Source: Oceanispirochaeta sp. (lineage in GTDB: Bacteria > Spirochaetota > Spirochaetia > DSM-2461). From it: 64,000 nucleotides of DNA. Location of the stretch: positions 42,653-106,652 of the forward strand of contig CAXXOA010000003.1 in assembly GCA_963666275.2 (NCBI GenBank). The letters are read 5' to 3'. The notes under the pieces are model-generated. The model saw only the letters and a program-made list of their open reading frames with translations, was not told where the DNA came from and did not search any database. This document shows, in pieces, positions 1 to 64,000 of this stretch (the stretch's first letter is position 1; each line of letters starts with the position of its first letter). Position numbers and translations under genes: made by a program.

Positions 1-856
1 CGGTGGCGGTTGTTCTCAGGTGAGGCCAGCAGGCGATTCCTTCAAACATGATTCTGTGCTTTTCTTCTGCTCTGAAGCTGCTTGTTCCCTCTTCCGCGGC
101 TTTTTTCCACTCTTCAATAAGGGTTTCAAAGGCTTCGGCTGCCTCGACTGTTCCCCTGGCGCATACGGCAACAGCCATATGGTTAAGAAGGACAAAACCG
201 TTAAAAGGGGAGGGTTTGTACTTTGAATAGGATGTCGCTTCCAGCCAGGCCCGGGATGTCCTGTTGGAAATTTCCATGACTTCCCTGAATTTGTCGTCGC
301 TCCAGGTTTTTCCCGTGATCTCTTCAAGCTGTTTTACCGCCGCAAGGAACTGGGCTTTTACATATTCCACATAGGCATCTGATACCTCATAATCCGGATT
401 AAAAGGTATATCTATGAGAATGAGAGGTATATCCAGTTCTTTGGATATGTTCTCATACCACTTGATCATGGTATTGCAGATATTATTACAGCAGAGGAGA
501 AAATCCGGCTGCGGCATATTCTGTTCGGGGACATCTTTTACCTTTGTATAGGCCAGGCTTATACGGGCATAGGCGCAGATATCATTGGAATATCCGTCGG
601 CTTCTGATATTTCGCATAACTTCTGACCGGCTCCTCTTGCGGCAATGGCCGCCGCCTGATTCTCGGGATAACAAACCTTGATACCAAGAGTCTGAAAGAT
701 CTCCTGGGGAAAGTTACTGGCACACCAGCCTATCTTCTCCCCCCTGTCTTTTGCCTCCTGGACTTCCCTGTAGTGCTTTTCCACAATCGCACCCAGCTTG
801 TATTTCGCTGAATTCGGGTCCGGTGCAGGCCTCTTCTTTTTTATTTCTTCGGACAT
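1..856 (-). CDS. 2-hydroxyacyl-CoA dehydratase subunit (HgdA/HgdB/LcdA-type), N-terminal ~285 codons; the 3' end lies beyond the left window edge
   Basis: The minus-strand frame is open from ATG 856 (SD AAAGGAGGA at 861-869) through base 1; I checked it codon by codon and found no stop. My translation reads MSEEIKKKRPAPDPNSAKYKLGAIVEKHYREVQEAKDRGEKIGWCASNFPQEIFQTLGIKVCYPENQ...NDICAYARISL...HRIMFEGIACWPHL, typical of the HgdA/B-BcrC dehydratase fold. It is absent from the ORF track because it is edge-truncated. It sits immediately downstream of the activator gene. Confidence 0.8.
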   Translation of the reverse strand, partial: MSEEIKKKRPAPDPNSAKYKLGAIVEKHYREVQEAKDRGEKIGWCASNFPQEIFQTLGIKVCYPENQAAAIAARGAGQKLCEISEADGYSNDICAYARISLAYTKVKDVPEQNMPQPDFLLCCNNICNTMIKWYENISKELDIPLILIDIPFNPDYEVSDAYVEYVKAQFLAAVKQLEEITGKTWSDDKFREVMEISNRTSRAWLEATSYSKYKPSPFNGFVLLNHMAVAVCARGTVEAAEAFETLIEEWKKAAEEGTSSFRAEEKHRIMFEGIACWPHLRTTAT

Positions 857-867
857 AAAATCCTCCT

Positions 868-1641
868 TTAAAGATTTTCCTTGTATGCATAGAGAGCCGC
901 TCCCAGGGCTCCGGAAACCTGGGCGTAGGGAGAATGAATTATACTTACGCCTAACGCTCTTTCCAGTGCCGTTCTGACTCCACCGTTCCGGGCGACACCG
1001 CCGCTCATATAGACCTTCTCTCTGACTCCCGCTCTTTTCGCCTGGGCTGCGACCCTCAGGGCGACGGATTCACAAATTCCGGCAACCAGATCTGTCATGG
1101 GAATGCCTCTTGCCAGTTGGGATATCACCTCAGATTCGGCAAAGACTGTGCAGGTATTGGAAATGGCCGCAGGAACTTCCGCCAGCAGACAGAGATCTGC
1201 CATATCATCAATCTCTATCTGGAGAATCCTCGCCATGACTTCCAGAAACCGTCCTGTTCCTGCTGCGCACTTATCATTCATGATGAAGTTCTGCATTCTG
1301 CCGTTTTCATCCAGTACCAGAACCTTTGCGTCCTGGCCTCCAATGTCAATAACTGTTCTGACACCGGGCAGAATAAAACTGCCACCCAGGGCATGGCAGG
1401 TGAGCTCGCTGATCCTGGCATCTGCTTTTTGAAAATTGTTTCTCCCGTACCCTGTGACAACAGAAGCACTAATATCCTTTTCATCCAGTCCGGAAAGGCC
1501 TATGACTTCGTCTATGGCTTTCTGGGGTCCCTGTGTTCCTATTCCCGAGGGAACCACAACACTGGAGAGAATCCTGTCGCCCCGGTCAAGAATGACTGCC
1601 TTGGATGTGGTGGATCCAATGTCTATGCCCAATGTCTTCAC
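868..1641 (-). CDS. 2-hydroxyacyl-CoA dehydratase activator (archerase; BcrAD/BadFG-type ATPase, HgdC-like)
   Basis: 257 aa with a GTG start and AAGGAAG SD. It has the N-terminal actin-fold phosphate loop GIDIGSTTSKAVI, DIGGQD, and the two cluster-bridging Cys contexts NDKCAAGTGRF and SNTCTVFAESE. Confidence 0.9.
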   Translation of the reverse strand: MKTLGIDIGSTTSKAVILDRGDRILSSVVVPSGIGTQGPQKAIDEVIGLSGLDEKDISASVVTGYGRNNFQKADARISELTCHALGGSFILPGVRTVIDIGGQDAKVLVLDENGRMQNFIMNDKCAAGTGRFLEVMARILQIEIDDMADLCLLAEVPAAISNTCTVFAESEVISQLARGIPMTDLVAGICESVALRVAAQAKRAGVREKVYMSGGVARNGGVRTALERALGVSIIHSPYAQVSGALGAALYAYKENL

Positions 1642-1705
1642 TCATGAACTTCCTTTTATTTATCGTTTTGTAAAAAAAGTATACGTAGACAACTGGTAAT
1701 ACCAC

Positions 1706-1735
1706 ATGATATCTATGGGTTTTTGGAATTGTCAA
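1706..1735 (-). promoter_or_regulatory. Candidate sigma70 promoter for the minus-strand activator/dehydratase operon (-35 TTGACA at 1730-1735, -10 TATCAT at 1706-1711, 18-nt spacer)
   Basis: The hexamers were read on the minus strand. A GTATAC core (1679-1684) lies just downstream of the predicted start site. Confidence 0.4.
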
Positions 1736-1766
1736 TGAATTTTTCAGGTAAAATTAATAGTTGACT

Positions 1767-1776
1767 TAGTATACTA
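1767..1776. promoter_or_regulatory. Perfect 10-bp palindrome TAGTATACTA between a -35-like TTGACT (1761-1766) and TAGCAT (1784-1789); candidate GntR/FadR-type operator
   Basis: The palindrome is seen directly. It fits the generic GntR operator form (GT-Nx-AC). It lies in the divergent region between the dehydratase operon and the ligase-GntR operon. Confidence 0.45.
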
Positions 1777-1791
1777 GGTGATTTAGCATGA

Positions 1792-3438
1792 ATGTCAAAA
1801 TCAACAGGCAGATCTATGGAAAAACTGAAGCAGATTACCCTTGGGGAAAGTTTAAAGATTATCTCGTGCAAATATCCGGAACGGAAGGCTGTCGAGGAGT
1901 GTCATGACTCTCTGACCTATCGGGAACTGGATTTTCTCTCAGATTGTATTGCCGCAAATCTTACAGGTATGGGAGTTCACAAGGGGGAACGGTTCCTTCT
2001 CTGGTCAGATAACTCCCTGAGGAGCATTGTCTTTTTTTATGCTCTGCAGAAAATAGGGGCCATCCCCGTCTTCTCCAGCCACAGAAGCCTGGCGGATGAG
2101 CTGATACAGCAGATCGAAACAGCGGAAGTACAGTATTTTGCCGCCGGGGAAGGGGAGTTCTCTCTTCCCCCGGAGGCTATGATCCGGACCATCCGGGGAA
2201 AAAAGGGCTTGGGGATCAGACACTATTTCTCCCTGGGAAAGTTCCCGCTGAAGGGTACTGCTGGATTCTCTTCTCTGATCAGAGAGCCGGATCCGCAGAG
2301 CATAGCAGCTTTTGCCGCCATGTCTGCTTCCGTGATTCCCGAGGATACATCCATGATCCTGTTTACCTCAGGAACCACCGGGGAACCAAAGGCGGTTATG
2401 ACAAGCCATTTCTCCCGTTATAACAACGGTTTCCTTCAGGCCCGGGATCTGGATGCCACGGAAGGGGATAAATTCTGTGCAGTACTGCCAGTATTCCACT
2501 GTTTCGGTATCAGCACCAATGTAATCGCCGCCATGTCTGTAGGGGCCTGCCTCCATTTAACAAGCGGGAGAAGCTCTGTGAGAGTTCTGGAATCCATTCA
2601 GGACTCCCGATGCACAATTCTCAATGCGGTACCCACTATTTTTCATAAGCTGATTACCTGCAATTCTCTGGATCAGTATGATATTTCCAGTCTCCGAACA
2701 GGGTTCATCGGAGGGGCGGGATGCCCTGTCCGATATTTCAGGGAGTTCGAACGGAAACTGGGATTGACGCTCCTGTCCAGCCTGGGAATGACCGAAACCA
2801 CTGCGGGAATTACTGTCAGCCGTCCCGGCGATTCCATTGAACTGCGCGCTTCCACCGTCGGCAGGTTTATGGAGGGGGTAGAAGGTCAAATCCAGGATCC
2901 TCTTTCGAGACAGCCTGTGGGAATAAGGGTGATCGGGGAAATCTGTGTCCGGGGATATATGGTCATGCAGGGGTATTATAACAATCCCGGGCAGACCGCC
3001 CGTGTTATTGATGAAAAGGGCTGGCTGCATACGGGAGATCTGGGATATCTTGATGAAAGCGGATATCTTCATCTGAAGGGTAGATTGAAGGAGCTTGTAA
3101 TCAAAGGGGGCGAAAATATTTCACCCCGTGAGATTGAACGGGTTCTCCTCAATCATGATAAAGTACAGGATGCAAAGGTATTAGGTGTTCCCGATCCGCA
3201 CTACGGCGAGGAAATATTTGCCTTTGTAGTGCCTGAAAAAAATTCTGCTGTTACCCTTAATGAACTGAATCAGTACTGCCGGGAAAGGCTTATTAAATTC
3301 AAAGTCCCCAGGTACATTGTTTTTGTTCAGGATCTGCCGAGAAATCCAAACGGTAAAGTCCTTCTGCAGGAACTGGAAAAAAAGGCTCTCTTTTTTCTTG
3401 AATCCGCCACAAGGGAAAAGGCCCGGTACTACGAATGA
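1792..3438 (+). CDS. AMP-forming acyl-CoA synthetase/ligase (ANL superfamily)
   Basis: 548 aa. It carries the AMP-binding signature FTSGTTGEPKAVMTSH, then GWLHTGDLGYLDESGYLHLKGRLKELVIKGGENISPREIE and C-terminal PRNPNGKV. The start may instead be Met9 (1816), because a sigma70-like -10 (1784-1789) abuts 1792. Confidence 0.9.
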   Translation: MSKSTGRSMEKLKQITLGESLKIISCKYPERKAVEECHDSLTYRELDFLSDCIAANLTGMGVHKGERFLLWSDNSLRSIVFFYALQKIGAIPVFSSHRSLADELIQQIETAEVQYFAAGEGEFSLPPEAMIRTIRGKKGLGIRHYFSLGKFPLKGTAGFSSLIREPDPQSIAAFAAMSASVIPEDTSMILFTSGTTGEPKAVMTSHFSRYNNGFLQARDLDATEGDKFCAVLPVFHCFGISTNVIAAMSVGACLHLTSGRSSVRVLESIQDSRCTILNAVPTIFHKLITCNSLDQYDISSLRTGFIGGAGCPVRYFREFERKLGLTLLSSLGMTETTAGITVSRPGDSIELRASTVGRFMEGVEGQIQDPLSRQPVGIRVIGEICVRGYMVMQGYYNNPGQTARVIDEKGWLHTGDLGYLDESGYLHLKGRLKELVIKGGENISPREIERVLLNHDKVQDAKVLGVPDPHYGEEIFAFVVPEKNSAVTLNELNQYCRERLIKFKVPRYIVFVQDLPRNPNGKVLLQELEKKALFFLESATREKARYYE

Positions 3439-3596
3439 CTCTCCATCTCATTAAGAGGGCCTTTCCCTGCGGCCATACCGGGTAAACTGGCCTATCTCAT
3501 GACTCTTTCCAGTTTTTTTCGTTAGAATCTCTGTATTGACATTCCCATAGACCGAACCTATTATCAAATTATTCGCATCCCAAAAAGGCAAATCCA

Positions 3597-4328
3597 GTGT
3601 TTGATAAAGTCAGAGGCAATAAAATTTCAAGTGAAATTATCTCTCAGATCAGGAGTATGATCTTCAGGGGCAAACTCTCCCCGGGAGATAGGCTGCCCTC
3701 GGAACATCTGCTGACAGAGCAGTTCAATGTCAGCCGTCAGACCCTCAGAGAAGCACTCCGGGCACTGGAATTTATCGGACTCATCGAGATAAAGAAGGGG
3801 GCCACAGGCGGTCCCTGTATTGCCGAAGTTGACAGTGAAATTCCCCAGGAGATGCTGGCGAATTTTCTCTATTTCAAGAATCTTACTGTCAATCAGGTTT
3901 GTGATTTCAGAAAAACCATCGAACCCACAGCGGCAAGGATGGCTGCTGATCTGATCAGTGAAGAGCAGCTGGAGGAACTCAGAAAGATTGTTGAGTCATC
4001 CAGGACACTGGATATGCAGAATCCGGCTATCTGGGAGTCAGGCGTTTATGATCTGAGTTTTCACCGTCTGATCGGGCAGGCGACGCAGAATCCGATTTTC
4101 ATCATTATCATTGATTTTCTGGAAAATGTGATGGAGGAACTCAAGGTCAATCACATCATAAAATCCGAAGAGTACGAGCAGATCTTTCAGACTCATGAGG
4201 ATATTTATAAGGCTCTTAAAGAGCGCAATGCCGATCTGGCTTCCAGGCTTATGTATGATCATATCGAGTCTGTTCAGTTTTACCTGCGTGCTGTCGGGGA
4301 ATCGGGAGTCTGGACTCATCCTGTATAA
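3597..4328 (+). CDS. GntR-family transcriptional regulator, FadR/FCD subfamily
   Basis: 243 aa with a GTG start. It has a winged-helix motif (LPSEHLLTEQFNVSRQTLREALRALEFIGLIEIKKG) followed by an all-helical FCD-like C-terminal domain. Confidence 0.9.
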   Translation: MFDKVRGNKISSEIISQIRSMIFRGKLSPGDRLPSEHLLTEQFNVSRQTLREALRALEFIGLIEIKKGATGGPCIAEVDSEIPQEMLANFLYFKNLTVNQVCDFRKTIEPTAARMAADLISEEQLEELRKIVESSRTLDMQNPAIWESGVYDLSFHRLIGQATQNPIFIIIIDFLENVMEELKVNHIIKSEEYEQIFQTHEDIYKALKERNADLASRLMYDHIESVQFYLRAVGESGVWTHPV

Positions 4329-4404
4329 AGGCTCTTTTCTCTCAGTTTTTTAAGAACTCATCCCAACACTATTTTTTTCATTATCTCTGGCTTAATTTGG
4401 AACT

Positions 4405-4429
4405 CCTGTCTGTGTACAGGTTTTTTTTT
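4405..4429 (+). terminator. Rho-independent terminator after the GntR gene
   Basis: CCTGT-ctgtgt-ACAGG followed by a T9 run. The stem is short. Confidence 0.5.
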
Positions 4430-4467
4430 ATGCTTCAAAAAAATTGGCCGAATACATTCGATTAAAT

Positions 4468-4496
4468 TTGACAGTTGAAAAAAGTAGTGCAATAAT
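4468..4496 (+). promoter_or_regulatory. Sigma70 promoter for the FAD/Fe-S/FAD operon (TTGACA-17 nt-AATAAT)
   Basis: TTGACA is at 4468-4473 and AATAAT at 4491-4496. It lies 45 nt upstream of the TTG start at 4542. Confidence 0.6.
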
Positions 4497-4541
4497 TGCA
4501 AACATTGTAAATATTGCGAATTTTGAAAGGAGGCCAAAACT

Positions 4542-6014
4542 TTGGAAAGCCTGAAAGAAAAATTTATTGGAATCCTGGGCTCTCAAAACGTCATTGATAG
4601 TCCGGAAGTCCTTGAAAGCTATTCATCAGACCACAGTTTCACAAAAGCTATGAAACCGAGGCTGGTTGTAAAACCGAAAGACGCCGCACAGGTTCAGGAA
4701 ATCGTGAAGCTGGCAAATACTACGGGCACCACCCTGGTTCCGGTGAGTTCAGGAGCTCCCCATTTCAAGGGAGATACCGTTCCCGGTGTCCCGGGAGCCG
4801 TTATCGTTGATTTAAGCGGGATGAACAAAATCATCAGCATCAATCGCCAGCAGAGAATGGCAGTCGTTGAACCTGGTGTTACCTATGATCAGCTTCAGAA
4901 GGCTCTGGCGGAAGAGGGACTGACTCTTGCCACTTCCATCAGACCCAGGGGGACAAAATCAGTTCTCACCAGTGTTCTGGAAATGGAGCCCAGACTGAAC
5001 TGTGTTCATCAGTTCAATTACACCGAACCCCTCCGCTGCAGCGAAGTAACCTTCGGTGACGGAAATCAGATCTTTACAGGAGAGGCCGGTAACGCACCCA
5101 AAGATCTGGAAAAACAGTGGGAGCTGGAAAAATGGCAGGTAAATTCAAACGGCCCCAACATGATGGACCTTGTCAGGATGGTAATGCAGGCTCAGGGAAG
5201 TATGGGAATCGTAACCTGGGTGTCCCTGAAGTGCGAACTTCTCCCCTCAATCCATAAAATGTATCTTGTTCCTGCCAGAAAATCTGTTGATCTGGAGGAC
5301 TTTGTCTACAAAACAATCCGTGTCAGATTCAGCGATAAACTTTACGTCATGAACAAAGCCTACATGGCCAGCCTCATGGCTGATACGAAAGAAGACGTTG
5401 CCAGACTCAAATCCGAACTTCCCGCCTGGGTTGCCCCGGTTGGAATCTCTGGAGATATTCTTCTGCCGGAAATGAAAGTCAGCGCTCAGGAAGAGGATAT
5501 TGCCGATTTTGCCCAGGAATGCGGTCTGCAGTTTCTGTCCAGTGTTCCCGGAGCTACGGGAGATCAGGTTCTTGCTAAATCTATCGGCACTTCTAAGGGG
5601 ACCTACTGGAAAGAGACCTATAAAGGGGCTTTTCAGGATATTTTCTTTATAACGACCCTGGATAAAACGTCCCAATTCATCAATGCCATGTACGATATGG
5701 CCATTGACGCGGGATACCCCACCGATGATATCGGTGTCTATATCCAGCCCCAGCATATGGGTACTTCTGTTCATATGGAATTTTCATTCCCCTATGATCC
5801 TGCCAGCAAGAAAGAAGCAAAAATGGTGAAGGATCTCTATGAGCAGGGAAGCCGTGAGATGTCCAGACTCGGAGCTTACTATGCCAGACCCTATGACATA
5901 TGGTCCACAATCCAGCTGAATAAAGATGCCCAATCATACAAGCTGTTGCAGGATCTGAAAGGAATCTTCGATCCCAACAACATCATGAACACCGGCAAGC
6001 TCACAGTAAAATAA
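4542..6014 (+). CDS. FAD-linked oxidase/dehydrogenase (GlcD / D-2-hydroxyacid dehydrogenase-like)
   Basis: 490 aa; the TTG start lies 7 nt after AGGAGG. It has a PCMH-type FAD-binding N-terminus (VVKPKDAAQVQEIVKLANTTGTTLVPVSSG) and the C-terminal tail LKGIFDPNNIMNTGKL typical of the family. Confidence 0.85.
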   Translation: MESLKEKFIGILGSQNVIDSPEVLESYSSDHSFTKAMKPRLVVKPKDAAQVQEIVKLANTTGTTLVPVSSGAPHFKGDTVPGVPGAVIVDLSGMNKIISINRQQRMAVVEPGVTYDQLQKALAEEGLTLATSIRPRGTKSVLTSVLEMEPRLNCVHQFNYTEPLRCSEVTFGDGNQIFTGEAGNAPKDLEKQWELEKWQVNSNGPNMMDLVRMVMQAQGSMGIVTWVSLKCELLPSIHKMYLVPARKSVDLEDFVYKTIRVRFSDKLYVMNKAYMASLMADTKEDVARLKSELPAWVAPVGISGDILLPEMKVSAQEEDIADFAQECGLQFLSSVPGATGDQVLAKSIGTSKGTYWKETYKGAFQDIFFITTLDKTSQFINAMYDMAIDAGYPTDDIGVYIQPQHMGTSVHMEFSFPYDPASKKEAKMVKDLYEQGSREMSRLGAYYARPYDIWSTIQLNKDAQSYKLLQDLKGIFDPNNIMNTGKLTVK

Positions 6015-6038
6015 ATATTGAAACGGAGGAAAGAAAGC

Positions 6039-7313
6039 ATGGCTTTAAAAGATTTAAGACCCATGATGGAACGGTGCAGCAGCTGCGCTGGCTGTAAATT
6101 CATTCCATTTGAAAAAATAAAAAGCTTAAGATTTGCGGAAAACTGTCCCAGTATAGGTTATTACAATTTTACAACCTATTCTGCCAGAGGCCGTTTCCAG
6201 CTGAGCCAGAGTATTCTGGACGGTAGAACAGATCTTAATGACACGGTAACCGAGACAATTCACTCCTGTACTTCCTGCGGACTTTGTGATGTGACATGTA
6301 AGGTAACAAGATACAATCTGGAACCCCTGGAACACAACATTGCTCTGAAAGCTCACGCTGTAAAGGAAGGCGCTGTCCTTCCCGGTCAGAAAGCTGTTAT
6401 GGACAATCTTGCAAAAGAAAACAGCATGATCCCCGGAACAAAGAAATCCGGCAGAACCGACTGGGCCAAAGGCTTGAAAATGAAAGATCTTTTCAAGGAA
6501 AAAGGCGAAGTGGCATTCTTTGCGGGATGTAAATACAGCTATGACAGCAAGCTTCAGAAAGTGGCTCAGGATGCTGTTCGAGTCCTTCAGAGTGCCGGTG
6601 TGGATCTGGGATACCTGGGATCAGCCGACAACTGCTGTACCGGCCGGGCCAAGCAGATGGGATTTGTGGATGAGTTTGAAAAAGGTGCCAACACCAACAT
6701 CAAAGCCTTCGAAAAGGCCGGTGTTAAAACCATCGTAACCCCCTGTTCCGACTGCTACCATACCTTCAAAAGAGAGTATGCCGCTCTGGGAATGGATGTT
6801 GAAGTTCTGCACGTTGTTGAATACATCGACAGGCTGATCAAAGAAGGCAAGATCAAATTCACCAAGTCCATCCCCATGACCGTGACCTACCATGATCCCT
6901 GTCACCTGGGACGACTGGGTGAGAAACATGAACCATGGGAAGGAACTGACAAGAAGATTTTCAATCAGGTCCATATCTATGAACCCAGAAAACCCCGGTA
7001 CAACGGAATCGACGGGATCTATGATGCTCCCAGAAATATCCTGGAAGCCATCCCTGGTGTGAAACTGACTGAAATGGAAAGGATCCGGGAGTACTCCTGG
7101 TGCTGCGGTGCCGGTGGCGGATGCAGCGAAACCCTTCCCGAGTATTCATCCTGGACCGCTGGAGAGAGAGTTGCCGAAGCCAATGCGACAGGTGCTGATG
7201 CTATGGTCACAGCCTGTCCCTGGTGTAAAGACAACTTTATGAAAGCGGAAGATGAAGATGGCAACACCATTGAAGTCATGGACATCATCGAACTTGTCCA
7301 GCAGGCACTTTAA
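6039..7313 (+). CDS. Fe-S oxidoreductase with two CCG domains (GlcF/GlpC/HdrD-like)
   Basis: The ORF spans 6018-7313; ATG 6039 is preferred (GGAGGA 8 nt upstream). It has ferredoxin-type clusters (CSSCAGC...CP and CTSCGLCDVTC) plus two Cys-rich CCG modules (ADNCCTGRA...CSDC and SWCCGAGGG...CPWC). Confidence 0.9.
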   Translation: MALKDLRPMMERCSSCAGCKFIPFEKIKSLRFAENCPSIGYYNFTTYSARGRFQLSQSILDGRTDLNDTVTETIHSCTSCGLCDVTCKVTRYNLEPLEHNIALKAHAVKEGAVLPGQKAVMDNLAKENSMIPGTKKSGRTDWAKGLKMKDLFKEKGEVAFFAGCKYSYDSKLQKVAQDAVRVLQSAGVDLGYLGSADNCCTGRAKQMGFVDEFEKGANTNIKAFEKAGVKTIVTPCSDCYHTFKREYAALGMDVEVLHVVEYIDRLIKEGKIKFTKSIPMTVTYHDPCHLGRLGEKHEPWEGTDKKIFNQVHIYEPRKPRYNGIDGIYDAPRNILEAIPGVKLTEMERIREYSWCCGAGGGCSETLPEYSSWTAGERVAEANATGADAMVTACPWCKDNFMKAEDEDGNTIEVMDIIELVQQAL

Positions 7314-7328
7314 GGAAGGAGGAAAAAT

Positions 7329-8993
7329 ATGGCTTTATCAAGAGAAATATACCAGGCCCTTGAAGACGTAGTAGGAAAGAAAAATATTTCCGAAGACATC
7401 GGGGTTTGCGAAACATACAGAAGTATTCCCTCTCAGACTTCGGCCCACTACGGACCTTCAAAAGAGTGGACACCTCTTCCCCAGGCGGTTGTACTGCCCG
7501 GAAGTACGGAAGAAGTTCAGAGTATTGTTAAAATCTGTAACAAATACGGAATTGAATTCAAAGCGGGATCTACCTTCTGGGCTACCATGGCCTATATCGG
7601 TGGAGACAACGCCATTCAGCTGGATATGCGCCGCATGAAAAGCGTTGAAATTGACGTGAAAAATATGCACGCTGTGGTTGAACCCTTCGCTATTGCCGCA
7701 ACCGTTCAGGCTGAAGCCATGAAGGTTGGACTGAACCTGAATATTCCCGGTGTAGGATGCAGCAGCTCCGTACTGGCCAGCAGTTCCGGATGGGCCGGAT
7801 TCGGTCCTGCCTCGATCTTCATGGGTGCCAACCCCGAAAACCTCCTCGGAGCCGAATGGGTGCTCCCTAACGGAGAAATCATCAGAACCGGTTCTCTCGG
7901 TTCGGGTGACGGATGGTTCTGCGGTGAAGGCCCCGGACCCAGTACCAGAGGTATCCTGAGAGGGATCTTCGGCCCTGCCGGTGCGATGGGTGTCTGTACC
8001 AAACTCGCGACAAGACTTCACCCCTGGCCCGGTCCCAAAGAGTTCAAAACCTACGGAAAGGCTCCCGCCTACAAAGCGGACTTCGGGGATAACTTTAAAT
8101 GCTATACCCTCTGCTACCCCAGCTGGGAAGCCTGGGCAAGGAGTGTACAGTATTTCCACGAAAGTGATGTCCTGTACATCGGTCATAGACAGTTCAACAT
8201 GTTCGGAAGAAACCTCAAAGCTTTTATGCTGAACATCATTACTGACGAAACCAAACAGCTTTCCGATCTGCCTGAGCTTCTGAAAGATCCTGAAATCCAG
8301 AAACACAATGACAATATGAAGCTTGACTATCAGGTTGTTATTGCGGGAATGACTCCCCGGGATATGGAGTATAAGGAAAAGGCCATCGATTACATCCTGG
8401 AACAGACCGGCGGATGGAAGCATGAAATGATGCTGGAGAAAGATAAGCATGACTACGCTCTGGCCTACATGACAAGACTGGGACACAAGAACCTGAACTT
8501 CGTTATGTGCGGTGCCTACGAAGGTACATTTGGTCTTTCCGGAAACGTATGGAAAACCATTCAGGTTGTTGAAGAAGCGTCTGCACAGAAAAGAAAATGG
8601 GAAACAGAAGAGACCTGTATTGCCGCTACCGGTGGTGACTCCGCCATGGGGGGTGTCTCCGGAATGGGGGGAGGAGGAGCCACCGGTTGGGAATTCTTTA
8701 CCAACTTCGACTCCTACTATCCCAAGTCTGTGGAAGGCACCTGTAAAATGGTGGATGAAAACCAGCAGTTCCACAACAAGTATTCCTTCGGTCCTGATTT
8801 CTGCCGCTGGAATTCGGATGTCCGTCATATGAACGGTTACAACTACACTCAGGAGGAACACGATGATATTTTCAAAAATGCTCCCCAGCCCTGGGTATTT
8901 GCCTACCAGTATAAAATCCGTCAGGCTGTGAATCCCAACAACCTCTGCGGAAGCTATCTGAGAACTCTCACTCCCGAAAAGATAACGGGATAG
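7329..8993 (+). CDS. FAD-binding oxidoreductase (second PCMH-type FAD protein, GlcE/VAO-like)
   Basis: 554 aa with an AGGAGGA SD. It has an FAD-binding N-terminus (AVVLPGSTEEVQSIVKICNKYGIEFKAGST), a long cap domain with the Gly-rich insert GGDSAMGGVSGMGGGGATGW, and is followed by a strong terminator. Confidence 0.8.
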   Translation: MALSREIYQALEDVVGKKNISEDIGVCETYRSIPSQTSAHYGPSKEWTPLPQAVVLPGSTEEVQSIVKICNKYGIEFKAGSTFWATMAYIGGDNAIQLDMRRMKSVEIDVKNMHAVVEPFAIAATVQAEAMKVGLNLNIPGVGCSSSVLASSSGWAGFGPASIFMGANPENLLGAEWVLPNGEIIRTGSLGSGDGWFCGEGPGPSTRGILRGIFGPAGAMGVCTKLATRLHPWPGPKEFKTYGKAPAYKADFGDNFKCYTLCYPSWEAWARSVQYFHESDVLYIGHRQFNMFGRNLKAFMLNIITDETKQLSDLPELLKDPEIQKHNDNMKLDYQVVIAGMTPRDMEYKEKAIDYILEQTGGWKHEMMLEKDKHDYALAYMTRLGHKNLNFVMCGAYEGTFGLSGNVWKTIQVVEEASAQKRKWETEETCIAATGGDSAMGGVSGMGGGGATGWEFFTNFDSYYPKSVEGTCKMVDENQQFHNKYSFGPDFCRWNSDVRHMNGYNYTQEEHDDIFKNAPQPWVFAYQYKIRQAVNPNNLCGSYLRTLTPEKITG

Positions 8994-9043
8994 TAAAAGG
9001 TAATTTGCAGGGACTATCCTCTGCATAGTAATTGTGTTGCTCT

Positions 9044-9080
9044 GCAGCAGCCGATTGATCATCGGCTGCTGCGTCTTTTT
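9044..9080 (+). terminator. Rho-independent terminator after the FAD/Fe-S/FAD operon
   Basis: 12-bp stem GCAGCAGCCGAT-tgatc-ATCGGCTGCTGC followed by GTCTTTTT. Confidence 0.85.
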
Positions 9081-9253
9081 GTGTGATAGGAGCGTCAAAG
9101 CAATGAGCTCCGATTCTCAATTCAATCCATCTGCTGCCGGCCTTAAATCTGATATAAGAGTCATTCATATTCTTTCTGGGGGATAGCCGTTATGCGGAGT
9201 CTGTATATCAGTGCGAATTCTTTTTTAAAAATTATGTATACCTAAAATCTTGC

Positions 9254-9286
9254 TTGACATCCGGAGATTCCAATTTATACTGGAAT
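9254..9286 (+). promoter_or_regulatory. Sigma70 promoter (TTGACA 9254-9259, 16 nt, TATACT 9276-9281) overlapped by inverted repeat ATTCCA-N8-TGGAAT (9267-9286)
   Basis: Read directly. The dyad spans the -10 hexamer, so it is a candidate operator, for example for the adjacent TetR. Confidence 0.6.
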
Positions 9287-9312
9287 TTCAGGAGACAAAA
9301 AAGGGGGAAACT

Positions 9313-10314
9313 ATGACAGAAAAGGAGAACTGGTTCCGTCTAATCAGGAATGAGAATCCCGGGTGGATTACAACACCCTGGGAGGCTTTTGAAGGGAATT
9401 TCTATGGGAACACCTTTGTTCTGGATCCCATATACACAGCGTTCAAGGGGGATGCAGTGCTGGGAACCTATTCCGATCAATGGGGTGTAACCTGGAAGTG
9501 GATTGAAGGACACAGACCGAATCCCTATGTGACAGAAGAGAATAAAGCCATTACCGATATAACAAAGTGGAAGGAACAGATCATCTTTCCCCCTCTGGAA
9601 GGTCATGACTGGGAATCGGCCGAACAGGTTGCCTCAAAAGTCGATAGGAGCGAGAAAATCGTCGGAAACATGCTTGTTGGGGGGCTTTTCGAACTGACCC
9701 ACTACCTGATGGGATTTCAGGATGCCCTGTGTAACTACATGCTCGAGCCTGATCATATGTATGATCTAGTCGGAGCCCTGGCGGACTGGAAGATAGAGCA
9801 TCTGAGGCAGGTCATCAGGCATATTGAACCGGACGTTGTGCTTTTTCATGATGACTGGGGCAATAAGGATAACCTCTTTCTTCCCCCGGATGTCTGGAGA
9901 GCTGTGATTAAACCGCACCAGAAAAGGATTGTGGACTTTGTCAAAGCCCATGATGTCATGTATCTTCACCACTCGGACAGTATCTGCGAACCTATCATAG
10001 AGGATATGGTGGAACTGGGTATTGATGCCTGGCAGGGTGTGATCCCCCAGAATGATATAGTGGGAATCCAGAAGCAGCTGAAAGGACGTATGGCTATGAT
10101 CGGGGGAATTGATGCCCAGGTGATCGATATGGCCGAGGCAGACGAGAAAGTTATACGGAATGAGGTAAGGAAATGCATGGATACCTACTGTCCTCAGGGG
10201 CATTTTATTCCCTGTATTCCCAATATCCTTCCTATTTTTCCGGATGTGAATGCCATTTACGAGGATGAACTGAAAAGCTACGGCAAAACCTTCTATTCTA
10301 CGGTAGGGGTGTGA
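9313..10314 (+). CDS. URO-D (uroporphyrinogen decarboxylase / MtaA-CmuA methyltransferase-like) family protein
   Basis: The ORF spans 9250-10314; ATG 9313 is preferred because it has a GGGGGA SD and 9254-9281 is a sigma70 promoter. The size (~333 aa) and blocks such as VVLFHDDWGNKDNLFLPPDVW and HSDSICEPIIEDMVELGIDAWQGV resemble URO-D-fold proteins. This family call was made by eye only. Confidence 0.6.
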   Translation: MTEKENWFRLIRNENPGWITTPWEAFEGNFYGNTFVLDPIYTAFKGDAVLGTYSDQWGVTWKWIEGHRPNPYVTEENKAITDITKWKEQIIFPPLEGHDWESAEQVASKVDRSEKIVGNMLVGGLFELTHYLMGFQDALCNYMLEPDHMYDLVGALADWKIEHLRQVIRHIEPDVVLFHDDWGNKDNLFLPPDVWRAVIKPHQKRIVDFVKAHDVMYLHHSDSICEPIIEDMVELGIDAWQGVIPQNDIVGIQKQLKGRMAMIGGIDAQVIDMAEADEKVIRNEVRKCMDTYCPQGHFIPCIPNILPIFPDVNAIYEDELKSYGKTFYSTVGV

Positions 10315-10978
10315 TTTTCACCTGGAAGTAGTTCTGAAGTTCAACTGAAATACGATCAAAGAGGGTCAGGCTCTTTTCCATAATGTCCGATATCTCTTCC
10401 TCTCCCAGGCCTAATGACTGGAACATGAGCCTGATTCTCATTCTGATGAAATCGTCTACAGTGACCTGAAGATAGCCTTCGATCATTTTCATTGTGATTC
10501 CAAGGGTCAGAGACGAGTTGGCCACCTGAATCATTTTTATCTCATTTTCGCTGAGGGGAAGGTTGTACTCTCTTACGTGCATTTCCCAGAAATCTTTCAT
10601 AAGCAGGAGTTCATACTCCATATAGACTCCCTCCAGGGATATCTCATAGATAAACCTCTTCAGATTTTCATCGGAAAATTTGATTTTTGTGTAGATAATC
10701 TGTTCCAGAGAGGTGGCGACTCTCAAATCATAGGGTTCATTCAGTTCTCTGAATAGCTTTTTTACCGCTTCTTTGATCTGTATCCGAAAGTCAGAATGGA
10801 TTTCTCCGGCTATGGCTTTTTTTGATTTGAAGTAGTAGGTAATGAGGCCCTGATTCAGTCCGGTATGATCCAGAATATTCACATAGGTGGTTTTCTTATA
10901 CCCCTTTTTGTAGAAGAGTTCTCTGTAGGCATTGAGGATAGTAGATCTTGTTTTCTGTCCTGTCGGATATCCGGCCAT
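10298..10978 (-). CDS. TetR/AcrR-family transcriptional regulator
   Basis: 226 aa. It has an N-terminal TetR HTH (TRSTILNAYRELFYKKGYKKTTYVNILDHTGLNQGLITYYFKSKKAI). Its 3' end overlaps the convergent URO-D gene by 17 bp. Confidence 0.9.
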   Translation of the reverse strand: MAGYPTGQKTRSTILNAYRELFYKKGYKKTTYVNILDHTGLNQGLITYYFKSKKAIAGEIHSDFRIQIKEAVKKLFRELNEPYDLRVATSLEQIIYTKIKFSDENLKRFIYEISLEGVYMEYELLLMKDFWEMHVREYNLPLSENEIKMIQVANSSLTLGITMKMIEGYLQVTVDDFIRMRIRLMFQSLGLGEEEISDIMEKSLTLFDRISVELQNYFQVKITPLP

Positions 10979-11104
10979 ATATTATTTAATCTCTTTCACG
11001 GGTTCAAAATACTCCTGGGGAGGAGAGGGGGCAGTCATACCATAACAGAATCAATCTGCCGGTTCAATCAGCAGGCAGAAAGAAATAGACAGGGATAAAT
11101 AAAA

Positions 11105-11133
11105 TTGACGGATCCGGATTCCTGACTTAAAAT
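11105..11133 (+). promoter_or_regulatory. Sigma70 promoter of the MerR gene (TTGACG-17 nt-TAAAAT), containing palindrome CGGATCCG
   Basis: Hexamers are at 11105-11110 and 11128-11133. Confidence 0.5.
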
Positions 11134-11187
11134 AATAGAATATATTCACCGAATAATTTCAATTTGAATGATCATTGGAACAATAAT

Positions 11188-12045
11188 ATGAATGAAGGCT
11201 GGATCAAAGACAATTACTCCATAGGCGAAATATCAGAAATCTTCGGAATCCCGAAAAAAATGCTGCGCTATTGGGACAGCATCGATCTCTTAAAGCCCTA
11301 TACAATTGATGAAATCAATAACTACAGGTATTACTCGTCCTCCCAGTTCTACCTGCTGAATTTTATTAAATACCTGAGGAATCTGGGTGTGGCCTATTCC
11401 GAAATCAAGATGAAGATGAATGAAACCCATATCAACAGCCTGGAGCAGCTCATCAAAGAGCAGATTCTGGAAAGTGAAAAGCGGATACGGGAGATTCACC
11501 GGAACAAGAAAATCCTGGCCTCCCATCTGGCAGACATAGAAATGGTAAAGGAAACCTCGGAACTGGAGGTCGACACCATCATGATTCACCATAGGGAAGA
11601 AGAGCAGTTCATCTGTCTGGAGCACACTGTGGACAGTCGGGAGAATTTTGAAATAGCTATGAGGCGTATGGAGCAGATCCTCTGCGGCCATCCCATGCTC
11701 CTTGTGTCTCAGGTCAGCCTTATTATGAGCCGGGAAAACTTCTTTGATGGAGAGTATATCCGGTTTAAATCGATCAATGTTCCCTGCGGTTTGTATAAAA
11801 CCAGAAAGAAACAGAATATTATAAGCTTTCCAGAAGGTTTGTATGCCTCTGTTAAGTTCTGGGGAAATGTGGCCAACTCCGCCCCTGTCTATGAACAGAT
11901 GAGGGAGTATTTACAAAAGAAAAATTACTCTATTATAGGTGATATAAGAAGAACTCCCATTTCTGTCGGTACAAAAGAGGGGAGTCATGATCACCTTGCC
12001 GAGCTGATCATTCCGATAGAAAATAATCTTGAAAAAAGTTTTTGA
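11188..12045 (+). CDS. MerR-family transcriptional regulator with C-terminal GyrI-like (effector-binding) domain
   Basis: The ORF starts at TTG 11164; ATG 11188 is equally possible, and neither has a good SD. It has a MerR HTH (YSIGEISEIFGIPKKMLRYWDSIDLLKP), a coiled-coil linker, then a ~150-aa C-terminal domain of GyrI/BmrR-type length. Confidence 0.85.
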   Translation: MNEGWIKDNYSIGEISEIFGIPKKMLRYWDSIDLLKPYTIDEINNYRYYSSSQFYLLNFIKYLRNLGVAYSEIKMKMNETHINSLEQLIKEQILESEKRIREIHRNKKILASHLADIEMVKETSELEVDTIMIHHREEEQFICLEHTVDSRENFEIAMRRMEQILCGHPMLLVSQVSLIMSRENFFDGEYIRFKSINVPCGLYKTRKKQNIISFPEGLYASVKFWGNVANSAPVYEQMREYLQKKNYSIIGDIRRTPISVGTKEGSHDHLAELIIPIENNLEKSF

Positions 12046-12072
12046 CCTTCCCACCTTGGGAAGGTCTACAAT
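12042..12072 (+). promoter_or_regulatory. MerR-type promoter of the GRE operon: -35 TTGACC, 19-nt spacer filled by the perfect dyad GACCTTCCCA-cct-TGGGAAGGTC, -10 TACAAT
   Basis: The -35 is at 12042-12047 (overlapping the merR stop codon 12043-12045). The dyad is at 12044-12053 / 12057-12066. The -10 is at 12067-12072. The activase ATG is at 12107. Confidence 0.8.
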
Positions 12073-12106
12073 CATTTTAAGTTTCCGAAAAACAAGGATT
12101 TTCACT

Positions 12107-13033
12107 ATGTCTGAAAAAAATACTCAGGGTATGGTTTTTGATATTCAGCCCTGTTCCATTCATGACGGTCCGGGGATACGAACCACCGTTTTTTTGAACG
12201 GATGCTATCTGCGCTGTAAATGGTGTCAGAATCCCGAATCTTTTTCACTGAAACCCGTACTTTCCTATTCGGCTGATAAATGCACCGGATGCGGAATGTG
12301 CCTGACTGTCTGTCCGAATAATGCCATTACCCTGCAGCCGGATGGAAAAACAAAAAATAACCGGGAACTCTGTGATGCCTGCGGTGCCTGTGTGACCGTG
12401 TGTCCGGCCAATGCCAGAAGTATTATAGGCAAGTCCTACACAGCTCAGGAGATCCTGGAAATTGTAGAAAAAGACAGGGTCTTTTATGAGGGTTCCGGAG
12501 GCGGCGTGACTCTGAGCGGAGGAGAGATCCTTTTTCAGAACGACTTTGCCCGGGAAGTTCTGAAGCTCTGCAGAGAAGCGGGACTTTCTACAGCTGTTGA
12601 AACCACAGGGCATGCAGACTGGGAGAAAGTCCGGGATGTCCTGCAGTACGCCGATGTGGTTCTCTACGACCTGAAGCACATGGATTCTGATAGGCATAAA
12701 GAGGCCACAGGAGTGGGAAACCGGAAGATCCTTGAAAATATCAAACTCATAAAACACGAGCTGAAAAAGGAGATCTATATCAGAATCCCTGTGATTCCCG
12801 GATTCAATGACTCATCAGAAAATCTGATGGAGACAGCGACTTTTATCAGGGAGGAACTGGGGCAGGATACAAAAATCAACCTGCTTCCCTATCACAGACT
12901 GGGGCTTGGAAAGTGGGAACTGCTGGAGCAGCCGGTGGTACCTTTCGAAGCGGAGCCGCCCACAGGCGAGCAAATGGAATATGCAAAAAATATTTTTTCC
13001 CTTCAGGGACTAACTGCGGGAATAGGAGGATGA
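12107..13033 (+). CDS. Glycyl-radical enzyme activating enzyme (radical SAM, with two auxiliary ferredoxin-type clusters)
   Basis: The ORF starts at 12029, but ATG 12107 follows an AAGGA SD and lies downstream of the promoter at 12042-12072. Motifs: DGPGIRTTVFLNGCYLRCKWCQNPE (CX3CX2C), CTGCGMCLTVCP and CDACGACVTVCP. Confidence 0.93.
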   Translation: MSEKNTQGMVFDIQPCSIHDGPGIRTTVFLNGCYLRCKWCQNPESFSLKPVLSYSADKCTGCGMCLTVCPNNAITLQPDGKTKNNRELCDACGACVTVCPANARSIIGKSYTAQEILEIVEKDRVFYEGSGGGVTLSGGEILFQNDFAREVLKLCREAGLSTAVETTGHADWEKVRDVLQYADVVLYDLKHMDSDRHKEATGVGNRKILENIKLIKHELKKEIYIRIPVIPGFNDSSENLMETATFIREELGQDTKINLLPYHRLGLGKWELLEQPVVPFEAEPPTGEQMEYAKNIFSLQGLTAGIGG

Positions 13034-13037
13034 TCAT

Positions 13038-15431
13038 ATGACGAAAAGGATCGAAAGAATGCTGGGGAATCTGAAGATTGACAAGTATCCCCTCTGCATT
13101 GAAAAATTCAGGATTGCCACGAAAACACTGGCGGAAACAGAGGGGGAACCCAATGTCCTCCGGCGTGCCAAAATCATGAAGAATGTTCTTGAGAACATAA
13201 CGATCTTCATCGAAGACGGAGAACTCTTTGCCGGCGCGGGAGCCAGTAAACCCTTTGGTCTGGAGATCGACTACGAGTATGGTACATGGACCCAGGATGA
13301 GATTGATTCCCTGAAATCTGAGAACTATACTATTACTCCCGAAGATGAGGCGGAGCTTCAGCACATCAATAACACCTATGAGATTCACAGCCTTGTGTCT
13401 ACCATGGGAGCTGTCTTCTTTGAAAACAAACAGCTCTGGCCTTTTATGAAAGCCGGAATGATCCTTCCCCCCTGGAAAGGGAAAAAAGAGGGAAGCGGCG
13501 GAGGCTATGCCCAGTCTGGACTGGGACTCGGCCCCGGGTTCTTCCTGGTGGGGATGGATTTCGAGAGGATGCTGAATGACGGTTCCCTGAAAATAATCGC
13601 CGAGTGCGAAGCCGAACTGGAAGCCATGAAGGCCAGAGGGGAAGATAACCGGGAAGGAGAGGATTTCCTCAATGCCGTTATCATTGTTCACAAAGCCATT
13701 ATCAACTTTGCCGAACGATATGCCGTACTGGCAGAATCCATGGCAGCAGATGAGAAAGATAAAACCAGAGCAGAAGAGCTTCTTCGAATAGCCGCAGCCT
13801 GCCGTAAGGTCCCTGCCCATCCGGCAGAGTCATTCTTCGAAGCGATCCAGTCCTTCTGGTTCTCCTTCCTCTTTGCCTCTCCCTCTCCCACCACTGCGGG
13901 AGCCCGGTTTGACCAGTTCATGTACCCCTTTTACAGGAAGGATATCGAAAGCGGAGCCACCTCAGACGAGGAAGTTCTGGAACTGCTTGAAGTTCTGAGA
14001 ATCAAGGATATGAAGCTCAACAGGGTCTCGGGAAAACAGAACAGAAAAAAGAATGCGGGAATGGCCAAATGGCATAACTGGACCATCGGCGGTGTGGATT
14101 CCCAGGGCAATGACGCCAGCAACAAGCTCTCCTATCTGCTCCTGGATGCTGCTATTGAGACCAAGGTTCCCCACCATACCATTACCCTGCGGGTTCATGA
14201 CAAAACCCCAGATGATCTTATGGTGAAAGCCCTGGAAGTGGTGAAAGCCGGCCTTGGCCTGCCCGCCTTTGTGGGCGACAAGTCGTATATAAATTTCTTC
14301 AGAATGAAGGGAATGAGCCTGGAGGATTCCCGGAATTATATTATGACAGGCTGTCTGGACGGAAACATTCCTGCCAAGGCCAGAACCGTTGCGGTTGGTA
14401 TGTTCCTGGTGGCGCTGGGATATGACATTTTCATGCACAACGGATTCAACAACGGAACCGGGGAAATGGTGGGAATCAAAACCGGCGATGTGACAGAAAT
14501 GGCCGACTTTGAAGAGTACAAGAGCGCTTTCTACAAACAGCTCGACTATCTGCTGGAACTGGCTGTCGAAAAGAGCAACATCGAACTGAAAGCCGAACAG
14601 GACCTCTTTCCCGATCCCTTCCGTTCTTCTCTGATGAAAGATGCCATTAAAGAGAAAAAGGATATTCTCAGAAGGACTATGCCTCTGGAAAACGGCCTTG
14701 TTCTGTGTACCATCGGGGCTATCAATGTGGCCGACTCTATGGCCGCGGTGAAAAAGCTTGTCTTTGAAGAGAAGAAATACACCATGCAGGAGTTAATGAC
14801 AGCCCTGGATTCCAACTGGGAAGGTTATGAAGTTATGCGAAATGATTTCATAGAAGCCCCCAAATATGGTAACGACGAAGACTACGTAGACCTTCTGGCT
14901 GCAGAACTCTACTCCCATATAGAAAAGAAGCTGGCTTCCATGGATACCTATTACGGAGGAAAAGCTGTAACAACAGCCATTTCCATTACGTCCCATCAGC
15001 CCGGTGGAGCCCTGACGGGAGCTACTCCTGATGGAAGAAAAAAAGGTGAGATACTGGCGGATGGAAGTATGTCTCCCATGCACGGGTACGACAAGAAAGG
15101 CCCCACCGGTGTTCTCAAAAGTGCCATGAAAATTGACCAGGATCCCTATCAGGCAACCCTGCTCAATATGAAGTTCCATCCTTCTGCGCTCAGCAGTGAG
15201 GCGGATATGGTGAAACTGGGGAATCTGATCAAAACCTATTTCTCCCAGGGCGGTAAACACATGCAGTTCAATATTGTGGACAAAGGCCAGTTAATCGAGG
15301 CCAAGGAAACCCCCGAGGAGCATCAGGACCTGGTTGTCCGGGTGGCCGGATACAGTGCGTATTTTACAGCTCTCGGCACAGAAATGCAGGATGAAATCAT
15401 CGAGAGAACAGAGTTCACAACGGTTGGTTAA
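13038..15431 (+). CDS. Glycyl-radical enzyme, PFL2/glycerol-dehydratase-like family, substrate unknown
   Basis: 797 aa with a GGAGGA SD. The C-terminal glycyl-radical motif is VVRVAGYSAYF (Gly771, 15348-15350). The thiyl loop is YIMTGCLDGN (Cys439 at 14352-14354, Asp441 at 14358-14360). The N-terminal PFL-like barrel signature includes WHNWTIGG. Confidence 0.93.
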   Translation: MTKRIERMLGNLKIDKYPLCIEKFRIATKTLAETEGEPNVLRRAKIMKNVLENITIFIEDGELFAGAGASKPFGLEIDYEYGTWTQDEIDSLKSENYTITPEDEAELQHINNTYEIHSLVSTMGAVFFENKQLWPFMKAGMILPPWKGKKEGSGGGYAQSGLGLGPGFFLVGMDFERMLNDGSLKIIAECEAELEAMKARGEDNREGEDFLNAVIIVHKAIINFAERYAVLAESMAADEKDKTRAEELLRIAAACRKVPAHPAESFFEAIQSFWFSFLFASPSPTTAGARFDQFMYPFYRKDIESGATSDEEVLELLEVLRIKDMKLNRVSGKQNRKKNAGMAKWHNWTIGGVDSQGNDASNKLSYLLLDAAIETKVPHHTITLRVHDKTPDDLMVKALEVVKAGLGLPAFVGDKSYINFFRMKGMSLEDSRNYIMTGCLDGNIPAKARTVAVGMFLVALGYDIFMHNGFNNGTGEMVGIKTGDVTEMADFEEYKSAFYKQLDYLLELAVEKSNIELKAEQDLFPDPFRSSLMKDAIKEKKDILRRTMPLENGLVLCTIGAINVADSMAAVKKLVFEEKKYTMQELMTALDSNWEGYEVMRNDFIEAPKYGNDEDYVDLLAAELYSHIEKKLASMDTYYGGKAVTTAISITSHQPGGALTGATPDGRKKGEILADGSMSPMHGYDKKGPTGVLKSAMKIDQDPYQATLLNMKFHPSALSSEADMVKLGNLIKTYFSQGGKHMQFNIVDKGQLIEAKETPEEHQDLVVRVAGYSAYFTALGTEMQDEIIERTEFTTVG

Positions 15432-15435
15432 TCAT

Positions 15436-15474
15436 TCCGCACCGGAAAAAAAAGGATTAGGGATCCGGTGCGGA
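15436..15474 (+). other. Intercistronic 11-bp stem-loop (TCCGCACCGGA...TCCGGTGCGGA) between the GRE and permease genes, with no T-tract
   Basis: The arms are at 15436-15446 and 15464-15474 with a 17-nt A-rich loop. The absence of a U-run argues for an mRNA stability or processing element rather than a full terminator. Confidence 0.5.
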
Positions 15475-15497
15475 TATAATAGAAAAAGGAGGACTTT

Positions 15498-16781
15498 ATG
15501 TCTGTTGTTCTGATCTGTCTTGCTGCTATTGTGGCTGTCATCGTTATCGGGGCTAAAACAAAAACCAATATCGGTTTATGGGCCATTGGTGCGGCTTATC
15601 TGATCGGTGTTTTTGTATTGGGTCTGTCTCCCAGGGATATCATAGGTGTCTTTCCCACCAGATTGTTCCTGCTGCTTTTCTCTGTCACCCTGTTTTACGG
15701 ATTTGCTGTTCTCAACGGGACTCTGGAAGCTGTGGCAAAAAAGGTTGTCTACTCAGTAAGAGATATCCCCTGGGCTATTCCTATCGCTCTGTTCCTGCTG
15801 TCCTTCATAATGTCCGCCATCGGTGCAGGCGACGGAGCCACCGTGATGATGATCCCCATCGGACTTTCCATTGCGAAAGTGACAGGCATGAATAATATCC
15901 TGGCGGCGGTATCCTGCGTTTCCGGTATCAGTATGGGTGGGTTCTCCCCGATCAGTACTGCCGGTATCTTCCTCCGGGAGATGGCGGAACGGGCAGGGGG
16001 ACACTCTATCGCAGAGGTTAACAGCTACGGTAACCATGCCTTCTTTCAGGTCTGTTTGCTCTTTACCCTGGTATTCATTATTGCCTACTTTGTCTTCAAG
16101 GGTTACAAAATCGAAGCCCCTGTTCTGGACAAACCAGAACCCTTTGAAAAAGAACAGAAAAGGAACCTCGGTATTATCGTAGGATTTGTACTTGTACTGG
16201 TTATCGGACCTGTCCTGGGAAAGATTTTCCCCGGAAGTCCCGGAATCGTAAAAATTGCCAGAGGGATCTATCTGACATGGATCGCTTTCATCGGATCCAT
16301 CTTTGCTACCCTGCTGAAAGTAGGCGACGAGAAAATGGCTTTCAAAAGGGTTCCCCTTTCTGCTCTGACCACTCTCTGCGGTATGGGGACACTGATCGGT
16401 ATCGTCAGCAAATCCGGAGCAATTGAAATGGTTTCCGGTTACCTCTCCCAGAGTGTGCCCGCACCTCTGGTTCCCATCATGCTGGGACTGATCGCCGGTA
16501 TTATGAGCCTCTTTGTGAGCGGATTTGTTGTGAACACCACGTTCTTTGCTCTTGTACCGACTCTTGCTATGGGAACAGGTATGGTTTCTGGCTTCCTGTA
16601 CTCGGCTGTCGCTGTGGGTGGTATGTCTACTGCTGTATCCCCCTTCTCCGGATCGGGCGGTCTTGTGGTTGCCAGTGTGGAAGAAGAACATCATAGAAAT
16701 AAGATCTTCAACTTCCTCCTTATCTGGCCCTTTTTCAATCTGGCAGTATATCTTGTCATTGTAGCACTTGGTATTTACTAA
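15498..16781 (+). CDS. Polytopic permease, ion-transporter superfamily-like (CitMHS/ArsB/DASS/DcuC-type); probable substrate importer for the GRE
   Basis: 427 aa with an AGGAGGA SD. It is hydrophobic throughout (about 10-12 predicted helices) with a central amphipathic loop (KGYKIEAPVLDKPEPFEKEQKRN), a two-half architecture typical of IT-superfamily carriers. The family call is tentative. Confidence 0.6.
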   Translation: MSVVLICLAAIVAVIVIGAKTKTNIGLWAIGAAYLIGVFVLGLSPRDIIGVFPTRLFLLLFSVTLFYGFAVLNGTLEAVAKKVVYSVRDIPWAIPIALFLLSFIMSAIGAGDGATVMMIPIGLSIAKVTGMNNILAAVSCVSGISMGGFSPISTAGIFLREMAERAGGHSIAEVNSYGNHAFFQVCLLFTLVFIIAYFVFKGYKIEAPVLDKPEPFEKEQKRNLGIIVGFVLVLVIGPVLGKIFPGSPGIVKIARGIYLTWIAFIGSIFATLLKVGDEKMAFKRVPLSALTTLCGMGTLIGIVSKSGAIEMVSGYLSQSVPAPLVPIMLGLIAGIMSLFVSGFVVNTTFFALVPTLAMGTGMVSGFLYSAVAVGGMSTAVSPFSGSGGLVVASVEEEHHRNKIFNFLLIWPFFNLAVYLVIVALGIY

Positions 16782-16808
16782 GATATAACAGTTATTTATT
16801 GCTCAACA

Positions 16809-16838
16809 GGCTCCGGGATTATTCCGGGGCCTTTTTTT
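16809..16838 (+). terminator. Rho-independent terminator after the permease gene (end of the GRE operon)
   Basis: GGCTCCGG-gattatt-CCGGGGCC followed by T7. Confidence 0.8.
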
Positions 16839-16879
16839 ACTTTTCTTGAGGGATCGCATAAAGAAATGGACTGTATATG

Positions 16880-17410
16880 CTAATTCACCATCCAGGCATC
16901 ATAAATTACACCCGGTGTTCTCCTTGATATGACGCATCCGAATGCCACTCGTTTGTTCAGCCAGCTGTATTTTACTGAGGATGTTTCAAAGAAAAGGTGC
17001 TGTTTGAAATAGTAGTTTTCGGGAGCCACAGGTTCTCTGGCAGTCCTTTTCTTAAGAATCTCTTCACTTTGAGTGGCATAACCTTTCGTATAAATGCTGA
17101 TTATGGCTCCGTCATCAGTTTTCAGGATATAGCGGGTATCAATATTTTTTGTTGTTTTTGAATTGTGACTAGTCGTATTCCAGTCCGCTCCTTCCGGGAG
17201 GACTTCACCTTTTAATCGGGGCCCTTCAAAGCGGCCGCCGGTAATGGATATAATTTTAAGAAATCCTCCATCCACAGAGCCGACTTCAATGGGTAAAGCT
17301 ACATCCACAACTATTCTGTATAGAAACTCAAGATTGGGGGCGGGGGGAGCAAACCCGTTGCCTTCCTGTATAGAATACTCTTCAAATTCATTGCTTAGTG
17401 TTGCTTTCAT
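16880..17410 (-). CDS. DUF3237 (UPF0311) family protein
   Basis: 176 aa. The block ITGGRFEGPRLKGEVLPEGADW and the beta-rich composition match DUF3237 as I remember it. Confidence 0.7.
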   Translation of the reverse strand: MKATLSNEFEEYSIQEGNGFAPPAPNLEFLYRIVVDVALPIEVGSVDGGFLKIISITGGRFEGPRLKGEVLPEGADWNTTSHNSKTTKNIDTRYILKTDDGAIISIYTKGYATQSEEILKKRTAREPVAPENYYFKQHLFFETSSVKYSWLNKRVAFGCVISRRTPGVIYDAWMVN

Positions 17411-17414
17411 TTAT

Positions 17415-18257
17415 TTATGCCTCAATAATTTCTTTAATCATTTTAATTCTTTTATCAATCAGATCGGGCCATACTGCAGGATTCTGGAACGGGTTGTGCC
17501 CGGGGGTTATGGAATCCACTTTCTCAAGCATATTTATCTGGCCCGGATGGGATCCCAGAGTTATCTCTACGTTAAAATCCCGAACCTTGCGCATACTTTC
17601 CAGATACTCCTGACGGGATGTCTCGGGAAGATTGAACTCCTTAAGGAAATCATCAGTCAGAGTATTGACTCCAACGCCGCCATGAAGGCCGCATTTATAG
17701 ACTCTGCCTTCTTCATCCTCCGCATCGAAAAAGAAGGAGGTCGTTCCCGGTGTATGACCGGGCGTATGGACCGTATGAACTGTTCTGTCTCCCAGAACCA
17801 CGGGCCTGTCATCAGAGAAAAACGCGTCTGCTTCAAAGTCACCGCAGGGATAATTTTCTGACAGGAGAAGCTCCGGTCTTTCTTTCAGCATATCAGAGTC
17901 TTCTTTCGCCATATAGAGCCTGGCACCGCTGGCTTCCAGGATTGCTCTGATACCTCCTGCATGATCATAATGGGCATGAGAGAGGAGAAGGAGTTTTATG
18001 TTCCCGGGATCAAATCCAAGCATTCGGATGCTTTCAAAAACCAGATACACCTGAGGCTGCATGGTTGAATCTATCAGAATCAGTCCGTCCGAGGTTTCAA
18101 GCAGGTAGGCTCCAACCCAGCTGTTTCCAACATACCAGGTACGGGGAGCCACCTTGAAAGGGGCAACGGCAACTTCCCAGGGGCGTTCACAGCCCTGTTT
18201 CAGAAAGTCATACGGATTCGTCAGGGGCTGCTGAAGTTTGGACTTATTCATATTCAA
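17415..18257 (-). CDS. MBL-fold metallo-hydrolase
   Basis: 280 aa. It has the HxHxDH motif (LLLSHAHYDHAGG) and a downstream His (VHTPGHTPG). Confidence 0.9.
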   Translation of the reverse strand: MNMNKSKLQQPLTNPYDFLKQGCERPWEVAVAPFKVAPRTWYVGNSWVGAYLLETSDGLILIDSTMQPQVYLVFESIRMLGFDPGNIKLLLLSHAHYDHAGGIRAILEASGARLYMAKEDSDMLKERPELLLSENYPCGDFEADAFFSDDRPVVLGDRTVHTVHTPGHTPGTTSFFFDAEDEEGRVYKCGLHGGVGVNTLTDDFLKEFNLPETSRQEYLESMRKVRDFNVEITLGSHPGQINMLEKVDSITPGHNPFQNPAVWPDLIDKRIKMIKEIIEA

Positions 18258-18282
18258 TATCTCCTTTTTAATTAATATTCCT

Positions 18283-19227
18283 TCAGTTCTGGATAGGGGT
18301 TTGATTATTTTTCAGCACTTTATCAAAGAATGCCAGAATCTTTTCTTTGGTCTGTTCCTGAAAAAATTCGCGTGTACCATGACCGCCGTTTATAATCCGG
18401 ATAAGATCCACCCTGTCTTCCAATCCTTTTTCTGCAATTTTTTCATATAACTCTTCACTCTGCTCGAAAGGTACCAGAGGATCCTGATCTCCGTGAAGGA
18501 TAATCATGGGACACATGGAGTCAGTGATGTAATTGACCGGGCTGGCATCATGGAGTTTGGGCCAGGCTTCCGGTCCGTCTTCACCAACAAGTGCTCCGCC
18601 ATGGGTCTCTCCTATACTCTTCCAGCGGTAGTCGGGGTTGTTTTTTATCTCTTCCAAATCCATTTCCAGCAGTTTTACTAGATTGGCGGGACCGAAGAGA
18701 TTGCAGCAGGCCTGGACTTTTGATGAAAATCCGTTCCACTCATCCGATATATTATCCTCCAAATTCATAGAGGCCATTGTGGAGAGATAACCGCCGGCAG
18801 ATCTGCCGATAATACCGATATTCTCCGGATCTATCAGATATTCATCTGCATGGGCGCGAAGGAACCGGACGGCTGTTTTTACATCGATTATCTGATCGGG
18901 ATAGTGGCCCTGGGCGCTGCTGCGGTAGTAAATGGATGCAACAACGTAACCTGCCTCTGCAAGGAACTGCATCTCGGATACCATAAGGTTCTTATCGCAT
19001 CCCCGGAAACCGCCGCCGGGAACCCAGACGATAAGGGGTTTCCGGGCCGATTCGGCCTCGTCATCCAGTCCTGCGGCAAGGCGCATTTCGCTATTGCCGT
19101 TCTGTACCATAATTGACAGAAGCAGATCCATGGGATTTCCATTCAGGTCTGTGACATGGGAATAGCAGATATTGTCCAGAAAATTGATACTTCTCCTTTC
19201 TTTTCCCGGATCGAGATCATATTTCAT
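18283..19227 (-). CDS. Alpha/beta hydrolase (carboxylesterase, HGG-type oxyanion hole)
   Basis: 314 aa. Motifs: VWVPGGGFRG (oxyanion hole), nucleophile elbow GRSAGG, and C-terminal HGDQDPLVP / GGHG. Confidence 0.85.
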   Translation of the reverse strand: MKYDLDPGKERRSINFLDNICYSHVTDLNGNPMDLLLSIMVQNGNSEMRLAAGLDDEAESARKPLIVWVPGGGFRGCDKNLMVSEMQFLAEAGYVVASIYYRSSAQGHYPDQIIDVKTAVRFLRAHADEYLIDPENIGIIGRSAGGYLSTMASMNLEDNISDEWNGFSSKVQACCNLFGPANLVKLLEMDLEEIKNNPDYRWKSIGETHGGALVGEDGPEAWPKLHDASPVNYITDSMCPMIILHGDQDPLVPFEQSEELYEKIAEKGLEDRVDLIRIINGGHGTREFFQEQTKEKILAFFDKVLKNNQTPIQN

Positions 19228-19274
19228 AATAGTTAACTCCAGATAAATAGTTGATCAACAGGATCTATTAAGGC

Positions 19275-19320
19275 AAAAAACAGGTGTATCCTGAGACAGG
19301 GGTTCTCAGATGCACCTGTT
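19275..19320 (-). terminator. Terminator after the sigma-54-driven esterase/TTT operon
   Basis: An imperfect ~16-bp hairpin (ACAGGTGTATCCTGAGA...TCTCAGATGCACCTGT) is followed on the minus strand by a T-run (plus-strand A6 at 19275-19280). Confidence 0.7.
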
Positions 19321-19348
19321 AAACAATAGGGCGGTTTCTGTATCCGGT

Positions 19349-20332
19349 TTATTTCAGACCGAGTATAGCCGCAGTTTCTCCGATTTTCCTGTCTCCTTCG
19401 ACAAGACGGGTTTCACTGTCTGCCAGAGGAAGGTACCGGAGGGGCATATGCATTTTATCAAACTGACCGGAAACGGCAGGATCTGACATAACTTCCTTAA
19501 ATGCAAGGTTGACCTTTTCTGCTACAGCAGGATCTAAACCGGCGGGGCCGAGAATAAAAAAGTCCAGACCGTACACAGCGCTTTCATATCCCAGCTCATA
19601 AAGGGAGGGATAGTCAGGAGCACCCGGATCTCTTTCAGAAAAACCTGCTATGGTTGCCAGAATGTTCAGCTTGTCTGCTTCGGCATACTGAAGAGCTCCC
19701 GGTGTGTTAACAAATGCCGCATCGATGGTGCCGCCCTGAACTGCTACCAGTTTGTCCGCATCGGAACCTGCTTCGACGATTTTGAACTGGGCATCACTGT
19801 CTTTAATAAGAAGGCCTGCCATAAAGTGGGAAGAACCTTTCAGCTGTACACCCAGTGTAATTTTGCCCGGGTTCGTTCTGGTTGCGGCAATGAGATCTTC
19901 AATAGAACTGTAGGGTGAGTCCGGGCCGACAACTAAAGAATAGCTTCCGTCTACGGGCATGACAGCACAGGTTGTAAACTCTTCAGACGGGGAGTGGTCA
20001 TACTGACCTGTGTGGTAGCTGGAGAACATTCCGGAGTGGTAGAACAGAATTGTGCTTCCGTCAGTTTTGGAATTTCTTACTGTTTCAGATGCGACGCTTC
20101 CTCCACCGGAAGGCTGATTGACCACAACAAAGGGTTTTCCCAATTTTTCCTGCAGTGCCTTTGCCAGGATTCGGGCTGCCGCATCTGTACCGCCCCCTGC
20201 CTTTGCAGGAACTACAAACTGAACACTGCCCTTGGGCCATTCCGCTCCGTTTCCGGACTTTTCAGACTGGCCTTCCGCAAATGCGGAGAGAGTCAGAATC
20301 GATAGAACTAAAATACTAATAATTTTCTTCAT
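19349..20332 (-). CDS. tctC: Tripartite tricarboxylate transporter substrate-binding protein (TctC/Bug family)
   Basis: The ORF extends to 20383; ATG 20332 is preferred (AAAGGAG SD). It has a signal peptide (MKKIISILVLSILTLSAFA) and the motifs VPAKAGGGTD and VVNQPSGGG. Confidence 0.9.
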   Translation of the reverse strand: MKKIISILVLSILTLSAFAEGQSEKSGNGAEWPKGSVQFVVPAKAGGGTDAAARILAKALQEKLGKPFVVVNQPSGGGSVASETVRNSKTDGSTILFYHSGMFSSYHTGQYDHSPSEEFTTCAVMPVDGSYSLVVGPDSPYSSIEDLIAATRTNPGKITLGVQLKGSSHFMAGLLIKDSDAQFKIVEAGSDADKLVAVQGGTIDAAFVNTPGALQYAEADKLNILATIAGFSERDPGAPDYPSLYELGYESAVYGLDFFILGPAGLDPAVAEKVNLAFKEVMSDPAVSGQFDKMHMPLRYLPLADSETRLVEGDRKIGETAAILGLK

Positions 20333-20386
20333 AATATGCTCCTTTCGTATAACGTTAAGATCCTTTGGGATCTCTAATTCCATGGT

Positions 20387-21877
20387 TTAGGCTTTTTCTC
20401 TCAGTTTCCGGATAGCATCCTTGATATAGGGCCATACAACGCTGAAAACGGCCGCAGCCAGAAGCAGTCCTGAAATAGGACGGGTAAAGAAGGGCATAAT
20501 ACCCTGGTCGGTATAGGTAAATCCCTTTCTGAGATTGGATTCCAGCATGGGCCCCAGGATAAAACTGAGAATAAAGGGGCTTGTGGGTATCTTGACGATA
20601 TCAAAGAGGAATCCCAGAGCAGCAAAACTCAGAAGCAGGACAAAGTTAAAAGCTGTGCTGGAGCTGATGAATACACCGACAAAACCGAGAACAATAATAA
20701 CCGGATAGAGGTAGTAGTAGGGGATCTTCAGTATCATTGGAAAGAGTCTCATTCCGAAAAACTGCTGAAACAGTACCAGAATTGACGCAAAAAGGGCAGT
20801 TCCAAAGAGGGTGAAGACGATGGCTGGATTATTGGTGAAAAGCAGTGGTCCCGGCTGAATTCCATGGATCATCAGACCGCCCAGCAGAATCGCTGTTGTT
20901 CCGTCTCCGGGTATCCCCAGGGCAACCATGGGAATCAGAGATCCGCCGACAGAAGCATTGTTGGAAATTTCCGATGCGAACACACCGTCAACAATACCGG
21001 TACCGAATTTTTCCGGATGTTTGGAACTGCTTTTTGCCTGGGCATAGGCCACCATATTGGAGAGGGCTGCTCCCATTCCCGGAAGGAAACCGATCCAGAG
21101 TCCGATAAAAAACGACCTGATCAGGTTCCAGATATTATCAATATACTCTTTAAGGGTAACACCGAATCCGGTGATGTTTTTCATATCCACAGGGGGAAGT
21201 TCCTTCTGGCCTTTCCCATAGTCCAGTACAATCTGTTTGATAGCAAAAAGTCCAAGCATCAGAGAGATCAGGTCGAACCCTCCGTTCAGATAAATATTTC
21301 CAAATGCAAAGCGGGGATACCCGTCAATAGGCGCAAAACCGACGGAGCTGAGTAGCAGACCGATAGCCGCTGAAGCCAGTCCTTTGAAAATGTTGTCTCT
21401 GGACAGGGCTGCTACCAGGGTAATGGCGCAGAAGCCCAGTGAGAAATACTCCCAGGGACCCAGTTTGAGAGCCAGGTCAGCTATAACAGGACTGAGAAAT
21501 GTCGCTATAATTATGCTGAAAAAAGTACCCAGAAACGAAGCAGTAATCGCGGCTCCCAGGGCTTTGACAGCCTGTCCGTTTTTGGTCATAGGGTATCCAT
21601 CAAAACAGGTCGCAATAGCTGAAGGGGATCCTGGTATACCCAGAAGAATGGAACCTACCATGGCTCCTGAAACACCTCCGACCCAGATACCTATCAGCAT
21701 GGCAAGTCCTAGATGGGGATCCATCCCGAAGGTGACAGGCAGAAGAAGAGCAACTCCCAGGCCGCCGCTGAGACCGGGAATGGCACCCAGAACAATACCG
21801 AGAGCGGCTGCACAGAATACAAGCAGGAAGGTACCTGGATGAAGCAGTGATAAAAGACTTGTTAAAAACATTTCCAT
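20387..21877 (-). CDS. tctA: Tripartite tricarboxylate transporter large permease TctA
   Basis: 496 aa and polytopic. It shows conserved TctA blocks (GAIPGLSGG, LGIPGDGTTAILLG, HGIQPGP). Confidence 0.92.
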   Translation of the reverse strand: MEMFLTSLLSLLHPGTFLLVFCAAALGIVLGAIPGLSGGLGVALLLPVTFGMDPHLGLAMLIGIWVGGVSGAMVGSILLGIPGSPSAIATCFDGYPMTKNGQAVKALGAAITASFLGTFFSIIIATFLSPVIADLALKLGPWEYFSLGFCAITLVAALSRDNIFKGLASAAIGLLLSSVGFAPIDGYPRFAFGNIYLNGGFDLISLMLGLFAIKQIVLDYGKGQKELPPVDMKNITGFGVTLKEYIDNIWNLIRSFFIGLWIGFLPGMGAALSNMVAYAQAKSSSKHPEKFGTGIVDGVFASEISNNASVGGSLIPMVALGIPGDGTTAILLGGLMIHGIQPGPLLFTNNPAIVFTLFGTALFASILVLFQQFFGMRLFPMILKIPYYYLYPVIIVLGFVGVFISSSTAFNFVLLLSFAALGFLFDIVKIPTSPFILSFILGPMLESNLRKGFTYTDQGIMPFFTRPISGLLLAAAVFSVVWPYIKDAIRKLREKA

Positions 21878-21890
21878 ATGTTGATACCTC

Positions 21891-22352
21891 CTAAAAGAAT
21901 ATTCCCGGGGGAAGGAACGAATTCAGCACTTTGCTGAATACGACGTAGACCGCTGCAAATGTAATCAGGGAGTAAATAATCCCCTTTACCGGTCTGGTCT
22001 TTTCCGGGCCGGCAATCTGCCGGTAAAACAGGTAGAGCATAACGGGCGTGGCAATCAGGAATCCGAGGAACTTTAATGCGAGCGCAAAGATAATGAATAA
22101 AGATGTCATTATTCCTGCCCGTTTCCAGCCCTCTTTTGTCAGAAAGGGCTCGTCTTTAACTGATTTTTCCTTCTTGGATTTTGTAAATAGAATTCCAAGT
22201 CCGCTGATGACCAGAAGAAAACTCCCCAGATAGGGAAAAATCCGGGGACCCGGATCATCGGAGAAGGTTTTAACCGGTATTAGCGATGTCAGAATCACCA
22301 TTGTTATACCAAGGGCTAAAATCACTACTCCTGTAATTTTTTCACTTTTCAT
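21891..22352 (-). CDS. tctB: Tripartite tricarboxylate transporter small subunit TctB
   Basis: 153 aa with four hydrophobic helices. It lies between tctC and tctA as in canonical tctCBA. Confidence 0.8.
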   Translation of the reverse strand: MKSEKITGVVILALGITMVILTSLIPVKTFSDDPGPRIFPYLGSFLLVISGLGILFTKSKKEKSVKDEPFLTKEGWKRAGIMTSLFIIFALALKFLGFLIATPVMLYLFYRQIAGPEKTRPVKGIIYSLITFAAVYVVFSKVLNSFLPPGIFF

Positions 22353-22411
22353 CTATATATGGTTCCTTTTTAAATTCCCCGAAAGAGTGACATTCCGGGG
22401 TATATAGGCAC

Positions 22412-23386
22412 TTATCTAATATCCAGTGTTGCCGCTAGAGTATTGATTTTTTCATCCTCCTTGTTAAGGAGTTCCTGAACTTCCGCTACAGTCCTGTATT
22501 TGAAAGTTTCAGACATTTTCTCAAGCTGTTCCTGAACAGTCGAGTCTACCAGCATTCCTTTAGTCGCTGCATTGATGGCTTCAACTATCGCCGGGTCCAT
22601 ATCTTTGGGGCCCCAGAGACAGAGAGGGGCAATCCATGTGGCATTCACGCCCTGATCAATGGCAGGAACAAACTGAGGATACTGGGGTGCGGGATCCGCA
22701 TCAATCAGACCGAGTACTTTCATTTTTCCAGCTTCTTCATACTGTTGTGCTGACGCGACACCAAGGTTGCCGATAGTTAAATGACCGCCCTGAATGGCAG
22801 CTACTTTATCAACTTCAGAAGAGGCTTCCACCAGTTTCAGATTAATCCCTGTGTTTTCCATAAGCATACCGGCGATGAAGTGTGTTGTTCCGCCAAGAGA
22901 TATACCAATAGTATATTTTCCGGGGTTTTCAGCTGCGTCATCGACAAACTCTTTCATGTTGTTCCAGGGGGCATCGGGAGAAACCGCATAGACCTGAGGG
23001 GGATAGCTCTGTGCGATAGCGATAGCAGTGAAATCCTCCATTGTATGGTCGTACCTGCCGGTTGCCATATTTACCATAATTCCTGTGTGATTGAACAGAA
23101 GGGTCATTCCATCGGGTTTCGCTGTACGAACCTGTTCATAGGCTACAGTCCCGCCCCCTGAAGGCTGATTGACCACGACTACGGGGCTTCCGATTTCCCG
23201 CTGCAGGTATTCAGCAAAAATCCTGGCGTTGATATCCGTCCCGCCGCCGGCTTTGGCCGGTACAATAATCTGCACATTCCCTTTAGGCCATGCAGCTTTT
23301 TCTGAGCCCGACTCCTGGCTGCCTTCGGCATTCAGGAAAAAGACCGCTGTTATAAGACATAATAGAACAGCACCCAATCTCTTCAT
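22412..23386 (-). CDS. tctC: Second TctC/Bug-family substrate-binding protein
   Basis: 324 aa with a signal peptide, and the motifs VPAKAGGGTD and VVNQPSGGG. Confidence 0.9.
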   Translation of the reverse strand: MKRLGAVLLCLITAVFFLNAEGSQESGSEKAAWPKGNVQIIVPAKAGGGTDINARIFAEYLQREIGSPVVVVNQPSGGGTVAYEQVRTAKPDGMTLLFNHTGIMVNMATGRYDHTMEDFTAIAIAQSYPPQVYAVSPDAPWNNMKEFVDDAAENPGKYTIGISLGGTTHFIAGMLMENTGINLKLVEASSEVDKVAAIQGGHLTIGNLGVASAQQYEEAGKMKVLGLIDADPAPQYPQFVPAIDQGVNATWIAPLCLWGPKDMDPAIVEAINAATKGMLVDSTVQEQLEKMSETFKYRTVAEVQELLNKEDEKINTLAATLDIR

Positions 23387-23412
23387 TTTAAACTCCTTTA
23401 ACCATTTAGATA

Positions 23413-24303
23413 TTATTTAAACGCTTCTGTCAAAGCGTTAATAATTAAATCTCTTGCTTCCTTGGATTCCGCCGTTCCATGAATGACGAATCCATGATCG
23501 CTTTCGAGGAAACTCCGCATTTTAACTTCTACTCCCGCATGCAACAGCATGAGAGCATATCTTTCCGCTTCAAATCTCAGGCAGTCTTTTCCAGCTGTAA
23601 GAATCAGGGCGGGAGGCATTCCTTTCAGGGTGTCTTCTTCAGCACAGACAAGAGAAAAGTAGGGGTTAGAGTAATCTTCCATCTTGTCCATGTACAGGGA
23701 GGAGAAATATCTCATCCTTTCGACCGGAAGTACCGTATGGGGTTCCACTTTTTCAGCGGGGTCGGTTTGAGCATCAAGAAAGGGGTAGTCCAGTATCTGA
23801 AGGCAGGGGGTGAAGTGTTTGCTCTGGTTGGCAATGAGGCAGATCGCTGCAGCAAAATTTCCGCCGGCGCTGTGCCCCCCGACGGCAATCCTCTCTGGAT
23901 CAACCTGCAGTTCTTCTGCATTTTCAAATGCCCATTTCACCACATCGTAGCATTCGTTCAGACCTACCGGAAAGGGGTATTCCGGAGCCAGTTTATAATC
24001 TATATCAATGACTTTACATCCCAGAGTTTCAGCGACATAGGAGCAGAATATGGTATCCCTCTTTTCATGTCCCCGAACGAATCCTCCTCCGTGCATATTG
24101 ATAAATAAGGGATATTTCGTTTTCTTTTTCCTGGGTTCTATAAAAATGGTACGGGCTTCACCCTCTCTCGTGGGAATCGATCTTTCATACCGGTCAACTT
24201 TTTCCAGATAAGACACCATTTCTGGTGTCAGGTGAGTCTGAACGACTGATGAACTCCGAAGCTGTTTCGCGACTTTTAATTTTTCATCATATGTCAGGAT
24301 CAA
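23413..24303 (-). CDS. Alpha/beta hydrolase, hormone-sensitive-lipase (family IV) type esterase
   Basis: 296 aa; the TTG start lies 7 nt after AAGGAG. Motifs: HGGGF oxyanion motif (NMHGGGFVRG), nucleophile elbow GHSAGG, and C-terminal DHGF. It is the first gene downstream of the sigma-54 promoter. Confidence 0.9.
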   Translation of the reverse strand: MILTYDEKLKVAKQLRSSSVVQTHLTPEMVSYLEKVDRYERSIPTREGEARTIFIEPRKKKTKYPLFINMHGGGFVRGHEKRDTIFCSYVAETLGCKVIDIDYKLAPEYPFPVGLNECYDVVKWAFENAEELQVDPERIAVGGHSAGGNFAAAICLIANQSKHFTPCLQILDYPFLDAQTDPAEKVEPHTVLPVERMRYFSSLYMDKMEDYSNPYFSLVCAEEDTLKGMPPALILTAGKDCLRFEAERYALMLLHAGVEVKMRSFLESDHGFVIHGTAESKEARDLIINALTEAFK

Positions 24304-24385
24304 TTCTTCACTCCTTATTCAGCTGGTTTAAACATGTCTTCCTGATTCAGGTTTGCAATATGTGACAGCCTTGTGTTCGGTTAGT

Positions 24386-24401
24386 TGCAAAGGATATGCC
24401 A
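24386..24401 (-). promoter_or_regulatory. Sigma-54 promoter TGGCAT-N5-TTGCA for the esterase-tctC-tctB-tctA-tctC operon
   Basis: The minus strand reads TGGCATATCCTTTGCA, with correctly spaced -24 GG and -12 GC. It lies about 85 nt upstream of the esterase start (24303). Confidence 0.85.
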
Positions 24402-24543
24402 TTTGGCTTAATTTCCGTTTTTTTTGTTTCTCTTATTAGCTGGTATTTGTGTAATTCTCTTATTGGTATAAAGATAGTTTATTGAAAATTCTGAATAAAA
24501 TTGGCAGACTCTATCTGAGTCGCTGGGAAAGATAATTTTTATT

Positions 24544-24596
24544 TTGTTGCAATATGCAACAAGTGATGTATAATTTTAATAACTGTTGCATATTGC
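24544..24596. promoter_or_regulatory. Candidate enhancer (UAS) for the PrpR-type activator: palindrome TTGTTGCA-ATA-TGCAACAA (24544-24562) plus a related half-site TGTTGCATATTGC (24584-24596)
   Basis: The palindrome is a perfect 8-bp inverted repeat. It lies ~145-210 bp upstream of the sigma-54 promoter and immediately upstream of the activator gene. Confidence 0.6.
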
Positions 24597-24607
24597 GGAG
24601 GTTGGGC

Positions 24608-26590
24608 TTGGCGAAGATCCTTCACGTGGTTCCTGATGAATCTGTTAAAAAGCTGGTTCGGGAGGCCATAGATGAACACCATCAGTACTATTCGCATATT
24701 TATCCGAAAAGGGTTTACTGTGATGTAGAACTGACCATCAGAAAAAGTGTCGATTTCGTAGAGCAAGGGGAATTTAATGCAGATGTTATTATTGCCAGGG
24801 GGCTGCTGGCAACTAAACTGAAAAAGACTCATCCCTCCATCCCCGTGGTGGAAACACCAGTTACTATCAGTGATCTGATGCTGTCTCTGCAGGAATTGAA
24901 GCAGATTAATCCCGAACCTTCCGGCATTGCTCTCATCGGACTGGGAATGATTCTCCATCAGGCGAAAGTGGCGGGAGATCTTTTCGATGTGGAATTTGAA
25001 CCAATTGATTATCTGCTTACACCAAAATCTTCGAATGTGATCGAGGAACTTTTTGAGGAAGCCCTTTCCAGGGGCTATACCTCGTTTATGGGCGGTAGCT
25101 CTCTTGTTCAACTGGCAAAAGCAAATGGATACCCAGCCAGTTTTGTTAACAGCAGCAAGGATTCCATCTGGCTTGCTCTGACAGAAGCTCAGCACATAGC
25201 CGCCATCCGGCGGGTAGAGCGGGAAAGAGCCGCCCGTTTTGAAACAATACTCAACCACTCTCTGGAAGGGATCATTGCCACCAACTCCTACCGGCGTATT
25301 ATACAGATGAATTCAGCTGCCGGAGAAGTTCTGGGGCTGGATCCTGTAAAGGCCATCGGAGCAAGGATTGAAGACCTTATCCCTGAACCCAAATTCCTTG
25401 CATTCCTGCGAAAAGACAGGAATTGCTACAATGAACTGATAAAGCTGGGAAAGAGTCGGATTGTTTTAAATAAGGTTGCCTCTTCTCTGGGGGAGGAAAC
25501 AATAGGAAATGTTTTCACCCTTCAGGATGTGAGCAATCTACAATCAACGGAAATCAAGATACGCAGTGAGCTGAACCGCCGCGGTTTGGTGGCCAAATAC
25601 AGTTTTGAAGATATTATCGGCGAGAGTTCTCAGATCAAAACAACCATAGAAAGGGCCAGGATGTTTGCCCTGGTTCCCTCCAATACTCTGATTGTAGGAG
25701 AAACCGGTACGGGGAAAGAGCTTTTTGCTCAGAGTATGCATAATGCCAGCCCCCGGAAGGATGCTCCCTTTGTGGCTGTAAACTGTGCGGCTATTCCTGA
25801 GAATCTGATGGAGAGCGAGTTTTTCGGGTATACAGGCGGTGCATTTACCGGGGCATCCAAAGAAGGTAAGATGGGTTTTTTTGAACTGGCTCATGAGGGA
25901 ACACTATTTCTGGATGAGGTTTCAGAAATTCCTTTTAAGCTGCAGAGTAAACTTCTCCGTGTTATTCAGGAAGGGGAGGTTATGAGAATCGGTCACGATA
26001 AGATTATTCCTGTCAAAGTAAGGGTTATCTGCGCGTCCAATAAAAATCTGAAACCCCTTGTCCGGGAGGGGCAGTTCCGGGAGGATCTCTATTATCGTCT
26101 TGCGGTACTGCAGCTTCAGCTTCCTCCACTGAGAAACCGCGGAAGGGATGTAGGGCTTCTGGCCGATTATTTCATCGCCCAATACTCTTCTCTTTTTTCT
26201 TCCAGAAAAAAAAGTCTTACAGACCAGGCCAGGGAGGCTCTTATAGGCAATTGCTGGGAGGGGAATATCCGGGAACTCAGGAATGTCTGTGAGCAGCTTG
26301 TCGTTCTGAACAGGTCCTACTCTGTGGGGATCGACGATGTGAAGAGTGTTATGGAGCCTGCTATGGCTTCTTCCTACTGTGAAGAACCCGGTAGGGATTC
26401 CGTCACGATACCAGGTCTGAGAAGGACCGGAGAACTGATCAGGGAGAATGAAAAAGAACTTATCCTGCAGGTTCTGGAAGAGCAGGGATATAATAGAACC
26501 AAAGCATCGGAAATCCTCGGGATTAACCGCTCCACACTCTGGAGGAAAATGAAAGAATTCGGCATAGAGTGTCGCACTACTTTAAAATAG
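24608..26590 (+). CDS. Sigma-54-dependent transcriptional activator, PrpR_N sensor + PAS + AAA+ + Fis-type HTH
   Basis: The ORF starts at ATG 24554, but that codon lies inside an operator palindrome. TTG 24608 (GGAGG 6 nt upstream) is preferred. It has a PrpR-type N-domain (ADVIIARGLLATKLKK...IPVVETPVTISDLMLSL), Walker A GETGTGKE, the GAFTGA loop (GGAFTGAS), and the C-terminal HTH NRTKASEILGINRSTLWRKMKEFGI. Confidence 0.9.
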   Translation: MAKILHVVPDESVKKLVREAIDEHHQYYSHIYPKRVYCDVELTIRKSVDFVEQGEFNADVIIARGLLATKLKKTHPSIPVVETPVTISDLMLSLQELKQINPEPSGIALIGLGMILHQAKVAGDLFDVEFEPIDYLLTPKSSNVIEELFEEALSRGYTSFMGGSSLVQLAKANGYPASFVNSSKDSIWLALTEAQHIAAIRRVERERAARFETILNHSLEGIIATNSYRRIIQMNSAAGEVLGLDPVKAIGARIEDLIPEPKFLAFLRKDRNCYNELIKLGKSRIVLNKVASSLGEETIGNVFTLQDVSNLQSTEIKIRSELNRRGLVAKYSFEDIIGESSQIKTTIERARMFALVPSNTLIVGETGTGKELFAQSMHNASPRKDAPFVAVNCAAIPENLMESEFFGYTGGAFTGASKEGKMGFFELAHEGTLFLDEVSEIPFKLQSKLLRVIQEGEVMRIGHDKIIPVKVRVICASNKNLKPLVREGQFREDLYYRLAVLQLQLPPLRNRGRDVGLLADYFIAQYSSLFSSRKKSLTDQAREALIGNCWEGNIRELRNVCEQLVVLNRSYSVGIDDVKSVMEPAMASSYCEEPGRDSVTIPGLRRTGELIRENEKELILQVLEEQGYNRTKASEILGINRSTLWRKMKEFGIECRTTLK

Positions 26591-26631
26591 TCTTTTACAG
26601 GAAAGACCAGTCCGGTGTCCTGTTCCTTCTT

Positions 26632-27048
26632 CTAAAAGATAAATAGAGCTTTAAGAAGAAGGAAAAGAAAACCCAGCCCAAGAAGTATAAAAAGTCCTTT
26701 TGTGATAAAAAGTTCTCCCGATAGGGATTTCACATTCCTTTCATGATCCTTATGCAGCGCTTTCAACGGGTAGGCCGCCAGTTTAAATGTTTTTTCAATC
26801 TGACTTGTTATTACAATAAACAGAGAACATTTTCTCTGGTAGTTTTCATGCAGGAACAGAAGTATAAATGTAAAGAAAAAACCGAAACAGGCTGCATACC
26901 GGGCATAATTAATCAGTCCTTCTTTCAGTAAAAATCCAACAGCCGTCATCAGAACAACAACCTGAGCTATGGTAGAAACCCGAATATTCAATGCGGCCGC
27001 TGAGTAATGTCTGAAGGTTGAACAGCCTTCTTTGTATGCTTCAATCAT
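26632..27048 (-). CDS. Small hypothetical membrane protein (about 3 TM helices)
   Basis: The long ORF (to 27189) would overlap the garD 3' end, so the internal ATG 27048 (MIEAYKEG...) is preferred. The SD is poor, the region is AT-rich by eye, and I recognised no motif. Confidence 0.4.
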   Translation of the reverse strand: MIEAYKEGCSTFRHYSAAALNIRVSTIAQVVVLMTAVGFLLKEGLINYARYAACFGFFFTFILLFLHENYQRKCSLFIVITSQIEKTFKLAAYPLKALHKDHERNVKSLSGELFITKGLFILLGLGFLFLLLKALFIF

Positions 27049-27100
27049 CTGAAGAGAATCTGCTGACTCCTGATTACAGTTGCTTTCCAATTGTCTTCCT

Positions 27101-28633
27101 CTAAGTGACAGGTGCCGGATTGAACAGCACCAGATCGTTTTGAATGCCCAGTTTCTCCACAGCAGAAATTTTCCTGCCGCTGGCCACATCCAGGATTAAA
27201 TGAAAGAGTTCCCATCCAATCTGTTCTATAGAGGCTTCTCCGTAGATGATTCGTCCCGCATCCAGATCGATGATATCAAACCATCTTTCAGAAAGGTCTT
27301 TCCTTGAAGAGACTTTTATTACAGGAGCCATAGGCAGACTGTACGGGGTTCCCCGCCCGGTGGAAAAAACCTGCATGGTGATCCCCGAGGCAAGCTGACA
27401 GGTACCGCAGACAAAATCGCTGGCCGGGGTTGCCGCAAAAACAAGGCCCTTTTTTGTCAGTTTTTCCCCGGGGCCCACTACGTCACTGATGCTCATGGAT
27501 CCGGATTTCACCACAGAACCCATAGCTTTTTCAACAATATTCACCAGACCGCCCCGCTTATTGCCAGGGGTTGTATTGGCGCTTCGGTCGGCACCGCCTG
27601 TGTTCAGGTATTTATCGTACCAGTCCAACTCATACATGAGTTTGTGAAAGGTTTCTTCAGTTGAACAGCGGGATGCCAGTACAGGCGCCGCATCTCGTAC
27701 TTCGGTTACTTCCGAAAAAACAGCTGTTCCTCCGGCCCGGACAATCAGATCCGCTGCGAAGCCGATTGACGGGTTCGAGGTAAGGCCTGAGAAGGCATCG
27801 CTTCCACCGCACTGCATTCCGATAACAAGGTCGGAAACCGGGCACTCCTCCCGCTTCCGCTCATTAAGCCTGGCCAGGTGTTTTCTGCCCAGATCCATAC
27901 CGGCGTCCATTATGGCCTGATAGCCTTTAAATGCTTCATCCTGCATTACCAGAGTGGAAACGGAAGGGGAGCCCGTCTCTCTGTGAAAGGTTTCCAGGTC
28001 TTTCATTTCCAGCTTTTCACAGCCCAGACCGATCATCAGAACCTCTCCGCCCAGATTGGGATTGGTAGAAAGATTTTTAACCTGCCGGATTGGTATTAAG
28101 GCGGCCGGAGCATTGATGGCCACACCGCAGCCGTATGTATGGTTCAAACCTACAATATCATCCACATTGGGATATTTCGGGAGCTCTTCCGCTTTCAGCC
28201 GTTGAACCAGCTGATTGACCATTCCCGCCACACACTGGACACTGGTGGTTATCCCGAGGATATTCCGGGTACCCGCAGAGCCGTCGGGATTCCGGTAACC
28301 CATAAAAGTATATCCTTCCAGGGGCTCTGTTTCTACAAATTCCGGAGTTTTATACTCAAGAGATCCCAGTTCCGGTGACGGGGGAATCTCCGATAGATTT
28401 TCGCTTACCCAGGAACCGGCGGGTATCCTCTGTGTCGCCGTAGCTATACACACACCGTAACGGATTACCTTCCCTCCCACCGGTATATCTGCAAGCGCTA
28501 TTTTGTGTCCCTGGGGAACATTGTCCAGAAGAGTCAGGTTCTGGGATTCCAGAATCTCTCCCGCTTTCATGCCGCTGGGGGAAACGACAACTGCGACATT
28601 ATCGTCCCTGTGAACTTTAACTGCCTGAATCAT
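27101..28633 (-). CDS. garD: Galactarate dehydratase / altronate dehydratase family (UxaA/GarD; SAF N-domain)
   Basis: The ORF extends to 28687; ATG 28633 (MIQAVKVHRDDNVAV...) gives 510 aa. It has an N-terminal SAF domain and a C-terminal GD_AH-type domain with Cys-rich blocks (NHTYGCGV, IGLGCEK, GMQCGGSD). The neighbouring gudD, garR and cdaR genes support the call. Confidence 0.85.
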   Translation of the reverse strand: MIQAVKVHRDDNVAVVVSPSGMKAGEILESQNLTLLDNVPQGHKIALADIPVGGKVIRYGVCIATATQRIPAGSWVSENLSEIPPSPELGSLEYKTPEFVETEPLEGYTFMGYRNPDGSAGTRNILGITTSVQCVAGMVNQLVQRLKAEELPKYPNVDDIVGLNHTYGCGVAINAPAALIPIRQVKNLSTNPNLGGEVLMIGLGCEKLEMKDLETFHRETGSPSVSTLVMQDEAFKGYQAIMDAGMDLGRKHLARLNERKREECPVSDLVIGMQCGGSDAFSGLTSNPSIGFAADLIVRAGGTAVFSEVTEVRDAAPVLASRCSTEETFHKLMYELDWYDKYLNTGGADRSANTTPGNKRGGLVNIVEKAMGSVVKSGSMSISDVVGPGEKLTKKGLVFAATPASDFVCGTCQLASGITMQVFSTGRGTPYSLPMAPVIKVSSRKDLSERWFDIIDLDAGRIIYGEASIEQIGWELFHLILDVASGRKISAVEKLGIQNDLVLFNPAPVT

Positions 28634-28663
28634 ATTAAATTCCTGTATAATGATATAAGGGCA

Positions 28664-28704
28664 TAAAAAAAGCAAAACTGACCCCATAAAGAGTCAGTTT
28701 TGCT
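28664..28704 (-). terminator. Hairpin plus T-run between the gudD paralog and garD (internal terminator/attenuator)
   Basis: Perfect 12-bp stem AGCAAAACTGAC...GTCAGTTTTGCT (28671-28682 / 28693-28704). On the minus strand it is followed by a T-run. Confidence 0.65.
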
Positions 28705-28719
28705 TCTCCTGTAATTTCT

Positions 28720-30060
28720 TTACCTGACCATGCAGGGTCGTTTACTGTCGAATTCCCAATTGGGGATAAGATACTGCATACTGACCGCATCATTCCTGGC
28801 TCCGAAAGGAAGCTTTTTATAGACTTCATGAGCCTTCATCACAGCATCCATGTTCAGTTCCAGTCCTAGACCGGGTGTATTGCTGATCTGAATTTTGCCG
28901 TTAACGATTTTATAGGGATTGTTTGTCAGGTGTTGCCCATCCTGCCAGATCCAGTGAGTATCCATAGCCGTAATATCTCCCGGAGCAGCTGCCGCACACT
29001 GGGCAAAGATCGCCAGAGAAATATCAAAGTGGTTATTGGAATGGGAACCCCAGGTGAGTCCCCAGTCATTAAGCACCTGAGCAATACGGACAGAACCGGA
29101 CATGGTCCAGAAATGAGGATCCGCCAGTACAATATCGATGGATTTAGCACAAATGGCGTGATAGAACTGCTTCCAGTCTGTTGCGATCATATTGGTAGCT
29201 GTAGGCAGGCCGGTCCTTGTTTTGAATTCCGCCATGGTCTCCCGTCCGGAGTATCCCGCCTCAGTCCCGCAGGGGTCTTCCGCATAGGTCAGTCCGCTGC
29301 CCTTACAGAGCTCCACCGCTTCATCCAGTTTCCAGGCGCCGTTGGGATCTATATTAATCCGGGCATCGGGAAAGGTCTTTATCAGAAGGTCTATGGCTTT
29401 CATCTCCTCGGCGCCTTCCAGAACACCGCCTTTCAGTTTGAAGTCTTTGAAACCGTATACTTCTTTCAGAGCCTGAGCCTGCTCCACAATCGATTCGGGA
29501 GTCATAAATTCATTCCGGCGGATTTTGAACCAGGGATTGGAACTGTCGCTCTCGTCTATATAGGGCAGATCGGTTTTTCTTTTATCTGCCTGGTAAAAGA
29601 GGTATCCCAGAACGACCACTTCGTCTCTCTGCTTTCCGTCTCCCAGGAGTTCGCAGACAGGAACACCGAGAAACTGTCCCCAGAGGTCAAGGAGAGCACA
29701 TTCGATAGCAGTTTCCGCATGAACAACGTCTGCCAGCTTAGCTAAAGAAAGGTTTTGGAGCCCTTCGCTTCCCTTTGTTGCCTGATTATGATTGTCAAAG
29801 AGAGTCTTAATGATCTTTCTATAGGAACTTATGGGCTGTCCAACCACAAAGGCTTTGGCATTCTCAAGAGATTTTGTGATTGCCTCTCCTCCATGAACCT
29901 CCCCTATACCTGTATTCCCGGCAGAGTCCTTTAAAATGACAATATTTCGGGTGTAATATGGTCCATGTGCCCCGCTGAGGGACATCAGCATGCTATCATT
30001 ACCAGCTACGGGAATAACAAGCATCTCTTTTACTATAGGGAATTTTTCTTTCGGACTCAC
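28720..30060 (-). CDS. Glucarate dehydratase paralog (GudX-like, enolase superfamily)
   Basis: 446 aa and collinear with GudD. It retains [47 protein letters not shown] and the C-terminal KRPCMVR. It diverges from the other copy around residues ~95-110 ([19 protein letters not shown]). Confidence 0.88.
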
Positions 30061-31577
30061 TGTTCAGCTCCTTGTCTTTTTTCTTGTTCAAGTTCTTTCA
30101 CCGCTACTTTATGATTGTTAATTAGAGTCATGATCATGGAGATGACTGTAAGGACAAGAAATGTAGCACTGATCGGATGTGTAAAAACATCCCAGGCATT
30201 ACCATTAGAGTACTCAAGTCCCCTTCTCAGATTAAGTTCAAGAGCGCCTTCCAGGATAAATCCCAAAATAAAAGGGGGGGCGGGTATTTTGAATTTATTC
30301 ATCATCAACCCGATAAAACCAAATAACAGGAGACCCCACATATCGAAAACACGGTTACCAAGAGCATAGGCTCCTATTGAACAGAGAACTACGATAAGAG
30401 GGATCAGAATATGATTTGGTACCTTGAGAACCTGTACAAACATTCTCATTCCCGCCCACATCAATACAGCCATAAAGATAATACCCAGTACCATTGAAGC
30501 AAAAATGCTGAAAACAACATCGCCGTTTTGCTGGAAAAGGAGAGGGCCTGGCTGCATTCCGTGAAGCATAAATCCTCCGAGAAGAATCGCTGTTGCGCCG
30601 TCTCCGGGAATTCCGAGAGTGAGAAGGGGTATCATCGCTCCTCCAATAGAGGCATTGTTGCTGGCTTCAGAAGCAATAAGCCCATCAGGTATGCCTGTCC
30701 CATATTTTTCAGGATGTTTACTGGAGTTTTTTGCTACCGAATAGGCAATGATGTTGCTTGTGGATCCACCGATACCGGGAAGGATTCCGATTCCCAGCCC
30801 CACCAGAGAACTCCGGATCAGGTTAATCCAGTTTCCTTTCAGATCATGCCATCCGAAACCAAGCCCTTTCATTTTATACTTGAGAACTTTTACCTGCTTT
30901 TCTTTAGTGGAAGCTGTCAGAAGAACTTCTCTGATGGCATAGAGGCCCACAAGGACAACAAGAAGATGAAAACCGCTTGTCAGCTGCAGAGAACCGAAAG
31001 TATAGCGCTGAGCACCGTCAACCGGCGAAAGTCCCACCGTGGCAATCATCATTCCGAACATGGCGCTCAACAGACCTTTGACAACTGACCTTCCTGTCAG
31101 TGAGGCAATCAGTGTCAGAGCAAAGAACGTTACAGAGAAGTATTCCCAGGGGCCGAACTTCAAAGTGAGTTTGGCAAGAGCGGGAGAAGCGAAGATCATG
31201 ACGGCCACACCGATCAGAGTACCTACCAGGGAGGCAAATACGGCAATGCCCAGGGCCTTTCCGGCTTCTCCCTTCTTTGCCATGGGCGATCCTTCAAATG
31301 TGGTGGCAATCGAAGCCGGAGTCCCCGGCATATTGAGAAGGATTGCCGAAATAAGACCTCCTGAAATACCTCCGATGTATATGGCTGTCAACATGGATAA
31401 ACCCACATGACTGGCCATCACATAAGTAACAGGCAGGAACATGGAAAGCCCTGCCACCGTGGTAAGTCCGGGAAGCGCACCGAATATGATTCCCACCATT
31501 ACACCCAGAAATACCATAATGATGGTCATGGGATCAGTATAAACATTGGCAAAGCCGGATAATAACATTTCAAACAT
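30057..31577 (-). CDS. tctA: TctA large permease (second TTT system)
   Basis: The ORF extends to 31595; ATG 31577 is preferred (AGGAGA SD, no overlap with tctB). TctA blocks are present: [30 protein letters not shown]. Confidence 0.92.
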
Positions 31578-31587
31578 ATTAATTCTC

Positions 31588-32157
31588 CTATCCAAAAATT
31601 CCGCTGGGAAGGAATAGAGTGAGATAATTTGTGAAAATATAGAAGATCAGGATCGAGATGCCGATGGAAAAGAGAATGATAAAGAGATACCATTTTTTCC
31701 TTTCTTCTTTATTTGTCAGTAAGATGGATTCGGCTATCAGAAACAGGGAACTTGATAAAACGAACCCCAGAGGCTGGTAGAGTGCGATGTAAATTATGAG
31801 GTAAATAAAAGAAAGAATCAGTTTAACCGGTATAACCCTATCGATTCGGGCAATTATTGATCCTTCGGGAGGTTCCATACAGGCCACTTCATCGGGATCA
31901 CAGATTTCGTCTTTGTTTTCAGTATTTTCAATTTGCAGATTTTTGATTTTTTTATCTTTCAGATACACCTGAACAATGTGAGTTATACTCAATATTATGG
32001 TAAGAACACCTAAAAGCACAGGAACAGACCGAGAATCCAATCCTCTGTTCCCGAATGGAGTGAACGTAGATATGGTGGTAGACCCTATCATATAGGCAAC
32101 AGCTAGCACGAGGAAAAAGACTCCCACTCCTATCTCGGTCTTTAAATCTTTATTCAT
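31588..32157 (-). CDS. tctB: TctB small subunit (second TTT system)
   Basis: The ORF extends to TTG 32172; ATG 32157 is preferred (GGAGA SD). It has four hydrophobic helices with a long acidic loop, and occupies the position between tctC and tctA. Confidence 0.75.
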   Translation of the reverse strand: MNKDLKTEIGVGVFFLVLAVAYMIGSTTISTFTPFGNRGLDSRSVPVLLGVLTIILSITHIVQVYLKDKKIKNLQIENTENKDEICDPDEVACMEPPEGSIIARIDRVIPVKLILSFIYLIIYIALYQPLGFVLSSSLFLIAESILLTNKEERKKWYLFIILFSIGISILIFYIFTNYLTLFLPSGIFG

Positions 32158-32186
32158 TTTGAATATCTCCAAATGGTATAGTCATA

Positions 32187-32219
32187 AAAACTGGCCTGAA
32201 TATATTTCAGGCCAGTTTT
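32187..32219 (-). other. Perfect 14-bp stem-loop between tctC and tctB of the diacid locus
   Basis: AAAACTGGCCTGAA-tata-TTTCAGGCCAGTTTT. Its position after the binding-protein gene is typical of partial terminators that raise the SBP:permease ratio. Confidence 0.6.
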
Positions 32220-32245
32220 CCTGGTAATAGAATAGATATTACTTA

Positions 32246-33235
32246 TTATTTACCCTGGAGAGTGTCGCTGATAGCCATCAGTTCTTCTCTCTGTTTGTAC
32301 CAGTGTGCTTTAGAATCGGCAACAGTCATCCATGTTACAGGCTGATACTGTTTGGCAATTTCTGCCTGGTACTGTTCGTTATTGTTAACGATCTCGCCGA
32401 CAGCGTTGCTGAATTTCTCAACAATGGCGGGATCGGTTCCTTTGGGGAAAATCATAGTGTTCATATAATCGTAACCGGCTTCGACACCCAGATCTCTAAG
32501 AGTTTTTACACCGGGAACAAATTCAGACTCTTTGTCACTGGCCAGACCGATTACTTTCAGAGTTCCATCGTTCAGATAGCTTTCCACCATACCGTAGTTC
32601 AGGGGAACTATATCAGCGTGTCCACCCAGTACTACCTGAAGTCTTTCTCCGGAACCGCCGGAAGATACAACATTCAGTTTAGCGCCTGCATTCTGCAGTC
32701 CGATAGCAATCCACATGGTAGTTGCACCGGTATTGGCTGTCAGTTTTACTTCTCCGGGATGAGCTTTTGTATATTCGATAAGTTCCGTTACATTGTTGTA
32801 AGGAGCATCTGACAGGGCAACGAGAAGTTCCGGTGATGCTTTGGAGAAGACACAGCCCACTTCAAAATCCTGAATTCCGTAATTTGCCATTCCTGCTGCT
32901 TCAGCAATGCTGAGAGACAGCTGGTGAACTAGAATAGTATATCCGTCAGCTTTGGCATCTTTTACCTGAGCCGCACCGATGGTTCCACCGCTACCGGGAA
33001 CATTGGTTACGACAACAGGCTGACCGAGGATTTCGGGCAGGTATTTTGCAACAGCGCGGGCATTGAAGTCAGAGTTACCTCCGGCAGCATAAGGAACAAT
33101 CAGATTTATCGCTTTTGTGGGATAATCCATTTCACCATCTGCAGAAGATGCCGCATCTTTCTGTCCATTTGCAAAAACAAGTGCCGTACTGGCAACAAGA
33201 AGCATCAAAGAAACAAGTAATTTTTTCCTAAACAT
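32246..33235 (-). CDS. tctC: TctC/Bug-family substrate-binding protein (second TTT system), probable sugar-diacid binder
   Basis: 329 aa with a signal peptide (MFRKKLLVSLMLLVASTALVFA) and the motifs VPYAAGGNSD and VTNVPGSGG. Confidence 0.9.
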   Translation of the reverse strand: MFRKKLLVSLMLLVASTALVFANGQKDAASSADGEMDYPTKAINLIVPYAAGGNSDFNARAVAKYLPEILGQPVVVTNVPGSGGTIGAAQVKDAKADGYTILVHQLSLSIAEAAGMANYGIQDFEVGCVFSKASPELLVALSDAPYNNVTELIEYTKAHPGEVKLTANTGATTMWIAIGLQNAGAKLNVVSSGGSGERLQVVLGGHADIVPLNYGMVESYLNDGTLKVIGLASDKESEFVPGVKTLRDLGVEAGYDYMNTMIFPKGTDPAIVEKFSNAVGEIVNNNEQYQAEIAKQYQPVTWMTVADSKAHWYKQREELMAISDTLQGK

Positions 33236-33295
33236 AAAAAACTCCCTTAATTATTTTTACAGGCTCTTGCTGGAGCCTGTATTACGCATTTGAAA

Positions 33296-34627
33296 TTACC
33301 GAACCATACAGGGCCGTTTGTTATCAAACTCCCAGCCGGGAATCAGATACTGCATTCCCGCCGAGTCATCTCTGGCGCCCAGGTTCTCCTTTTTATACAG
33401 CTCATGAGCTTTCATGATCTGATCCATATCGATTTCCACACCGAGACCCGGTTTATCGGGAATAGCAATGTGGCCGTCTCTCATCTGCAGAGGCTCTTTT
33501 GTCAACCTTTCCAGACCTTCCTGCCAGATCCAGTGAGTGTCTATAGCAGTCACACTACCGGGAACTGCTGCAGCTACATGGGTAAACATAGCCAGGGAAA
33601 TGTCGAAATGGTTGTTGGAGTGGGATCCCCAGGTAAGCCCGAAAGCATCACACATCTGTCCGACTCTTACTGAACCGGCCATGGTCCAGAAGTGGGGGTC
33701 TGCCAGGGGAATATCTACACTGTTAAGCGCTACAGAATGCTGCATCTGACGCCAGTCCGTGGCAATCATGTTGGTTGCCGTAGGCAGACCGGTCGCTTTC
33801 CGGAACTCAGCAAGGATCTCTCTTCCGGAAAATCCTTCCTCCGCGCCGCAGGGGTCTTCGCAGTAGCTCAGTATCCCATGCATGTCTTTGCATAATTCAA
33901 TGGCTTCTGCCAGCTTCCATCCTCCATTGGGGTCCAGGGTAATTCTGGCATCAGGGAAGCGTTTTTTCAGTGCTTTTATGGCTTCTATCTCTTCTTTACC
34001 TTCGAGCACGCCTCCCTTCAGCTTGAAATCCTTGAACCCGTAAATCTCACTGGAAGCTTCCGCCAGTTTGACAATAGCTTCAGGGGTCATCGCCTCTTCA
34101 TGACGGATCTTGTACCATTCTGTTTTCGAGTCTTTTTCTCTGGCATAGGGCAGGTCTGTCCTGTCTGGGTCCGCCACATAGAACAGGTAGCCCAGGACTT
34201 TGACTGCGTCTCTCTGCATGCCATCTCCCAGAAGGGAGGCAACCGGGACATTCAGGTATTTTCCCAGCAGATCCAGAAAGCAGGACTCAATAGCTGTCAC
34301 CACATGGACGGTGGTTCTCAAGTCAAAGGTCTGGAGGCCTCTTCCTTCCGCATCTCTGTCCATGAAGTTTTTCTGAACACGGTTCAGAACATTTTTATAA
34401 TCCCCCAGAGTAGATCCCACTACAATTTCTCTGGCATCCTCCAGAGTCTGGCGGATCTTTTCTCCTCCGGGAACTTCTCCAATCCCGGTTTCTCCCTTGT
34501 CAGTAGTCAGGATGACCACGTTGCGGGTAAAGTAGGGCCCGTGGGCCCCACTCAAGTTCAGGAGCATACAGTCTCTTCCTGCAACAGGAAAGACTTTCAT
34601 ATCGGCGATTACAGGTGTCGCACTCAT
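33296..34627 (-). CDS. gudD: D-glucarate dehydratase
   Basis: 443 aa. It matches E. coli GudD, as I recall it, nearly block for block: [110 protein letters not shown] and KRPCMVR. Confidence 0.95.
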
Positions 34628-34644
34628 TGAAAACTCCTATGATT

Positions 34645-35538
34645 TTATGCTTGTCTTGTAACTTCTATATTGGCTATTTTTTCGTAGAATTTCACAATGC
34701 TTGAGTGATCTTCCACGCCGCAGCCATCCTGTTTGATCGCCTGCATCATTTCCATAGCCTGTGCTGCCAGGGGAAGGGGAACTCCAACATCTCTGGAAGT
34801 TTCCAGTGCATTAGCCATGTCTTTGATGTGAAGATCGATTCTGAATCCGGGTTTGAAATTTCTGTCCATCATCATGGGGGCTTTTGCATCCATAACGGTA
34901 CTTCCAGCCAGTCCTCCCCGAATTGCCTGGTAAACCAGATCGGGATCAACACCGGCTTTTTTAGCCAGAACCATAGCTTCCGATACAGCGGCAATGTTCA
35001 GGGCTACCACTACCTGGTTACAGAGTTTTGTTGTATTTCCCGCACCGATGTTTCCAACATAGACGACTGATCCGGCCATGATATCAAGGATATCTTTATA
35101 CTTTTCGAAAACTTCTTTTTTGTCTCCGCCGACCATAACTGCCAGGGTTCCGTCAATAGCTTTGGGCTCTCCGCCTGATACGGGAGCATCCAGCATATCC
35201 ATACCTTTTTCAGCAAGTCCCTTGGCGACTTCCTGAGAAGCTCCGGGGGCAATGGAACTCATGTCGATCAGGGTTTTTCCGGGGGCAGCTGCTTCAATCA
35301 GTCCGTTTTCTCCCAGTGCAACAGTTTTTACATGAGGAGAGTTGGGAAGCATGGTAATGACCAGGTCAACCTGTTTCAGAACTTCTGCCGGGTTGGATGC
35401 TGAAGCTGCTCCTGCACTTTCCAGATCTGCGACTGCTTCTTTATTGAAGTCTACAACGATAAGTTCATGACCTGCTTTAATCAGGTTTTTGGCCATGGGT
35501 CTTCCCATGATCCCCAATCCTATAAATCCGATCTTCAT
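34645..35538 (-). CDS. garR: 2-hydroxy-3-oxopropionate (tartronate semialdehyde) reductase
   Basis: The ORF extends to 35649; ATG 35538 gives 297 aa starting MKIGFIGLGIMGRPMAKNL (Rossmann GxGxxG). It belongs to the beta-hydroxyacid dehydrogenase family, and its context is with gudD/garD. Confidence 0.85.
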   Translation of the reverse strand: MKIGFIGLGIMGRPMAKNLIKAGHELIVVDFNKEAVADLESAGAASASNPAEVLKQVDLVITMLPNSPHVKTVALGENGLIEAAAPGKTLIDMSSIAPGASQEVAKGLAEKGMDMLDAPVSGGEPKAIDGTLAVMVGGDKKEVFEKYKDILDIMAGSVVYVGNIGAGNTTKLCNQVVVALNIAAVSEAMVLAKKAGVDPDLVYQAIRGGLAGSTVMDAKAPMMMDRNFKPGFRIDLHIKDMANALETSRDVGVPLPLAAQAMEMMQAIKQDGCGVEDHSSIVKFYEKIANIEVTRQA

Positions 35539-35593
35539 AATAAATCCTACCTCTATAATATTATTTTGTTTGTCTATTCTTAATACTGGGTTT

Positions 35594-36493
35594 TCAGTCC
35601 AGCATTCCCATCTGTTTAAGAACGCCTCTGGCTTTCTCAACAGTTTCATCGCTTACATAAGACACCGGCCTGACCGGTTTGCCCGCTTTAACACCCAGGA
35701 TATTGAGCATCACTTTCATCATGACCGGGAAAGTTCCCATTCCATAGGCATCTCTCAGGGGCATCAGAGCCTTCTGGGCATTCAGGGCACCAAGATGATC
35801 GCCCCGGGAGTAGTGATCGTAAATATCCACTACCAGACGAGGGGCCACATTGGCTGTTCCCGCAACACTTCCTGCGCCTCCATGGCAGAGGGTCGCATAG
35901 ATGTAGTAGTCAATCCCGCCGAAGACGCCGAAATCTTCCCTGTGGGAGGTGGCTTCGATGTATTTCAGGGTTTGGCTAAAGTCCATGGAGGTGTTTTTAA
36001 TTCCTACTATGTTGTCAATTTCCGCTAGTTTCCCCAGCAGGCCCGGGCTGATGTTGTTATTGGTTTTGCCCGGATTGTTGTAGAGCAGAACCGGGAGATT
36101 ACAGCTTTTTGCCACTGTGGCAAAATGGTTGTACAACTCATCTTCTGTGGGTGTGATAAACATAGGCGTCAGTACTGTCAGGGCATCTGCGCCGGCTTTT
36201 TCTGCCATCTCGGCTAACTTTATGCTTTCTTTGGTGGTTATCGCCGAAGCGCCCGCATAAACGGGAACTTTTTTATTCACCTCTTCGACTGTTGTTTCTA
36301 CTGTCTTTTTCTGGTTTTCAAAATCAAACGCGTAAAACTCTCCGTTACTGGCATTGGCCAGAACTCCGTGCACTCCGCCATCCAGTACGTGCTGAATGAC
36401 CTCTTTCAATCCTTCCGGATCCACATTTTCATGTTCATCAACGGTGGTTACAATGGGAGGAATGATTCCATTCAAGGCAACATCATATTTCAA
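35594..36493 (-). CDS. DapA/HBPHA-family class I aldolase or dehydratase (candidate 5-dehydro-4-deoxyglucarate aldolase or dehydratase)
   Basis: The ORF extends to TTG 36514; the internal TTG 36493 lies 9 nt after AGGAGA. Family blocks: GVLANASNGEFYAF, LLYNNPGKT, and the Schiff-base Lys context IVGIKNTS. Confidence 0.8.
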   Translation of the reverse strand: MKYDVALNGIIPPIVTTVDEHENVDPEGLKEVIQHVLDGGVHGVLANASNGEFYAFDFENQKKTVETTVEEVNKKVPVYAGASAITTKESIKLAEMAEKAGADALTVLTPMFITPTEDELYNHFATVAKSCNLPVLLYNNPGKTNNNISPGLLGKLAEIDNIVGIKNTSMDFSQTLKYIEATSHREDFGVFGGIDYYIYATLCHGGAGSVAGTANVAPRLVVDIYDHYSRGDHLGALNAQKALMPLRDAYGMGTFPVMMKVMLNILGVKAGKPVRPVSYVSDETVEKARGVLKQMGMLD

Positions 36494-36650
36494 TTTGGTT
36501 GTTCTCCTGTCCAAATATTTACGACTTAATACAATTTAAAGCAGATAAAAATAGATGCTCCTTTCAGAGCTTTTTATCTTCAATCTATAATTATTTAACC
36601 ATCTGTTTTACCAGAGCGATATGGTTCAAGGATATTAAAAGAATAGAATT

Positions 36651-36671
36651 TTTTGTGCAAACTGCACAAAA
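36651..36671. promoter_or_regulatory. Palindrome TTTTGTGCA-AAC-TGCACAAAA upstream of the diacid operon, overlapping a candidate -35 (minus strand TTGCAC-17 nt-TAATAT)
   Basis: The arms are a perfect 9-bp repeat. It is located ~160 bp upstream of the DapA-family gene start, between that gene and cdaR. Confidence 0.45.
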
Positions 36672-36885
36672 GCCAGAGATAGATATCCTGTTCATGCCTT
36701 TATCTCTGCTTCTGTCAGAGAATCTGGGAGATTCCTGCATTACCCGTATTCATCCCGGTTCATAAGCTTTCGGGGGAATACAGGACGAGATGGGATTATA
36801 GTGAGTGATTATGCTACGGTAGAGAAAGCCGGGGATTTATACAGAAAGGATCCTATAGTTCATTTATAGCAATTGTTATGACGGT

Positions 36886-38031
36886 TCAGTACTTCTCCAG
36901 ATAATGGGCCAGTTCATTCAGAAGCTCCCTGTCCGAGCCAATCACAAGGGGGTCAATATTCAGAGTGCTTTTTAGTTTGTTCAGCCTGAAAGTGATGGTA
37001 TTTCTGTGAACGTGCAGATCTTTACTGGTGTTGACCAGATTGTAGTTGTTCGCATCCAGAGCTTTAATGGTCTCTACCATAACCTGCTTTTCCTCATTCT
37101 GGAACAGGGCATGGAAAGCTGAGAAGATGTCGTTATAGAGTTTCATAGTAACTGAGTTACGGATATAGTCCTGTATGTGATCCAGGAAAAAAACTACCTT
37201 ACTGATTTTCCCCAGTATGGGATGGAGGGCTATCTGCTGGGCATGGTGATAGGAGGTCCGGAACATATCCAGCTGTGTCTGCAGACTGCCCACATAATAC
37301 TTCAGATCGTTTTCTCCCAGGTCTATGGGAAGTCTCTCTTCCATATCCCATATATACTGAAAAATCTGATCTTTATAGTTTCTTATCCCGTCATTTATGT
37401 TTTCATTCAGGTTCTTCAGAATAATGATGTCATCATTACGGCCTTTTAATGCAATCCCTTTCCGGTAGGTTTCATTTCCTGAAGCTATGGTTCTTAAAAC
37501 CATATCCCGGTCTATACGGGTAGAACAGCGGACAATAATCATTGTAATCAGTTTGGAACACTCAATATTGTACTGTTCGTAAAGCCTGGTCGCTTCTTCC
37601 AGGTTGTAATCTTCTTCAAAAAGGATGTAATGGAGGAATTTCTCTGCACTGCCCAGGGCCCGCTGATTCTTTGCCATCTTTATTTCATAGGAGAGCATGG
37701 TTTCCATGGAAGTCTTTACAAATCCTGCAAAACTCTGAACATTTTCCGGTTCACCTGTCACACAGATCACTCCGATATGCTTCTCTTTATAATCAATGAA
37801 CATATTGATACCCGGTTTTGTACCTATGTAATTATCGTCTTTTGTTACAACACCGGACTCCCTTTTGCCGGATAGCATGGCATAGGCCACTTCGTGAAAA
37901 TCTCCAATCCGTGAGCTGTCTTTGCTGGCGATAATAATACCTTCATGATTCATGATATTTACATTGTAGGGAAGGTTTTTAACTGTCTTCTGGATAAACT
38001 GCTGGGCAAATTCAGGTGTCAGTATTGCCAT
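36886..38031 (-). CDS. cdaR: Sugar-diacid regulator CdaR (diacid-recognition domain + PucR-type C-terminal HTH)
   Basis: The ORF extends to 38064; ATG 38031 (AAAGGAG SD) gives 381 aa. The N-terminus AQQFIQKTVKNLPYNVNIMNHEGIIIASKDSSRIGDFHEVA parallels E. coli CdaR. The C-terminal HTH is LHVHRNTITFRLNKL. Confidence 0.88.
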   Translation of the reverse strand: MAILTPEFAQQFIQKTVKNLPYNVNIMNHEGIIIASKDSSRIGDFHEVAYAMLSGKRESGVVTKDDNYIGTKPGINMFIDYKEKHIGVICVTGEPENVQSFAGFVKTSMETMLSYEIKMAKNQRALGSAEKFLHYILFEEDYNLEEATRLYEQYNIECSKLITMIIVRCSTRIDRDMVLRTIASGNETYRKGIALKGRNDDIIILKNLNENINDGIRNYKDQIFQYIWDMEERLPIDLGENDLKYYVGSLQTQLDMFRTSYHHAQQIALHPILGKISKVVFFLDHIQDYIRNSVTMKLYNDIFSAFHALFQNEEKQVMVETIKALDANNYNLVNTSKDLHVHRNTITFRLNKLKSTLNIDPLVIGSDRELLNELAHYLEKY

Positions 38032-38143
38032 GAATACTCCTTTACTGGACTTTAAAACTAGCACTTCCGCCTCTTAGCTGTCAAACCTGTCTGTCCTTTT
38101 CTACATCATTTCAATATTTTCCAAAATAGGAGAAAAGCGATAA

Positions 38144-38166
38144 AACTAGTTGAAATTAACACTAGT
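38144..38166. promoter_or_regulatory. Two ACTAGT-centred palindromes (AACTAGTT at 38144-38151; ACTAGT at 38161-38166) flanking a TTGAAA -35; candidate MarR operator
   Basis: Read directly in the cdaR-marR divergent region, 20-40 nt upstream of the marR ATG. Confidence 0.4.
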
Positions 38167-38184
38167 TAGTATTATGTTTCAGGT

Positions 38185-38631
38185 ATGAGTAAAATATCCT
38201 ATGGAAAGGACCAGGATCTGGATCTGAAGCTTGTCATCGCTTTGACCCGGAGTGTCCAGCATGTAAGAAAAAATGAATCCCCCCTGTTTCAGCAGTACGG
38301 TCTGACCATATCCCAGTTCGGTGTCATGGAAATCCTCTATCATAAAGGAGATCTGAGGGTCTGTGAGATCATCGAAAAAGCCCTCTCCACCGGAGGGAAT
38401 ATGACAGTGGTGATACAGAATCTTGTCAAAGAGGGATGGATCACCAGGCAGAGAGATCCTGCAGACGGGCGGGCCTGGATTATTCACCTGTCTGAAAAAG
38501 GGCATGATCTGATGGGAAGGATGTTCCCGGAGCACGCGGACAATATCAGCCGGATTATGGGAAACCTGGAGGGGCAGGAAAAGGAGGTGCTCCTGGGACT
38601 GCTGAAAAAGCTGACGGGAAAAGAGTCCTGA
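38185..38631 (+). CDS. MarR-family transcriptional regulator
   Basis: 148 aa. It has a winged-helix core (GLTISQFGVMEILYHKGDLRVCEIIEKALSTGGNMTVVIQNLVKEGWITRQRDPADGRA). Confidence 0.9.
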   Translation: MSKISYGKDQDLDLKLVIALTRSVQHVRKNESPLFQQYGLTISQFGVMEILYHKGDLRVCEIIEKALSTGGNMTVVIQNLVKEGWITRQRDPADGRAWIIHLSEKGHDLMGRMFPEHADNISRIMGNLEGQEKEVLLGLLKKLTGKES

Positions 38632-38782
38632 AAGCAAGTTAATACCTGTATGTATTTTATATCTACGTAAGAATGACTTTTTTTATCAATCAGAGGAGTT
38701 TTTACACTCATCATCTTCTGTTCGGGAGATCTTCCTATTATAATGAGGGACAATATCAATAAAAATCTCAGGAGGTTTTTCA

Positions 38783-40051
38783 ATGCTGCCCTCAGTCAAT
38801 CCGCTGGTTCTGAATCTCAAGGAATCGGCAACTCTCCTTATCAATAATGCTATTAAAGAATTAAGAGCCCAGGGAAAGGATGTTTCCCATTTCGGTTTCG
38901 GACAGGCCGCCTTTCCTGTGCCGGAGCTTCTTGTGAACGCCCTGAGGGAGGCCGCCGAGGAAAACTCCTACCTTCCCACCCAGGGGCTGCCGGCGCTGAG
39001 GGAGGCGGTCTGCGGCTTTCTCAAAGATGAGTTTTCCCTGGAGTACCGCGCGGATGATGTGTTTATCGGTCCGGGGAGCAAGGAGCTGATTTTTCAGATC
39101 AGCTATATGATCGAAGGGGTCCTTCTGGCGCCGGCCCCCAGCTGGGTCAGTTACGGACCTCAGGCCACCCTGAGGGGGAAGAAACTGGTGCCTATCGAAA
39201 CCCAGCGGGAAAATGCCTATAAACTGACCCCCCGGGAGCTGGACAGGGCCTGTCATCAGCTGGCTCAGGAACAGAAACTCCTGATCCTGAATAACCCCAA
39301 CAATCCAACCGGAGCGGTCTATTCTGAAGAGGAGCTCAAGGAGCTGGCTGACATCTGCCGGGCCTATAATGTTCTTGTCATTTCCGATGAGATCTACGCC
39401 ATGATTGATTTTACTGGAAACCCTCATGCCAGCATTGCCCGGTACTACCCGGAAGGAACCATCATTTCCACGGGACTTTCCAAAGCTTTTGCCGCCGGAG
39501 GATACCGCATCGGCGCTATGATCATTCCTCCCTCTCTGGATGTCCTGAAGGGAGCCCTGAAGTCCATTATCAGTGAAACCTTCAGCGCCGTGAGTGCGCC
39601 CATTCAGTATGCGGCCCTGCAGGCCTATGAAAAATTTGATCAGATAAAACCGGAAATACAAAAAAATACGGAGATCTATCAGTACGCTTCGCGCTATTTA
39701 TGGTCCCGGTTCCTTGAAATGGGACTGAACTGTCCCAAGCCCCAGGGAGCCTTCTACCTCTTTCCTGATTTTGAGCCTTTCAGGGAGAAACTCCGGGCAA
39801 AGGGAATCCTTACGGGCATTCAGCTGGCCGATGATCTACTGAAAACGAAGGGTGTGGCTTTTCTGCCGGGATCGGATTTCTATTTCCCCGCCACCAATCT
39901 GGGTGTCCGGGTGGCTTCTGTGGATTTTAACGGAAAGATGGTCAGGGACAGCTGGCCCGGAGGCAAACTGACAGATGAGCAGCTGAAAGAGTTTTTCCCC
40001 AACCTTGTGAAAGGATGCGACAGGCTCCAGTCGTATCTGGAAGAAATATAA
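38783..40051 (+). CDS. PLP-dependent aminotransferase, class I/II
   Basis: 422 aa with an AGGAGG SD. Blocks: NNPNNPTGAVYS, VISDEIYA and GLSKAFAAGGYRIG (PLP-Lys). Confidence 0.9.
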   Translation: MLPSVNPLVLNLKESATLLINNAIKELRAQGKDVSHFGFGQAAFPVPELLVNALREAAEENSYLPTQGLPALREAVCGFLKDEFSLEYRADDVFIGPGSKELIFQISYMIEGVLLAPAPSWVSYGPQATLRGKKLVPIETQRENAYKLTPRELDRACHQLAQEQKLLILNNPNNPTGAVYSEEELKELADICRAYNVLVISDEIYAMIDFTGNPHASIARYYPEGTIISTGLSKAFAAGGYRIGAMIIPPSLDVLKGALKSIISETFSAVSAPIQYAALQAYEKFDQIKPEIQKNTEIYQYASRYLWSRFLEMGLNCPKPQGAFYLFPDFEPFREKLRAKGILTGIQLADDLLKTKGVAFLPGSDFYFPATNLGVRVASVDFNGKMVRDSWPGGKLTDEQLKEFFPNLVKGCDRLQSYLEEI

Positions 40052-40081
40052 AAAAAAGCCCCGGAGCCGAATTTCCCTATC

Positions 40082-40112
40082 CCCGAAACAGTCAAGTTTC
40101 GGGTTTTTTTTT
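40082..40112 (+). terminator. Rho-independent terminator after the aminotransferase gene
   Basis: CCCGAAAC-agtcaa-GTTTCGGG followed by T9. Confidence 0.85.
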
Positions 40113-40213
40113 CTTATTAGGCCATTATTGATGACTGTCCTAGTATTTATTATATATAATGTAAGATATTACAAAATGTAAGATTTTATAAAGAGTGTAA
40201 AAACGGGGAGTCA

Positions 40214-42211
40214 ATGAAATTTTCAGATTTATCAATTGCCATCAGACTAATAGGAGGGTTTCTAATCTTAGCTTTTCTGGTCGCTTGCGCATCAGTTACA
40301 GGAATTGTGGTCTCCAGGCGGCTGGATACAGAGCTTGATATCGTTTTACATGAAAAAATGCCTTTTAAAGATATCAGTATGGAAGCTATTATTTCAGCTT
40401 TGCTCACAAGAGATGCTGCTGCAGAGTATCAGTTGAATACAGAGAATCTGGACTCTATAGAGAGTGATGTTCTCGAATATGAAAAGGATTTTTATATGTG
40501 GACCGACCTGATCCTTTTCGGGTCTGAAAGTGAGCAGTTCAGAAACAGTGACTCCGGAGTTATGTATAAGCGGGATCAGATGACATTAAACAATCCTGCT
40601 GGTACTGCGGAAATGCAGCAGATAGCAAACCAGGCTCAGCTACATCATCGGGCTATGATTGAGGCGGTGGGTGAAATGATGAGTGCTCACAGGGAGAAGC
40701 TGAAGTATGATATCTCTGTTGCGGGAAAGTATTATGATATCGGAAACTGGATCATGCAGAAAGAAATCGATCATCTTCGCTGGGTGGATGAACTTTCATC
40801 GGCTATTGCGGAAGGTAAGGAGTTCAACGCAGAGCTGGATCCTCAGAAATGTTCATTCGGTCAATGGTACTACTCCTATTCCGTTGATGATCCCGAGTTG
40901 ATGAGACTGCTAAGCAAAGCAGAAGAGCCTCATATGGAGCTGCATCGTCTGGGAAGCCGGATCAATTCAGATTTCAATCGTATAAACAGAGACAGAATCT
41001 ATGCAGATCAGGTCGTCCCTGTCATCAGTGAAATCAAAACTGTTTTCCGGGATTTCAGGAATTATGTAAATCCGATTATTCAAGAGTTTGCTCTGTTAGA
41101 AGCCAGTTTGATGGAACAGGTAGATGAAGAGTCTGAGTTCCTGATCAGTGCCCTGGATGCATTGGAAGTCCTTACGGATTCTGAAATGAATAAGGCTATG
41201 GAGATTGCTGACCGGGTCAGTATTTCAGGAATAAGACTTCTGACTCTGATTGGGGGACTTTGTGTTCTTCTGGCAGTCCTTCTGGGACTGTTCCTGTCCC
41301 GGGGGATCATCCATCCTCTCAGATCACAGGTCAACTATGCCAGGGAAATCGCCCGGGGAAATCTATCTGCGGAAAACCCAATAGAACAGAGGGATGAAAT
41401 TGGACAGGTTGCTGATTCTCTTAAAAGTATGGGGCTTCGTCTGACAGCTATTATTCAGGAAATACTCAAGGGAGCGGATAATGTTTCAGCAGGGAGTAGC
41501 CAATTGAGCGAAACATCCCAGATTCTTTCCCAGGGGGCTGCCGAGCAGGCTTCCTCTGCTGAAGAAATCTCTTCCTCTCTGGAACAGATGAATGCCAGTA
41601 TTGATCAGAATGTCCAGGTATCGGATGAGACAATGACCCTTTCTGGAGAAGCATCGGATATGATCGAAAGAAGCGGAATCGCTGTAGATGAAACTGTTCA
41701 GGCCATGAAAACGATAGTTGATAAGATTTCCATTATCGACGAAATCGCCCGGCAGACCAATATGCTGTCTCTTAATGCGGCCATTGAAGCAGCAAGGGCC
41801 GGTGATTCGGGAAGGGGATTTGCCGTGGTGGCTTCAGAGGTGAGAAAATTGGCTGTCAGAAGTACCGAAGCGGCAGATGAGATTTCCAGGCTGTCACAAA
41901 ACAGCATTAATCTGGCAGATAACACAGGGCGTCTTATGCAGGAAGCAGTTCCGAAAATCCGAAAGACGAATCAGATGATCCAGGAAATAGCTGCTACGGG
42001 AAGTGAACAAAGAAGTGGAGCAGAACAGATCCTCAGAGCGGTGAATCAACTTGATATGGTTATTCAGCAGAATGCCTCATCTTCTGAAGAATCGGCTTCC
42101 ATGTCGGAAGAGCTTTCCGCTCAGGCTGAAAACCTGAAGAAACAACTATCTTTTTTTACTGTTAAAGAGTCAAAAAGTCTTTTACTTGATAACCCGGGTT
42201 CAGGCTTTTAA
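40214..42211 (+). CDS. Methyl-accepting chemotaxis protein with an extracytoplasmic sensor containing a CZB (chemoreceptor zinc-binding) motif, HAMP and MA domains
   Basis: 665 aa. TM1 is at ~res 10-33 and TM2 at ~338-362. Between them lies HLRW...CSFGQW...HMELH (H187, C213, H240, H244). A HAMP domain follows TM2, and the signalling hairpin is [37 protein letters not shown]. Confidence 0.92.
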
Positions 42212-42223
42212 GAAATTATTAAA

Positions 42224-42288
42224 CAAAAAAAGCCCCGGAGCCGAACTGTTTTTGGGATGGGAAGATCCGGCTCCGGGGCAGAAAAAAC
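42224..42288. terminator. Long hairpin between the convergent MCP and hypothetical genes
   Basis: 12-bp stem GCCCCGGAGCCG (42232-42243) / CGGCTCCGGGGC (42268-42279) with a 24-nt loop, flanked by A-runs on both sides. It reads as a canonical terminator on the minus strand. Confidence 0.6.
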
Positions 42289-42292
42289 AACA

Positions 42293-42820
42293 CTATTCCA
42301 GAAGGTTCTTATTCATTCCTACAAAGGTATCCACTATTATTGTCGCAGCTTCATCTACCAGATTGGTCTGCTCCTCCTCGGATAGTGATTCAGGGGTTAC
42401 AACTATTTTGAACAGAGGTGAGGTCTGTTTGATGGGACCTTCCTTGAAGTTCAGGCTTTTATCCACTTCGGCATAGTCTGCCAGTTCCACGTGTTCCAGT
42501 TCCAGAGATTCGGGGACATCCGTTCTGTAGCCGATGCTTGTATATTCCAGGGTCCTTTCTCCGAATTTCAGGGGACTTACGGAGATAAGAGAGCCCGAGT
42601 AGGTCAGGAATATGGCACCTCTTTCATCCGTGGGGTCGAAAATTCCAATCTCTTCCATACCCATTTCGATCATCTTGTTTTCAAAGATCTCTTTTTTCAG
42701 GAGCCAGCTATCCTGTAATTTCTGAGCCATATCCTCGTTAGGCTCCAGACCGAATTTCTCTGTGACTTCCGCCAGATGTTTTGCTATGGTATCGGGAACA
42801 TGCTGAATGACTGTATTCAT
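42293..42820 (-). CDS. Hypothetical protein, acidic, no recognised domain
   Basis: 175 aa. The coding-like ORF has a GGAGAG SD region and is convergent with the MCP gene. I recognised no motif. Confidence 0.6.
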   Translation of the reverse strand: MNTVIQHVPDTIAKHLAEVTEKFGLEPNEDMAQKLQDSWLLKKEIFENKMIEMGMEEIGIFDPTDERGAIFLTYSGSLISVSPLKFGERTLEYTSIGYRTDVPESLELEHVELADYAEVDKSLNFKEGPIKQTSPLFKIVVTPESLSEEEQTNLVDEAATIIVDTFVGMNKNLLE

Positions 42821-42965
42821 ATTGAACTCTCCTTTTAAAGGTTCTTTCAGGATCTTTCAAAAAGAAAACCCTGTTACTTGATATGCTTTTAAATATGGTT
42901 CCATTTTCAAAAAATGAGGATATGCTGTTTGGTATAATCCTGTTTTTGCTGTATCCTATGGGAAT

Positions 42966-43520
42966 ATGTCATGGTTTTTAGAAGGAAAACTCAAAGATAA
43001 CTCCCCCTGGTTTATCCCCCTGGATGAAAAGGGGTTCTCTATTGGCCGCAGCAGTTCCTGCGATCTTATCCTGAATGCCGCTTCGGTTTCCCGGAAGCAC
43101 AGTACCGTTGTTTTTATAGAGGAAGAACCCTATCTCTCTGACAGCAAAAGCCGGAATGGGACGTTTATTAACGGTTGCCGGGTGTATGATAAGACGCGTC
43201 TGAAAGAGGATGATATTGTCTGTTTCGGTACAGTGGAGTTTGTCCTCCGCTATCAGGACGAGGATAGCGAAGAGGAAAAGACTATCATTGATGAAGGATT
43301 GAGCAGTAAGAAGTCTTTTTCTGAAATCTATGGTATTTCCGAGCGGGAGGAGGAGGTCCTCTTTCTTCTGATCAAAGGTCTGAACATAAAGGATATCGGA
43401 GAGAAACTTTTCATTTCTCCCGGGACGGTAAAAAATCATGTCCTCAAGATCTACTCTAAAACCGGAGTCCACAGCCGGATAGAACTCTCCACACTGTATC
43501 AGGAAAAAGCCGGAGTCTGA
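42966..43520 (+). CDS. FHA-domain / LuxR(GerE)-type HTH fusion regulator
   Basis: 184 aa. It has an N-terminal FHA (FSIGRSSSCDLILNAASVSRKHSTVVF...SRNGTFING) and a C-terminal LuxR HTH (ISEREEEVLFLLIKGLNIKDIGEKLFISPGTVKNHVLKIYSKTGV). Confidence 0.88.
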   Translation: MSWFLEGKLKDNSPWFIPLDEKGFSIGRSSSCDLILNAASVSRKHSTVVFIEEEPYLSDSKSRNGTFINGCRVYDKTRLKEDDIVCFGTVEFVLRYQDEDSEEEKTIIDEGLSSKKSFSEIYGISEREEEVLFLLIKGLNIKDIGEKLFISPGTVKNHVLKIYSKTGVHSRIELSTLYQEKAGV

Positions 43521-43565
43521 TCGGTCGATCGGTTCTGAATGCTCTCTTATAACGCGGGTCTCTTG

Positions 43566-43600
43566 GCCCCCATACCCCCTGAAGGGGGCTTTTACTTTTT
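43566..43600 (+). terminator. Terminator after the FHA-LuxR gene
   Basis: A GC stem (GCCCCC...GGGGGC, or CCCCC-tgaa-GGGGG) followed by CTTTTACTTTTT. Confidence 0.6.
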
Positions 43601-43678
43601 GGGAAGGCTGAAGGTTTTCTCGGCAAAGAGCCTCCCCGGTTCCTGAACGGAGCCGAAGGGTGGGGGACTTCCCGGAGC

Positions 43679-43711
43679 AAAAAAAAGCTGCCGTATCATT
43701 GATACAGCAGC
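43679..43711 (-). terminator. Terminator after the FMN-binding protein gene
   Basis: Hairpin GCTGCCGTATC-att-GATACAGCAGC with one mismatch. On the minus strand it is followed by T8. Confidence 0.7.
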
Positions 43712-43747
43712 TTTATCTATACACTGTCTAAGATGACAGCAATTGTC

Positions 43748-44560
43748 TTACTTGGCAGAAGCCATAGCTTCGTTAAGAAGAGCGTAGAAGGGATCCAGTC
43801 CGATAGAAGCACCGGATACGGCATCGGGCATTGCTGTTTCCTGAGTTGCCAGGAGGTTGGCTTCTACAGCCGCAGCCTGCTCAAACCAGGGAGCCATGGC
43901 GTTGCCGCTGGCCATCATACCATACTCACCGTCCATAGACTTCTGAGCTTTGTTATTGGTTCCGTCTTCTGCCAGACCATCCCAGTTTACGGCTACGATA
44001 TAACCGGAAGTCACTGTCACATCAACAAAGTATTTGTATCCATGATCAAACTCGGGCTGTTCTGCATGATAGAAACCGTCTTTGTAGGGACCGTATCCGA
44101 CAGGACCGGCTGCCAGAGCTTTCTCTGCAAGGGTGAAGAATTCGATAACATGGATAGACGCTCCGGAGAACGCATCTGTATGGCCTTCGTCATCTTTATA
44201 GGTAATTGCGGTGGGATCCTGAGTTTTCAGGAGGTATTCCTGAGCGGCAGCAGCCTGCTCATACCAGGGAGCTTTGGCTCCGCCTTTTTCCATACCGTAT
44301 TCACCGGCTTTGGAAAGGCTGACTTTGTCTTTTCCGGCATTCACATTGGCACCGTTCCATACGGCTTTGACAATTTTACCGTCTTTTACCTCTATGGTTA
44401 CATTATATTTCCAGCCGGTTTTTCCAAACTGGTCTTCCTGAGCAAAGTACACGCCGTCTTTGTATGCGGGTGCACTGGATGCGGCTTCCTGCTGTCCTTC
44501 TGCAAAAACAGATGCGGAAAAAATTGACAGAATAACGAAAAATGTCATTATTTTTTTCAT
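43748..44560 (-). CDS. Secreted protein with two tandem FMN-binding (FMN_bind) domains carrying flavinylation motifs
   Basis: The ORF extends to 44572; ATG 44560 lies 5 nt after GGAGG. It has a signal peptide (MKKIMTFFVILSIFSASVFA). Two homologous halves each end in D-x-x-S-G-A-S (DAFSGASIH and DAVSGASIG). Confidence 0.85.
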   Translation of the reverse strand: MKKIMTFFVILSIFSASVFAEGQQEAASSAPAYKDGVYFAQEDQFGKTGWKYNVTIEVKDGKIVKAVWNGANVNAGKDKVSLSKAGEYGMEKGGAKAPWYEQAAAAQEYLLKTQDPTAITYKDDEGHTDAFSGASIHVIEFFTLAEKALAAGPVGYGPYKDGFYHAEQPEFDHGYKYFVDVTVTSGYIVAVNWDGLAEDGTNNKAQKSMDGEYGMMASGNAMAPWFEQAAAVEANLLATQETAMPDAVSGASIGLDPFYALLNEAMASAK

Positions 44561-44719
44561 ATAGACCTCCAAAAGTGGTAATACTCTTTTATGAATATAT
44601 TAAAATTCATAAATTTTTATCGACTATAATGCTTTTTCCAAACAAAATCAACTAAATCCTACTAAAAAGCTAGGTTATGGGCTTATGCAATCTTCCTTTA
44701 GTACACACAAGTTTCTATA

Positions 44720-46120
44720 ATGGCTTTTCATATGGCGAAAGTAAAAAGTTTTAGCGGTTTATTAAAAAAGGTTCTCCTTCTGGGACTGCCTCTTCTTTTC
44801 GGTCAGTTGACCCAGTATTTTCATCAGATTGCCGATTCAGCCATGCTGGGACATTTCGGAGAAACAAGCAGTGAACTGGCAGCCATCGGCATTGCCGGCC
44901 TCTATTCCTGGATGCTGGCAACTTTTATCTGGCCTGTCTCAACAGGTATCCAGGCTATTGCCTCCCGCCGTTATGGAAAACAGGACTCCGGAGTGGAGGC
45001 TCACAGGTTTTCAACAGGTGAGGCTCTGGATAACGGTCTGGCTGTGACTTTCTATGCGGCCGGTCTCTCCACGCTATTCAGCTTCCTTGCCAAACCTGTC
45101 CTGGGGGCTCTCCTGGATTCCCGGGAAATCCTGGATCTTTCCCTTCAATACATCCGGATCATCCGGTTTTCTCTTCTTCCTCTGGGGCTGTGTTTCTCTC
45201 TGCAGGGATTTTTCGGGGCTCTGAACAAGACCAGATACGTAATGTATGCGGGGGTTCTCAGCAATCTTTCCAATATTCTACTCAACTGGATATTCATATT
45301 CGGCAAACTGGGGTTGCCTGCCATGGGGATCCGGGGAGCCGCCCTGGGAACTGTTCTGTCCGATGTGATCACCCTGATCTTTCTTATCTGGATTGTGATT
45401 CAGAAGGGATACCTGAAACAGTACAGGCTTTTTCATTTTTCCGATCTCAGCGTGATGATTCAGAAAGATATCATCAAAGTAGCCGTTCCGCCGGGACTTC
45501 AGAATGTTTTCGCCCTGGGATTTTTTATGACATACCAGACTATCATCGAAGACTATTCTGTCCTGTATCTGGCAGCTACCCACAGTACCTTTGCCTTTTT
45601 CCGATTGAATAAGTCCATCATCAGCGGCTTCGCCCGTTCCGCCAGCATCCTGGCGGGAAATGCTCTGGGACGGGGAGACAAAGAGGATGCTCAGGTTATT
45701 ATTACGGCAGCAGGGTTTATTTCAGGACTTGTGGCCATATTCATTTCTCTTATCACTTTTTCCGGTCGGAATGTGATCGCCTCTGTTTTTACTGACTCTC
45801 CTGAAACGGCTTCTGCCATAGTGCAGACACTTCTCTTTTTTCTGCCCTTCTTTTTTATTGAATCCCTGGGGTACGCTTTTGAAATGGTATTTGTTCCCAA
45901 CGGCTATGGAAAATGGGTACTGTTCAGCGAGTTTACAACCAATGCCGTGTTTATTCTGGGGGCGACCCTTGTGGTGAGGCATCTGTTTCCCGGTGAGATC
46001 CGGCTGGCCTGGCTCTGTTTCGGTCTCTATCAGCTCTTTCATGCCAGCCTGATGATCACAGGATATGTCCGGCGTAAATGGCTGGATATTGAGCTGGATA
46101 GAACCACGGGAGGAAGCTGA
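44720..46120 (+). CDS. MATE-family efflux transporter
   Basis: 466 aa with 12 predicted helices. It has a MATE-like N-terminus (LLLGLPLLFGQLTQYFHQIADSAMLGHFG). The start could be Met5 (44732). Confidence 0.85.
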   Translation: MAFHMAKVKSFSGLLKKVLLLGLPLLFGQLTQYFHQIADSAMLGHFGETSSELAAIGIAGLYSWMLATFIWPVSTGIQAIASRRYGKQDSGVEAHRFSTGEALDNGLAVTFYAAGLSTLFSFLAKPVLGALLDSREILDLSLQYIRIIRFSLLPLGLCFSLQGFFGALNKTRYVMYAGVLSNLSNILLNWIFIFGKLGLPAMGIRGAALGTVLSDVITLIFLIWIVIQKGYLKQYRLFHFSDLSVMIQKDIIKVAVPPGLQNVFALGFFMTYQTIIEDYSVLYLAATHSTFAFFRLNKSIISGFARSASILAGNALGRGDKEDAQVIITAAGFISGLVAIFISLITFSGRNVIASVFTDSPETASAIVQTLLFFLPFFFIESLGYAFEMVFVPNGYGKWVLFSEFTTNAVFILGATLVVRHLFPGEIRLAWLCFGLYQLFHASLMITGYVRRKWLDIELDRTTGGS

Positions 46121-46162
46121 CTCAGCTTGATCAGGCTTCTTATTTAAGGGTATCTTAAGGGC

Positions 46163-46903
46163 ATGTCCGTATTAGAATATGAAATAAATCCCTTTAACGG
46201 GGCCCAGATAGATCCTCCCGCTCTACCGGAGAGGACAGACGTTTTTATTGCCTCCTTTGAAGAAACCCTGAAGGAGCTGAGAAAGGACGGCCGTATCGCT
46301 TTATGGCTGAATATTCCCATTGAAAAATCAGATTTTATACCCCATGCCGTAGCGGCGGGATGCCGTTTTCACCACGCTGGGGAAGACTACCTTCAGCTTG
46401 TGATGAAACTTGATCCCCAGGCATTTATTCCCGGATATGCCACCCATTACATCGGGGCCGGCGGGGTTGTACTGGATGATGAGAACCGGATCCTTGTGAT
46501 TCAGGAAAAATACCATACAAAAAAACATTATAAACTCCCCGGAGGAGCTCTGGATCCTCAGGAGCATATCTCGGATGCCGTAAAAAGGGAGATTTTTGAA
46601 GAAACCGGAATCAGAACCGAGTTTCTCTATCTCAGCTCTTTCCGGCACTGGCACGGGTACCGGTACAGCAAGTCGGATATCTATTTTGTCTGCCGGATGA
46701 AACCTCTGTCATTTGAAATCAAGGCAGATCCCCGTGAGATATCCGAAGCCCGATGGATGCCCCTTGAGGAGTATCTGAACGACCCGGATACCCATCCCTT
46801 CAATCAGAAGATCGTCAGGACAGCCATCAAGGGGCAGGGGCTGAAACTTGAAAGCATTCCCGATTACGGATCTCCTGAAACCCATGAAATGATGTTTTTC
46901 TAA
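46163..46903 (+). CDS. NUDIX hydrolase
   Basis: 246 aa with the Nudix box GGALDPQEHISDAVKREIFEETGI (GX5EX7REUXEEXGU). Confidence 0.9.
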   Translation: MSVLEYEINPFNGAQIDPPALPERTDVFIASFEETLKELRKDGRIALWLNIPIEKSDFIPHAVAAGCRFHHAGEDYLQLVMKLDPQAFIPGYATHYIGAGGVVLDDENRILVIQEKYHTKKHYKLPGGALDPQEHISDAVKREIFEETGIRTEFLYLSSFRHWHGYRYSKSDIYFVCRMKPLSFEIKADPREISEARWMPLEEYLNDPDTHPFNQKIVRTAIKGQGLKLESIPDYGSPETHEMMFF

Positions 46904-46912
46904 GATACCGGA

Positions 46913-47536
46913 TTACAGGCTCTCCATGACCATCATGAGAAATCCGGAAAACGCCGGATTGCTGGGCGACAGGGAAGGGTCGACTTCCCTTTTCATACTG
47001 TTGATCAGATCTCTGTATCTTCTGTAAAAATCGTAACTGGGCCGGGGCGAGTAGACCAGGTCCGGGATTTCAAAGACTTTGAGAATGTTTTTTACCGTGG
47101 TGGGTTTGATAAAGACCTCTTCGGCAGGCCTGACATAGGCGGGGATAACGCTCAAAAGGGTCCATTTGGCCAGTTTTCCCATTTTAAGAACTTCCAGATA
47201 ACGGTTAAACCCTTTCTCCTCGTCCAGGTAGAGCATCTCATGGAGGGATTCTGTCAGTTCATCCCGGTCATGGCTGTTGAGGGAGCGCACAAAGTCCCGG
47301 AAGCGGGGCTTTTCAAAAACCGAAACCATGCTGGAGGCGCTGACGAATTTGATAAGATTCTCACTGAGCAGTACTGTCCGGCTGAAAGCATCTTCTGAAA
47401 ACTGCTCCTGTGCCCGGGGAACCAGCTTATCCATTCTGTGCTTCTTTCCTATGACCACCATTTCAGGGTCTTCAAAACCTCCGGGGTAACGGCTTAGAAA
47501 GAGGGCTTCCGCCTGTTGCAGTTTATTCAGATTCAT
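46913..47536 (-). CDS. Hypothetical protein, no recognised domain
   Basis: 207 aa with a GGGAGGAAA SD upstream of ATG 47536. The composition is helical and charged. Confidence 0.6.
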   Translation of the reverse strand: MNLNKLQQAEALFLSRYPGGFEDPEMVVIGKKHRMDKLVPRAQEQFSEDAFSRTVLLSENLIKFVSASSMVSVFEKPRFRDFVRSLNSHDRDELTESLHEMLYLDEEKGFNRYLEVLKMGKLAKWTLLSVIPAYVRPAEEVFIKPTTVKNILKVFEIPDLVYSPRPSYDFYRRYRDLINSMKREVDPSLSPSNPAFSGFLMMVMESL

Positions 47537-47645
47537 GGATTTCCTCCCTGTCTTTTATCCTTTATACACCAAGTGTACAGGAATTTCATGTATCCGTGTT
47601 GCTGTGAGTTTTGACTTTTTCATTTTACCCGGTTTAAAATAAGAG

Positions 47646-47684
47646 TGAGTCATAGAATGAGTCAGGAGGTATATGGATGAGTCA
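47646..47684 (+). promoter_or_regulatory. Three copies of TGAGTCA around the vapB start; candidate antitoxin operator
   Basis: The copies are at 47646-47652, 47658-47664 and 47678-47684. Confidence 0.4.
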
Positions 47685-47928
47685 GATTACCTTGAGAGAA
47701 CTGCCGGAAGTGCTGGACCACCAGCTGAGATCCCTGGCAAAAAAGAATCATACCAGTCTGAACAGAACGATTCAGAACATTCTGATGGAAACCCTGGGAT
47801 TATCCGAAGGCTCCAGTCGGAAAAGGGATCTTTCCGATCTTTCAGGAGCATGGTCCCGGGAAGAGGCTGAGGCCTTTGAAAAGGATCTTGCTGTTTTTGA
47901 TCAGATTGATGATGAAATCTGGAGCTGA
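47677..47928 (+). CDS. vapB: Type II antitoxin (VapB/FitA-like, ribbon-helix-helix-type N-terminus)
   Basis: 83 aa with AGGAGG 7 nt upstream. The N-terminus QITLRELPEVLDHQLRSLAKKNHTSLNRTIQNIL looks beta-alpha-alpha. Its stop abuts the PIN gene start (TGAATG). Confidence 0.8.
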   Translation: MSQITLRELPEVLDHQLRSLAKKNHTSLNRTIQNILMETLGLSEGSSRKRDLSDLSGAWSREEAEAFEKDLAVFDQIDDEIWS

Positions 47929-48321
47929 ATGATGAGGCTCTGTATCGATACCAATGCTTATACAGCTCTCATGCTCGGAGAGGATAGAATCCTCAACCTG
48001 CTTGAAAATGCGGAGGAAATTCTTATTCCCGTAACAGTTCTGGGAGAATTATATGCGGGATTCTATATGGGAAAACAGTTTGAAGAGAATATACGCAGGC
48101 TGGAATCCTTTCTTGAAAAACCTGATATCCATATACGCAACCTAACCGGGGAGGCGGCTTTCCGCTATGGATTTTTAGTGAAGGAATTGAGAGACAATGG
48201 AACACCAATTCCCTCAAATGACATCTGGATTGCTGCGACATCGCTGGATTCCGGGGCTATCCTCGTGAGCCGGGACAGGCATTTTTCCCGTATCCCGGGC
48301 CTTCAGATTCTGGGTTTTTAG
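47929..48321 (+). CDS. vapC: PIN-domain ribonuclease toxin VapC
   Basis: 130 aa. PIN acidic residues sit in the expected contexts (CIDTNAY, LGELYAG, SNDIWIAATS, LVSRDRHF). Confidence 0.88.
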   Translation: MMRLCIDTNAYTALMLGEDRILNLLENAEEILIPVTVLGELYAGFYMGKQFEENIRRLESFLEKPDIHIRNLTGEAAFRYGFLVKELRDNGTPIPSNDIWIAATSLDSGAILVSRDRHFSRIPGLQILGF

Positions 48322-48334
48322 ACTGGGAACAAAG

Positions 48335-50461
48335 TTAATTTATTATTTTCAGAGCATTTACAAACACCGTATGGGTCCGGGAGGAGAAACTGGGCAGGGT
48401 CGGCTCGGAGGAAGTCAGCACATTGACAGATCCTCCCGTCTCGGTGAGGCCTGAGTTTTTCTCTGTGAACCGGGGCCATAAGCCCTCATTCAGGCAGAGA
48501 CAGCCTTTGCGTATATCCTCTGTGATCCTCAAGGGGATCTCCATTGTTCCAAAAGGGCTGGAGAGGCTGATAGTCTCTCCCTGATGAAGGTTTCTCTCTG
48601 CGGCATCTGCGGGATGCATCCAGACAGCCAGGTCCTCCTCCATCCGGAAGCCTTCCACATTGGCAAACTGGGAGTGAATTCCCTGGAGAGGATGGGGGCT
48701 TACAAGAGCCAGTGGATAGTCCCCGGGAATTTCAGGCCCCTCCCTGTGATGGGGATAGGCCGGGAAACCTGTTTTTTCATACTCCCGGGAGGCTATTTCA
48801 ATTCTGCCTGATGGGGTATTGAGGGGGTGTTCCGCAGGATCGGCAATGAAATCGGAAAGCCCTACTCTCTCCTGGTCTTTTCCCATGAACAGACCGGTGG
48901 CTTTGAAATCTTCAGGATCCGGGATCTCGGACTTTTCAAGGAGATGATCAAGCCATTCCTCTGCTGACCGGCCTCCGGTGTAGGCCTCTGCAAATCCCAG
49001 ACGTTCCGCCAGGGCTGTAAATATCTGGTAGTCTGTTCTGATCCCTTCCGGCGGCTCTACCGCTCTGGAGGACCAGAGAAGGAAGTTCCCCGCCGGTGTG
49101 ACAATATCGTTTCTTTCAAGAAAAGAGGCTGCAGGGAAGACTATATCGCACATGGCCATGGTGGGTGTCAGAAAAAAGTCGTGGCCGATGATCAGATCCA
49201 GTTTCTGCAGGGCCTGGATGTTTTTCAGGATATCACTGCCCTGACTCATCAGGTTGCTGCTTGTAATATAGGCCCCTTTCAGATGGTAGGGACGCCCCTG
49301 AAACTGCTGATTCAGGATCACATCCGGCCAGGCGTAAACAGGGAAGGAGGGATCCGAGTGAGGGACTGCCGGAACGGTCGGGCAGTAGGGGCGGGACATC
49401 CTGCCCCAGAACATTCCCCCCGAGGATCCTCCGGGCCTGCCTGTATTTCCCGTTGCCAGCTGCAGGGCTGCCGTCATGCGGGCCGCTTCCTCTCCGCCCA
49501 GGGCGCGCTGCAGTGAGAGTCCCGGCAGGAGCGCCGCCGGTTTGATCCGGCCGTACATATCCGCAAGCTTTACAATGTCCTTTTCGGGGATTCCGCAGAT
49601 TTCCGAGGCCCAGGCCGGTGTTCTGGCCACACCGTCGGTCTGGCCTGTGACATAGGCCTTCAGCTCGGGAAAGCCTATGCTGTATTTTTCGATAAACTGG
49701 TGATCCTGCAGGTCATTGCGGATCAGATGGTAGAGGATCGCCGCCATCAGGGCTGTGTCAGTTCCCGGTTTGATAGGGATCCACCAGGTTCCCATCGTTT
49801 TGGCCGTTCTTGTATTCCGGGGATCGATCACAACTACCGGGACTCCCCGTTTCCGGGCTTCCAGGATTCTGGGGGGCATTTCGCAGCCGAATCGGGTATC
49901 CAGGGCGTTATATCCCCAGAGCAGGATCATCTCTGACTGTGCCAGATTTCCCGCATCCATCCCCGTGTGGGCACTCCCGAAAACATGGGACAGAGCGAAG
50001 GATGCGGCCCCGCTGCTGTAGTTGCCTGTTGTTCTGGTGGCTCCGCCCCAGAGGGTCAGAAACCGGGAGCTGAGTTTGGAACTGTTATGGAAGACTCCCC
50101 GGCAGGAGCCGCCGCTTGAAAAGTCCAGCATGGCCTGTGAACCATAACGGGCCTGAAATTCCTTGAGCCGGGAAGCCGCCATATCCAGGGCTTCCTCCCA
50201 GCTTGCCTCCCGGAAGAGATCCTTTGCCTCTTCGGCGGACCGGAAAGTTCTGCCCTTTCTCTCCCTGCGTATAAGTGGCTTCAGAAGCCTGTGGGGATGG
50301 TTATCCATGTCCATGGCCCTGAATCCCTTCCGGCACCCTTTCATATAGAGAGAACCGGCGGGATTATTGCTGATGCGGACAACTTTCCCCTCTTCCACAT
50401 GAGCCAGAAGAGGGCAGCCTCCACCGCAGTCTTTGTTGCACGAAACGGGAAAGGTTTTCAT
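48335..50461 (-). CDS. Molybdopterin (bis-MGD) oxidoreductase, DMSO-reductase family, cytoplasmic (no Tat signal)
   Basis: 708 aa. It has an N-terminal 4Fe-4S motif C-x3-C-x3-C (VSCNKDCGGGCPL) with a fourth Cys (KGCRKGF), and molybdopterin-binding blocks (VVVIDPRNT, and a C-terminal beta-barrel domain). There is no twin-arginine leader. Confidence 0.88.
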   Translation of the reverse strand: MKTFPVSCNKDCGGGCPLLAHVEEGKVVRISNNPAGSLYMKGCRKGFRAMDMDNHPHRLLKPLIRRERKGRTFRSAEEAKDLFREASWEEALDMAASRLKEFQARYGSQAMLDFSSGGSCRGVFHNSSKLSSRFLTLWGGATRTTGNYSSGAASFALSHVFGSAHTGMDAGNLAQSEMILLWGYNALDTRFGCEMPPRILEARKRGVPVVVIDPRNTRTAKTMGTWWIPIKPGTDTALMAAILYHLIRNDLQDHQFIEKYSIGFPELKAYVTGQTDGVARTPAWASEICGIPEKDIVKLADMYGRIKPAALLPGLSLQRALGGEEAARMTAALQLATGNTGRPGGSSGGMFWGRMSRPYCPTVPAVPHSDPSFPVYAWPDVILNQQFQGRPYHLKGAYITSSNLMSQGSDILKNIQALQKLDLIIGHDFFLTPTMAMCDIVFPAASFLERNDIVTPAGNFLLWSSRAVEPPEGIRTDYQIFTALAERLGFAEAYTGGRSAEEWLDHLLEKSEIPDPEDFKATGLFMGKDQERVGLSDFIADPAEHPLNTPSGRIEIASREYEKTGFPAYPHHREGPEIPGDYPLALVSPHPLQGIHSQFANVEGFRMEEDLAVWMHPADAAERNLHQGETISLSSPFGTMEIPLRITEDIRKGCLCLNEGLWPRFTEKNSGLTETGGSVNVLTSSEPTLPSFSSRTHTVFVNALKIIN

Positions 50462-50479
50462 GGCCCTATTCTACAGGCA

Positions 50480-51400
50480 TCAGTCCAGTTTGGCCAGTTC
50501 TACCGCTGTTTTTGCCGCGACTCTGGCGTTGTTGAATACAAGCTGAATATTGGAGGCCAGACTGTCGCCGCCGGTGAGTTCGGCTACTTTTGCAAGGAGG
50601 AAGGGAGTGGACTCTTTTCCTTTGATTCCTTTGGCATTCATCTCATCCAGAGCTTCTTCTATGGCCCCGTTTATAACAGATTCATCCATGGCTTTGTCTT
50701 CGGGGATCGGGTTGGCAATGACGGCTCCCCCTTTCAGATTCATATCCCATTTGGCTTTCAGGGCTCTGGCCAGTTCTTCTTCCGTATCAATCCTGTAATC
50801 CACCTGGAAACCGCTCTTTCTTGTATAGAATGCAGGCATCTCTCCGGTTCCGAACCCGATAACCGGTACCCCGTGGGTTTCCAGATATTCCAGGGTCAGT
50901 CCAATGTCCAGAATGGATTTGGCTCCCGCACAGAATACGGCCACATTGGTGGAAGCCAGCTCCTGCAGGTCTGCGGAGATATCGAAAGTCTCCTGGGCTC
51001 CCCTGTGAACTCCCCCGATCCCGCCGGTGGCAAAAATGCTGATTCCCGCCATGGCGGCAATGATCATGGTCGATGCGACAGTGGTGGCTCCGTCTTTTCC
51101 CGAGGCCACAATAAAGGGGATATCTCTCCGGCTGACCTTGGTGACCTCTGTTCCGGCTCTTCCCAGATAGTCCAGATCCTCCGGCAGGAGTCCCGCTTTC
51201 AGGCGTCCTTTCAGAATCGCGATGGTAGCGGGGACCGCTCCGTTCCGGCGGATGATGTTTTCCACCTCTTTGGCTGTTTCCACATTCTGCGGATAGGGCA
51301 TTCCGTGGGAAATGATGGTGGACTCCAGAGCCACAACGGGTTTTCCCTGTTCCAGGGCTTCCTGTACTTCCGGAGTGATATCCAGGTATTTCTTATCCAT
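50480..51400 (-). CDS. psuG: Pseudouridine-5'-phosphate glycosidase
   Basis: 306 aa. The N-terminus [29 protein letters not shown] and the blocks GGIGGVHRG and DISADL are typical of PsuG/YeiN. Confidence 0.92.
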
Positions 51401-51402
51401 AA

Positions 51403-52500
51403 TCAGTAGTTCTCCTTGATAAATTGATCTATTTTTTCAGCCGAAATATTCGGATTGATTGTATTTTCATGGCAGATTGTCAGTCCTGAAGCGGCCAGAG
51501 CTTTCTGCAGCCTCAGGGGCAGAGGATCCTTTTCAAGGAGTCCCCAGGCCAGTCCTGCCAGAAAGGCATCTCCCGCACCGGTCGCATTCACTGGCGGTCC
51601 GGGCAGGCGGGGCGGGTTGGGAAGGGATAGGGCTGCCTCTTCCGAGAGGGAGAAAATCCCTTTGTCATTCAGGCTTATCACTACATTCCTCACGCCTTTT
51701 TCCCGGAGTTTCCCGGCGGCCTTCTCCAGGTCCTGTTCGTTTTCTATGGTCAGCCCGGTCAGAACCTGAGCTTCCATGGCATTGGGTTTGATCGTATGAA
51801 GGAAGGGAAGGCTTGCTGTCAGCCGGGATGCTTTGGCAGAAGAGACAGGGTCGGCAAAAATGGGAATATCCCTGTAGGTCCGGCAGATATAGCTGATCAC
51901 GTCCTCGGGTATATTCGCATCGAGGACAATCACAGACGCATTGCTCAGCTGACGGTGACGGCTCTGAATATAGCTGACCGTGAAACTCTCCATGATCTCC
52001 ATATCCGAAAGGGCCAGGGCCATATCTCCCTTTTCATTCAGGATGGAAAGATAGGAGGAGGTCCCTTTATCAGGGATGATCAGAATATCGCTCATATCGA
52101 TTCCGGCCCGGGTGCTCTCTTCTATAAGCTGCTGTCCATGAGAGTCATCACCCAGCACTGTAAGGAGCTTCACTTCAGCACCCAACCGGGCCATGTTCTC
52201 GGCAATATTCCTGGCCACCCCTCCGCAGGAGACTTTTACCCGGCCCGGATTGGAATCCCGGGATATCAGCGGCAGCGAGGGAAAGCCCTGGATATCCATG
52301 TTGGACCCCCCGATGACAACGGCATAGGGGGACTTCCTCAGGATATAGCCCTTACCCTGTATCTGTCCTTTATTGGTCAGATTCATTATATGTCCTGCCA
52401 CGGATGAGCGGGTTATCCCCAGCTTTTCCGCCAGGTCTTTCTGGGAGATCATCGGGTTCTCTTTCAGTATTTCCAGAATTTCCCACTCTCGTTTGGTCAT
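51403..52500 (-). CDS. psuK: Winged-helix HTH fused to a PfkB-family kinase (pseudouridine kinase-like)
   Basis: 365 aa. It has an N-terminal HTH ([42 protein letters not shown]), then a ribokinase fold (GGVARNIA; C-terminal [12 protein letters not shown]). It lies 2 nt upstream of psuG. Confidence 0.85.
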
Positions 52501-52681
52501 GGATCGTCCTTATTTACGATGCAAACAAATGTTTGTATATCTAACATATGTTTGTATTTTTAATGATTTTCCGGAAATAATCAAGATCCTTTAACGGCAT
52601 AAGGAACTTTTGTAATCACTCTTTTCATTTCCTATAATTGTAGATAGTTCCTGTCTTTCTCAATGCATTTCTGGAGGATAA

Positions 52682-54481
52682 ATGAGTTACAGGCAGAAAA
52701 TCCCATGGGTGTTTCTCATTGCTCTCATCCTGTCTACAGGGATAAATCTGTCCGGGCAGGAGGGGGCTGAGCTGACTCAGGAAGAGGCCCGGTGGCTCAG
52801 AGAGGAGCACACCGTTCGCATCAGAATTGGGGACTGGCCGCCTTTCATGATCTATGAAGAGGGAGATATCAGCGGGATTTCCATTGATTTTATTGAGGAC
52901 ATATTCCATTACTACGATATCGATTTTGAATATATAAGCCCGGAAGTCTATACCTGGTCGGAGGCTCTGGAATCCCTAGCTTCCCGGGAGGATATTGATC
53001 TTCTGCCCACAGCCAAGATTACAGAGGAACGGTCCCGTCAGATGCTGTTTTCCCGGGAGTATATTTCTCCCCCCTGGGTGATTTTTACAAGGAAAGACTC
53101 TCCGGCTGTGCAGGGAATTCAGGATCTCAGCGGCAAAACCCTGTCGGTTCAGTACGGTTACTATATGCACGATCTGCTCAAAAAGGATTACCCGGATATC
53201 CATCTGCGGGTTTATGACGGTCCGACTTCCACCCTGGACAGTCTCAAGGCTCTGGCTGTGGGGGAGGTGGATGGTTTTGTAGGAAACCTGGCCACAGGGA
53301 GCTATCTTATAAATCAGGAGCACCTGTATGACCTGAAGGTCGCTGCCCCCACTCCTTTCGGTACCCACAGCAACGCCATGGCGGTCAGGAGTGACTGGCC
53401 CGAGCTGGTGTCAATTATCAACAAAGGGCTGGAACGTATGACGAAAGAGGAGAAAAATGCCATTTTCGGTCAGTATTATTCTGTGGAATATGACTACGGC
53501 ATAGGTCCTCAGACTGTATTGAAGTGGCTTCTGATTGCCTTTCCTGGGCTATTTATCATCGCCTATACGGTTATCCATTCCTACAGAAAAATGAATCGGG
53601 AGATCCATTCCAGAGGGGTCCTTCATGGAGAGCTTTCCGATTATATCGATCTGGTGGATCATAATGTGCTCTCTCTGAAGTGCCGCCCCGACTGGATCAT
53701 TACCAAGGTTTCCGAGGCTTTCTGCACCTTGAGCGGATACAGTGAAAAGGAAATTCTGGGCCGCCGGCTCAAAGACTTTCTCAATCCCGATACCTCCGAA
53801 GAGTGGCTTGAAGAGTGCCGGCAGAAGCTGAAGCAGGGGGAGTCTCTCGAGGGGGAGCTCCAGACCAGAAAAAAAGAAGGCCCCTGCTTCTGGGTGAAGT
53901 ACTCCATGTTTCCCGATCATCCCCGGGAGGGGGAGGACCAGGGATACACGCTTCTCGGCCAGGATATAAGCGATAAGAAAATCATAGAAGCTCTTTCCAT
54001 CCGGGATAAACTGACAGGCCTTTTCAACCGTCTGAAGCTGGATGATGTTTTTTCCTATGAAATCCGCCTATCCCGAAGGCATGAAAGAGCTCTTTCCATT
54101 ATTCTGTCCGATCTGGACGGATTTAAGCAGATCAATGACAGTTACGGGCACAGCACCGGAGACCGCTACCTTTATCAGTACGGACAGATTTTAAATTCCT
54201 GCATCCGCTGCTCCGATACCCTGGGGCGCTGGGGAGGCGATGAGTTTCTGATTATATGCCCGGATCTGCCGGAAGAGCAGACTCCCGGTGTTCTCAGGAA
54301 GCTCCAGAATGCTCTTGAGAAGAACCATTTTGAGGGCATCGGTCCCATCTCCGCCAGTTTCGGTGCGGCTTCCTTCCGGGAGGGGGACGATGAGGTTGAA
54401 ATGCTCAACCGGGCGGATAAGGAACTTTACAGGAATAAGTCCCGCAGATCAGCCGGGCCAGAAAAGGAACAGGAAGGGTAG
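52682..54481 (+). CDS. Diguanylate cyclase with periplasmic SBP_bac_3-type ligand-binding domain, TM, PAS and GGDEF
   Basis: 599 aa. After a signal/TM segment comes an amino-acid-binding-protein-like domain (residues ~40-265), then TM, PAS, and GGDEF with an intact active site (RWGGDEFLI). Confidence 0.9.
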   Translation: MSYRQKIPWVFLIALILSTGINLSGQEGAELTQEEARWLREEHTVRIRIGDWPPFMIYEEGDISGISIDFIEDIFHYYDIDFEYISPEVYTWSEALESLASREDIDLLPTAKITEERSRQMLFSREYISPPWVIFTRKDSPAVQGIQDLSGKTLSVQYGYYMHDLLKKDYPDIHLRVYDGPTSTLDSLKALAVGEVDGFVGNLATGSYLINQEHLYDLKVAAPTPFGTHSNAMAVRSDWPELVSIINKGLERMTKEEKNAIFGQYYSVEYDYGIGPQTVLKWLLIAFPGLFIIAYTVIHSYRKMNREIHSRGVLHGELSDYIDLVDHNVLSLKCRPDWIITKVSEAFCTLSGYSEKEILGRRLKDFLNPDTSEEWLEECRQKLKQGESLEGELQTRKKEGPCFWVKYSMFPDHPREGEDQGYTLLGQDISDKKIIEALSIRDKLTGLFNRLKLDDVFSYEIRLSRRHERALSIILSDLDGFKQINDSYGHSTGDRYLYQYGQILNSCIRCSDTLGRWGGDEFLIICPDLPEEQTPGVLRKLQNALEKNHFEGIGPISASFGAASFREGDDEVEMLNRADKELYRNKSRRSAGPEKEQEG

Positions 54482-55381
54482 AAAAAGCAGATAAAACACT
54501 GTGGAGACCGCTATGGCATGGGCGGTGATCTCCGAGTCGAGGCTGAATATATCTGTCAGGATCAGTGATGCCACTCCCAGCGGGGCCAGAGCATTTATGA
54601 TAAGCACCTGCCTCGAATAGGCATCGAACAGAGGAATCCGGATTACTAACAGGATAATTGCTATCCAGACTGCCAGGCGGACAATAAGAAACAGGATAAA
54701 GGGTTTCACCGATTTGAAGGCTTCTCCCAGGGATATGGAGAGGCCCATTCCAAAGAGTATGACGGGAATGCCCATATTGCCGAAGGTTCCTGTTACGGAT
54801 GTGAGCCATTCGGGAAGAGGCAGCTGTGTGATCCCTATAAACAGCCCGAGAAGGATCATGCTGAGCATGGCCAGTATATTTCTGGCAATCTCTTTCCTGT
54901 CGAAATCTTTTTTCTTATCAAGGCCCATAACCTTTACAGTCAGAAGACCGTAAAGGAACGTGGCCGGCCAGTAGAAGGAAGTAAAAAAGAGCCCCCGCTG
55001 CATCCCTTCCGGTCCAATGAGGATATTCTGGATCTGCCAGCAGATGTATCCCACATTCCCTCCGAAAAAGAGAAAACTCATCTCGGCTTTGTAAGTCTGC
55101 AGCCATGTGAGGCGGGGCGTGAAGCGGAGTATCAGAAGAAACAGGCACCAGGCCGCCCCCATAACAAAAAATATGCCCAGCGACATGGGCAGGAACTGAC
55201 CGGCCGTGGTGGCTGTCATTTTTCTCAGGGATTCAAACGCCATAACAGGCAGGGCTATCCGGATGGCAAATTTCTGGATAACCGGTCGGTCTTCCGCTTT
55301 TATATAGCCGGTAGCTCTGCAGATCATCCCCATTATGATTGGTATAAATATGCCGCTCAGGGCCTTGATTATCAGGTTCAT
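54449..55381 (-). CDS. AEC (auxin efflux carrier) family permease
   Basis: 310 aa with about 10 TM helices. Its 3' end overlaps the convergent cyclase gene by 33 bp. Confidence 0.8.
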   Translation of the reverse strand: MNLIIKALSGIFIPIIMGMICRATGYIKAEDRPVIQKFAIRIALPVMAFESLRKMTATTAGQFLPMSLGIFFVMGAAWCLFLLILRFTPRLTWLQTYKAEMSFLFFGGNVGYICWQIQNILIGPEGMQRGLFFTSFYWPATFLYGLLTVKVMGLDKKKDFDRKEIARNILAMLSMILLGLFIGITQLPLPEWLTSVTGTFGNMGIPVILFGMGLSISLGEAFKSVKPFILFLIVRLAVWIAIILLVIRIPLFDAYSRQVLIINALAPLGVASLILTDIFSLDSEITAHAIAVSTVFYLLFLPFLFLFWPG

Positions 55382-55511
55382 AGGTTTTCATTGAATCTTT
55401 TATCCAGATTCGGGTCAAGTAGAGAAGAAAAATAAATTCTTTCTTGTATCCTCTCAGATAAAAAACTAGCATTCATTATAAGGGAGCTGAACTTCCTCAC
55501 AGGATAAAGGA

Positions 55512-57617
55512 ATGAAACTATTAAAAAAGTATCTGATTCTCTGTTTCTCCGCCGGAACTCTGCCCATTCTATTTATAATTTTCAGTATGCCCGAAATTTC
55601 AAGCCCCTACAGAAAATCCTGGGCGATCATTCTGATCCTCTGTTTTGTGGCCATAACTCTCATTCTGGCAATATCATTTCTGTCGGGGAGAAGTTTTCAC
55701 AGAAGGTTCAGGAACATCCTCCGGTCCGTGGAAAATCTGACGTCCCTTGAAAAGCTTGATCCCTTCGTCGATGAAGGAAATGATGAGCTCGCCGAACTTG
55801 TATTCAGTCTGAACGAGTCTTTCCGTAAACTTCTGAAACTCCGTCATGAAAATGAGATCGCCATCCGTTCTCTCAAAAAAAGCAATGACCATCTGAGCGA
55901 GAGCAATCAGAGGTATCAGCTGGCAGTAGACGGAGCCAACGATGCGATCTGGGACTGGGATATTCAATCGGATCAGCTCTATATCTCCCACCGGTGGCAT
56001 GAGTTTCTCGGTTTGAAAGATACCGAAAAGATGGACACCATGCAGGCCTGGCTGGAGGCAATCCTCCCTCAGGACAGGGACGGGGTTCGGCAGGGGCTGC
56101 GGGATCATCTGAATGGGGAAACCCCCCTCTTTTCTGCGGAATACCGAATCATAAACCGCATTACCGGTCTGAAATGGATTCTTACAAGGGGGCTGGCTTT
56201 CCGCAATGAACAGGGAATTGATATCCGGATGGCCGGATCTCACACGGATATCACCAACAGCAGACGCCTTCAGGAACGTCTGCAGTACAATGCCTTTCAT
56301 GATGATCTGACAAATCTTCCCAACCGTATGAAGCTGCGGGAGAGGATTCAGGATGTCCTTTTGAGAGCCGAGAGGGATCCGAACTTCAGCTTCACCCTGC
56401 TTTATCTGGACTTTGACGGTTTCAAGCATATCAATGATTCATTCGGTCATAATACGGGAGACATGCTCCTGAAATCCATTGCCGAAAGGCTGACATTCTG
56501 TACGAGACCCCTGGATCTGGTATCCCGGATCGGGGGAGATGAATTTGTCATTCTTCTGGACGGCATCTCCGATCAGGATCATATCACAAAAGTCCTGGAC
56601 AGGATCAATTCCCAGATCAGCAAACCCTTTCTGATAGACGGAAGGACCATTTTCATCTCCGCCAGTATCGGTGTGAACACCCTGGACAGAGAATGCACAA
56701 AGCAGCCTGACGAACTGATCCAGAGGGCGGACATTGCCATGTATCATGCGAAAAACAGAGGCAAAGCCCGGGCTGTCTTTTATGAATCCTCCATGGGGAG
56801 CTGTGAAAAACGAAGGTTCCTCCTCGAAAACGATATGCACAAAGCCCTGGGAAGTCAGGCCATGCATATCCATTATCAGCCTGTCGTGGCTGCGCGGACG
56901 GGAGCTCTCTACGGCATGGAAGCTCTTCTCCGCTGGGACCATCAGGACCATGGCATGATCTCTCCGGGGGAGTTTATTCCCATAGCCGAGGAAACAGGTT
57001 TCATCAACAGGATTACCCAGTGGCTACTGCTGGAGGTCTGCCGGCAGGCCTGCCTTCTCAACAGAGATGCCCTGCTGCCTATCCGTTGCGCCATTAATGT
57101 TTCCTCCAAGGATTTCCACTGCAGCGAGGGGCTGGATATTCTGATCGGGAAAGCCATGGAGCAGACTGGCTGCTCTCCCGAGTGGATTGCCATTGAGGTT
57201 ACCGAAGGGGTGCTTATAAAGGATTTTGAGCTGGTGTCTCTTCAGCTGAAGAGGATTGATGAGATGGGGATCATCATTGAACTGGACGATTTCGGAACCG
57301 GCTATTCCTCCCTTTCCTATCTGAATAAATTCCCTCTGAAAATTCTCAAAGTCGACCGGTCCTTTATCATGACCATGGAGGAGTCCTCCTCCAGTCTGAA
57401 ACTGGTCCAGACCATTATCCACATGGCAAAAGATCTGGGAATGAAAACCATTGCCGAAGGGGTGGAAACCGGGGGACAGCTGGAATCTCTTGTCAATCTG
57501 GGCTGCGATTATATACAGGGATTTTATATTTCCAAGCCTCTGAACAGAGAAACTCTCCCGGGCTTCCTTGCCCGGTTCAACCGCAATGACGCCGGTGCTT
57601 ATTATTCCTACATGTGA
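55512..57617 (+). CDS. Membrane-anchored HAMP-like/PAS/GGDEF/EAL c-di-GMP turnover protein
   Basis: 701 aa with two N-terminal TM helices and a PAS domain (AVDGANDAIWDWD). The GGDEF site is RIGGDEFVI. The EAL domain has EALLRW, EVTE and DDFGTGYSSLSYL intact. Confidence 0.9.
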   Translation: MKLLKKYLILCFSAGTLPILFIIFSMPEISSPYRKSWAIILILCFVAITLILAISFLSGRSFHRRFRNILRSVENLTSLEKLDPFVDEGNDELAELVFSLNESFRKLLKLRHENEIAIRSLKKSNDHLSESNQRYQLAVDGANDAIWDWDIQSDQLYISHRWHEFLGLKDTEKMDTMQAWLEAILPQDRDGVRQGLRDHLNGETPLFSAEYRIINRITGLKWILTRGLAFRNEQGIDIRMAGSHTDITNSRRLQERLQYNAFHDDLTNLPNRMKLRERIQDVLLRAERDPNFSFTLLYLDFDGFKHINDSFGHNTGDMLLKSIAERLTFCTRPLDLVSRIGGDEFVILLDGISDQDHITKVLDRINSQISKPFLIDGRTIFISASIGVNTLDRECTKQPDELIQRADIAMYHAKNRGKARAVFYESSMGSCEKRRFLLENDMHKALGSQAMHIHYQPVVAARTGALYGMEALLRWDHQDHGMISPGEFIPIAEETGFINRITQWLLLEVCRQACLLNRDALLPIRCAINVSSKDFHCSEGLDILIGKAMEQTGCSPEWIAIEVTEGVLIKDFELVSLQLKRIDEMGIIIELDDFGTGYSSLSYLNKFPLKILKVDRSFIMTMEESSSSLKLVQTIIHMAKDLGMKTIAEGVETGGQLESLVNLGCDYIQGFYISKPLNRETLPGFLARFNRNDAGAYYSYM

Positions 57618-57705
57618 AAGCACTCTGTTATTTTTTTGAAAGTTTCAAACAGCTTTTCTTTACTCTTCAGAAGAGACGTTTTTTGTTTTCATAGAGGCGA
57701 AAACC

Positions 57706-57713
57706 TGTATAAT
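57706..57713 (+). promoter_or_regulatory. Extended -10 promoter element TGTATAAT, only 7 nt before the kinase ATG (57721)
   Basis: Read directly. There is no SD between it and the ATG. Confidence 0.45.
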
Positions 57714-57720
57714 ATGCTCT

Positions 57721-59235
57721 ATGGAAAGATTAATTCTCGCCCATGATCTGGGCACATCAGGTAATAAAGCAAGCCTCTTCTCCGAGTCTGGAGAACTGAT
57801 CGGCAGTTGTACAGAATCCTACGGAACAGAATATATGCCCCAGGCACGGGCGGAACAGAACCCCGAAGACTGGTGGCGGGCAGTCAGGGACTCCACAGCC
57901 AGGCTCCTGGCGGGAATAGACGATAAGAACAGAATCAGTGTCATCTCATTCAGCGGCCAGATGCAGGGCTGTCTCTGTGTGGATAAAAAAGGGAATCCTC
58001 TGAGGAACTCCCTTATCTACAGTGATCAGAGGAGCGGAGAACAGGCTGCCACCCTGGTGGAGAAACTGGGAGCCTATCCCTTCTTCCAGATGACAGGGCA
58101 CAAGGCCAGTTCCTCCTACTCTCTGAGCAAGCTCATGTGGATCCGGGACAATGAACCGGAGATTTTCCGCCATACCCATAAAATGCTTCAGGCAAAGGAT
58201 TATATCACCCTTAAAATGACAGGCAACTTCATTGCGGAATACAACGACGCTTCAGGAACCAATGCAATGGACCTGAAATCGCTGAACTGGTCTGATACCA
58301 TCCTGGACGCCGCCGGAATAGACAGGGCCCTTCTGCCTGATCTTCTGCCTTCCGACGGAATCGCCGGAACTCTGCTGCCCGACGTTGCCCGGGAGCTGGG
58401 CCTTCCCGAAGGAATTCCAGTGGTTGCCGGAGCCGGAGACGGCGGCTGTGCCACCATCGGAATCGGATGCGTGGCTCCGGGGATTTCCTACAACTGTCTG
58501 GGGTCCTCCTCCTGGATCTCTACAGCCAGTACTGAACCTCTGAAAGATCCGGAAATGAAGACCTTTACCTGGGCCCATCCTGTCACAGGACTCTATCAGC
58601 CCTGCGGAACCATGCAGACTGCCGGTTCGGCTCTGGCCTGGTTGAAAAGGGAGCTGGGAGGAGATCTGAAGGGAGAAGCCGAAAAAACCGGTCAGTCTTT
58701 CTATGCTCTCCTTGACCGGGCGATAGAGGGTGCAGAACCCGGAGCGGGCGGGCTGCTCTTTCTGCCCTATCTTCTGGGAGAACGGTCTCCCTGGTGGAAC
58801 AGTCAGGCCAAGGGAGTTTTCCTGGGATTGAGTCTGCATACAAGCTATGCCCAGATTGCCAGGGCTGTGATGGAGGGAATCTCCATGAATCTGGGGCTCA
58901 TCAAAGATATCATGAGCCGGGAAATGCCCATGAACTCTCTCAGACTGATGGGGGGAGGAGCCGCCAGCGGGGTGTGGAATTCCATCCTGGCTGATGTGTT
59001 CGGAGTTCCCGTGGAAATCCCCAATCACCTGGAGGAAGCCACATCCATGGGAGCGGCCATCATCGGAGGTGTCGGGGCTGAAATCTTTAAAGATTTTTCC
59101 GCTGCCGAAAGGTTTGTAAAGATTACCGACGTGATAGAGCCTGATAAAAACAGGGCTGACTACTACAGGGAGAGAATCAAAGTTTTCGCCAGGGCCTTTG
59201 AAACCATAGAACCCCTCTTTCCGGATCTGTCCTGA
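57721..59235 (+). CDS. FGGY-family carbohydrate kinase (xylulokinase-like)
   Basis: 504 aa. Motifs: N-terminal LAHDLGTSGNKA, plus GAGDGGCA and GGGAAS. Confidence 0.9.
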   Translation: MERLILAHDLGTSGNKASLFSESGELIGSCTESYGTEYMPQARAEQNPEDWWRAVRDSTARLLAGIDDKNRISVISFSGQMQGCLCVDKKGNPLRNSLIYSDQRSGEQAATLVEKLGAYPFFQMTGHKASSSYSLSKLMWIRDNEPEIFRHTHKMLQAKDYITLKMTGNFIAEYNDASGTNAMDLKSLNWSDTILDAAGIDRALLPDLLPSDGIAGTLLPDVARELGLPEGIPVVAGAGDGGCATIGIGCVAPGISYNCLGSSSWISTASTEPLKDPEMKTFTWAHPVTGLYQPCGTMQTAGSALAWLKRELGGDLKGEAEKTGQSFYALLDRAIEGAEPGAGGLLFLPYLLGERSPWWNSQAKGVFLGLSLHTSYAQIARAVMEGISMNLGLIKDIMSREMPMNSLRLMGGGAASGVWNSILADVFGVPVEIPNHLEEATSMGAAIIGGVGAEIFKDFSAAERFVKITDVIEPDKNRADYYRERIKVFARAFETIEPLFPDLS

Positions 59236-59249
59236 TAAACGGGGGGATC

Positions 59250-59651
59250 CTACCAGAGTTCCGGATCTCCGGCCATGCTCCGGAGGATCCCTCCCCATTT
59301 CTGGGAAACCGGATCTTCCTGTCTGAGCCAGAGATGGGAAAAAGCGGCGAATATTTCCCTTTTATCATTTCTGTGGGATCCTTTCAGGATCCCTGTTTTT
59401 TCTTCCGTATGCATAACCCAGACAGGTCCGCCGTCTTTTTCATATACAAGGGCATTATACAGAGCCACATAGGGGGCTCCCAGCCAGACAAGCCGGAGGG
59501 AGCCGTTGGTGTAGATTCTCTCTCCTGTCAGGTAATTGAGTACTTTGGAAAACTGTTCATCCGCCCAGACTTCTCCGGGGGGGACATTTTCATTCTGTGT
59601 CAGCATTTTCTGACCTCCTGTCATTTTAAATGCAAGAGTAATGCCAGCCAT
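59250..59651 (-). CDS. Hypothetical protein
   Basis: 133-aa ORF convergent with the kinase gene. I recognised no domain, and the start is uncertain (alternative Mets at residues 10 and 16). Confidence 0.5.
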   Translation of the reverse strand: MAGITLAFKMTGGQKMLTQNENVPPGEVWADEQFSKVLNYLTGERIYTNGSLRLVWLGAPYVALYNALVYEKDGGPVWVMHTEEKTGILKGSHRNDKREIFAAFSHLWLRQEDPVSQKWGGILRSMAGDPELW

Positions 59652-59873
59652 CTCCAGGGGAGACTCGGGGGAAAAGGGAGAGTGAATCTGACAGGATTGT
59701 AGGAAAAATCTCTGTTTTTACCATTTGGTTTCTGATTCACTGCAAAAAATCAGCTGAAACTTTTCTCTGAGAGTCTTTCCTGTGATAGTATGAGAAAGAT
59801 GCCCCGGTTCAGTTTTCAGACCGGTAAACGGGTTTGACAGCAGTTTAAGACTTTGTACTACAGGAGAGGAAAT

Positions 59874-60284
59874 ATGGGATATGAGTATTTATGGCGCATC
59901 CATGCCGTGTTAATGGCTTCATCTTTTCTGGCCATGGTAACCGGGATTGTGGTCTCCCTTTTGTTCAAAAAGAAAAAATGGCGTTTTAAAGTGCATAAAA
60001 GGCTGGGGATTTATGCCGGGTCTTCCGGGATTGCCGCACTGGTAATTGCCGGGACCATGGTGCAGATTTACAATGGTGTCCATTTTACCTCGCTCCATGC
60101 CCTATTGGGAGGAATCTCCGCTGTGCTTCTTATCGTGACTCCCCAGCTCGGGCTTGCCATTATGAGAGTCAAAAAGAAAAAGCCTGTCAGGTTAATTCAT
60201 AAAACCCTGGGGTACGTCACTGCCCTTATGATGGGCCTTACAATTTTTTCAGGCTTGCTGTTTATGGGGATTCTCGGAGTTTAA
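59874..60284 (+). CDS. Small four-helix membrane protein with conserved His residues (possible b-type cytochrome-like/DUF)
   Basis: The ORF starts at 59853; ATG 59874 follows AGGAGAGGAAAT. It has four hydrophobic helices with His residues (H10, H41, H70, H75 and H109 counted from Met 59874). This is speculative. Confidence 0.6.
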   Translation: MGYEYLWRIHAVLMASSFLAMVTGIVVSLLFKKKKWRFKVHKRLGIYAGSSGIAALVIAGTMVQIYNGVHFTSLHALLGGISAVLLIVTPQLGLAIMRVKKKKPVRLIHKTLGYVTALMMGLTIFSGLLFMGILGV

Positions 60285-60321
60285 AAATGGCAGCCCTGAA
60301 TACAGAACTGCCTTTTCCTGT

Positions 60322-60966
60322 TTATAGCTCTTTATGACAGAACCACCAGTCGTATCCGTCGTATTTTTTCAGTCGATCCGCTGCGTCTTTCTGGCTGCCG
60401 GGGGGAGGTATGATGACTCTCTTTCCAATCAGTTCATTCTCCGGCCAGTTGGCAGGTATGGCGACGCCGTTTCGGTCTGATGTGATCATGGCTTTAACAG
60501 CTCTTACCACTTCATCAATATTTCTTCCAATCTCCTGAGGATAATATAGGACCAGTCGGGTTTTGCCTTCCGGATCTATCACAAAAACAGCCCGTACTGT
60601 ATTGGTTCCCTTGCCGGGATGGAGCATGCCGAGTTGATTGGCGATGCTATCGTTTGCGGCAATGACAGGATATGTTATTTCCACATCCAGATTTTCTTTA
60701 ATCCATTCAATCCATTTGATATGGCTGAAAACCTGATCAACAGACATTCCTATCAGCTGAACACCCAGCTCATCAAAATCTTTCACTCTGTTCTGAAAGC
60801 CTACAAACTCGGTTGTACATACCGGAGTAAAGTCCGCAGGATGGCTGAACAGGACAAACCACCTTCCTTTCAAATCACCGGGAAGGTTCATCGGTCCATG
60901 GGTCGTATTCACCTGAATCTCAGGGAACGGATCCCCCAGCAGGGGCATGTTGAATTCTTTTTCCAT
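60322..60966 (-). CDS. Peroxiredoxin (1-Cys/Prx6-type, AhpC/TSA family)
   Basis: The ORF extends to 60981; ATG 60966 follows GGGAGAG. Peroxidatic Cys context: [12 protein letters not shown]. Confidence 0.9.
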
Positions 60967-61002
60967 TGTTTTCTCTCCCATAAAATATTTCTTCTATTCG
61001 GG

Positions 61003-61431
61003 TTACTTCACAGATGAGCTGATAAACCAGATCTCTTTCCGGAGAAATCCGATAGTTTCGGCAAAAAAGGCTTCTGTAACAGCATCATCTGCAGCGGCAG
61101 CTTCTTTCCTTGTTATTTCAAACTCTTTAACAAGATATTCAAAACTCTCTTTGACTTTTGAAAGCACTTCCGCGGTAGTAAACTCTGTTTCTGTCTCTTC
61201 TTTGACTTCTGCCAGCTTCATGTACTGGGAAACTGTGACAGGTGGTTTTTCTCCTTTCATAAGAAGCCCCTCTGCCAGATCATCAAAAAGGACGGCCAGT
61301 TTTTCATAGTAGGCTTCAGTCATCTCATGTATGGATTTGAACTGGAGCCCTTTGACATTCCAGTGGTAGTTGTGAAAATTCACATACATTACGTGAACAT
61401 CCGCAATGTGCTTATTTATTCTTTCATTCAT
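61003..61431 (-). CDS. dps: Dps-family ferritin-like DNA-protection protein
   Basis: The ORF extends to 61527, but ATG 61431 (GGAGG SD at ~61438-61442) gives a 142-aa protein. Dps ferroxidase context: VNFHNYHWNVKG...FHEMTEAYYE...DDLAE. The longer form would run through the promoter. Confidence 0.88.
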   Translation of the reverse strand: MNERINKHIADVHVMYVNFHNYHWNVKGLQFKSIHEMTEAYYEKLAVLFDDLAEGLLMKGEKPPVTVSQYMKLAEVKEETETEFTTAEVLSKVKESFEYLVKEFEITRKEAAAADDAVTEAFFAETIGFLRKEIWFISSSVK

Positions 61432-61453
61432 AGTTAGCCTCCATTTACAATAT

Positions 61454-61469
61454 TGCAATTGGTATGCCA
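61454..61469 (-). promoter_or_regulatory. Sigma-54 promoter TGGCAT-N5-TTGCA for dps-peroxiredoxin
   Basis: The minus strand reads TGGCATACCAATTGCA. It lies about 22 nt upstream of the dps ATG (61431), with the SD GGAGG in between. Confidence 0.8.
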
Positions 61470-61623
61470 TATTTTTCAAACTGAGCCCAAATATATTCCT
61501 TTCGATTTCGATTTGTTTTAAAGACATATAATATAAACAAATAGAACTTTTGTGGTTTCTTGTAGAACTGGATGGCGTGGGAGATGGTTTTTAATGAAAT
61601 AAAGGAGTAAATTGTGATATACT

Positions 61624-61671
61624 GAAATATCGGTTAATGGAAAACGAAATATCGGTGTTTGCGATATTTCG
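61624..61671. promoter_or_regulatory. Candidate UAS for the GAF/sigma-54 activator: GAAATATCGG direct repeat (61624-61633, 61646-61655) and perfect inverted repeat CGAAATATCG-N7-CGATATTTCG (61645-61671)
   Basis: Read directly. It lies ~155-215 bp upstream of the sigma-54 promoter. Confidence 0.6.
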
Positions 61672-61696
61672 GTATCTATCCCGAGGAGGTGCCTTT

Positions 61697-63175
61697 ATGC
61701 CGTCCCATTTACTGCTGGAAAGTCCTGCGGAAGAATTCCTGCAGATCATTCTCAATGCCCTGAAAGACCTAGTGGATTATGAACTGGCAGTGATTCTCAA
61801 GTTCCGGGATGCTACCACCCTGGATGTTCAGAAAGCTGACGGCCCTCTTCTGAATGAAAAAATCGCCCGATTCAGTATTGATCTGGAAAACCGGAAGGAT
61901 CTGGCTGAACTGATAAACAGGAAACAGCCCTATGTCTTTCCCGAGGATCAGGACCATGTGGATACCTATGAGGAAATTCTGGATCTGCCGGAAGGTCACT
62001 CCTGTATGATTGCTCCTCTCCATCTGGAGGACTCTCCTGTGGGGCTGCTCACTCTGGATCATCGGGTCTGCCGCAAATATACACCAGATGTTGTGCGGTT
62101 TATCGGCTCTATCTCCCGTCTGATCTCTATTATTCTCTCTCAGAATGATACCTCTCGCTATCTGCTGGAACAGAGCCGGAAACTCACTGAAGAGAGGAAT
62201 CTCCTTCTTCAGATGGATGATGAAAGGTTTCGGAGAGTTATAGGCCGTTCCGCTCCCTGGCAGGCTGTTCTGGATTCTGTAAAGATTGTTGCCGGATCGG
62301 ATCTGTCTGTTCTGATACAGGGCGAGACCGGTACGGGAAAAGAGGAGATTGCCCGGCTGGTTCATCGGCTCAGTTCCCGGAAAGACGGCCCTTTTATTGC
62401 CCTGAACTGCTCGGCTCTTTCTCCCTCTCTGGCGGAAAGTGAACTTTTCGGCCATGAAAAAGGGGCTTTTACAGGGGCCTACAGCCGGAAGAAAGGACGA
62501 TTTGAACTGGCTCATGGGGGCACCCTCTTTCTGGATGAGATCGGAGACCTTCCCGCTGAGCTGCAGCCCAAAATCCTCCGGGCTTTGCAGGAGGGGGTAT
62601 ATGAGCGTGTCGGAGGGGAGGAGTCGGTATTCAGCAATGTCCGGGTTATAGCTGCCAGTCATGTGGACCTAGCCGGGGCCGTGGAGAACAGGAGTTTTCG
62701 GGAAGACCTCTTTTACAGGCTCAGTGAGTACCCCGTCTATCTTCCTTCACTGCGGGAAAGAGGGGATGATGTCATCCTTCTGGCGGAATATTTTGTGAAC
62801 AACCTGAGAAAAGAGGGAGACTATCCTTTTCTTCAGATAGACAGAGGTGCTCTGGATGCTCTGGCTTCTTATAAATGGCCCGGTAATGTGAGGGAGCTGT
62901 ACAATTATATCCGGAGAGGCGCGGTCCTCTCCGGGGGAACCAAGATCAGGAGAGAACACCTTTTTAGCGGGAATCACCTGCCTGAAACATCCAGTCCTCC
63001 TCCTGCCTCCATGATGACTCTCGATGACGCGATCGCCTCCCATATCAGAGCCGCTCTGCAGGAGTGCGGAGGGAAAATCTATGGACCGGGGGGGGCGGCA
63101 GAAAGGCTGGATGTCAAACCGTCCACATTGCAGAGCAAAATGAAAAAACTCGGAATACACGCGAAAGAACCGTAA
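61697..63175 (+). CDS. Sigma-54-dependent transcriptional activator with N-terminal GAF domain (no receiver domain)
   Basis: The ORF starts at 61637, but that part contains the inverted repeat 61645-61671. ATG 61697 lies 8 nt after GGAGG. It has a GAF-like N-domain, Walker [15 protein letters not shown] (EKGAFTGA), and a C-terminal HTH. Confidence 0.9.
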
Positions 63176-63179
63176 AATC

Positions 63180-64000
63180 TCAATTCTCCAGCCCCAGGAT
63201 ATCTCCCGGGATAAAGCTCATGGCATTCCTTTCCGCATACTCTTCTGCCTTCTTTACCGCTTCGGCAAGACTCCTGCCATGGAAGATCTCCTCCGCAAGG
63301 CCGGCCGTATAGGCATCGCCGCAGCCGATGGGATTCCGCCAGTCCTTCAGTTCTCCCGGTGTACTGCGGGAGATGTTTCCCTTGTCGCAGATCAGGGTTG
63401 TACCGTCTCCGTTGGTGAGGATTACAGAACAGTGGTAGTGATCGTAAATTTCCCCCATGGCTTTTTCAAGCTTCTCTTCGGAAACCATTTGGTAGTTCTC
63501 TCCCTTCAGGAATGTTTCGCAGAACTCCTCCCGATTGGGCTTTATGATATCCGGAGCGAATTTCAGGCATTCCTGCAGCTCTTTTCCCCTGATATCCAGG
63601 ATAAGCAGCTTTCCTGCGTTTTTTGCCCGCCGGCTCATTTCCGGATAGATCTTTTCAGAGAATCCGTCTGCATGGGATCCGGATATTATGACTATGGAAG
63701 AGTCATGGAGCAGCCGGGAGAAGGAGGATAACATTTCCTCTTCCGCACCGGGAGGGACGGGACGGCCATGTTCCACAATTTCAGTGGTTTCACCGGAAGC
63801 CCGGTCCAGGAGGGTATAACAGCCTCTGACTTCCGAGGGGATGGGGATGAACTCTATTGGAAGTTTCTGCTTTACTATGGATTTATAAAAGCTGCCTTCC
63901 GGAGCATCGCCATAAGTCAGATGCCTTACAGGGACTCCTGCCTGGTGCAGGACTCTTGTGACATTGAAGCCCTTTCCGGCACAGCTGGAGGTGTAGATGC
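63180..64000 (-). CDS. PfkB-family sugar-phosphate kinase (1-phosphofructokinase/tagatose-6-P kinase-like); 5' end beyond the right window edge
   Basis: The track lists 63180-63776, but the frame stays open to base 64000. My upstream translation reads ...IYTSSCAGKGFNVTRVLHQAGVPV...GETTEIVEHG. C-terminal motif: NPIGCGDAYTAG. Confidence 0.85.
   Translation of the reverse strand, partial: IYTSSCAGKGFNVTRVLHQAGVPVRHLTYGDAPEGSFYKSIVKQKLPIEFIPIPSEVRGCYTLLDRASGETTEIVEHGRPVPPGAEEEMLSSFSRLLHDSSIVIISGSHADGFSEKIYPEMSRRAKNAGKLLILDIRGKELQECLKFAPDIIKPNREEFCETFLKGENYQMVSEEKLEKAMGEIYDHYHCSVILTNGDGTTLICDKGNISRSTPGELKDWRNPIGCGDAYTAGLAEEIFHGRSLAEAVKKAEEYAERNAMSFIPGDILGLEN

Follow-up and report, generated by a model that had tools for sequence, protein, structure and literature searches.

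Which reaction does a glycyl-radical enzyme (GRE) catalyse when its thiyl-cysteine loop carries Asp at the position of the eliminase Glu? The question is raised by an operon in the 64,000-nucleotide stretch of Oceanispirochaeta sp. DNA analysed here (the window), which a preliminary description had read as an orphan system with a substrate or chemistry outside the characterised families. Positions 12042–16839 of the window form a real, intact and compact operon for an oxygen-sensitive radical enzyme, ordered as MerR-type promoter, radical-SAM activase, 797-aa GRE, MatC/CitMHS-type anion permease and terminator; its activase and GRE genes are intact, with every catalytic motif in place. The operon and its regulator gene comprise the following features.

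11164–12045, + strand: MerR-family regulator (Pfam MerR_1 E 6.6e-14; GyrI-like E 2.5e-4, below cut-off)
12042–12072, + strand: MerR-type promoter read from the sequence (TTGACC 12042–12047, 19-nt spacer, TACAAT 12067–12072)
12107–13033, + strand: GRE-activating radical-SAM enzyme, 308 aa (TIGR02494 359 bits, cut-off 174)
13038–15431, + strand: 797-aa PFL2-type GRE (Pfam PFL-like E 3e-152, Gly_radical E 1e-30)
14349–14366, + strand: Cys loop G438-C439-L440-D441-G442-N443 (thiyl Cys439 14352–14354, Asp441 14358–14360)
15339–15407, + strand: glycyl radical fingerprint RVAGYSAYFTALGTEMQDEIIER (regex match at residue 768; Gly771 15348–15350)
15436–15475, + strand: GRE–permease intercistronic hairpin in the printed sequence, CCGCACCGGA ... 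TCCGGTGCGG, without a T-run
15498–16781, + strand: MatC_N/CitMHS (ion-transporter superfamily) anion permease, 427 aa (Pfam MatC_N E 1e-29, CitMHS E 2e-19)
16808–16839, + strand: intrinsic terminator (11-bp stem 16808–16832 with 7 G–C pairs, 3-nt loop, T7 run)

The open reading frames, the TTGACC/TACAAT promoter and the terminator with its 11-pair stem confirmed the compact promoter-to-terminator unit proposed earlier. The −35 hexamer overlaps the merR stop codon, and the spacer region contains a perfect 10-bp inverted repeat, GACCTTCCCA-CCT-TGGGAAGGTC (12044–12066); a generic promoter scan missed this promoter because it allows spacers of 16–18 nt only. The promoter with its 19-nt spacer and dyad is conserved in four genomes: the same TTGACC-TTCCCA...19 nt...TA architecture was found at loci L001, L002 and L068, with an analogous version at L010. 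Orthologous MerR genes precede activase–GRE at these four loci and at L050. The MerR-family protein is the probable activator of the GRE operon; of the ligand-binding MerR/GyrI regulator described before, the MerR domain stands, whereas the GyrI-like match is weak (21.8 bits against the 26-bit Pfam cut-off).

The activase reading frame spans 12029–13033, its likely true start being the ATG at 12107, which has an AAGGA ribosome-binding site upstream. Radical_SAM and Fer4 domains (Pfam), a CX3CX2C motif at residue 33 and CX2CX2CX3C motifs at residues 59 and 89 are consistent with three [4Fe-4S] clusters and, with the TIGR02494 score above cut-off, support the three-cluster activase claimed previously. 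Gaps of 4 nt and 66 nt separate activase from GRE and GRE from permease, respectively, and the hairpin in the second gap might serve mRNA stability or processing. The MatC_N and CitMHS domains agree with the earlier reading of a dedicated, IT-superfamily-like permease, as does recurrence of the GRE–permease adjacency: a homologous permease lies directly downstream of 10 of 35 GREs of the GC[LV]DGN type and at most three genes away from 12 of the 35, and homologues were also found at L082 and L083. The permease is presumed to import the substrate or to exchange substrate for product. A survey of open reading frames and Pfam domains found neither a small-subunit gene nor any for a microcompartment, an aldehyde/alcohol dehydrogenase or sulfite handling in or beside the operon, so that their absence, noted earlier, holds; nor did the operon contain any enzyme for processing a carbonyl product.

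We then asked whether Asp441 truly occupies the general-base position two residues past the thiyl Cys (Cys+2), where it had been placed by eye. The codons are TGT for Cys439, GAC for Asp441 and GGA for Gly771, and the match to the fingerprint RVxG[FWY]x6-8[FL]x4Qx2[IV]x2R confirmed the RVAGYS glycyl motif. Four independent HMMER alignments placed G-C-L-D on the G-C-V-E of CutC, glycerol dehydratase (GDH), propanediol dehydratase and PflD, with Asp441 on the CXE Glu, and therefore the by-eye placement was right; against AAD, the same residues fall on G-C-V-L. In this acid/base role Asp could stand in for Glu. Arg449, ten residues past the Cys, is a plausible carboxylate anchor. In an AF2 model of the GRE (pLDDT 82, pTM 0.87), Foldseek gave a TM-score of 0.87 to GDH (1r8w) at 33% identity. 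At the positions of GDH His164 and CutC Asp216 the query has Leu170 and Phe168, which would leave a departing group without an acid to protonate it; the segment concerned (residues ~140–175) is unstable in the alignment and of low confidence in the model. Where GDH hydrogen-bonds its substrate, the query has hydrophobic residues (Trp345 for Tyr339, Ile648 for Tyr640, Ala/Val for the Asp447 region).

A GRE review of June 2026 reports CXE in every eliminase and isomerase (about 15 characterised), as the preliminary description states for the 1,2-eliminases, and has no CXD enzyme among its entries. The companion claim, that arylacetate decarboxylases also carry Glu at Cys+2, is correct for HPAD and IAD but not for AAD, which reads GC-V-L-HQ, or for PhdB, in which Gln484 lies two residues past Cys482 (June 2026 review). 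PflB reads ACCVSP, matching the Cys-Cys attributed to PFL.

How widespread is this loop? Tabulation of Cys+2 across homologues, as the preliminary description had proposed, showed GC[LV]D in all of the 120 best database homologues (57–100% identity), indicating that the Cys-x-Asp loop is not a chance variant; every one of the 120 also has R[VI]AGYS. GC[LV]D further occurs at nearly all of the top 80 genomic loci, which come from about ten phyla of anaerobes and include Spirochaetia, Clostridia, Acidobacteriota, Desulfobacterota, Planctomycetota, Chloroflexota and Coriobacteriia. The proposed phylogeny, a neighbour-joining distance tree that does not include labelled HypD, IslA, HPAD, IAD, PhdB or BSS, gave a well-supported 26-tip node around the query (a 25-tip clade plus P0130; bootstrap 50/50), apart from GDH, CutC, YbiW and PflD and with the group containing AAD (7E7L) as its sister (47/50). 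Within the 25-tip clade, Trp345 and Arg449 are each present in 24 tips and Asp441 in 20. The clade is marked by Cys-x-Asp, by Leu170 where eliminases have their general acid, by Trp345-His346 where Phe/Tyr-Gln is usual, and by Arg449, and its loci hold up to three tandem GRE paralogues with one activase between them.

All solved GREs are 26–36% identical to the query, and every NCBIfam equivalog stayed well short of its cut-off for the GRE, the best being HpsG (519 against 1000 bits), which supports the earlier reading of an enzyme outside the characterised families. The GRE firmly belongs to a large, old, widespread and uncharacterised clade, one of many unstudied GRE branches. Cys+2 is Glu in only 63 of the 150 best 50%-identity cluster representatives, the others having D, S, H, G, Q, Y, T, N and further residues, so that Asp alone is no proof of new chemistry; non-Glu loops are common among uncharacterised GREs. 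The proposal that Cys-x-Asp means uncovered chemistry stands as to an uncharacterised family, and new chemistry is an inference.

The window also carries, upstream of the regulator, genes that bear on the term 'orphan'.

868–1641, − strand: acyl-CoA dehydratase activase (NCBIfam TIGR00241 251 bits, above cut-off)
1792–3438, + strand: acyl-CoA ligase (Pfam)
3597–4328, + strand: GntR/FCD regulator (Pfam)
4542–8993, + strand: FAD/FeS(CCG)/FAD oxidoreductase trio (Pfam)
9250–10314, + strand: URO-D-like protein (Pfam URO-D E 9e-16), with no PDB sequence match

The island at 868–8993 is possibly related to the GRE operon: in the vicinity of clade GREs one repeatedly meets pairs of HGD-D dehydratases, CoA transferases or ligases, and the oxidoreductase trio itself (L004, L016, L031, L051, L075, L082). 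The URO-D-like gene possibly belongs to the GRE pathway; 12 of 81 clade loci contain URO-D-like genes (clusters 7 and 62), often adjoining the GRE. Surveying neighbourhoods across clade loci, as had been suggested, thus qualifies the orphan label, since relatives of the CoA-ligase, dehydratase-activase, oxidoreductase and URO-D-like genes are found repeatedly next to clade GREs of other genomes. Other clade loci have TRAP, TctABC, CitMHS or Opp transporters instead, mostly carboxylate systems.

Together, these results firmly support a functional, substrate-inducible catabolic module, and its substrate is probably an imported carboxylate. Our best explanation, held tentatively, is that this module of the uncharacterised Cys-x-Asp clade performs a radical decarboxylation. 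An effector would bind the MerR/GyrI-like protein, which would switch on the 19-bp-spacer promoter; the permease would import an organic anion, most likely a mono- or dicarboxylate, and the three-cluster activase would put a radical on Gly771. The radical would pass to Cys439, whose thiyl radical would attack the substrate in a C–C cleavage by which a carboxylic acid is decarboxylated to a stabilised radical, as modelled on the arylacetate decarboxylases. Asp441 would relay a proton to Cys439 or to the substrate, as Glu does in HPAD and IAD, and the product might leave the cell or enter CoA-dependent steps encoded nearby.

Two points incline us towards decarboxylation: the AAD group is the clade's sister in the tree, and no product-processing enzyme is encoded in the operon. 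By established knowledge and the June 2026 review, GRE decarboxylase clusters consist of enzyme and activase, sometimes with a transporter, whereas an enzyme that processes the carbonyl product accompanies all characterised eliminases and isomerases in their clusters. Two further observations were counted for decarboxylation, namely that the Cys-loop region finds its best local match in AAD and that Leu170/Phe168 stand where GDH and CutC have His164 and Asp216. Against it, raw identity is flat (36.4% to GDH, 34.6% to AAD, 33.8% to PflD, 32.2% to CutC), the clade profile ranks CutC (618 bits) and GDH (614) above AAD (575), and the activase gives its highest scores with eliminase activases (HypD-AE 349 and HpsH 338 bits, versus HPAD-AE 295 and IAD-AE 293). 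Many clade loci hold CoA transferases or ligases, HGD-D dehydratases and acyl-CoA dehydrogenase/ETF, which argues that the product is often still a carboxylate; such a product is compatible both with loss of one carboxylate from a dicarboxylate and with a reaction that is not a decarboxylation.

An eliminase- or isomerase-type reaction is nearly as likely and a real possibility. Cys439 would take a hydrogen from a hydroxy- or amino-(di)carboxylate, at its carbinol or amine-bearing carbon, Asp441 would deprotonate the OH in the manner of the Glu of CXE enzymes, and the ketyl radical would expel a good β-leaving group or open a ring; the product would be a central 2-oxo acid or similar, needing no dedicated downstream enzyme. 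An acidic residue is kept exactly at the CXE position, and since the AAD group is non-acidic there, Asp looks more eliminase-like. Whole-protein, profile and fold similarity all peak at CutC, GDH and propanediol dehydratase, the activase is closest to eliminase activases, and a 2-hydroxy-acid theme surrounds the clade (HGD-D dehydratases with activator, CoA transferases, the weakly GlcD-like FAD/FeS oxidoreductase), with PucR/CdaR-type regulators in 23 loci. However, CXE is strict in the characterised eliminases and isomerases whereas the residue is strictly Asp here, the general-acid and substrate-binding residues are replaced by hydrophobic ones, the tree sets the clade apart, and the operon lacks a product-processing enzyme.

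A reaction type new to GREs, to which the Cys-x-Asp/Arg449/Trp-His active site is adapted, seems unlikely. That signature is unlike any characterised class, the clade is large and diversified down to its tandem paralogues, and its loci combine neighbour families that are not known from characterised GRE clusters (PGA_cap, MmgE/PrpD, URO-D-like, DUF4125/DUF4037), but nothing positive points to a specific new reaction, and the GRE functions of the last decade all fall within a few recurring mechanistic themes (June 2026 review). A divergent orthologue of a known enzyme (glycerol/diol dehydratase, the choline, isethionate or hydroxyproline enzymes, or PFL), with Asp a neutral substitute, is very improbable: Asp resembles Glu chemically and the fold and motifs are PFL2-type, but the equivalog models all fail, about two-fold short in bits, no solved GRE exceeds 36% identity, substrate-binding residues differ, Asp is fixed over hundreds of sequences with no D/E drift, PFL requires Cys-Cys, and microcompartment and aldehyde-handling genes are absent. 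Equally improbable is an X-succinate-synthase-like hydroalkylase adding its substrate to fumarate, with the permease bringing fumarate or a dicarboxylate: some clade loci combine a dicarboxylate-type permease, family III CoA transferases and acyl-CoA dehydrogenase/ETF, recalling benzylsuccinate β-oxidation, but MasD (340 bits) and BSS (320 bits) score below the eliminases and AAD, and characterised X-succinate synthases retain accessory subunits (June 2026 review), as stated earlier, whose genes the two short gaps leave no room for.

Whichever chemistry it performs, the Cys-x-Asp GRE is a good enzyme-discovery target, and known systems frame it from several sides. Like the MerR-family activators of GRE clusters, its regulator has a target promoter with a 19-bp spacer and operator dyad, and its N-terminal MerR domain matches the choline-utilisation activator model NF053782 (E 2.7e-15); its score falls well short of that model's cut-off (57 against 450 bits), and its effector domain is a different one with only weak GyrI likeness. 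The highest sequence, profile and fold scores are to B12-independent GDH (1R8W), propanediol dehydratase (5I2A, 9RCO) and CutC (E 2.5e-130; 614–618 bits; TM 0.87), which share Gly and Cys loop geometry, an acidic Cys+2 and three-cluster activases with the query but differ in Glu at Cys+2, His164/Asp216, polar substrate-binding residues and microcompartment or aldehyde-processing genes; the query falls below their equivalog cut-offs and outside their clade. AAD of Olsenella scatoligenes, whose mechanism and substrate pose are not settled (June 2026 review), is likewise a single-subunit PFL2-type GRE without accessory subunit that acts on a carboxylate, and shares His-Asn at 346–347, Ser649, His653 and RVAGYSAY; unlike the query, it has Leu at Cys+2, no Arg at position 449, and Phe and His at the clade Trp345 and Ile648 positions. 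HPAD and IAD are far from the query (HPAD 248 bits; IAD model 446 against an 1100-bit cut-off), and HPAD requires a small subunit, but both have an acidic residue two past the thiyl Cys as a proposed proton relay. In IAD this Glu touches the substrate via water, and the shorter Asp of the query could use a similar water-mediated contact.

The query, a 797-aa glycyl radical enzyme (GRE), lies within four co-directional genes in the ORF table, which end in a terminator:

11164–12045, + strand: MerR-like regulator (ORF table; Pfam MerR_1, plus a sub-threshold GyrI-like domain)
12029–13033, + strand: GRE activase ORF (Pfam Radical_SAM and ferredoxin-type domains; NCBIfam TIGR02494)
13038–15431, + strand: GRE, 797 aa (Pfam PFL-like and Gly_radical)
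15498–16781, + strand: permease, 427 aa (Pfam MatC_N and CitMHS)
16808–16832 plus T-run, + strand: strong intrinsic terminator 3′ of the permease

The operon coordinates and residue positions of the preliminary description proved correct in the ORF table and on codon-by-codon reading, with Cys439 (TGT) at 14352–14354, Asp441 (GAC) at 14358–14360 and Gly771 (GGA) at 15348–15350. The most likely start codon of the activase is ATG 12107, with an AAGGA ribosome-binding site just 5′, which would give a product of 308 aa carrying CX3CX2C at residue 33 and CX2CX2CX3C twice, at residues 59 and 89. It scores 359 bits against the TIGR02494 cut-off of 174 (NCBIfam), and 4 nt separate its gene from that of the GRE, which thus has a cognate radical-SAM activase encoded alongside. 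The GRE itself combines a PFL-like barrel (PF02901, E 3e-152) with a C-terminal glycine radical domain (PF01228, E 1e-30), gave Foldseek TM scores of 0.81–0.88 against about 50 GRE chains, and was modelled by AF2 with a mean pLDDT of 82 and a pTM of 0.87. At residue 768, RVAGYSAYFTALGTEMQDEIIER matches the glycyl radical fingerprint RVxG[FWY]x6-8[FL]x4Qx2[IV]x2R as defined in PMC13598205, including the radical Gly. Scanning the window for Rfam families and tRNAs gave no matches.

Upstream of the activase, 12042–12072 reads as a classic MerR-type promoter with an over-long spacer and a dyad operator. The −35 hexamer (TTGACC, 12042–12047) overlaps the merR stop codon and is followed by a 19-nt spacer and the −10 hexamer (TACAAT, 12067–12072), and a perfect 10-bp inverted repeat, GACCTTCCCA-CCT-TGGGAAGGTC, covers the end of the −35 hexamer and the entire spacer. 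MerR-family proteins characteristically activate promoters with an over-long (19–20 bp), dyad-carrying spacer. The promoter previously placed at 12042 is thereby confirmed as TTGACC-19 nt-TACAAT with a MerR-type dyad; a generic promoter scan permits spacers of 16–18 nt only and therefore missed it. Three orthologous loci, L001, L002 and L068, have the TTGACC-TTCCCA...19 nt...TA layout 5′ of the activase as well, and the promoter at L010 is analogous but differs in its dyad. Within the 66-nt gap between GRE and permease, an inverted repeat at 15436–15475 (+ strand), CCGCACCGGA...TCCGGTGCGG, forms a hairpin without a T-run, which may adjust how much GRE is made relative to permease, or make the transcript 5′ of it more stable.

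In HMMER alignments to choline TMA-lyase (CutC), B12-independent glycerol dehydratase (GDH, 1R8W), propanediol dehydratase (PD), PflD and the arylacetate decarboxylase of Olsenella scatoligenes (AAD, 7E7L), Cys439 falls on the catalytic Cys, and T-G-C-L-D-G-N of the query aligns with G-C-V-E-P-Q, G-C-V-E-L-S or G-C-V-L-H-Q. Because the alignments to all five GREs agree, Asp441 is assigned to the Cys+2 position, which upholds the earlier by-eye placement. Both catalytic motifs are invariant among the 120 best homologues (57–100% identity), GC[LV]D and R[VI]AGYS each being present in 120/120. When one genome per species was scanned, relatives were encoded in at least 582 stretches. At the best 80 of these loci (40–83% identity), GC[LVIM]D is present in virtually all copies, also in those that lie in tandem, and the two residues after Asp differ between subclades (GN, AN, VN, LN, PA, VQ, GY, AV, LM).

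The query (C-L-D) and its homologues (C-[LV]-D) therefore depart from the Cys-x-Glu (CXE) rule for GRE 1,2-eliminases and isomerases. According to a June 2026 review, CXE is kept by all six C–O eliminases, CutC, three C–S lyases and three isomerases, and its Glu is hydrogen-bonded to the substrate in each of these groups; the same review lists no CXD enzyme and notes entire clades without validation (PMC13450708). The preliminary description held that decarboxylases also carry Glu at Cys+2, which is true in part: AAD has Leu at this position in the HMMER alignment, and PhdB has an essential Gln484, which is Cys482+2 (PMC13450708). In an active-site table of cluster representatives, Glu occupies the Cys+2 column in just 63 of 150 sequences, so loops without Glu are frequent among uncharacterised GREs, and Asp at Cys+2 alone does not establish new chemistry. 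What stands of the initial proposal of chemistry outside the characterised families is thus an undescribed clade. In the structure paper on IAD, an arylacetate decarboxylase with CXE, Glu contacts the substrate via a water that occupies the site of the Glu carboxylate in other GREs; by analogy, Asp, being shorter than Glu, could act through water as well.

To delimit the clade, 1.84 billion cluster representatives were searched and active-site columns tabulated. The top ~20 full-length representatives (36–56% identity) have Leu170, Thr285, Trp345-His346-Asn347, Asp441, Arg449 and Ile648-Ser649...His653 in common, and share a Gly-rich segment, PPWK...GSGGGYAQSGxGLGPGFFL; positions 157, 168, 169, 339, 346, 348, 451 and 453 vary inside the clade. 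This distribution would fit a constant reaction centre with variable specificity sites. In a neighbour-joining tree of 146–147 GREs, made up of representatives plus GDH, AAD, Klebsiella CutC and E. coli YbiW, PflD and PflB, the query falls in a 25-tip clade, and the node one step out (26 tips, with representative P0130) has a bootstrap of 50/50. Trp345 and Arg449 are each found in 24 of the 25 tips and Asp441 in 20; the remaining members (P0140, P0124, P0131, P0134, P0149) comprise one Cys-x-Glu, two Cys-x-Gly and one Cys-x-Pro loop and one without Cys. The Cys-less representative reads GALSIA at the catalytic loop. A plasmid search gave matches of at most 39% identity, the best being one of the two Cys-x-Gly members, on a megaplasmid of the isolate Novosphingobium sp. 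PP1Y (locus L081, 8920–11415), with RIGGCS as its glycyl motif. His653 accompanies Asp441 in 14/16 representatives and occurs in 1/5 non-Asp members, as raw counts that ignore kinship; Asp441 (14358–14360) and His653 (14994–14996) could form a functional pair.

The clade amounts to ~20 clusters at 50% identity and spans ~10 phyla, in anaerobes of human gut, rumen, soil and sediment, with the nearest orthologues (83% and 80% identical) in Spirochaetia MAGs. Isolates carrying the operon include Geosporobacter ferrireducens IRF9, Fusibacter ferrireducens, Murimonas intestini and Hominifimenecus. Several loci (L083/L084/L085, L049, L025, L012, L041, L065) hold two or three clade GREs in tandem, with differing residues after Asp, one activase serving three GREs at L083, which suggests repeated duplication and substrate diversification.

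The query reached no NCBIfam equivalog cut-off: it scored 519 bits against 1000 for HpsG, 467 against 1050 for CutC, 451 against 1100 for HypD and 424 against 1000 for HpfG, 446 against 1100 and 355 against 1150 for the decarboxylases IAD and HPAD (large subunit), and 130 against 994 for PFL. Its identity to all solved PFL2-type GREs is 26–33% at TM 0.81–0.88 (Foldseek), and in the alignment 36.4% to GDH, 34.6% to AAD, 33.8% to PflD, 32.2% to CutC, 31.7% to YbiW and 25.2% to PflB. The search for a high-identity GRE of known function, proposed in the earlier work, thus found none, and the query fits no characterised family. No characterised or solved CxD enzyme was found in the PDB (by whole protein, Cys-loop segment and clade profile), NCBIfam, the June 2026 review or the literature. 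One candidate, 9RCO, deposited as an unnamed 'glycyl radical protein', is a propanediol dehydratase.

The active-site residues of GDH align with the query as follows.

GDH residues and the query positions aligned with them (HMMER alignment)
His164 (general acid): Leu170
Ser282: Thr285
Phe333: Asn339
Tyr339: Trp345
Glu435: Asp441
Asp447 region: Ala452/Val453
Tyr640: Ile648

PD His164 likewise aligns with Leu170, and CutC Asp216 with Phe168 (HMMER). The polar or acid residue of eliminases (position of GDH His164, CutC Asp216 and HypD His160) is absent from the query, in a segment, 140–175, that is unstable in MAFFT. On this GDH/CutC mapping, the query appears to lack the eliminase leaving-group acid and to have hydrophobic residues in place of several hydrogen-bonding ones; it carries a clade-specific Arg ten residues after Cys. 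Over residues 142–169, AAD aligns in HMMER with neither of the two gaps needed for GDH, PD and CutC; shared insertions were dropped as evidence of AAD kinship since MAFFT aligns the segment otherwise than HMMER. Residues 140–175 and 651–683 are of low confidence in the AF2 model, with pLDDT below 50 at 154–167 (the clade-specific Gly-rich segment) and 651–683 (the conserved TGATPDGR loop region). The equivalent segments adjoin the active site in known GREs, and the low pLDDT may reflect a shallow alignment or real mobility.

The surroundings of clade GREs were surveyed by clustering crude gene calls from 81 loci and annotating the recurrent clusters.

Recurrent neighbours of clade GREs (number of loci among 81)
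Activase: 45
PucR-type regulator: 23
MatC-like permease: 22
PGA_cap: 15
Opp-type ABC: 15
URO-D-like (two clusters): 12
MmgE/PrpD: 11
CoA transferase family I: 8
MerR: 7
S15 hydrolase: 7
CoA transferase family III: 6
HGD-D dehydratase pairs: 5

Further neighbours were acyl-CoA dehydrogenase with ETF, AMP-ligases, TRAP and TctABC transporters, esterases and a DUF4125/DUF4037/TPR trio. In the GC[LV]DGN subclade, a MatC-like permease lies directly 3′ of 10 of 35 GREs; in two further genomes (L082) the GRE–permease pair adjoins an HgdC-like activator and two HGD-D genes. At L083, three clade GREs share the locus with one activase, two permeases and two PucR genes, plus genes for a CoA transferase and an AMP-ligase. 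At L068, where the orthologue is 67% identical and has the same MerR operator, a TRAP binding protein takes the place of the permease; the best solved relative of this protein is 4n6d (116 bits), and the next score ~67 bits, 4NAP among them. We know of no ligand for 4n6d, and 4PGN/4PGP, which we take to be the same protein as 4NAP, presumably hold indole-3-pyruvate and indole-3-acetate. 4NAP binds a D-amino acid (PMC10443332). Substrate inference from the L068 protein was rejected because these relatives (116 bits, then ~67 bits) are too distant.

In the window, the operon has the following neighbours:

868–1641, − strand: acyl-CoA dehydratase activase (TIGR00241, 251 bits, above the NCBIfam cut-off)
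1792–3438, + strand: acyl-CoA ligase, upstream of the operon at the window edge
Upstream of the operon: GntR regulator
4542–8993, + strand: oxidoreductase trio (FAD_binding_4, CCG Fe-S, FAD_binding_4), upstream
9250–10314, + strand: URO-D-like gene, upstream
Downstream of the operon: esterases and a TctC-TctA-TctB-TctC transporter
24554–26590: PrpR-type sigma-54 activator
27101–28687: galactarate/altronate-dehydratase-like gene
28720–30060: enolase-superfamily gene

The label 'orphan' given to the operon in the preliminary description goes too far, as the upstream CoA ligase, dehydratase activase, oxidoreductase trio and URO-D-like gene echo the clade neighbourhoods. Among genes annotated between 868 and 31595 there is no BMC shell protein and no aldehyde or alcohol dehydrogenase, and the operon holds activase, GRE and permease only; the annotation agrees with the earlier statement that microcompartment, aldehyde/alcohol dehydrogenase and sulfite genes are absent near the operon.

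HGD-D (2-hydroxyacyl-CoA dehydratase-like) pairs and CoA transferases lie near clade GREs at L004, L016, L031, L051 and L082; together with the activase and ligase at the window edge, they hint at a shared 2-hydroxy-acid pathway, and the dehydratase subunits that partner the 868–1641 activase would fall before the window start. A distant URO-D-family protein stands beside clade GREs in ~12 loci, often directly adjoining (L005, L029, L031, L032, L038, L045, L053, L055, L063, L069, L076). Decarboxylase and methyltransferase are candidate roles for it; the 9250–10314 protein had no PDB sequence match and only far sub-threshold MtaA hits in NCBIfam, and there was no corrinoid protein among the annotated recurrent neighbours. 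The 4542–8993 trio shows weak GlcD likeness with a TfrB/GlpC-like Fe-S subunit, and relatives of all three genes lie directly 5′ of activase–GRE at L075 (Dehalococcoidales). The DUF4125/DUF4037/TPR-protein trio adjoins GRE activases at L031, L034, L037 and L057, and DUF4125 and DUF4037 proteins are expressed from a limonene ring-cleavage operon of a Syntrophobacteraceae MAG (PMC12583861). The stretch 17415–31595, with two TctABC-type systems and three alpha/beta-hydrolase or MBL-type hydrolases, reads as an organic-acid utilisation island.

These features strongly imply that the operon is an inducible, self-contained module. An effector-bound MerR protein would switch on the 19-bp-spacer promoter, the activase would make the Gly771 radical, the permease would bring in an organic anion, and Cys439 would start the substrate chemistry. 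We infer that the substrate is a carboxylate because clade transporters are mostly carboxylate systems, the Arg is clade-specific and CoA-activating genes lie downstream.

For the reaction, we lean tentatively towards radical decarboxylation, because the sister of the clade in the neighbour-joining tree, where most characterised GREs carry no labels, is an 8–9-tip group containing AAD (bootstrap 47/50), because the leaving-group acid is missing, and because the operon consists of enzyme, activase, transporter and regulator only, as decarboxylase clusters do. One representative, P0240, is 69% identical to an AAD fragment. Almost as probable, if in itself doubtful, is an eliminase- or isomerase-type reaction converting a hydroxy- or amino-dicarboxylate to a central 2-oxo acid: the acidic residue kept at Cys+2, the similarity scores and the activase speak for it. 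A reaction type new to GREs is improbable. A concrete but speculative version, which we rate as unlikely, is that the clade performs a reaction undescribed for GREs by decarboxylating non-aromatic di- or tricarboxylates with stabilised radicals; as a guess, the substrates would be allylic acids (itaconate, aconitate, glutaconate), substituted malonates or 2-hydroxy-dicarboxylates. Arg449 would then grip one carboxylate, Asp441, perhaps with His653, would relay a proton, and the MatC-type permease would swap substrate for product, with which the three genes by themselves could suffice for energy conservation. If this were true, the paralogue expansion would represent a set of related acids that anaerobes of gut, rumen and sediment use as substrates. 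An X-succinate synthase reading finds no room for small beta/gamma (or delta) subunits in gaps of 4 nt and 66 nt, as the earlier remark that no accessory subunits are encoded had it.

GREs do chemically hard anaerobic reactions, several of which matter for host health through the formation of TMA, H2S, p-cresol and skatole. A large clade with tandem paralogues, ~10 phyla and a fixed departure from CXE is a good target for enzyme discovery. With its substrate identified, GREs would gain a further reaction or, at the minimum, a further class of substrates; the actual role of the Cys+2 acid would be put to the test, and hundreds of genes now named 'formate C-acetyltransferase' would receive an annotation. 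The window operon offers a convenient entry, being minimal and having its own regulator, operator and transporter, usable as an inducer reporter.

Set against known systems, the query loop TGCLD differs from ACCVSP of E. coli PflB in lacking the adjacent Cys-Cys pair of PFL, and AAD is the best local match to its Cys-loop region. The clade profile scores 618 bits against CutC, 614 against GDH and 575 against AAD, and the closest characterised relative appears ambiguous, with topology favouring AAD and scores favouring GDH and CutC. Together, these comparisons establish the GRE clade as real, widespread and undescribed, with a catalytic loop that departs from CXE in a fixed way, and not as a categorically new system.
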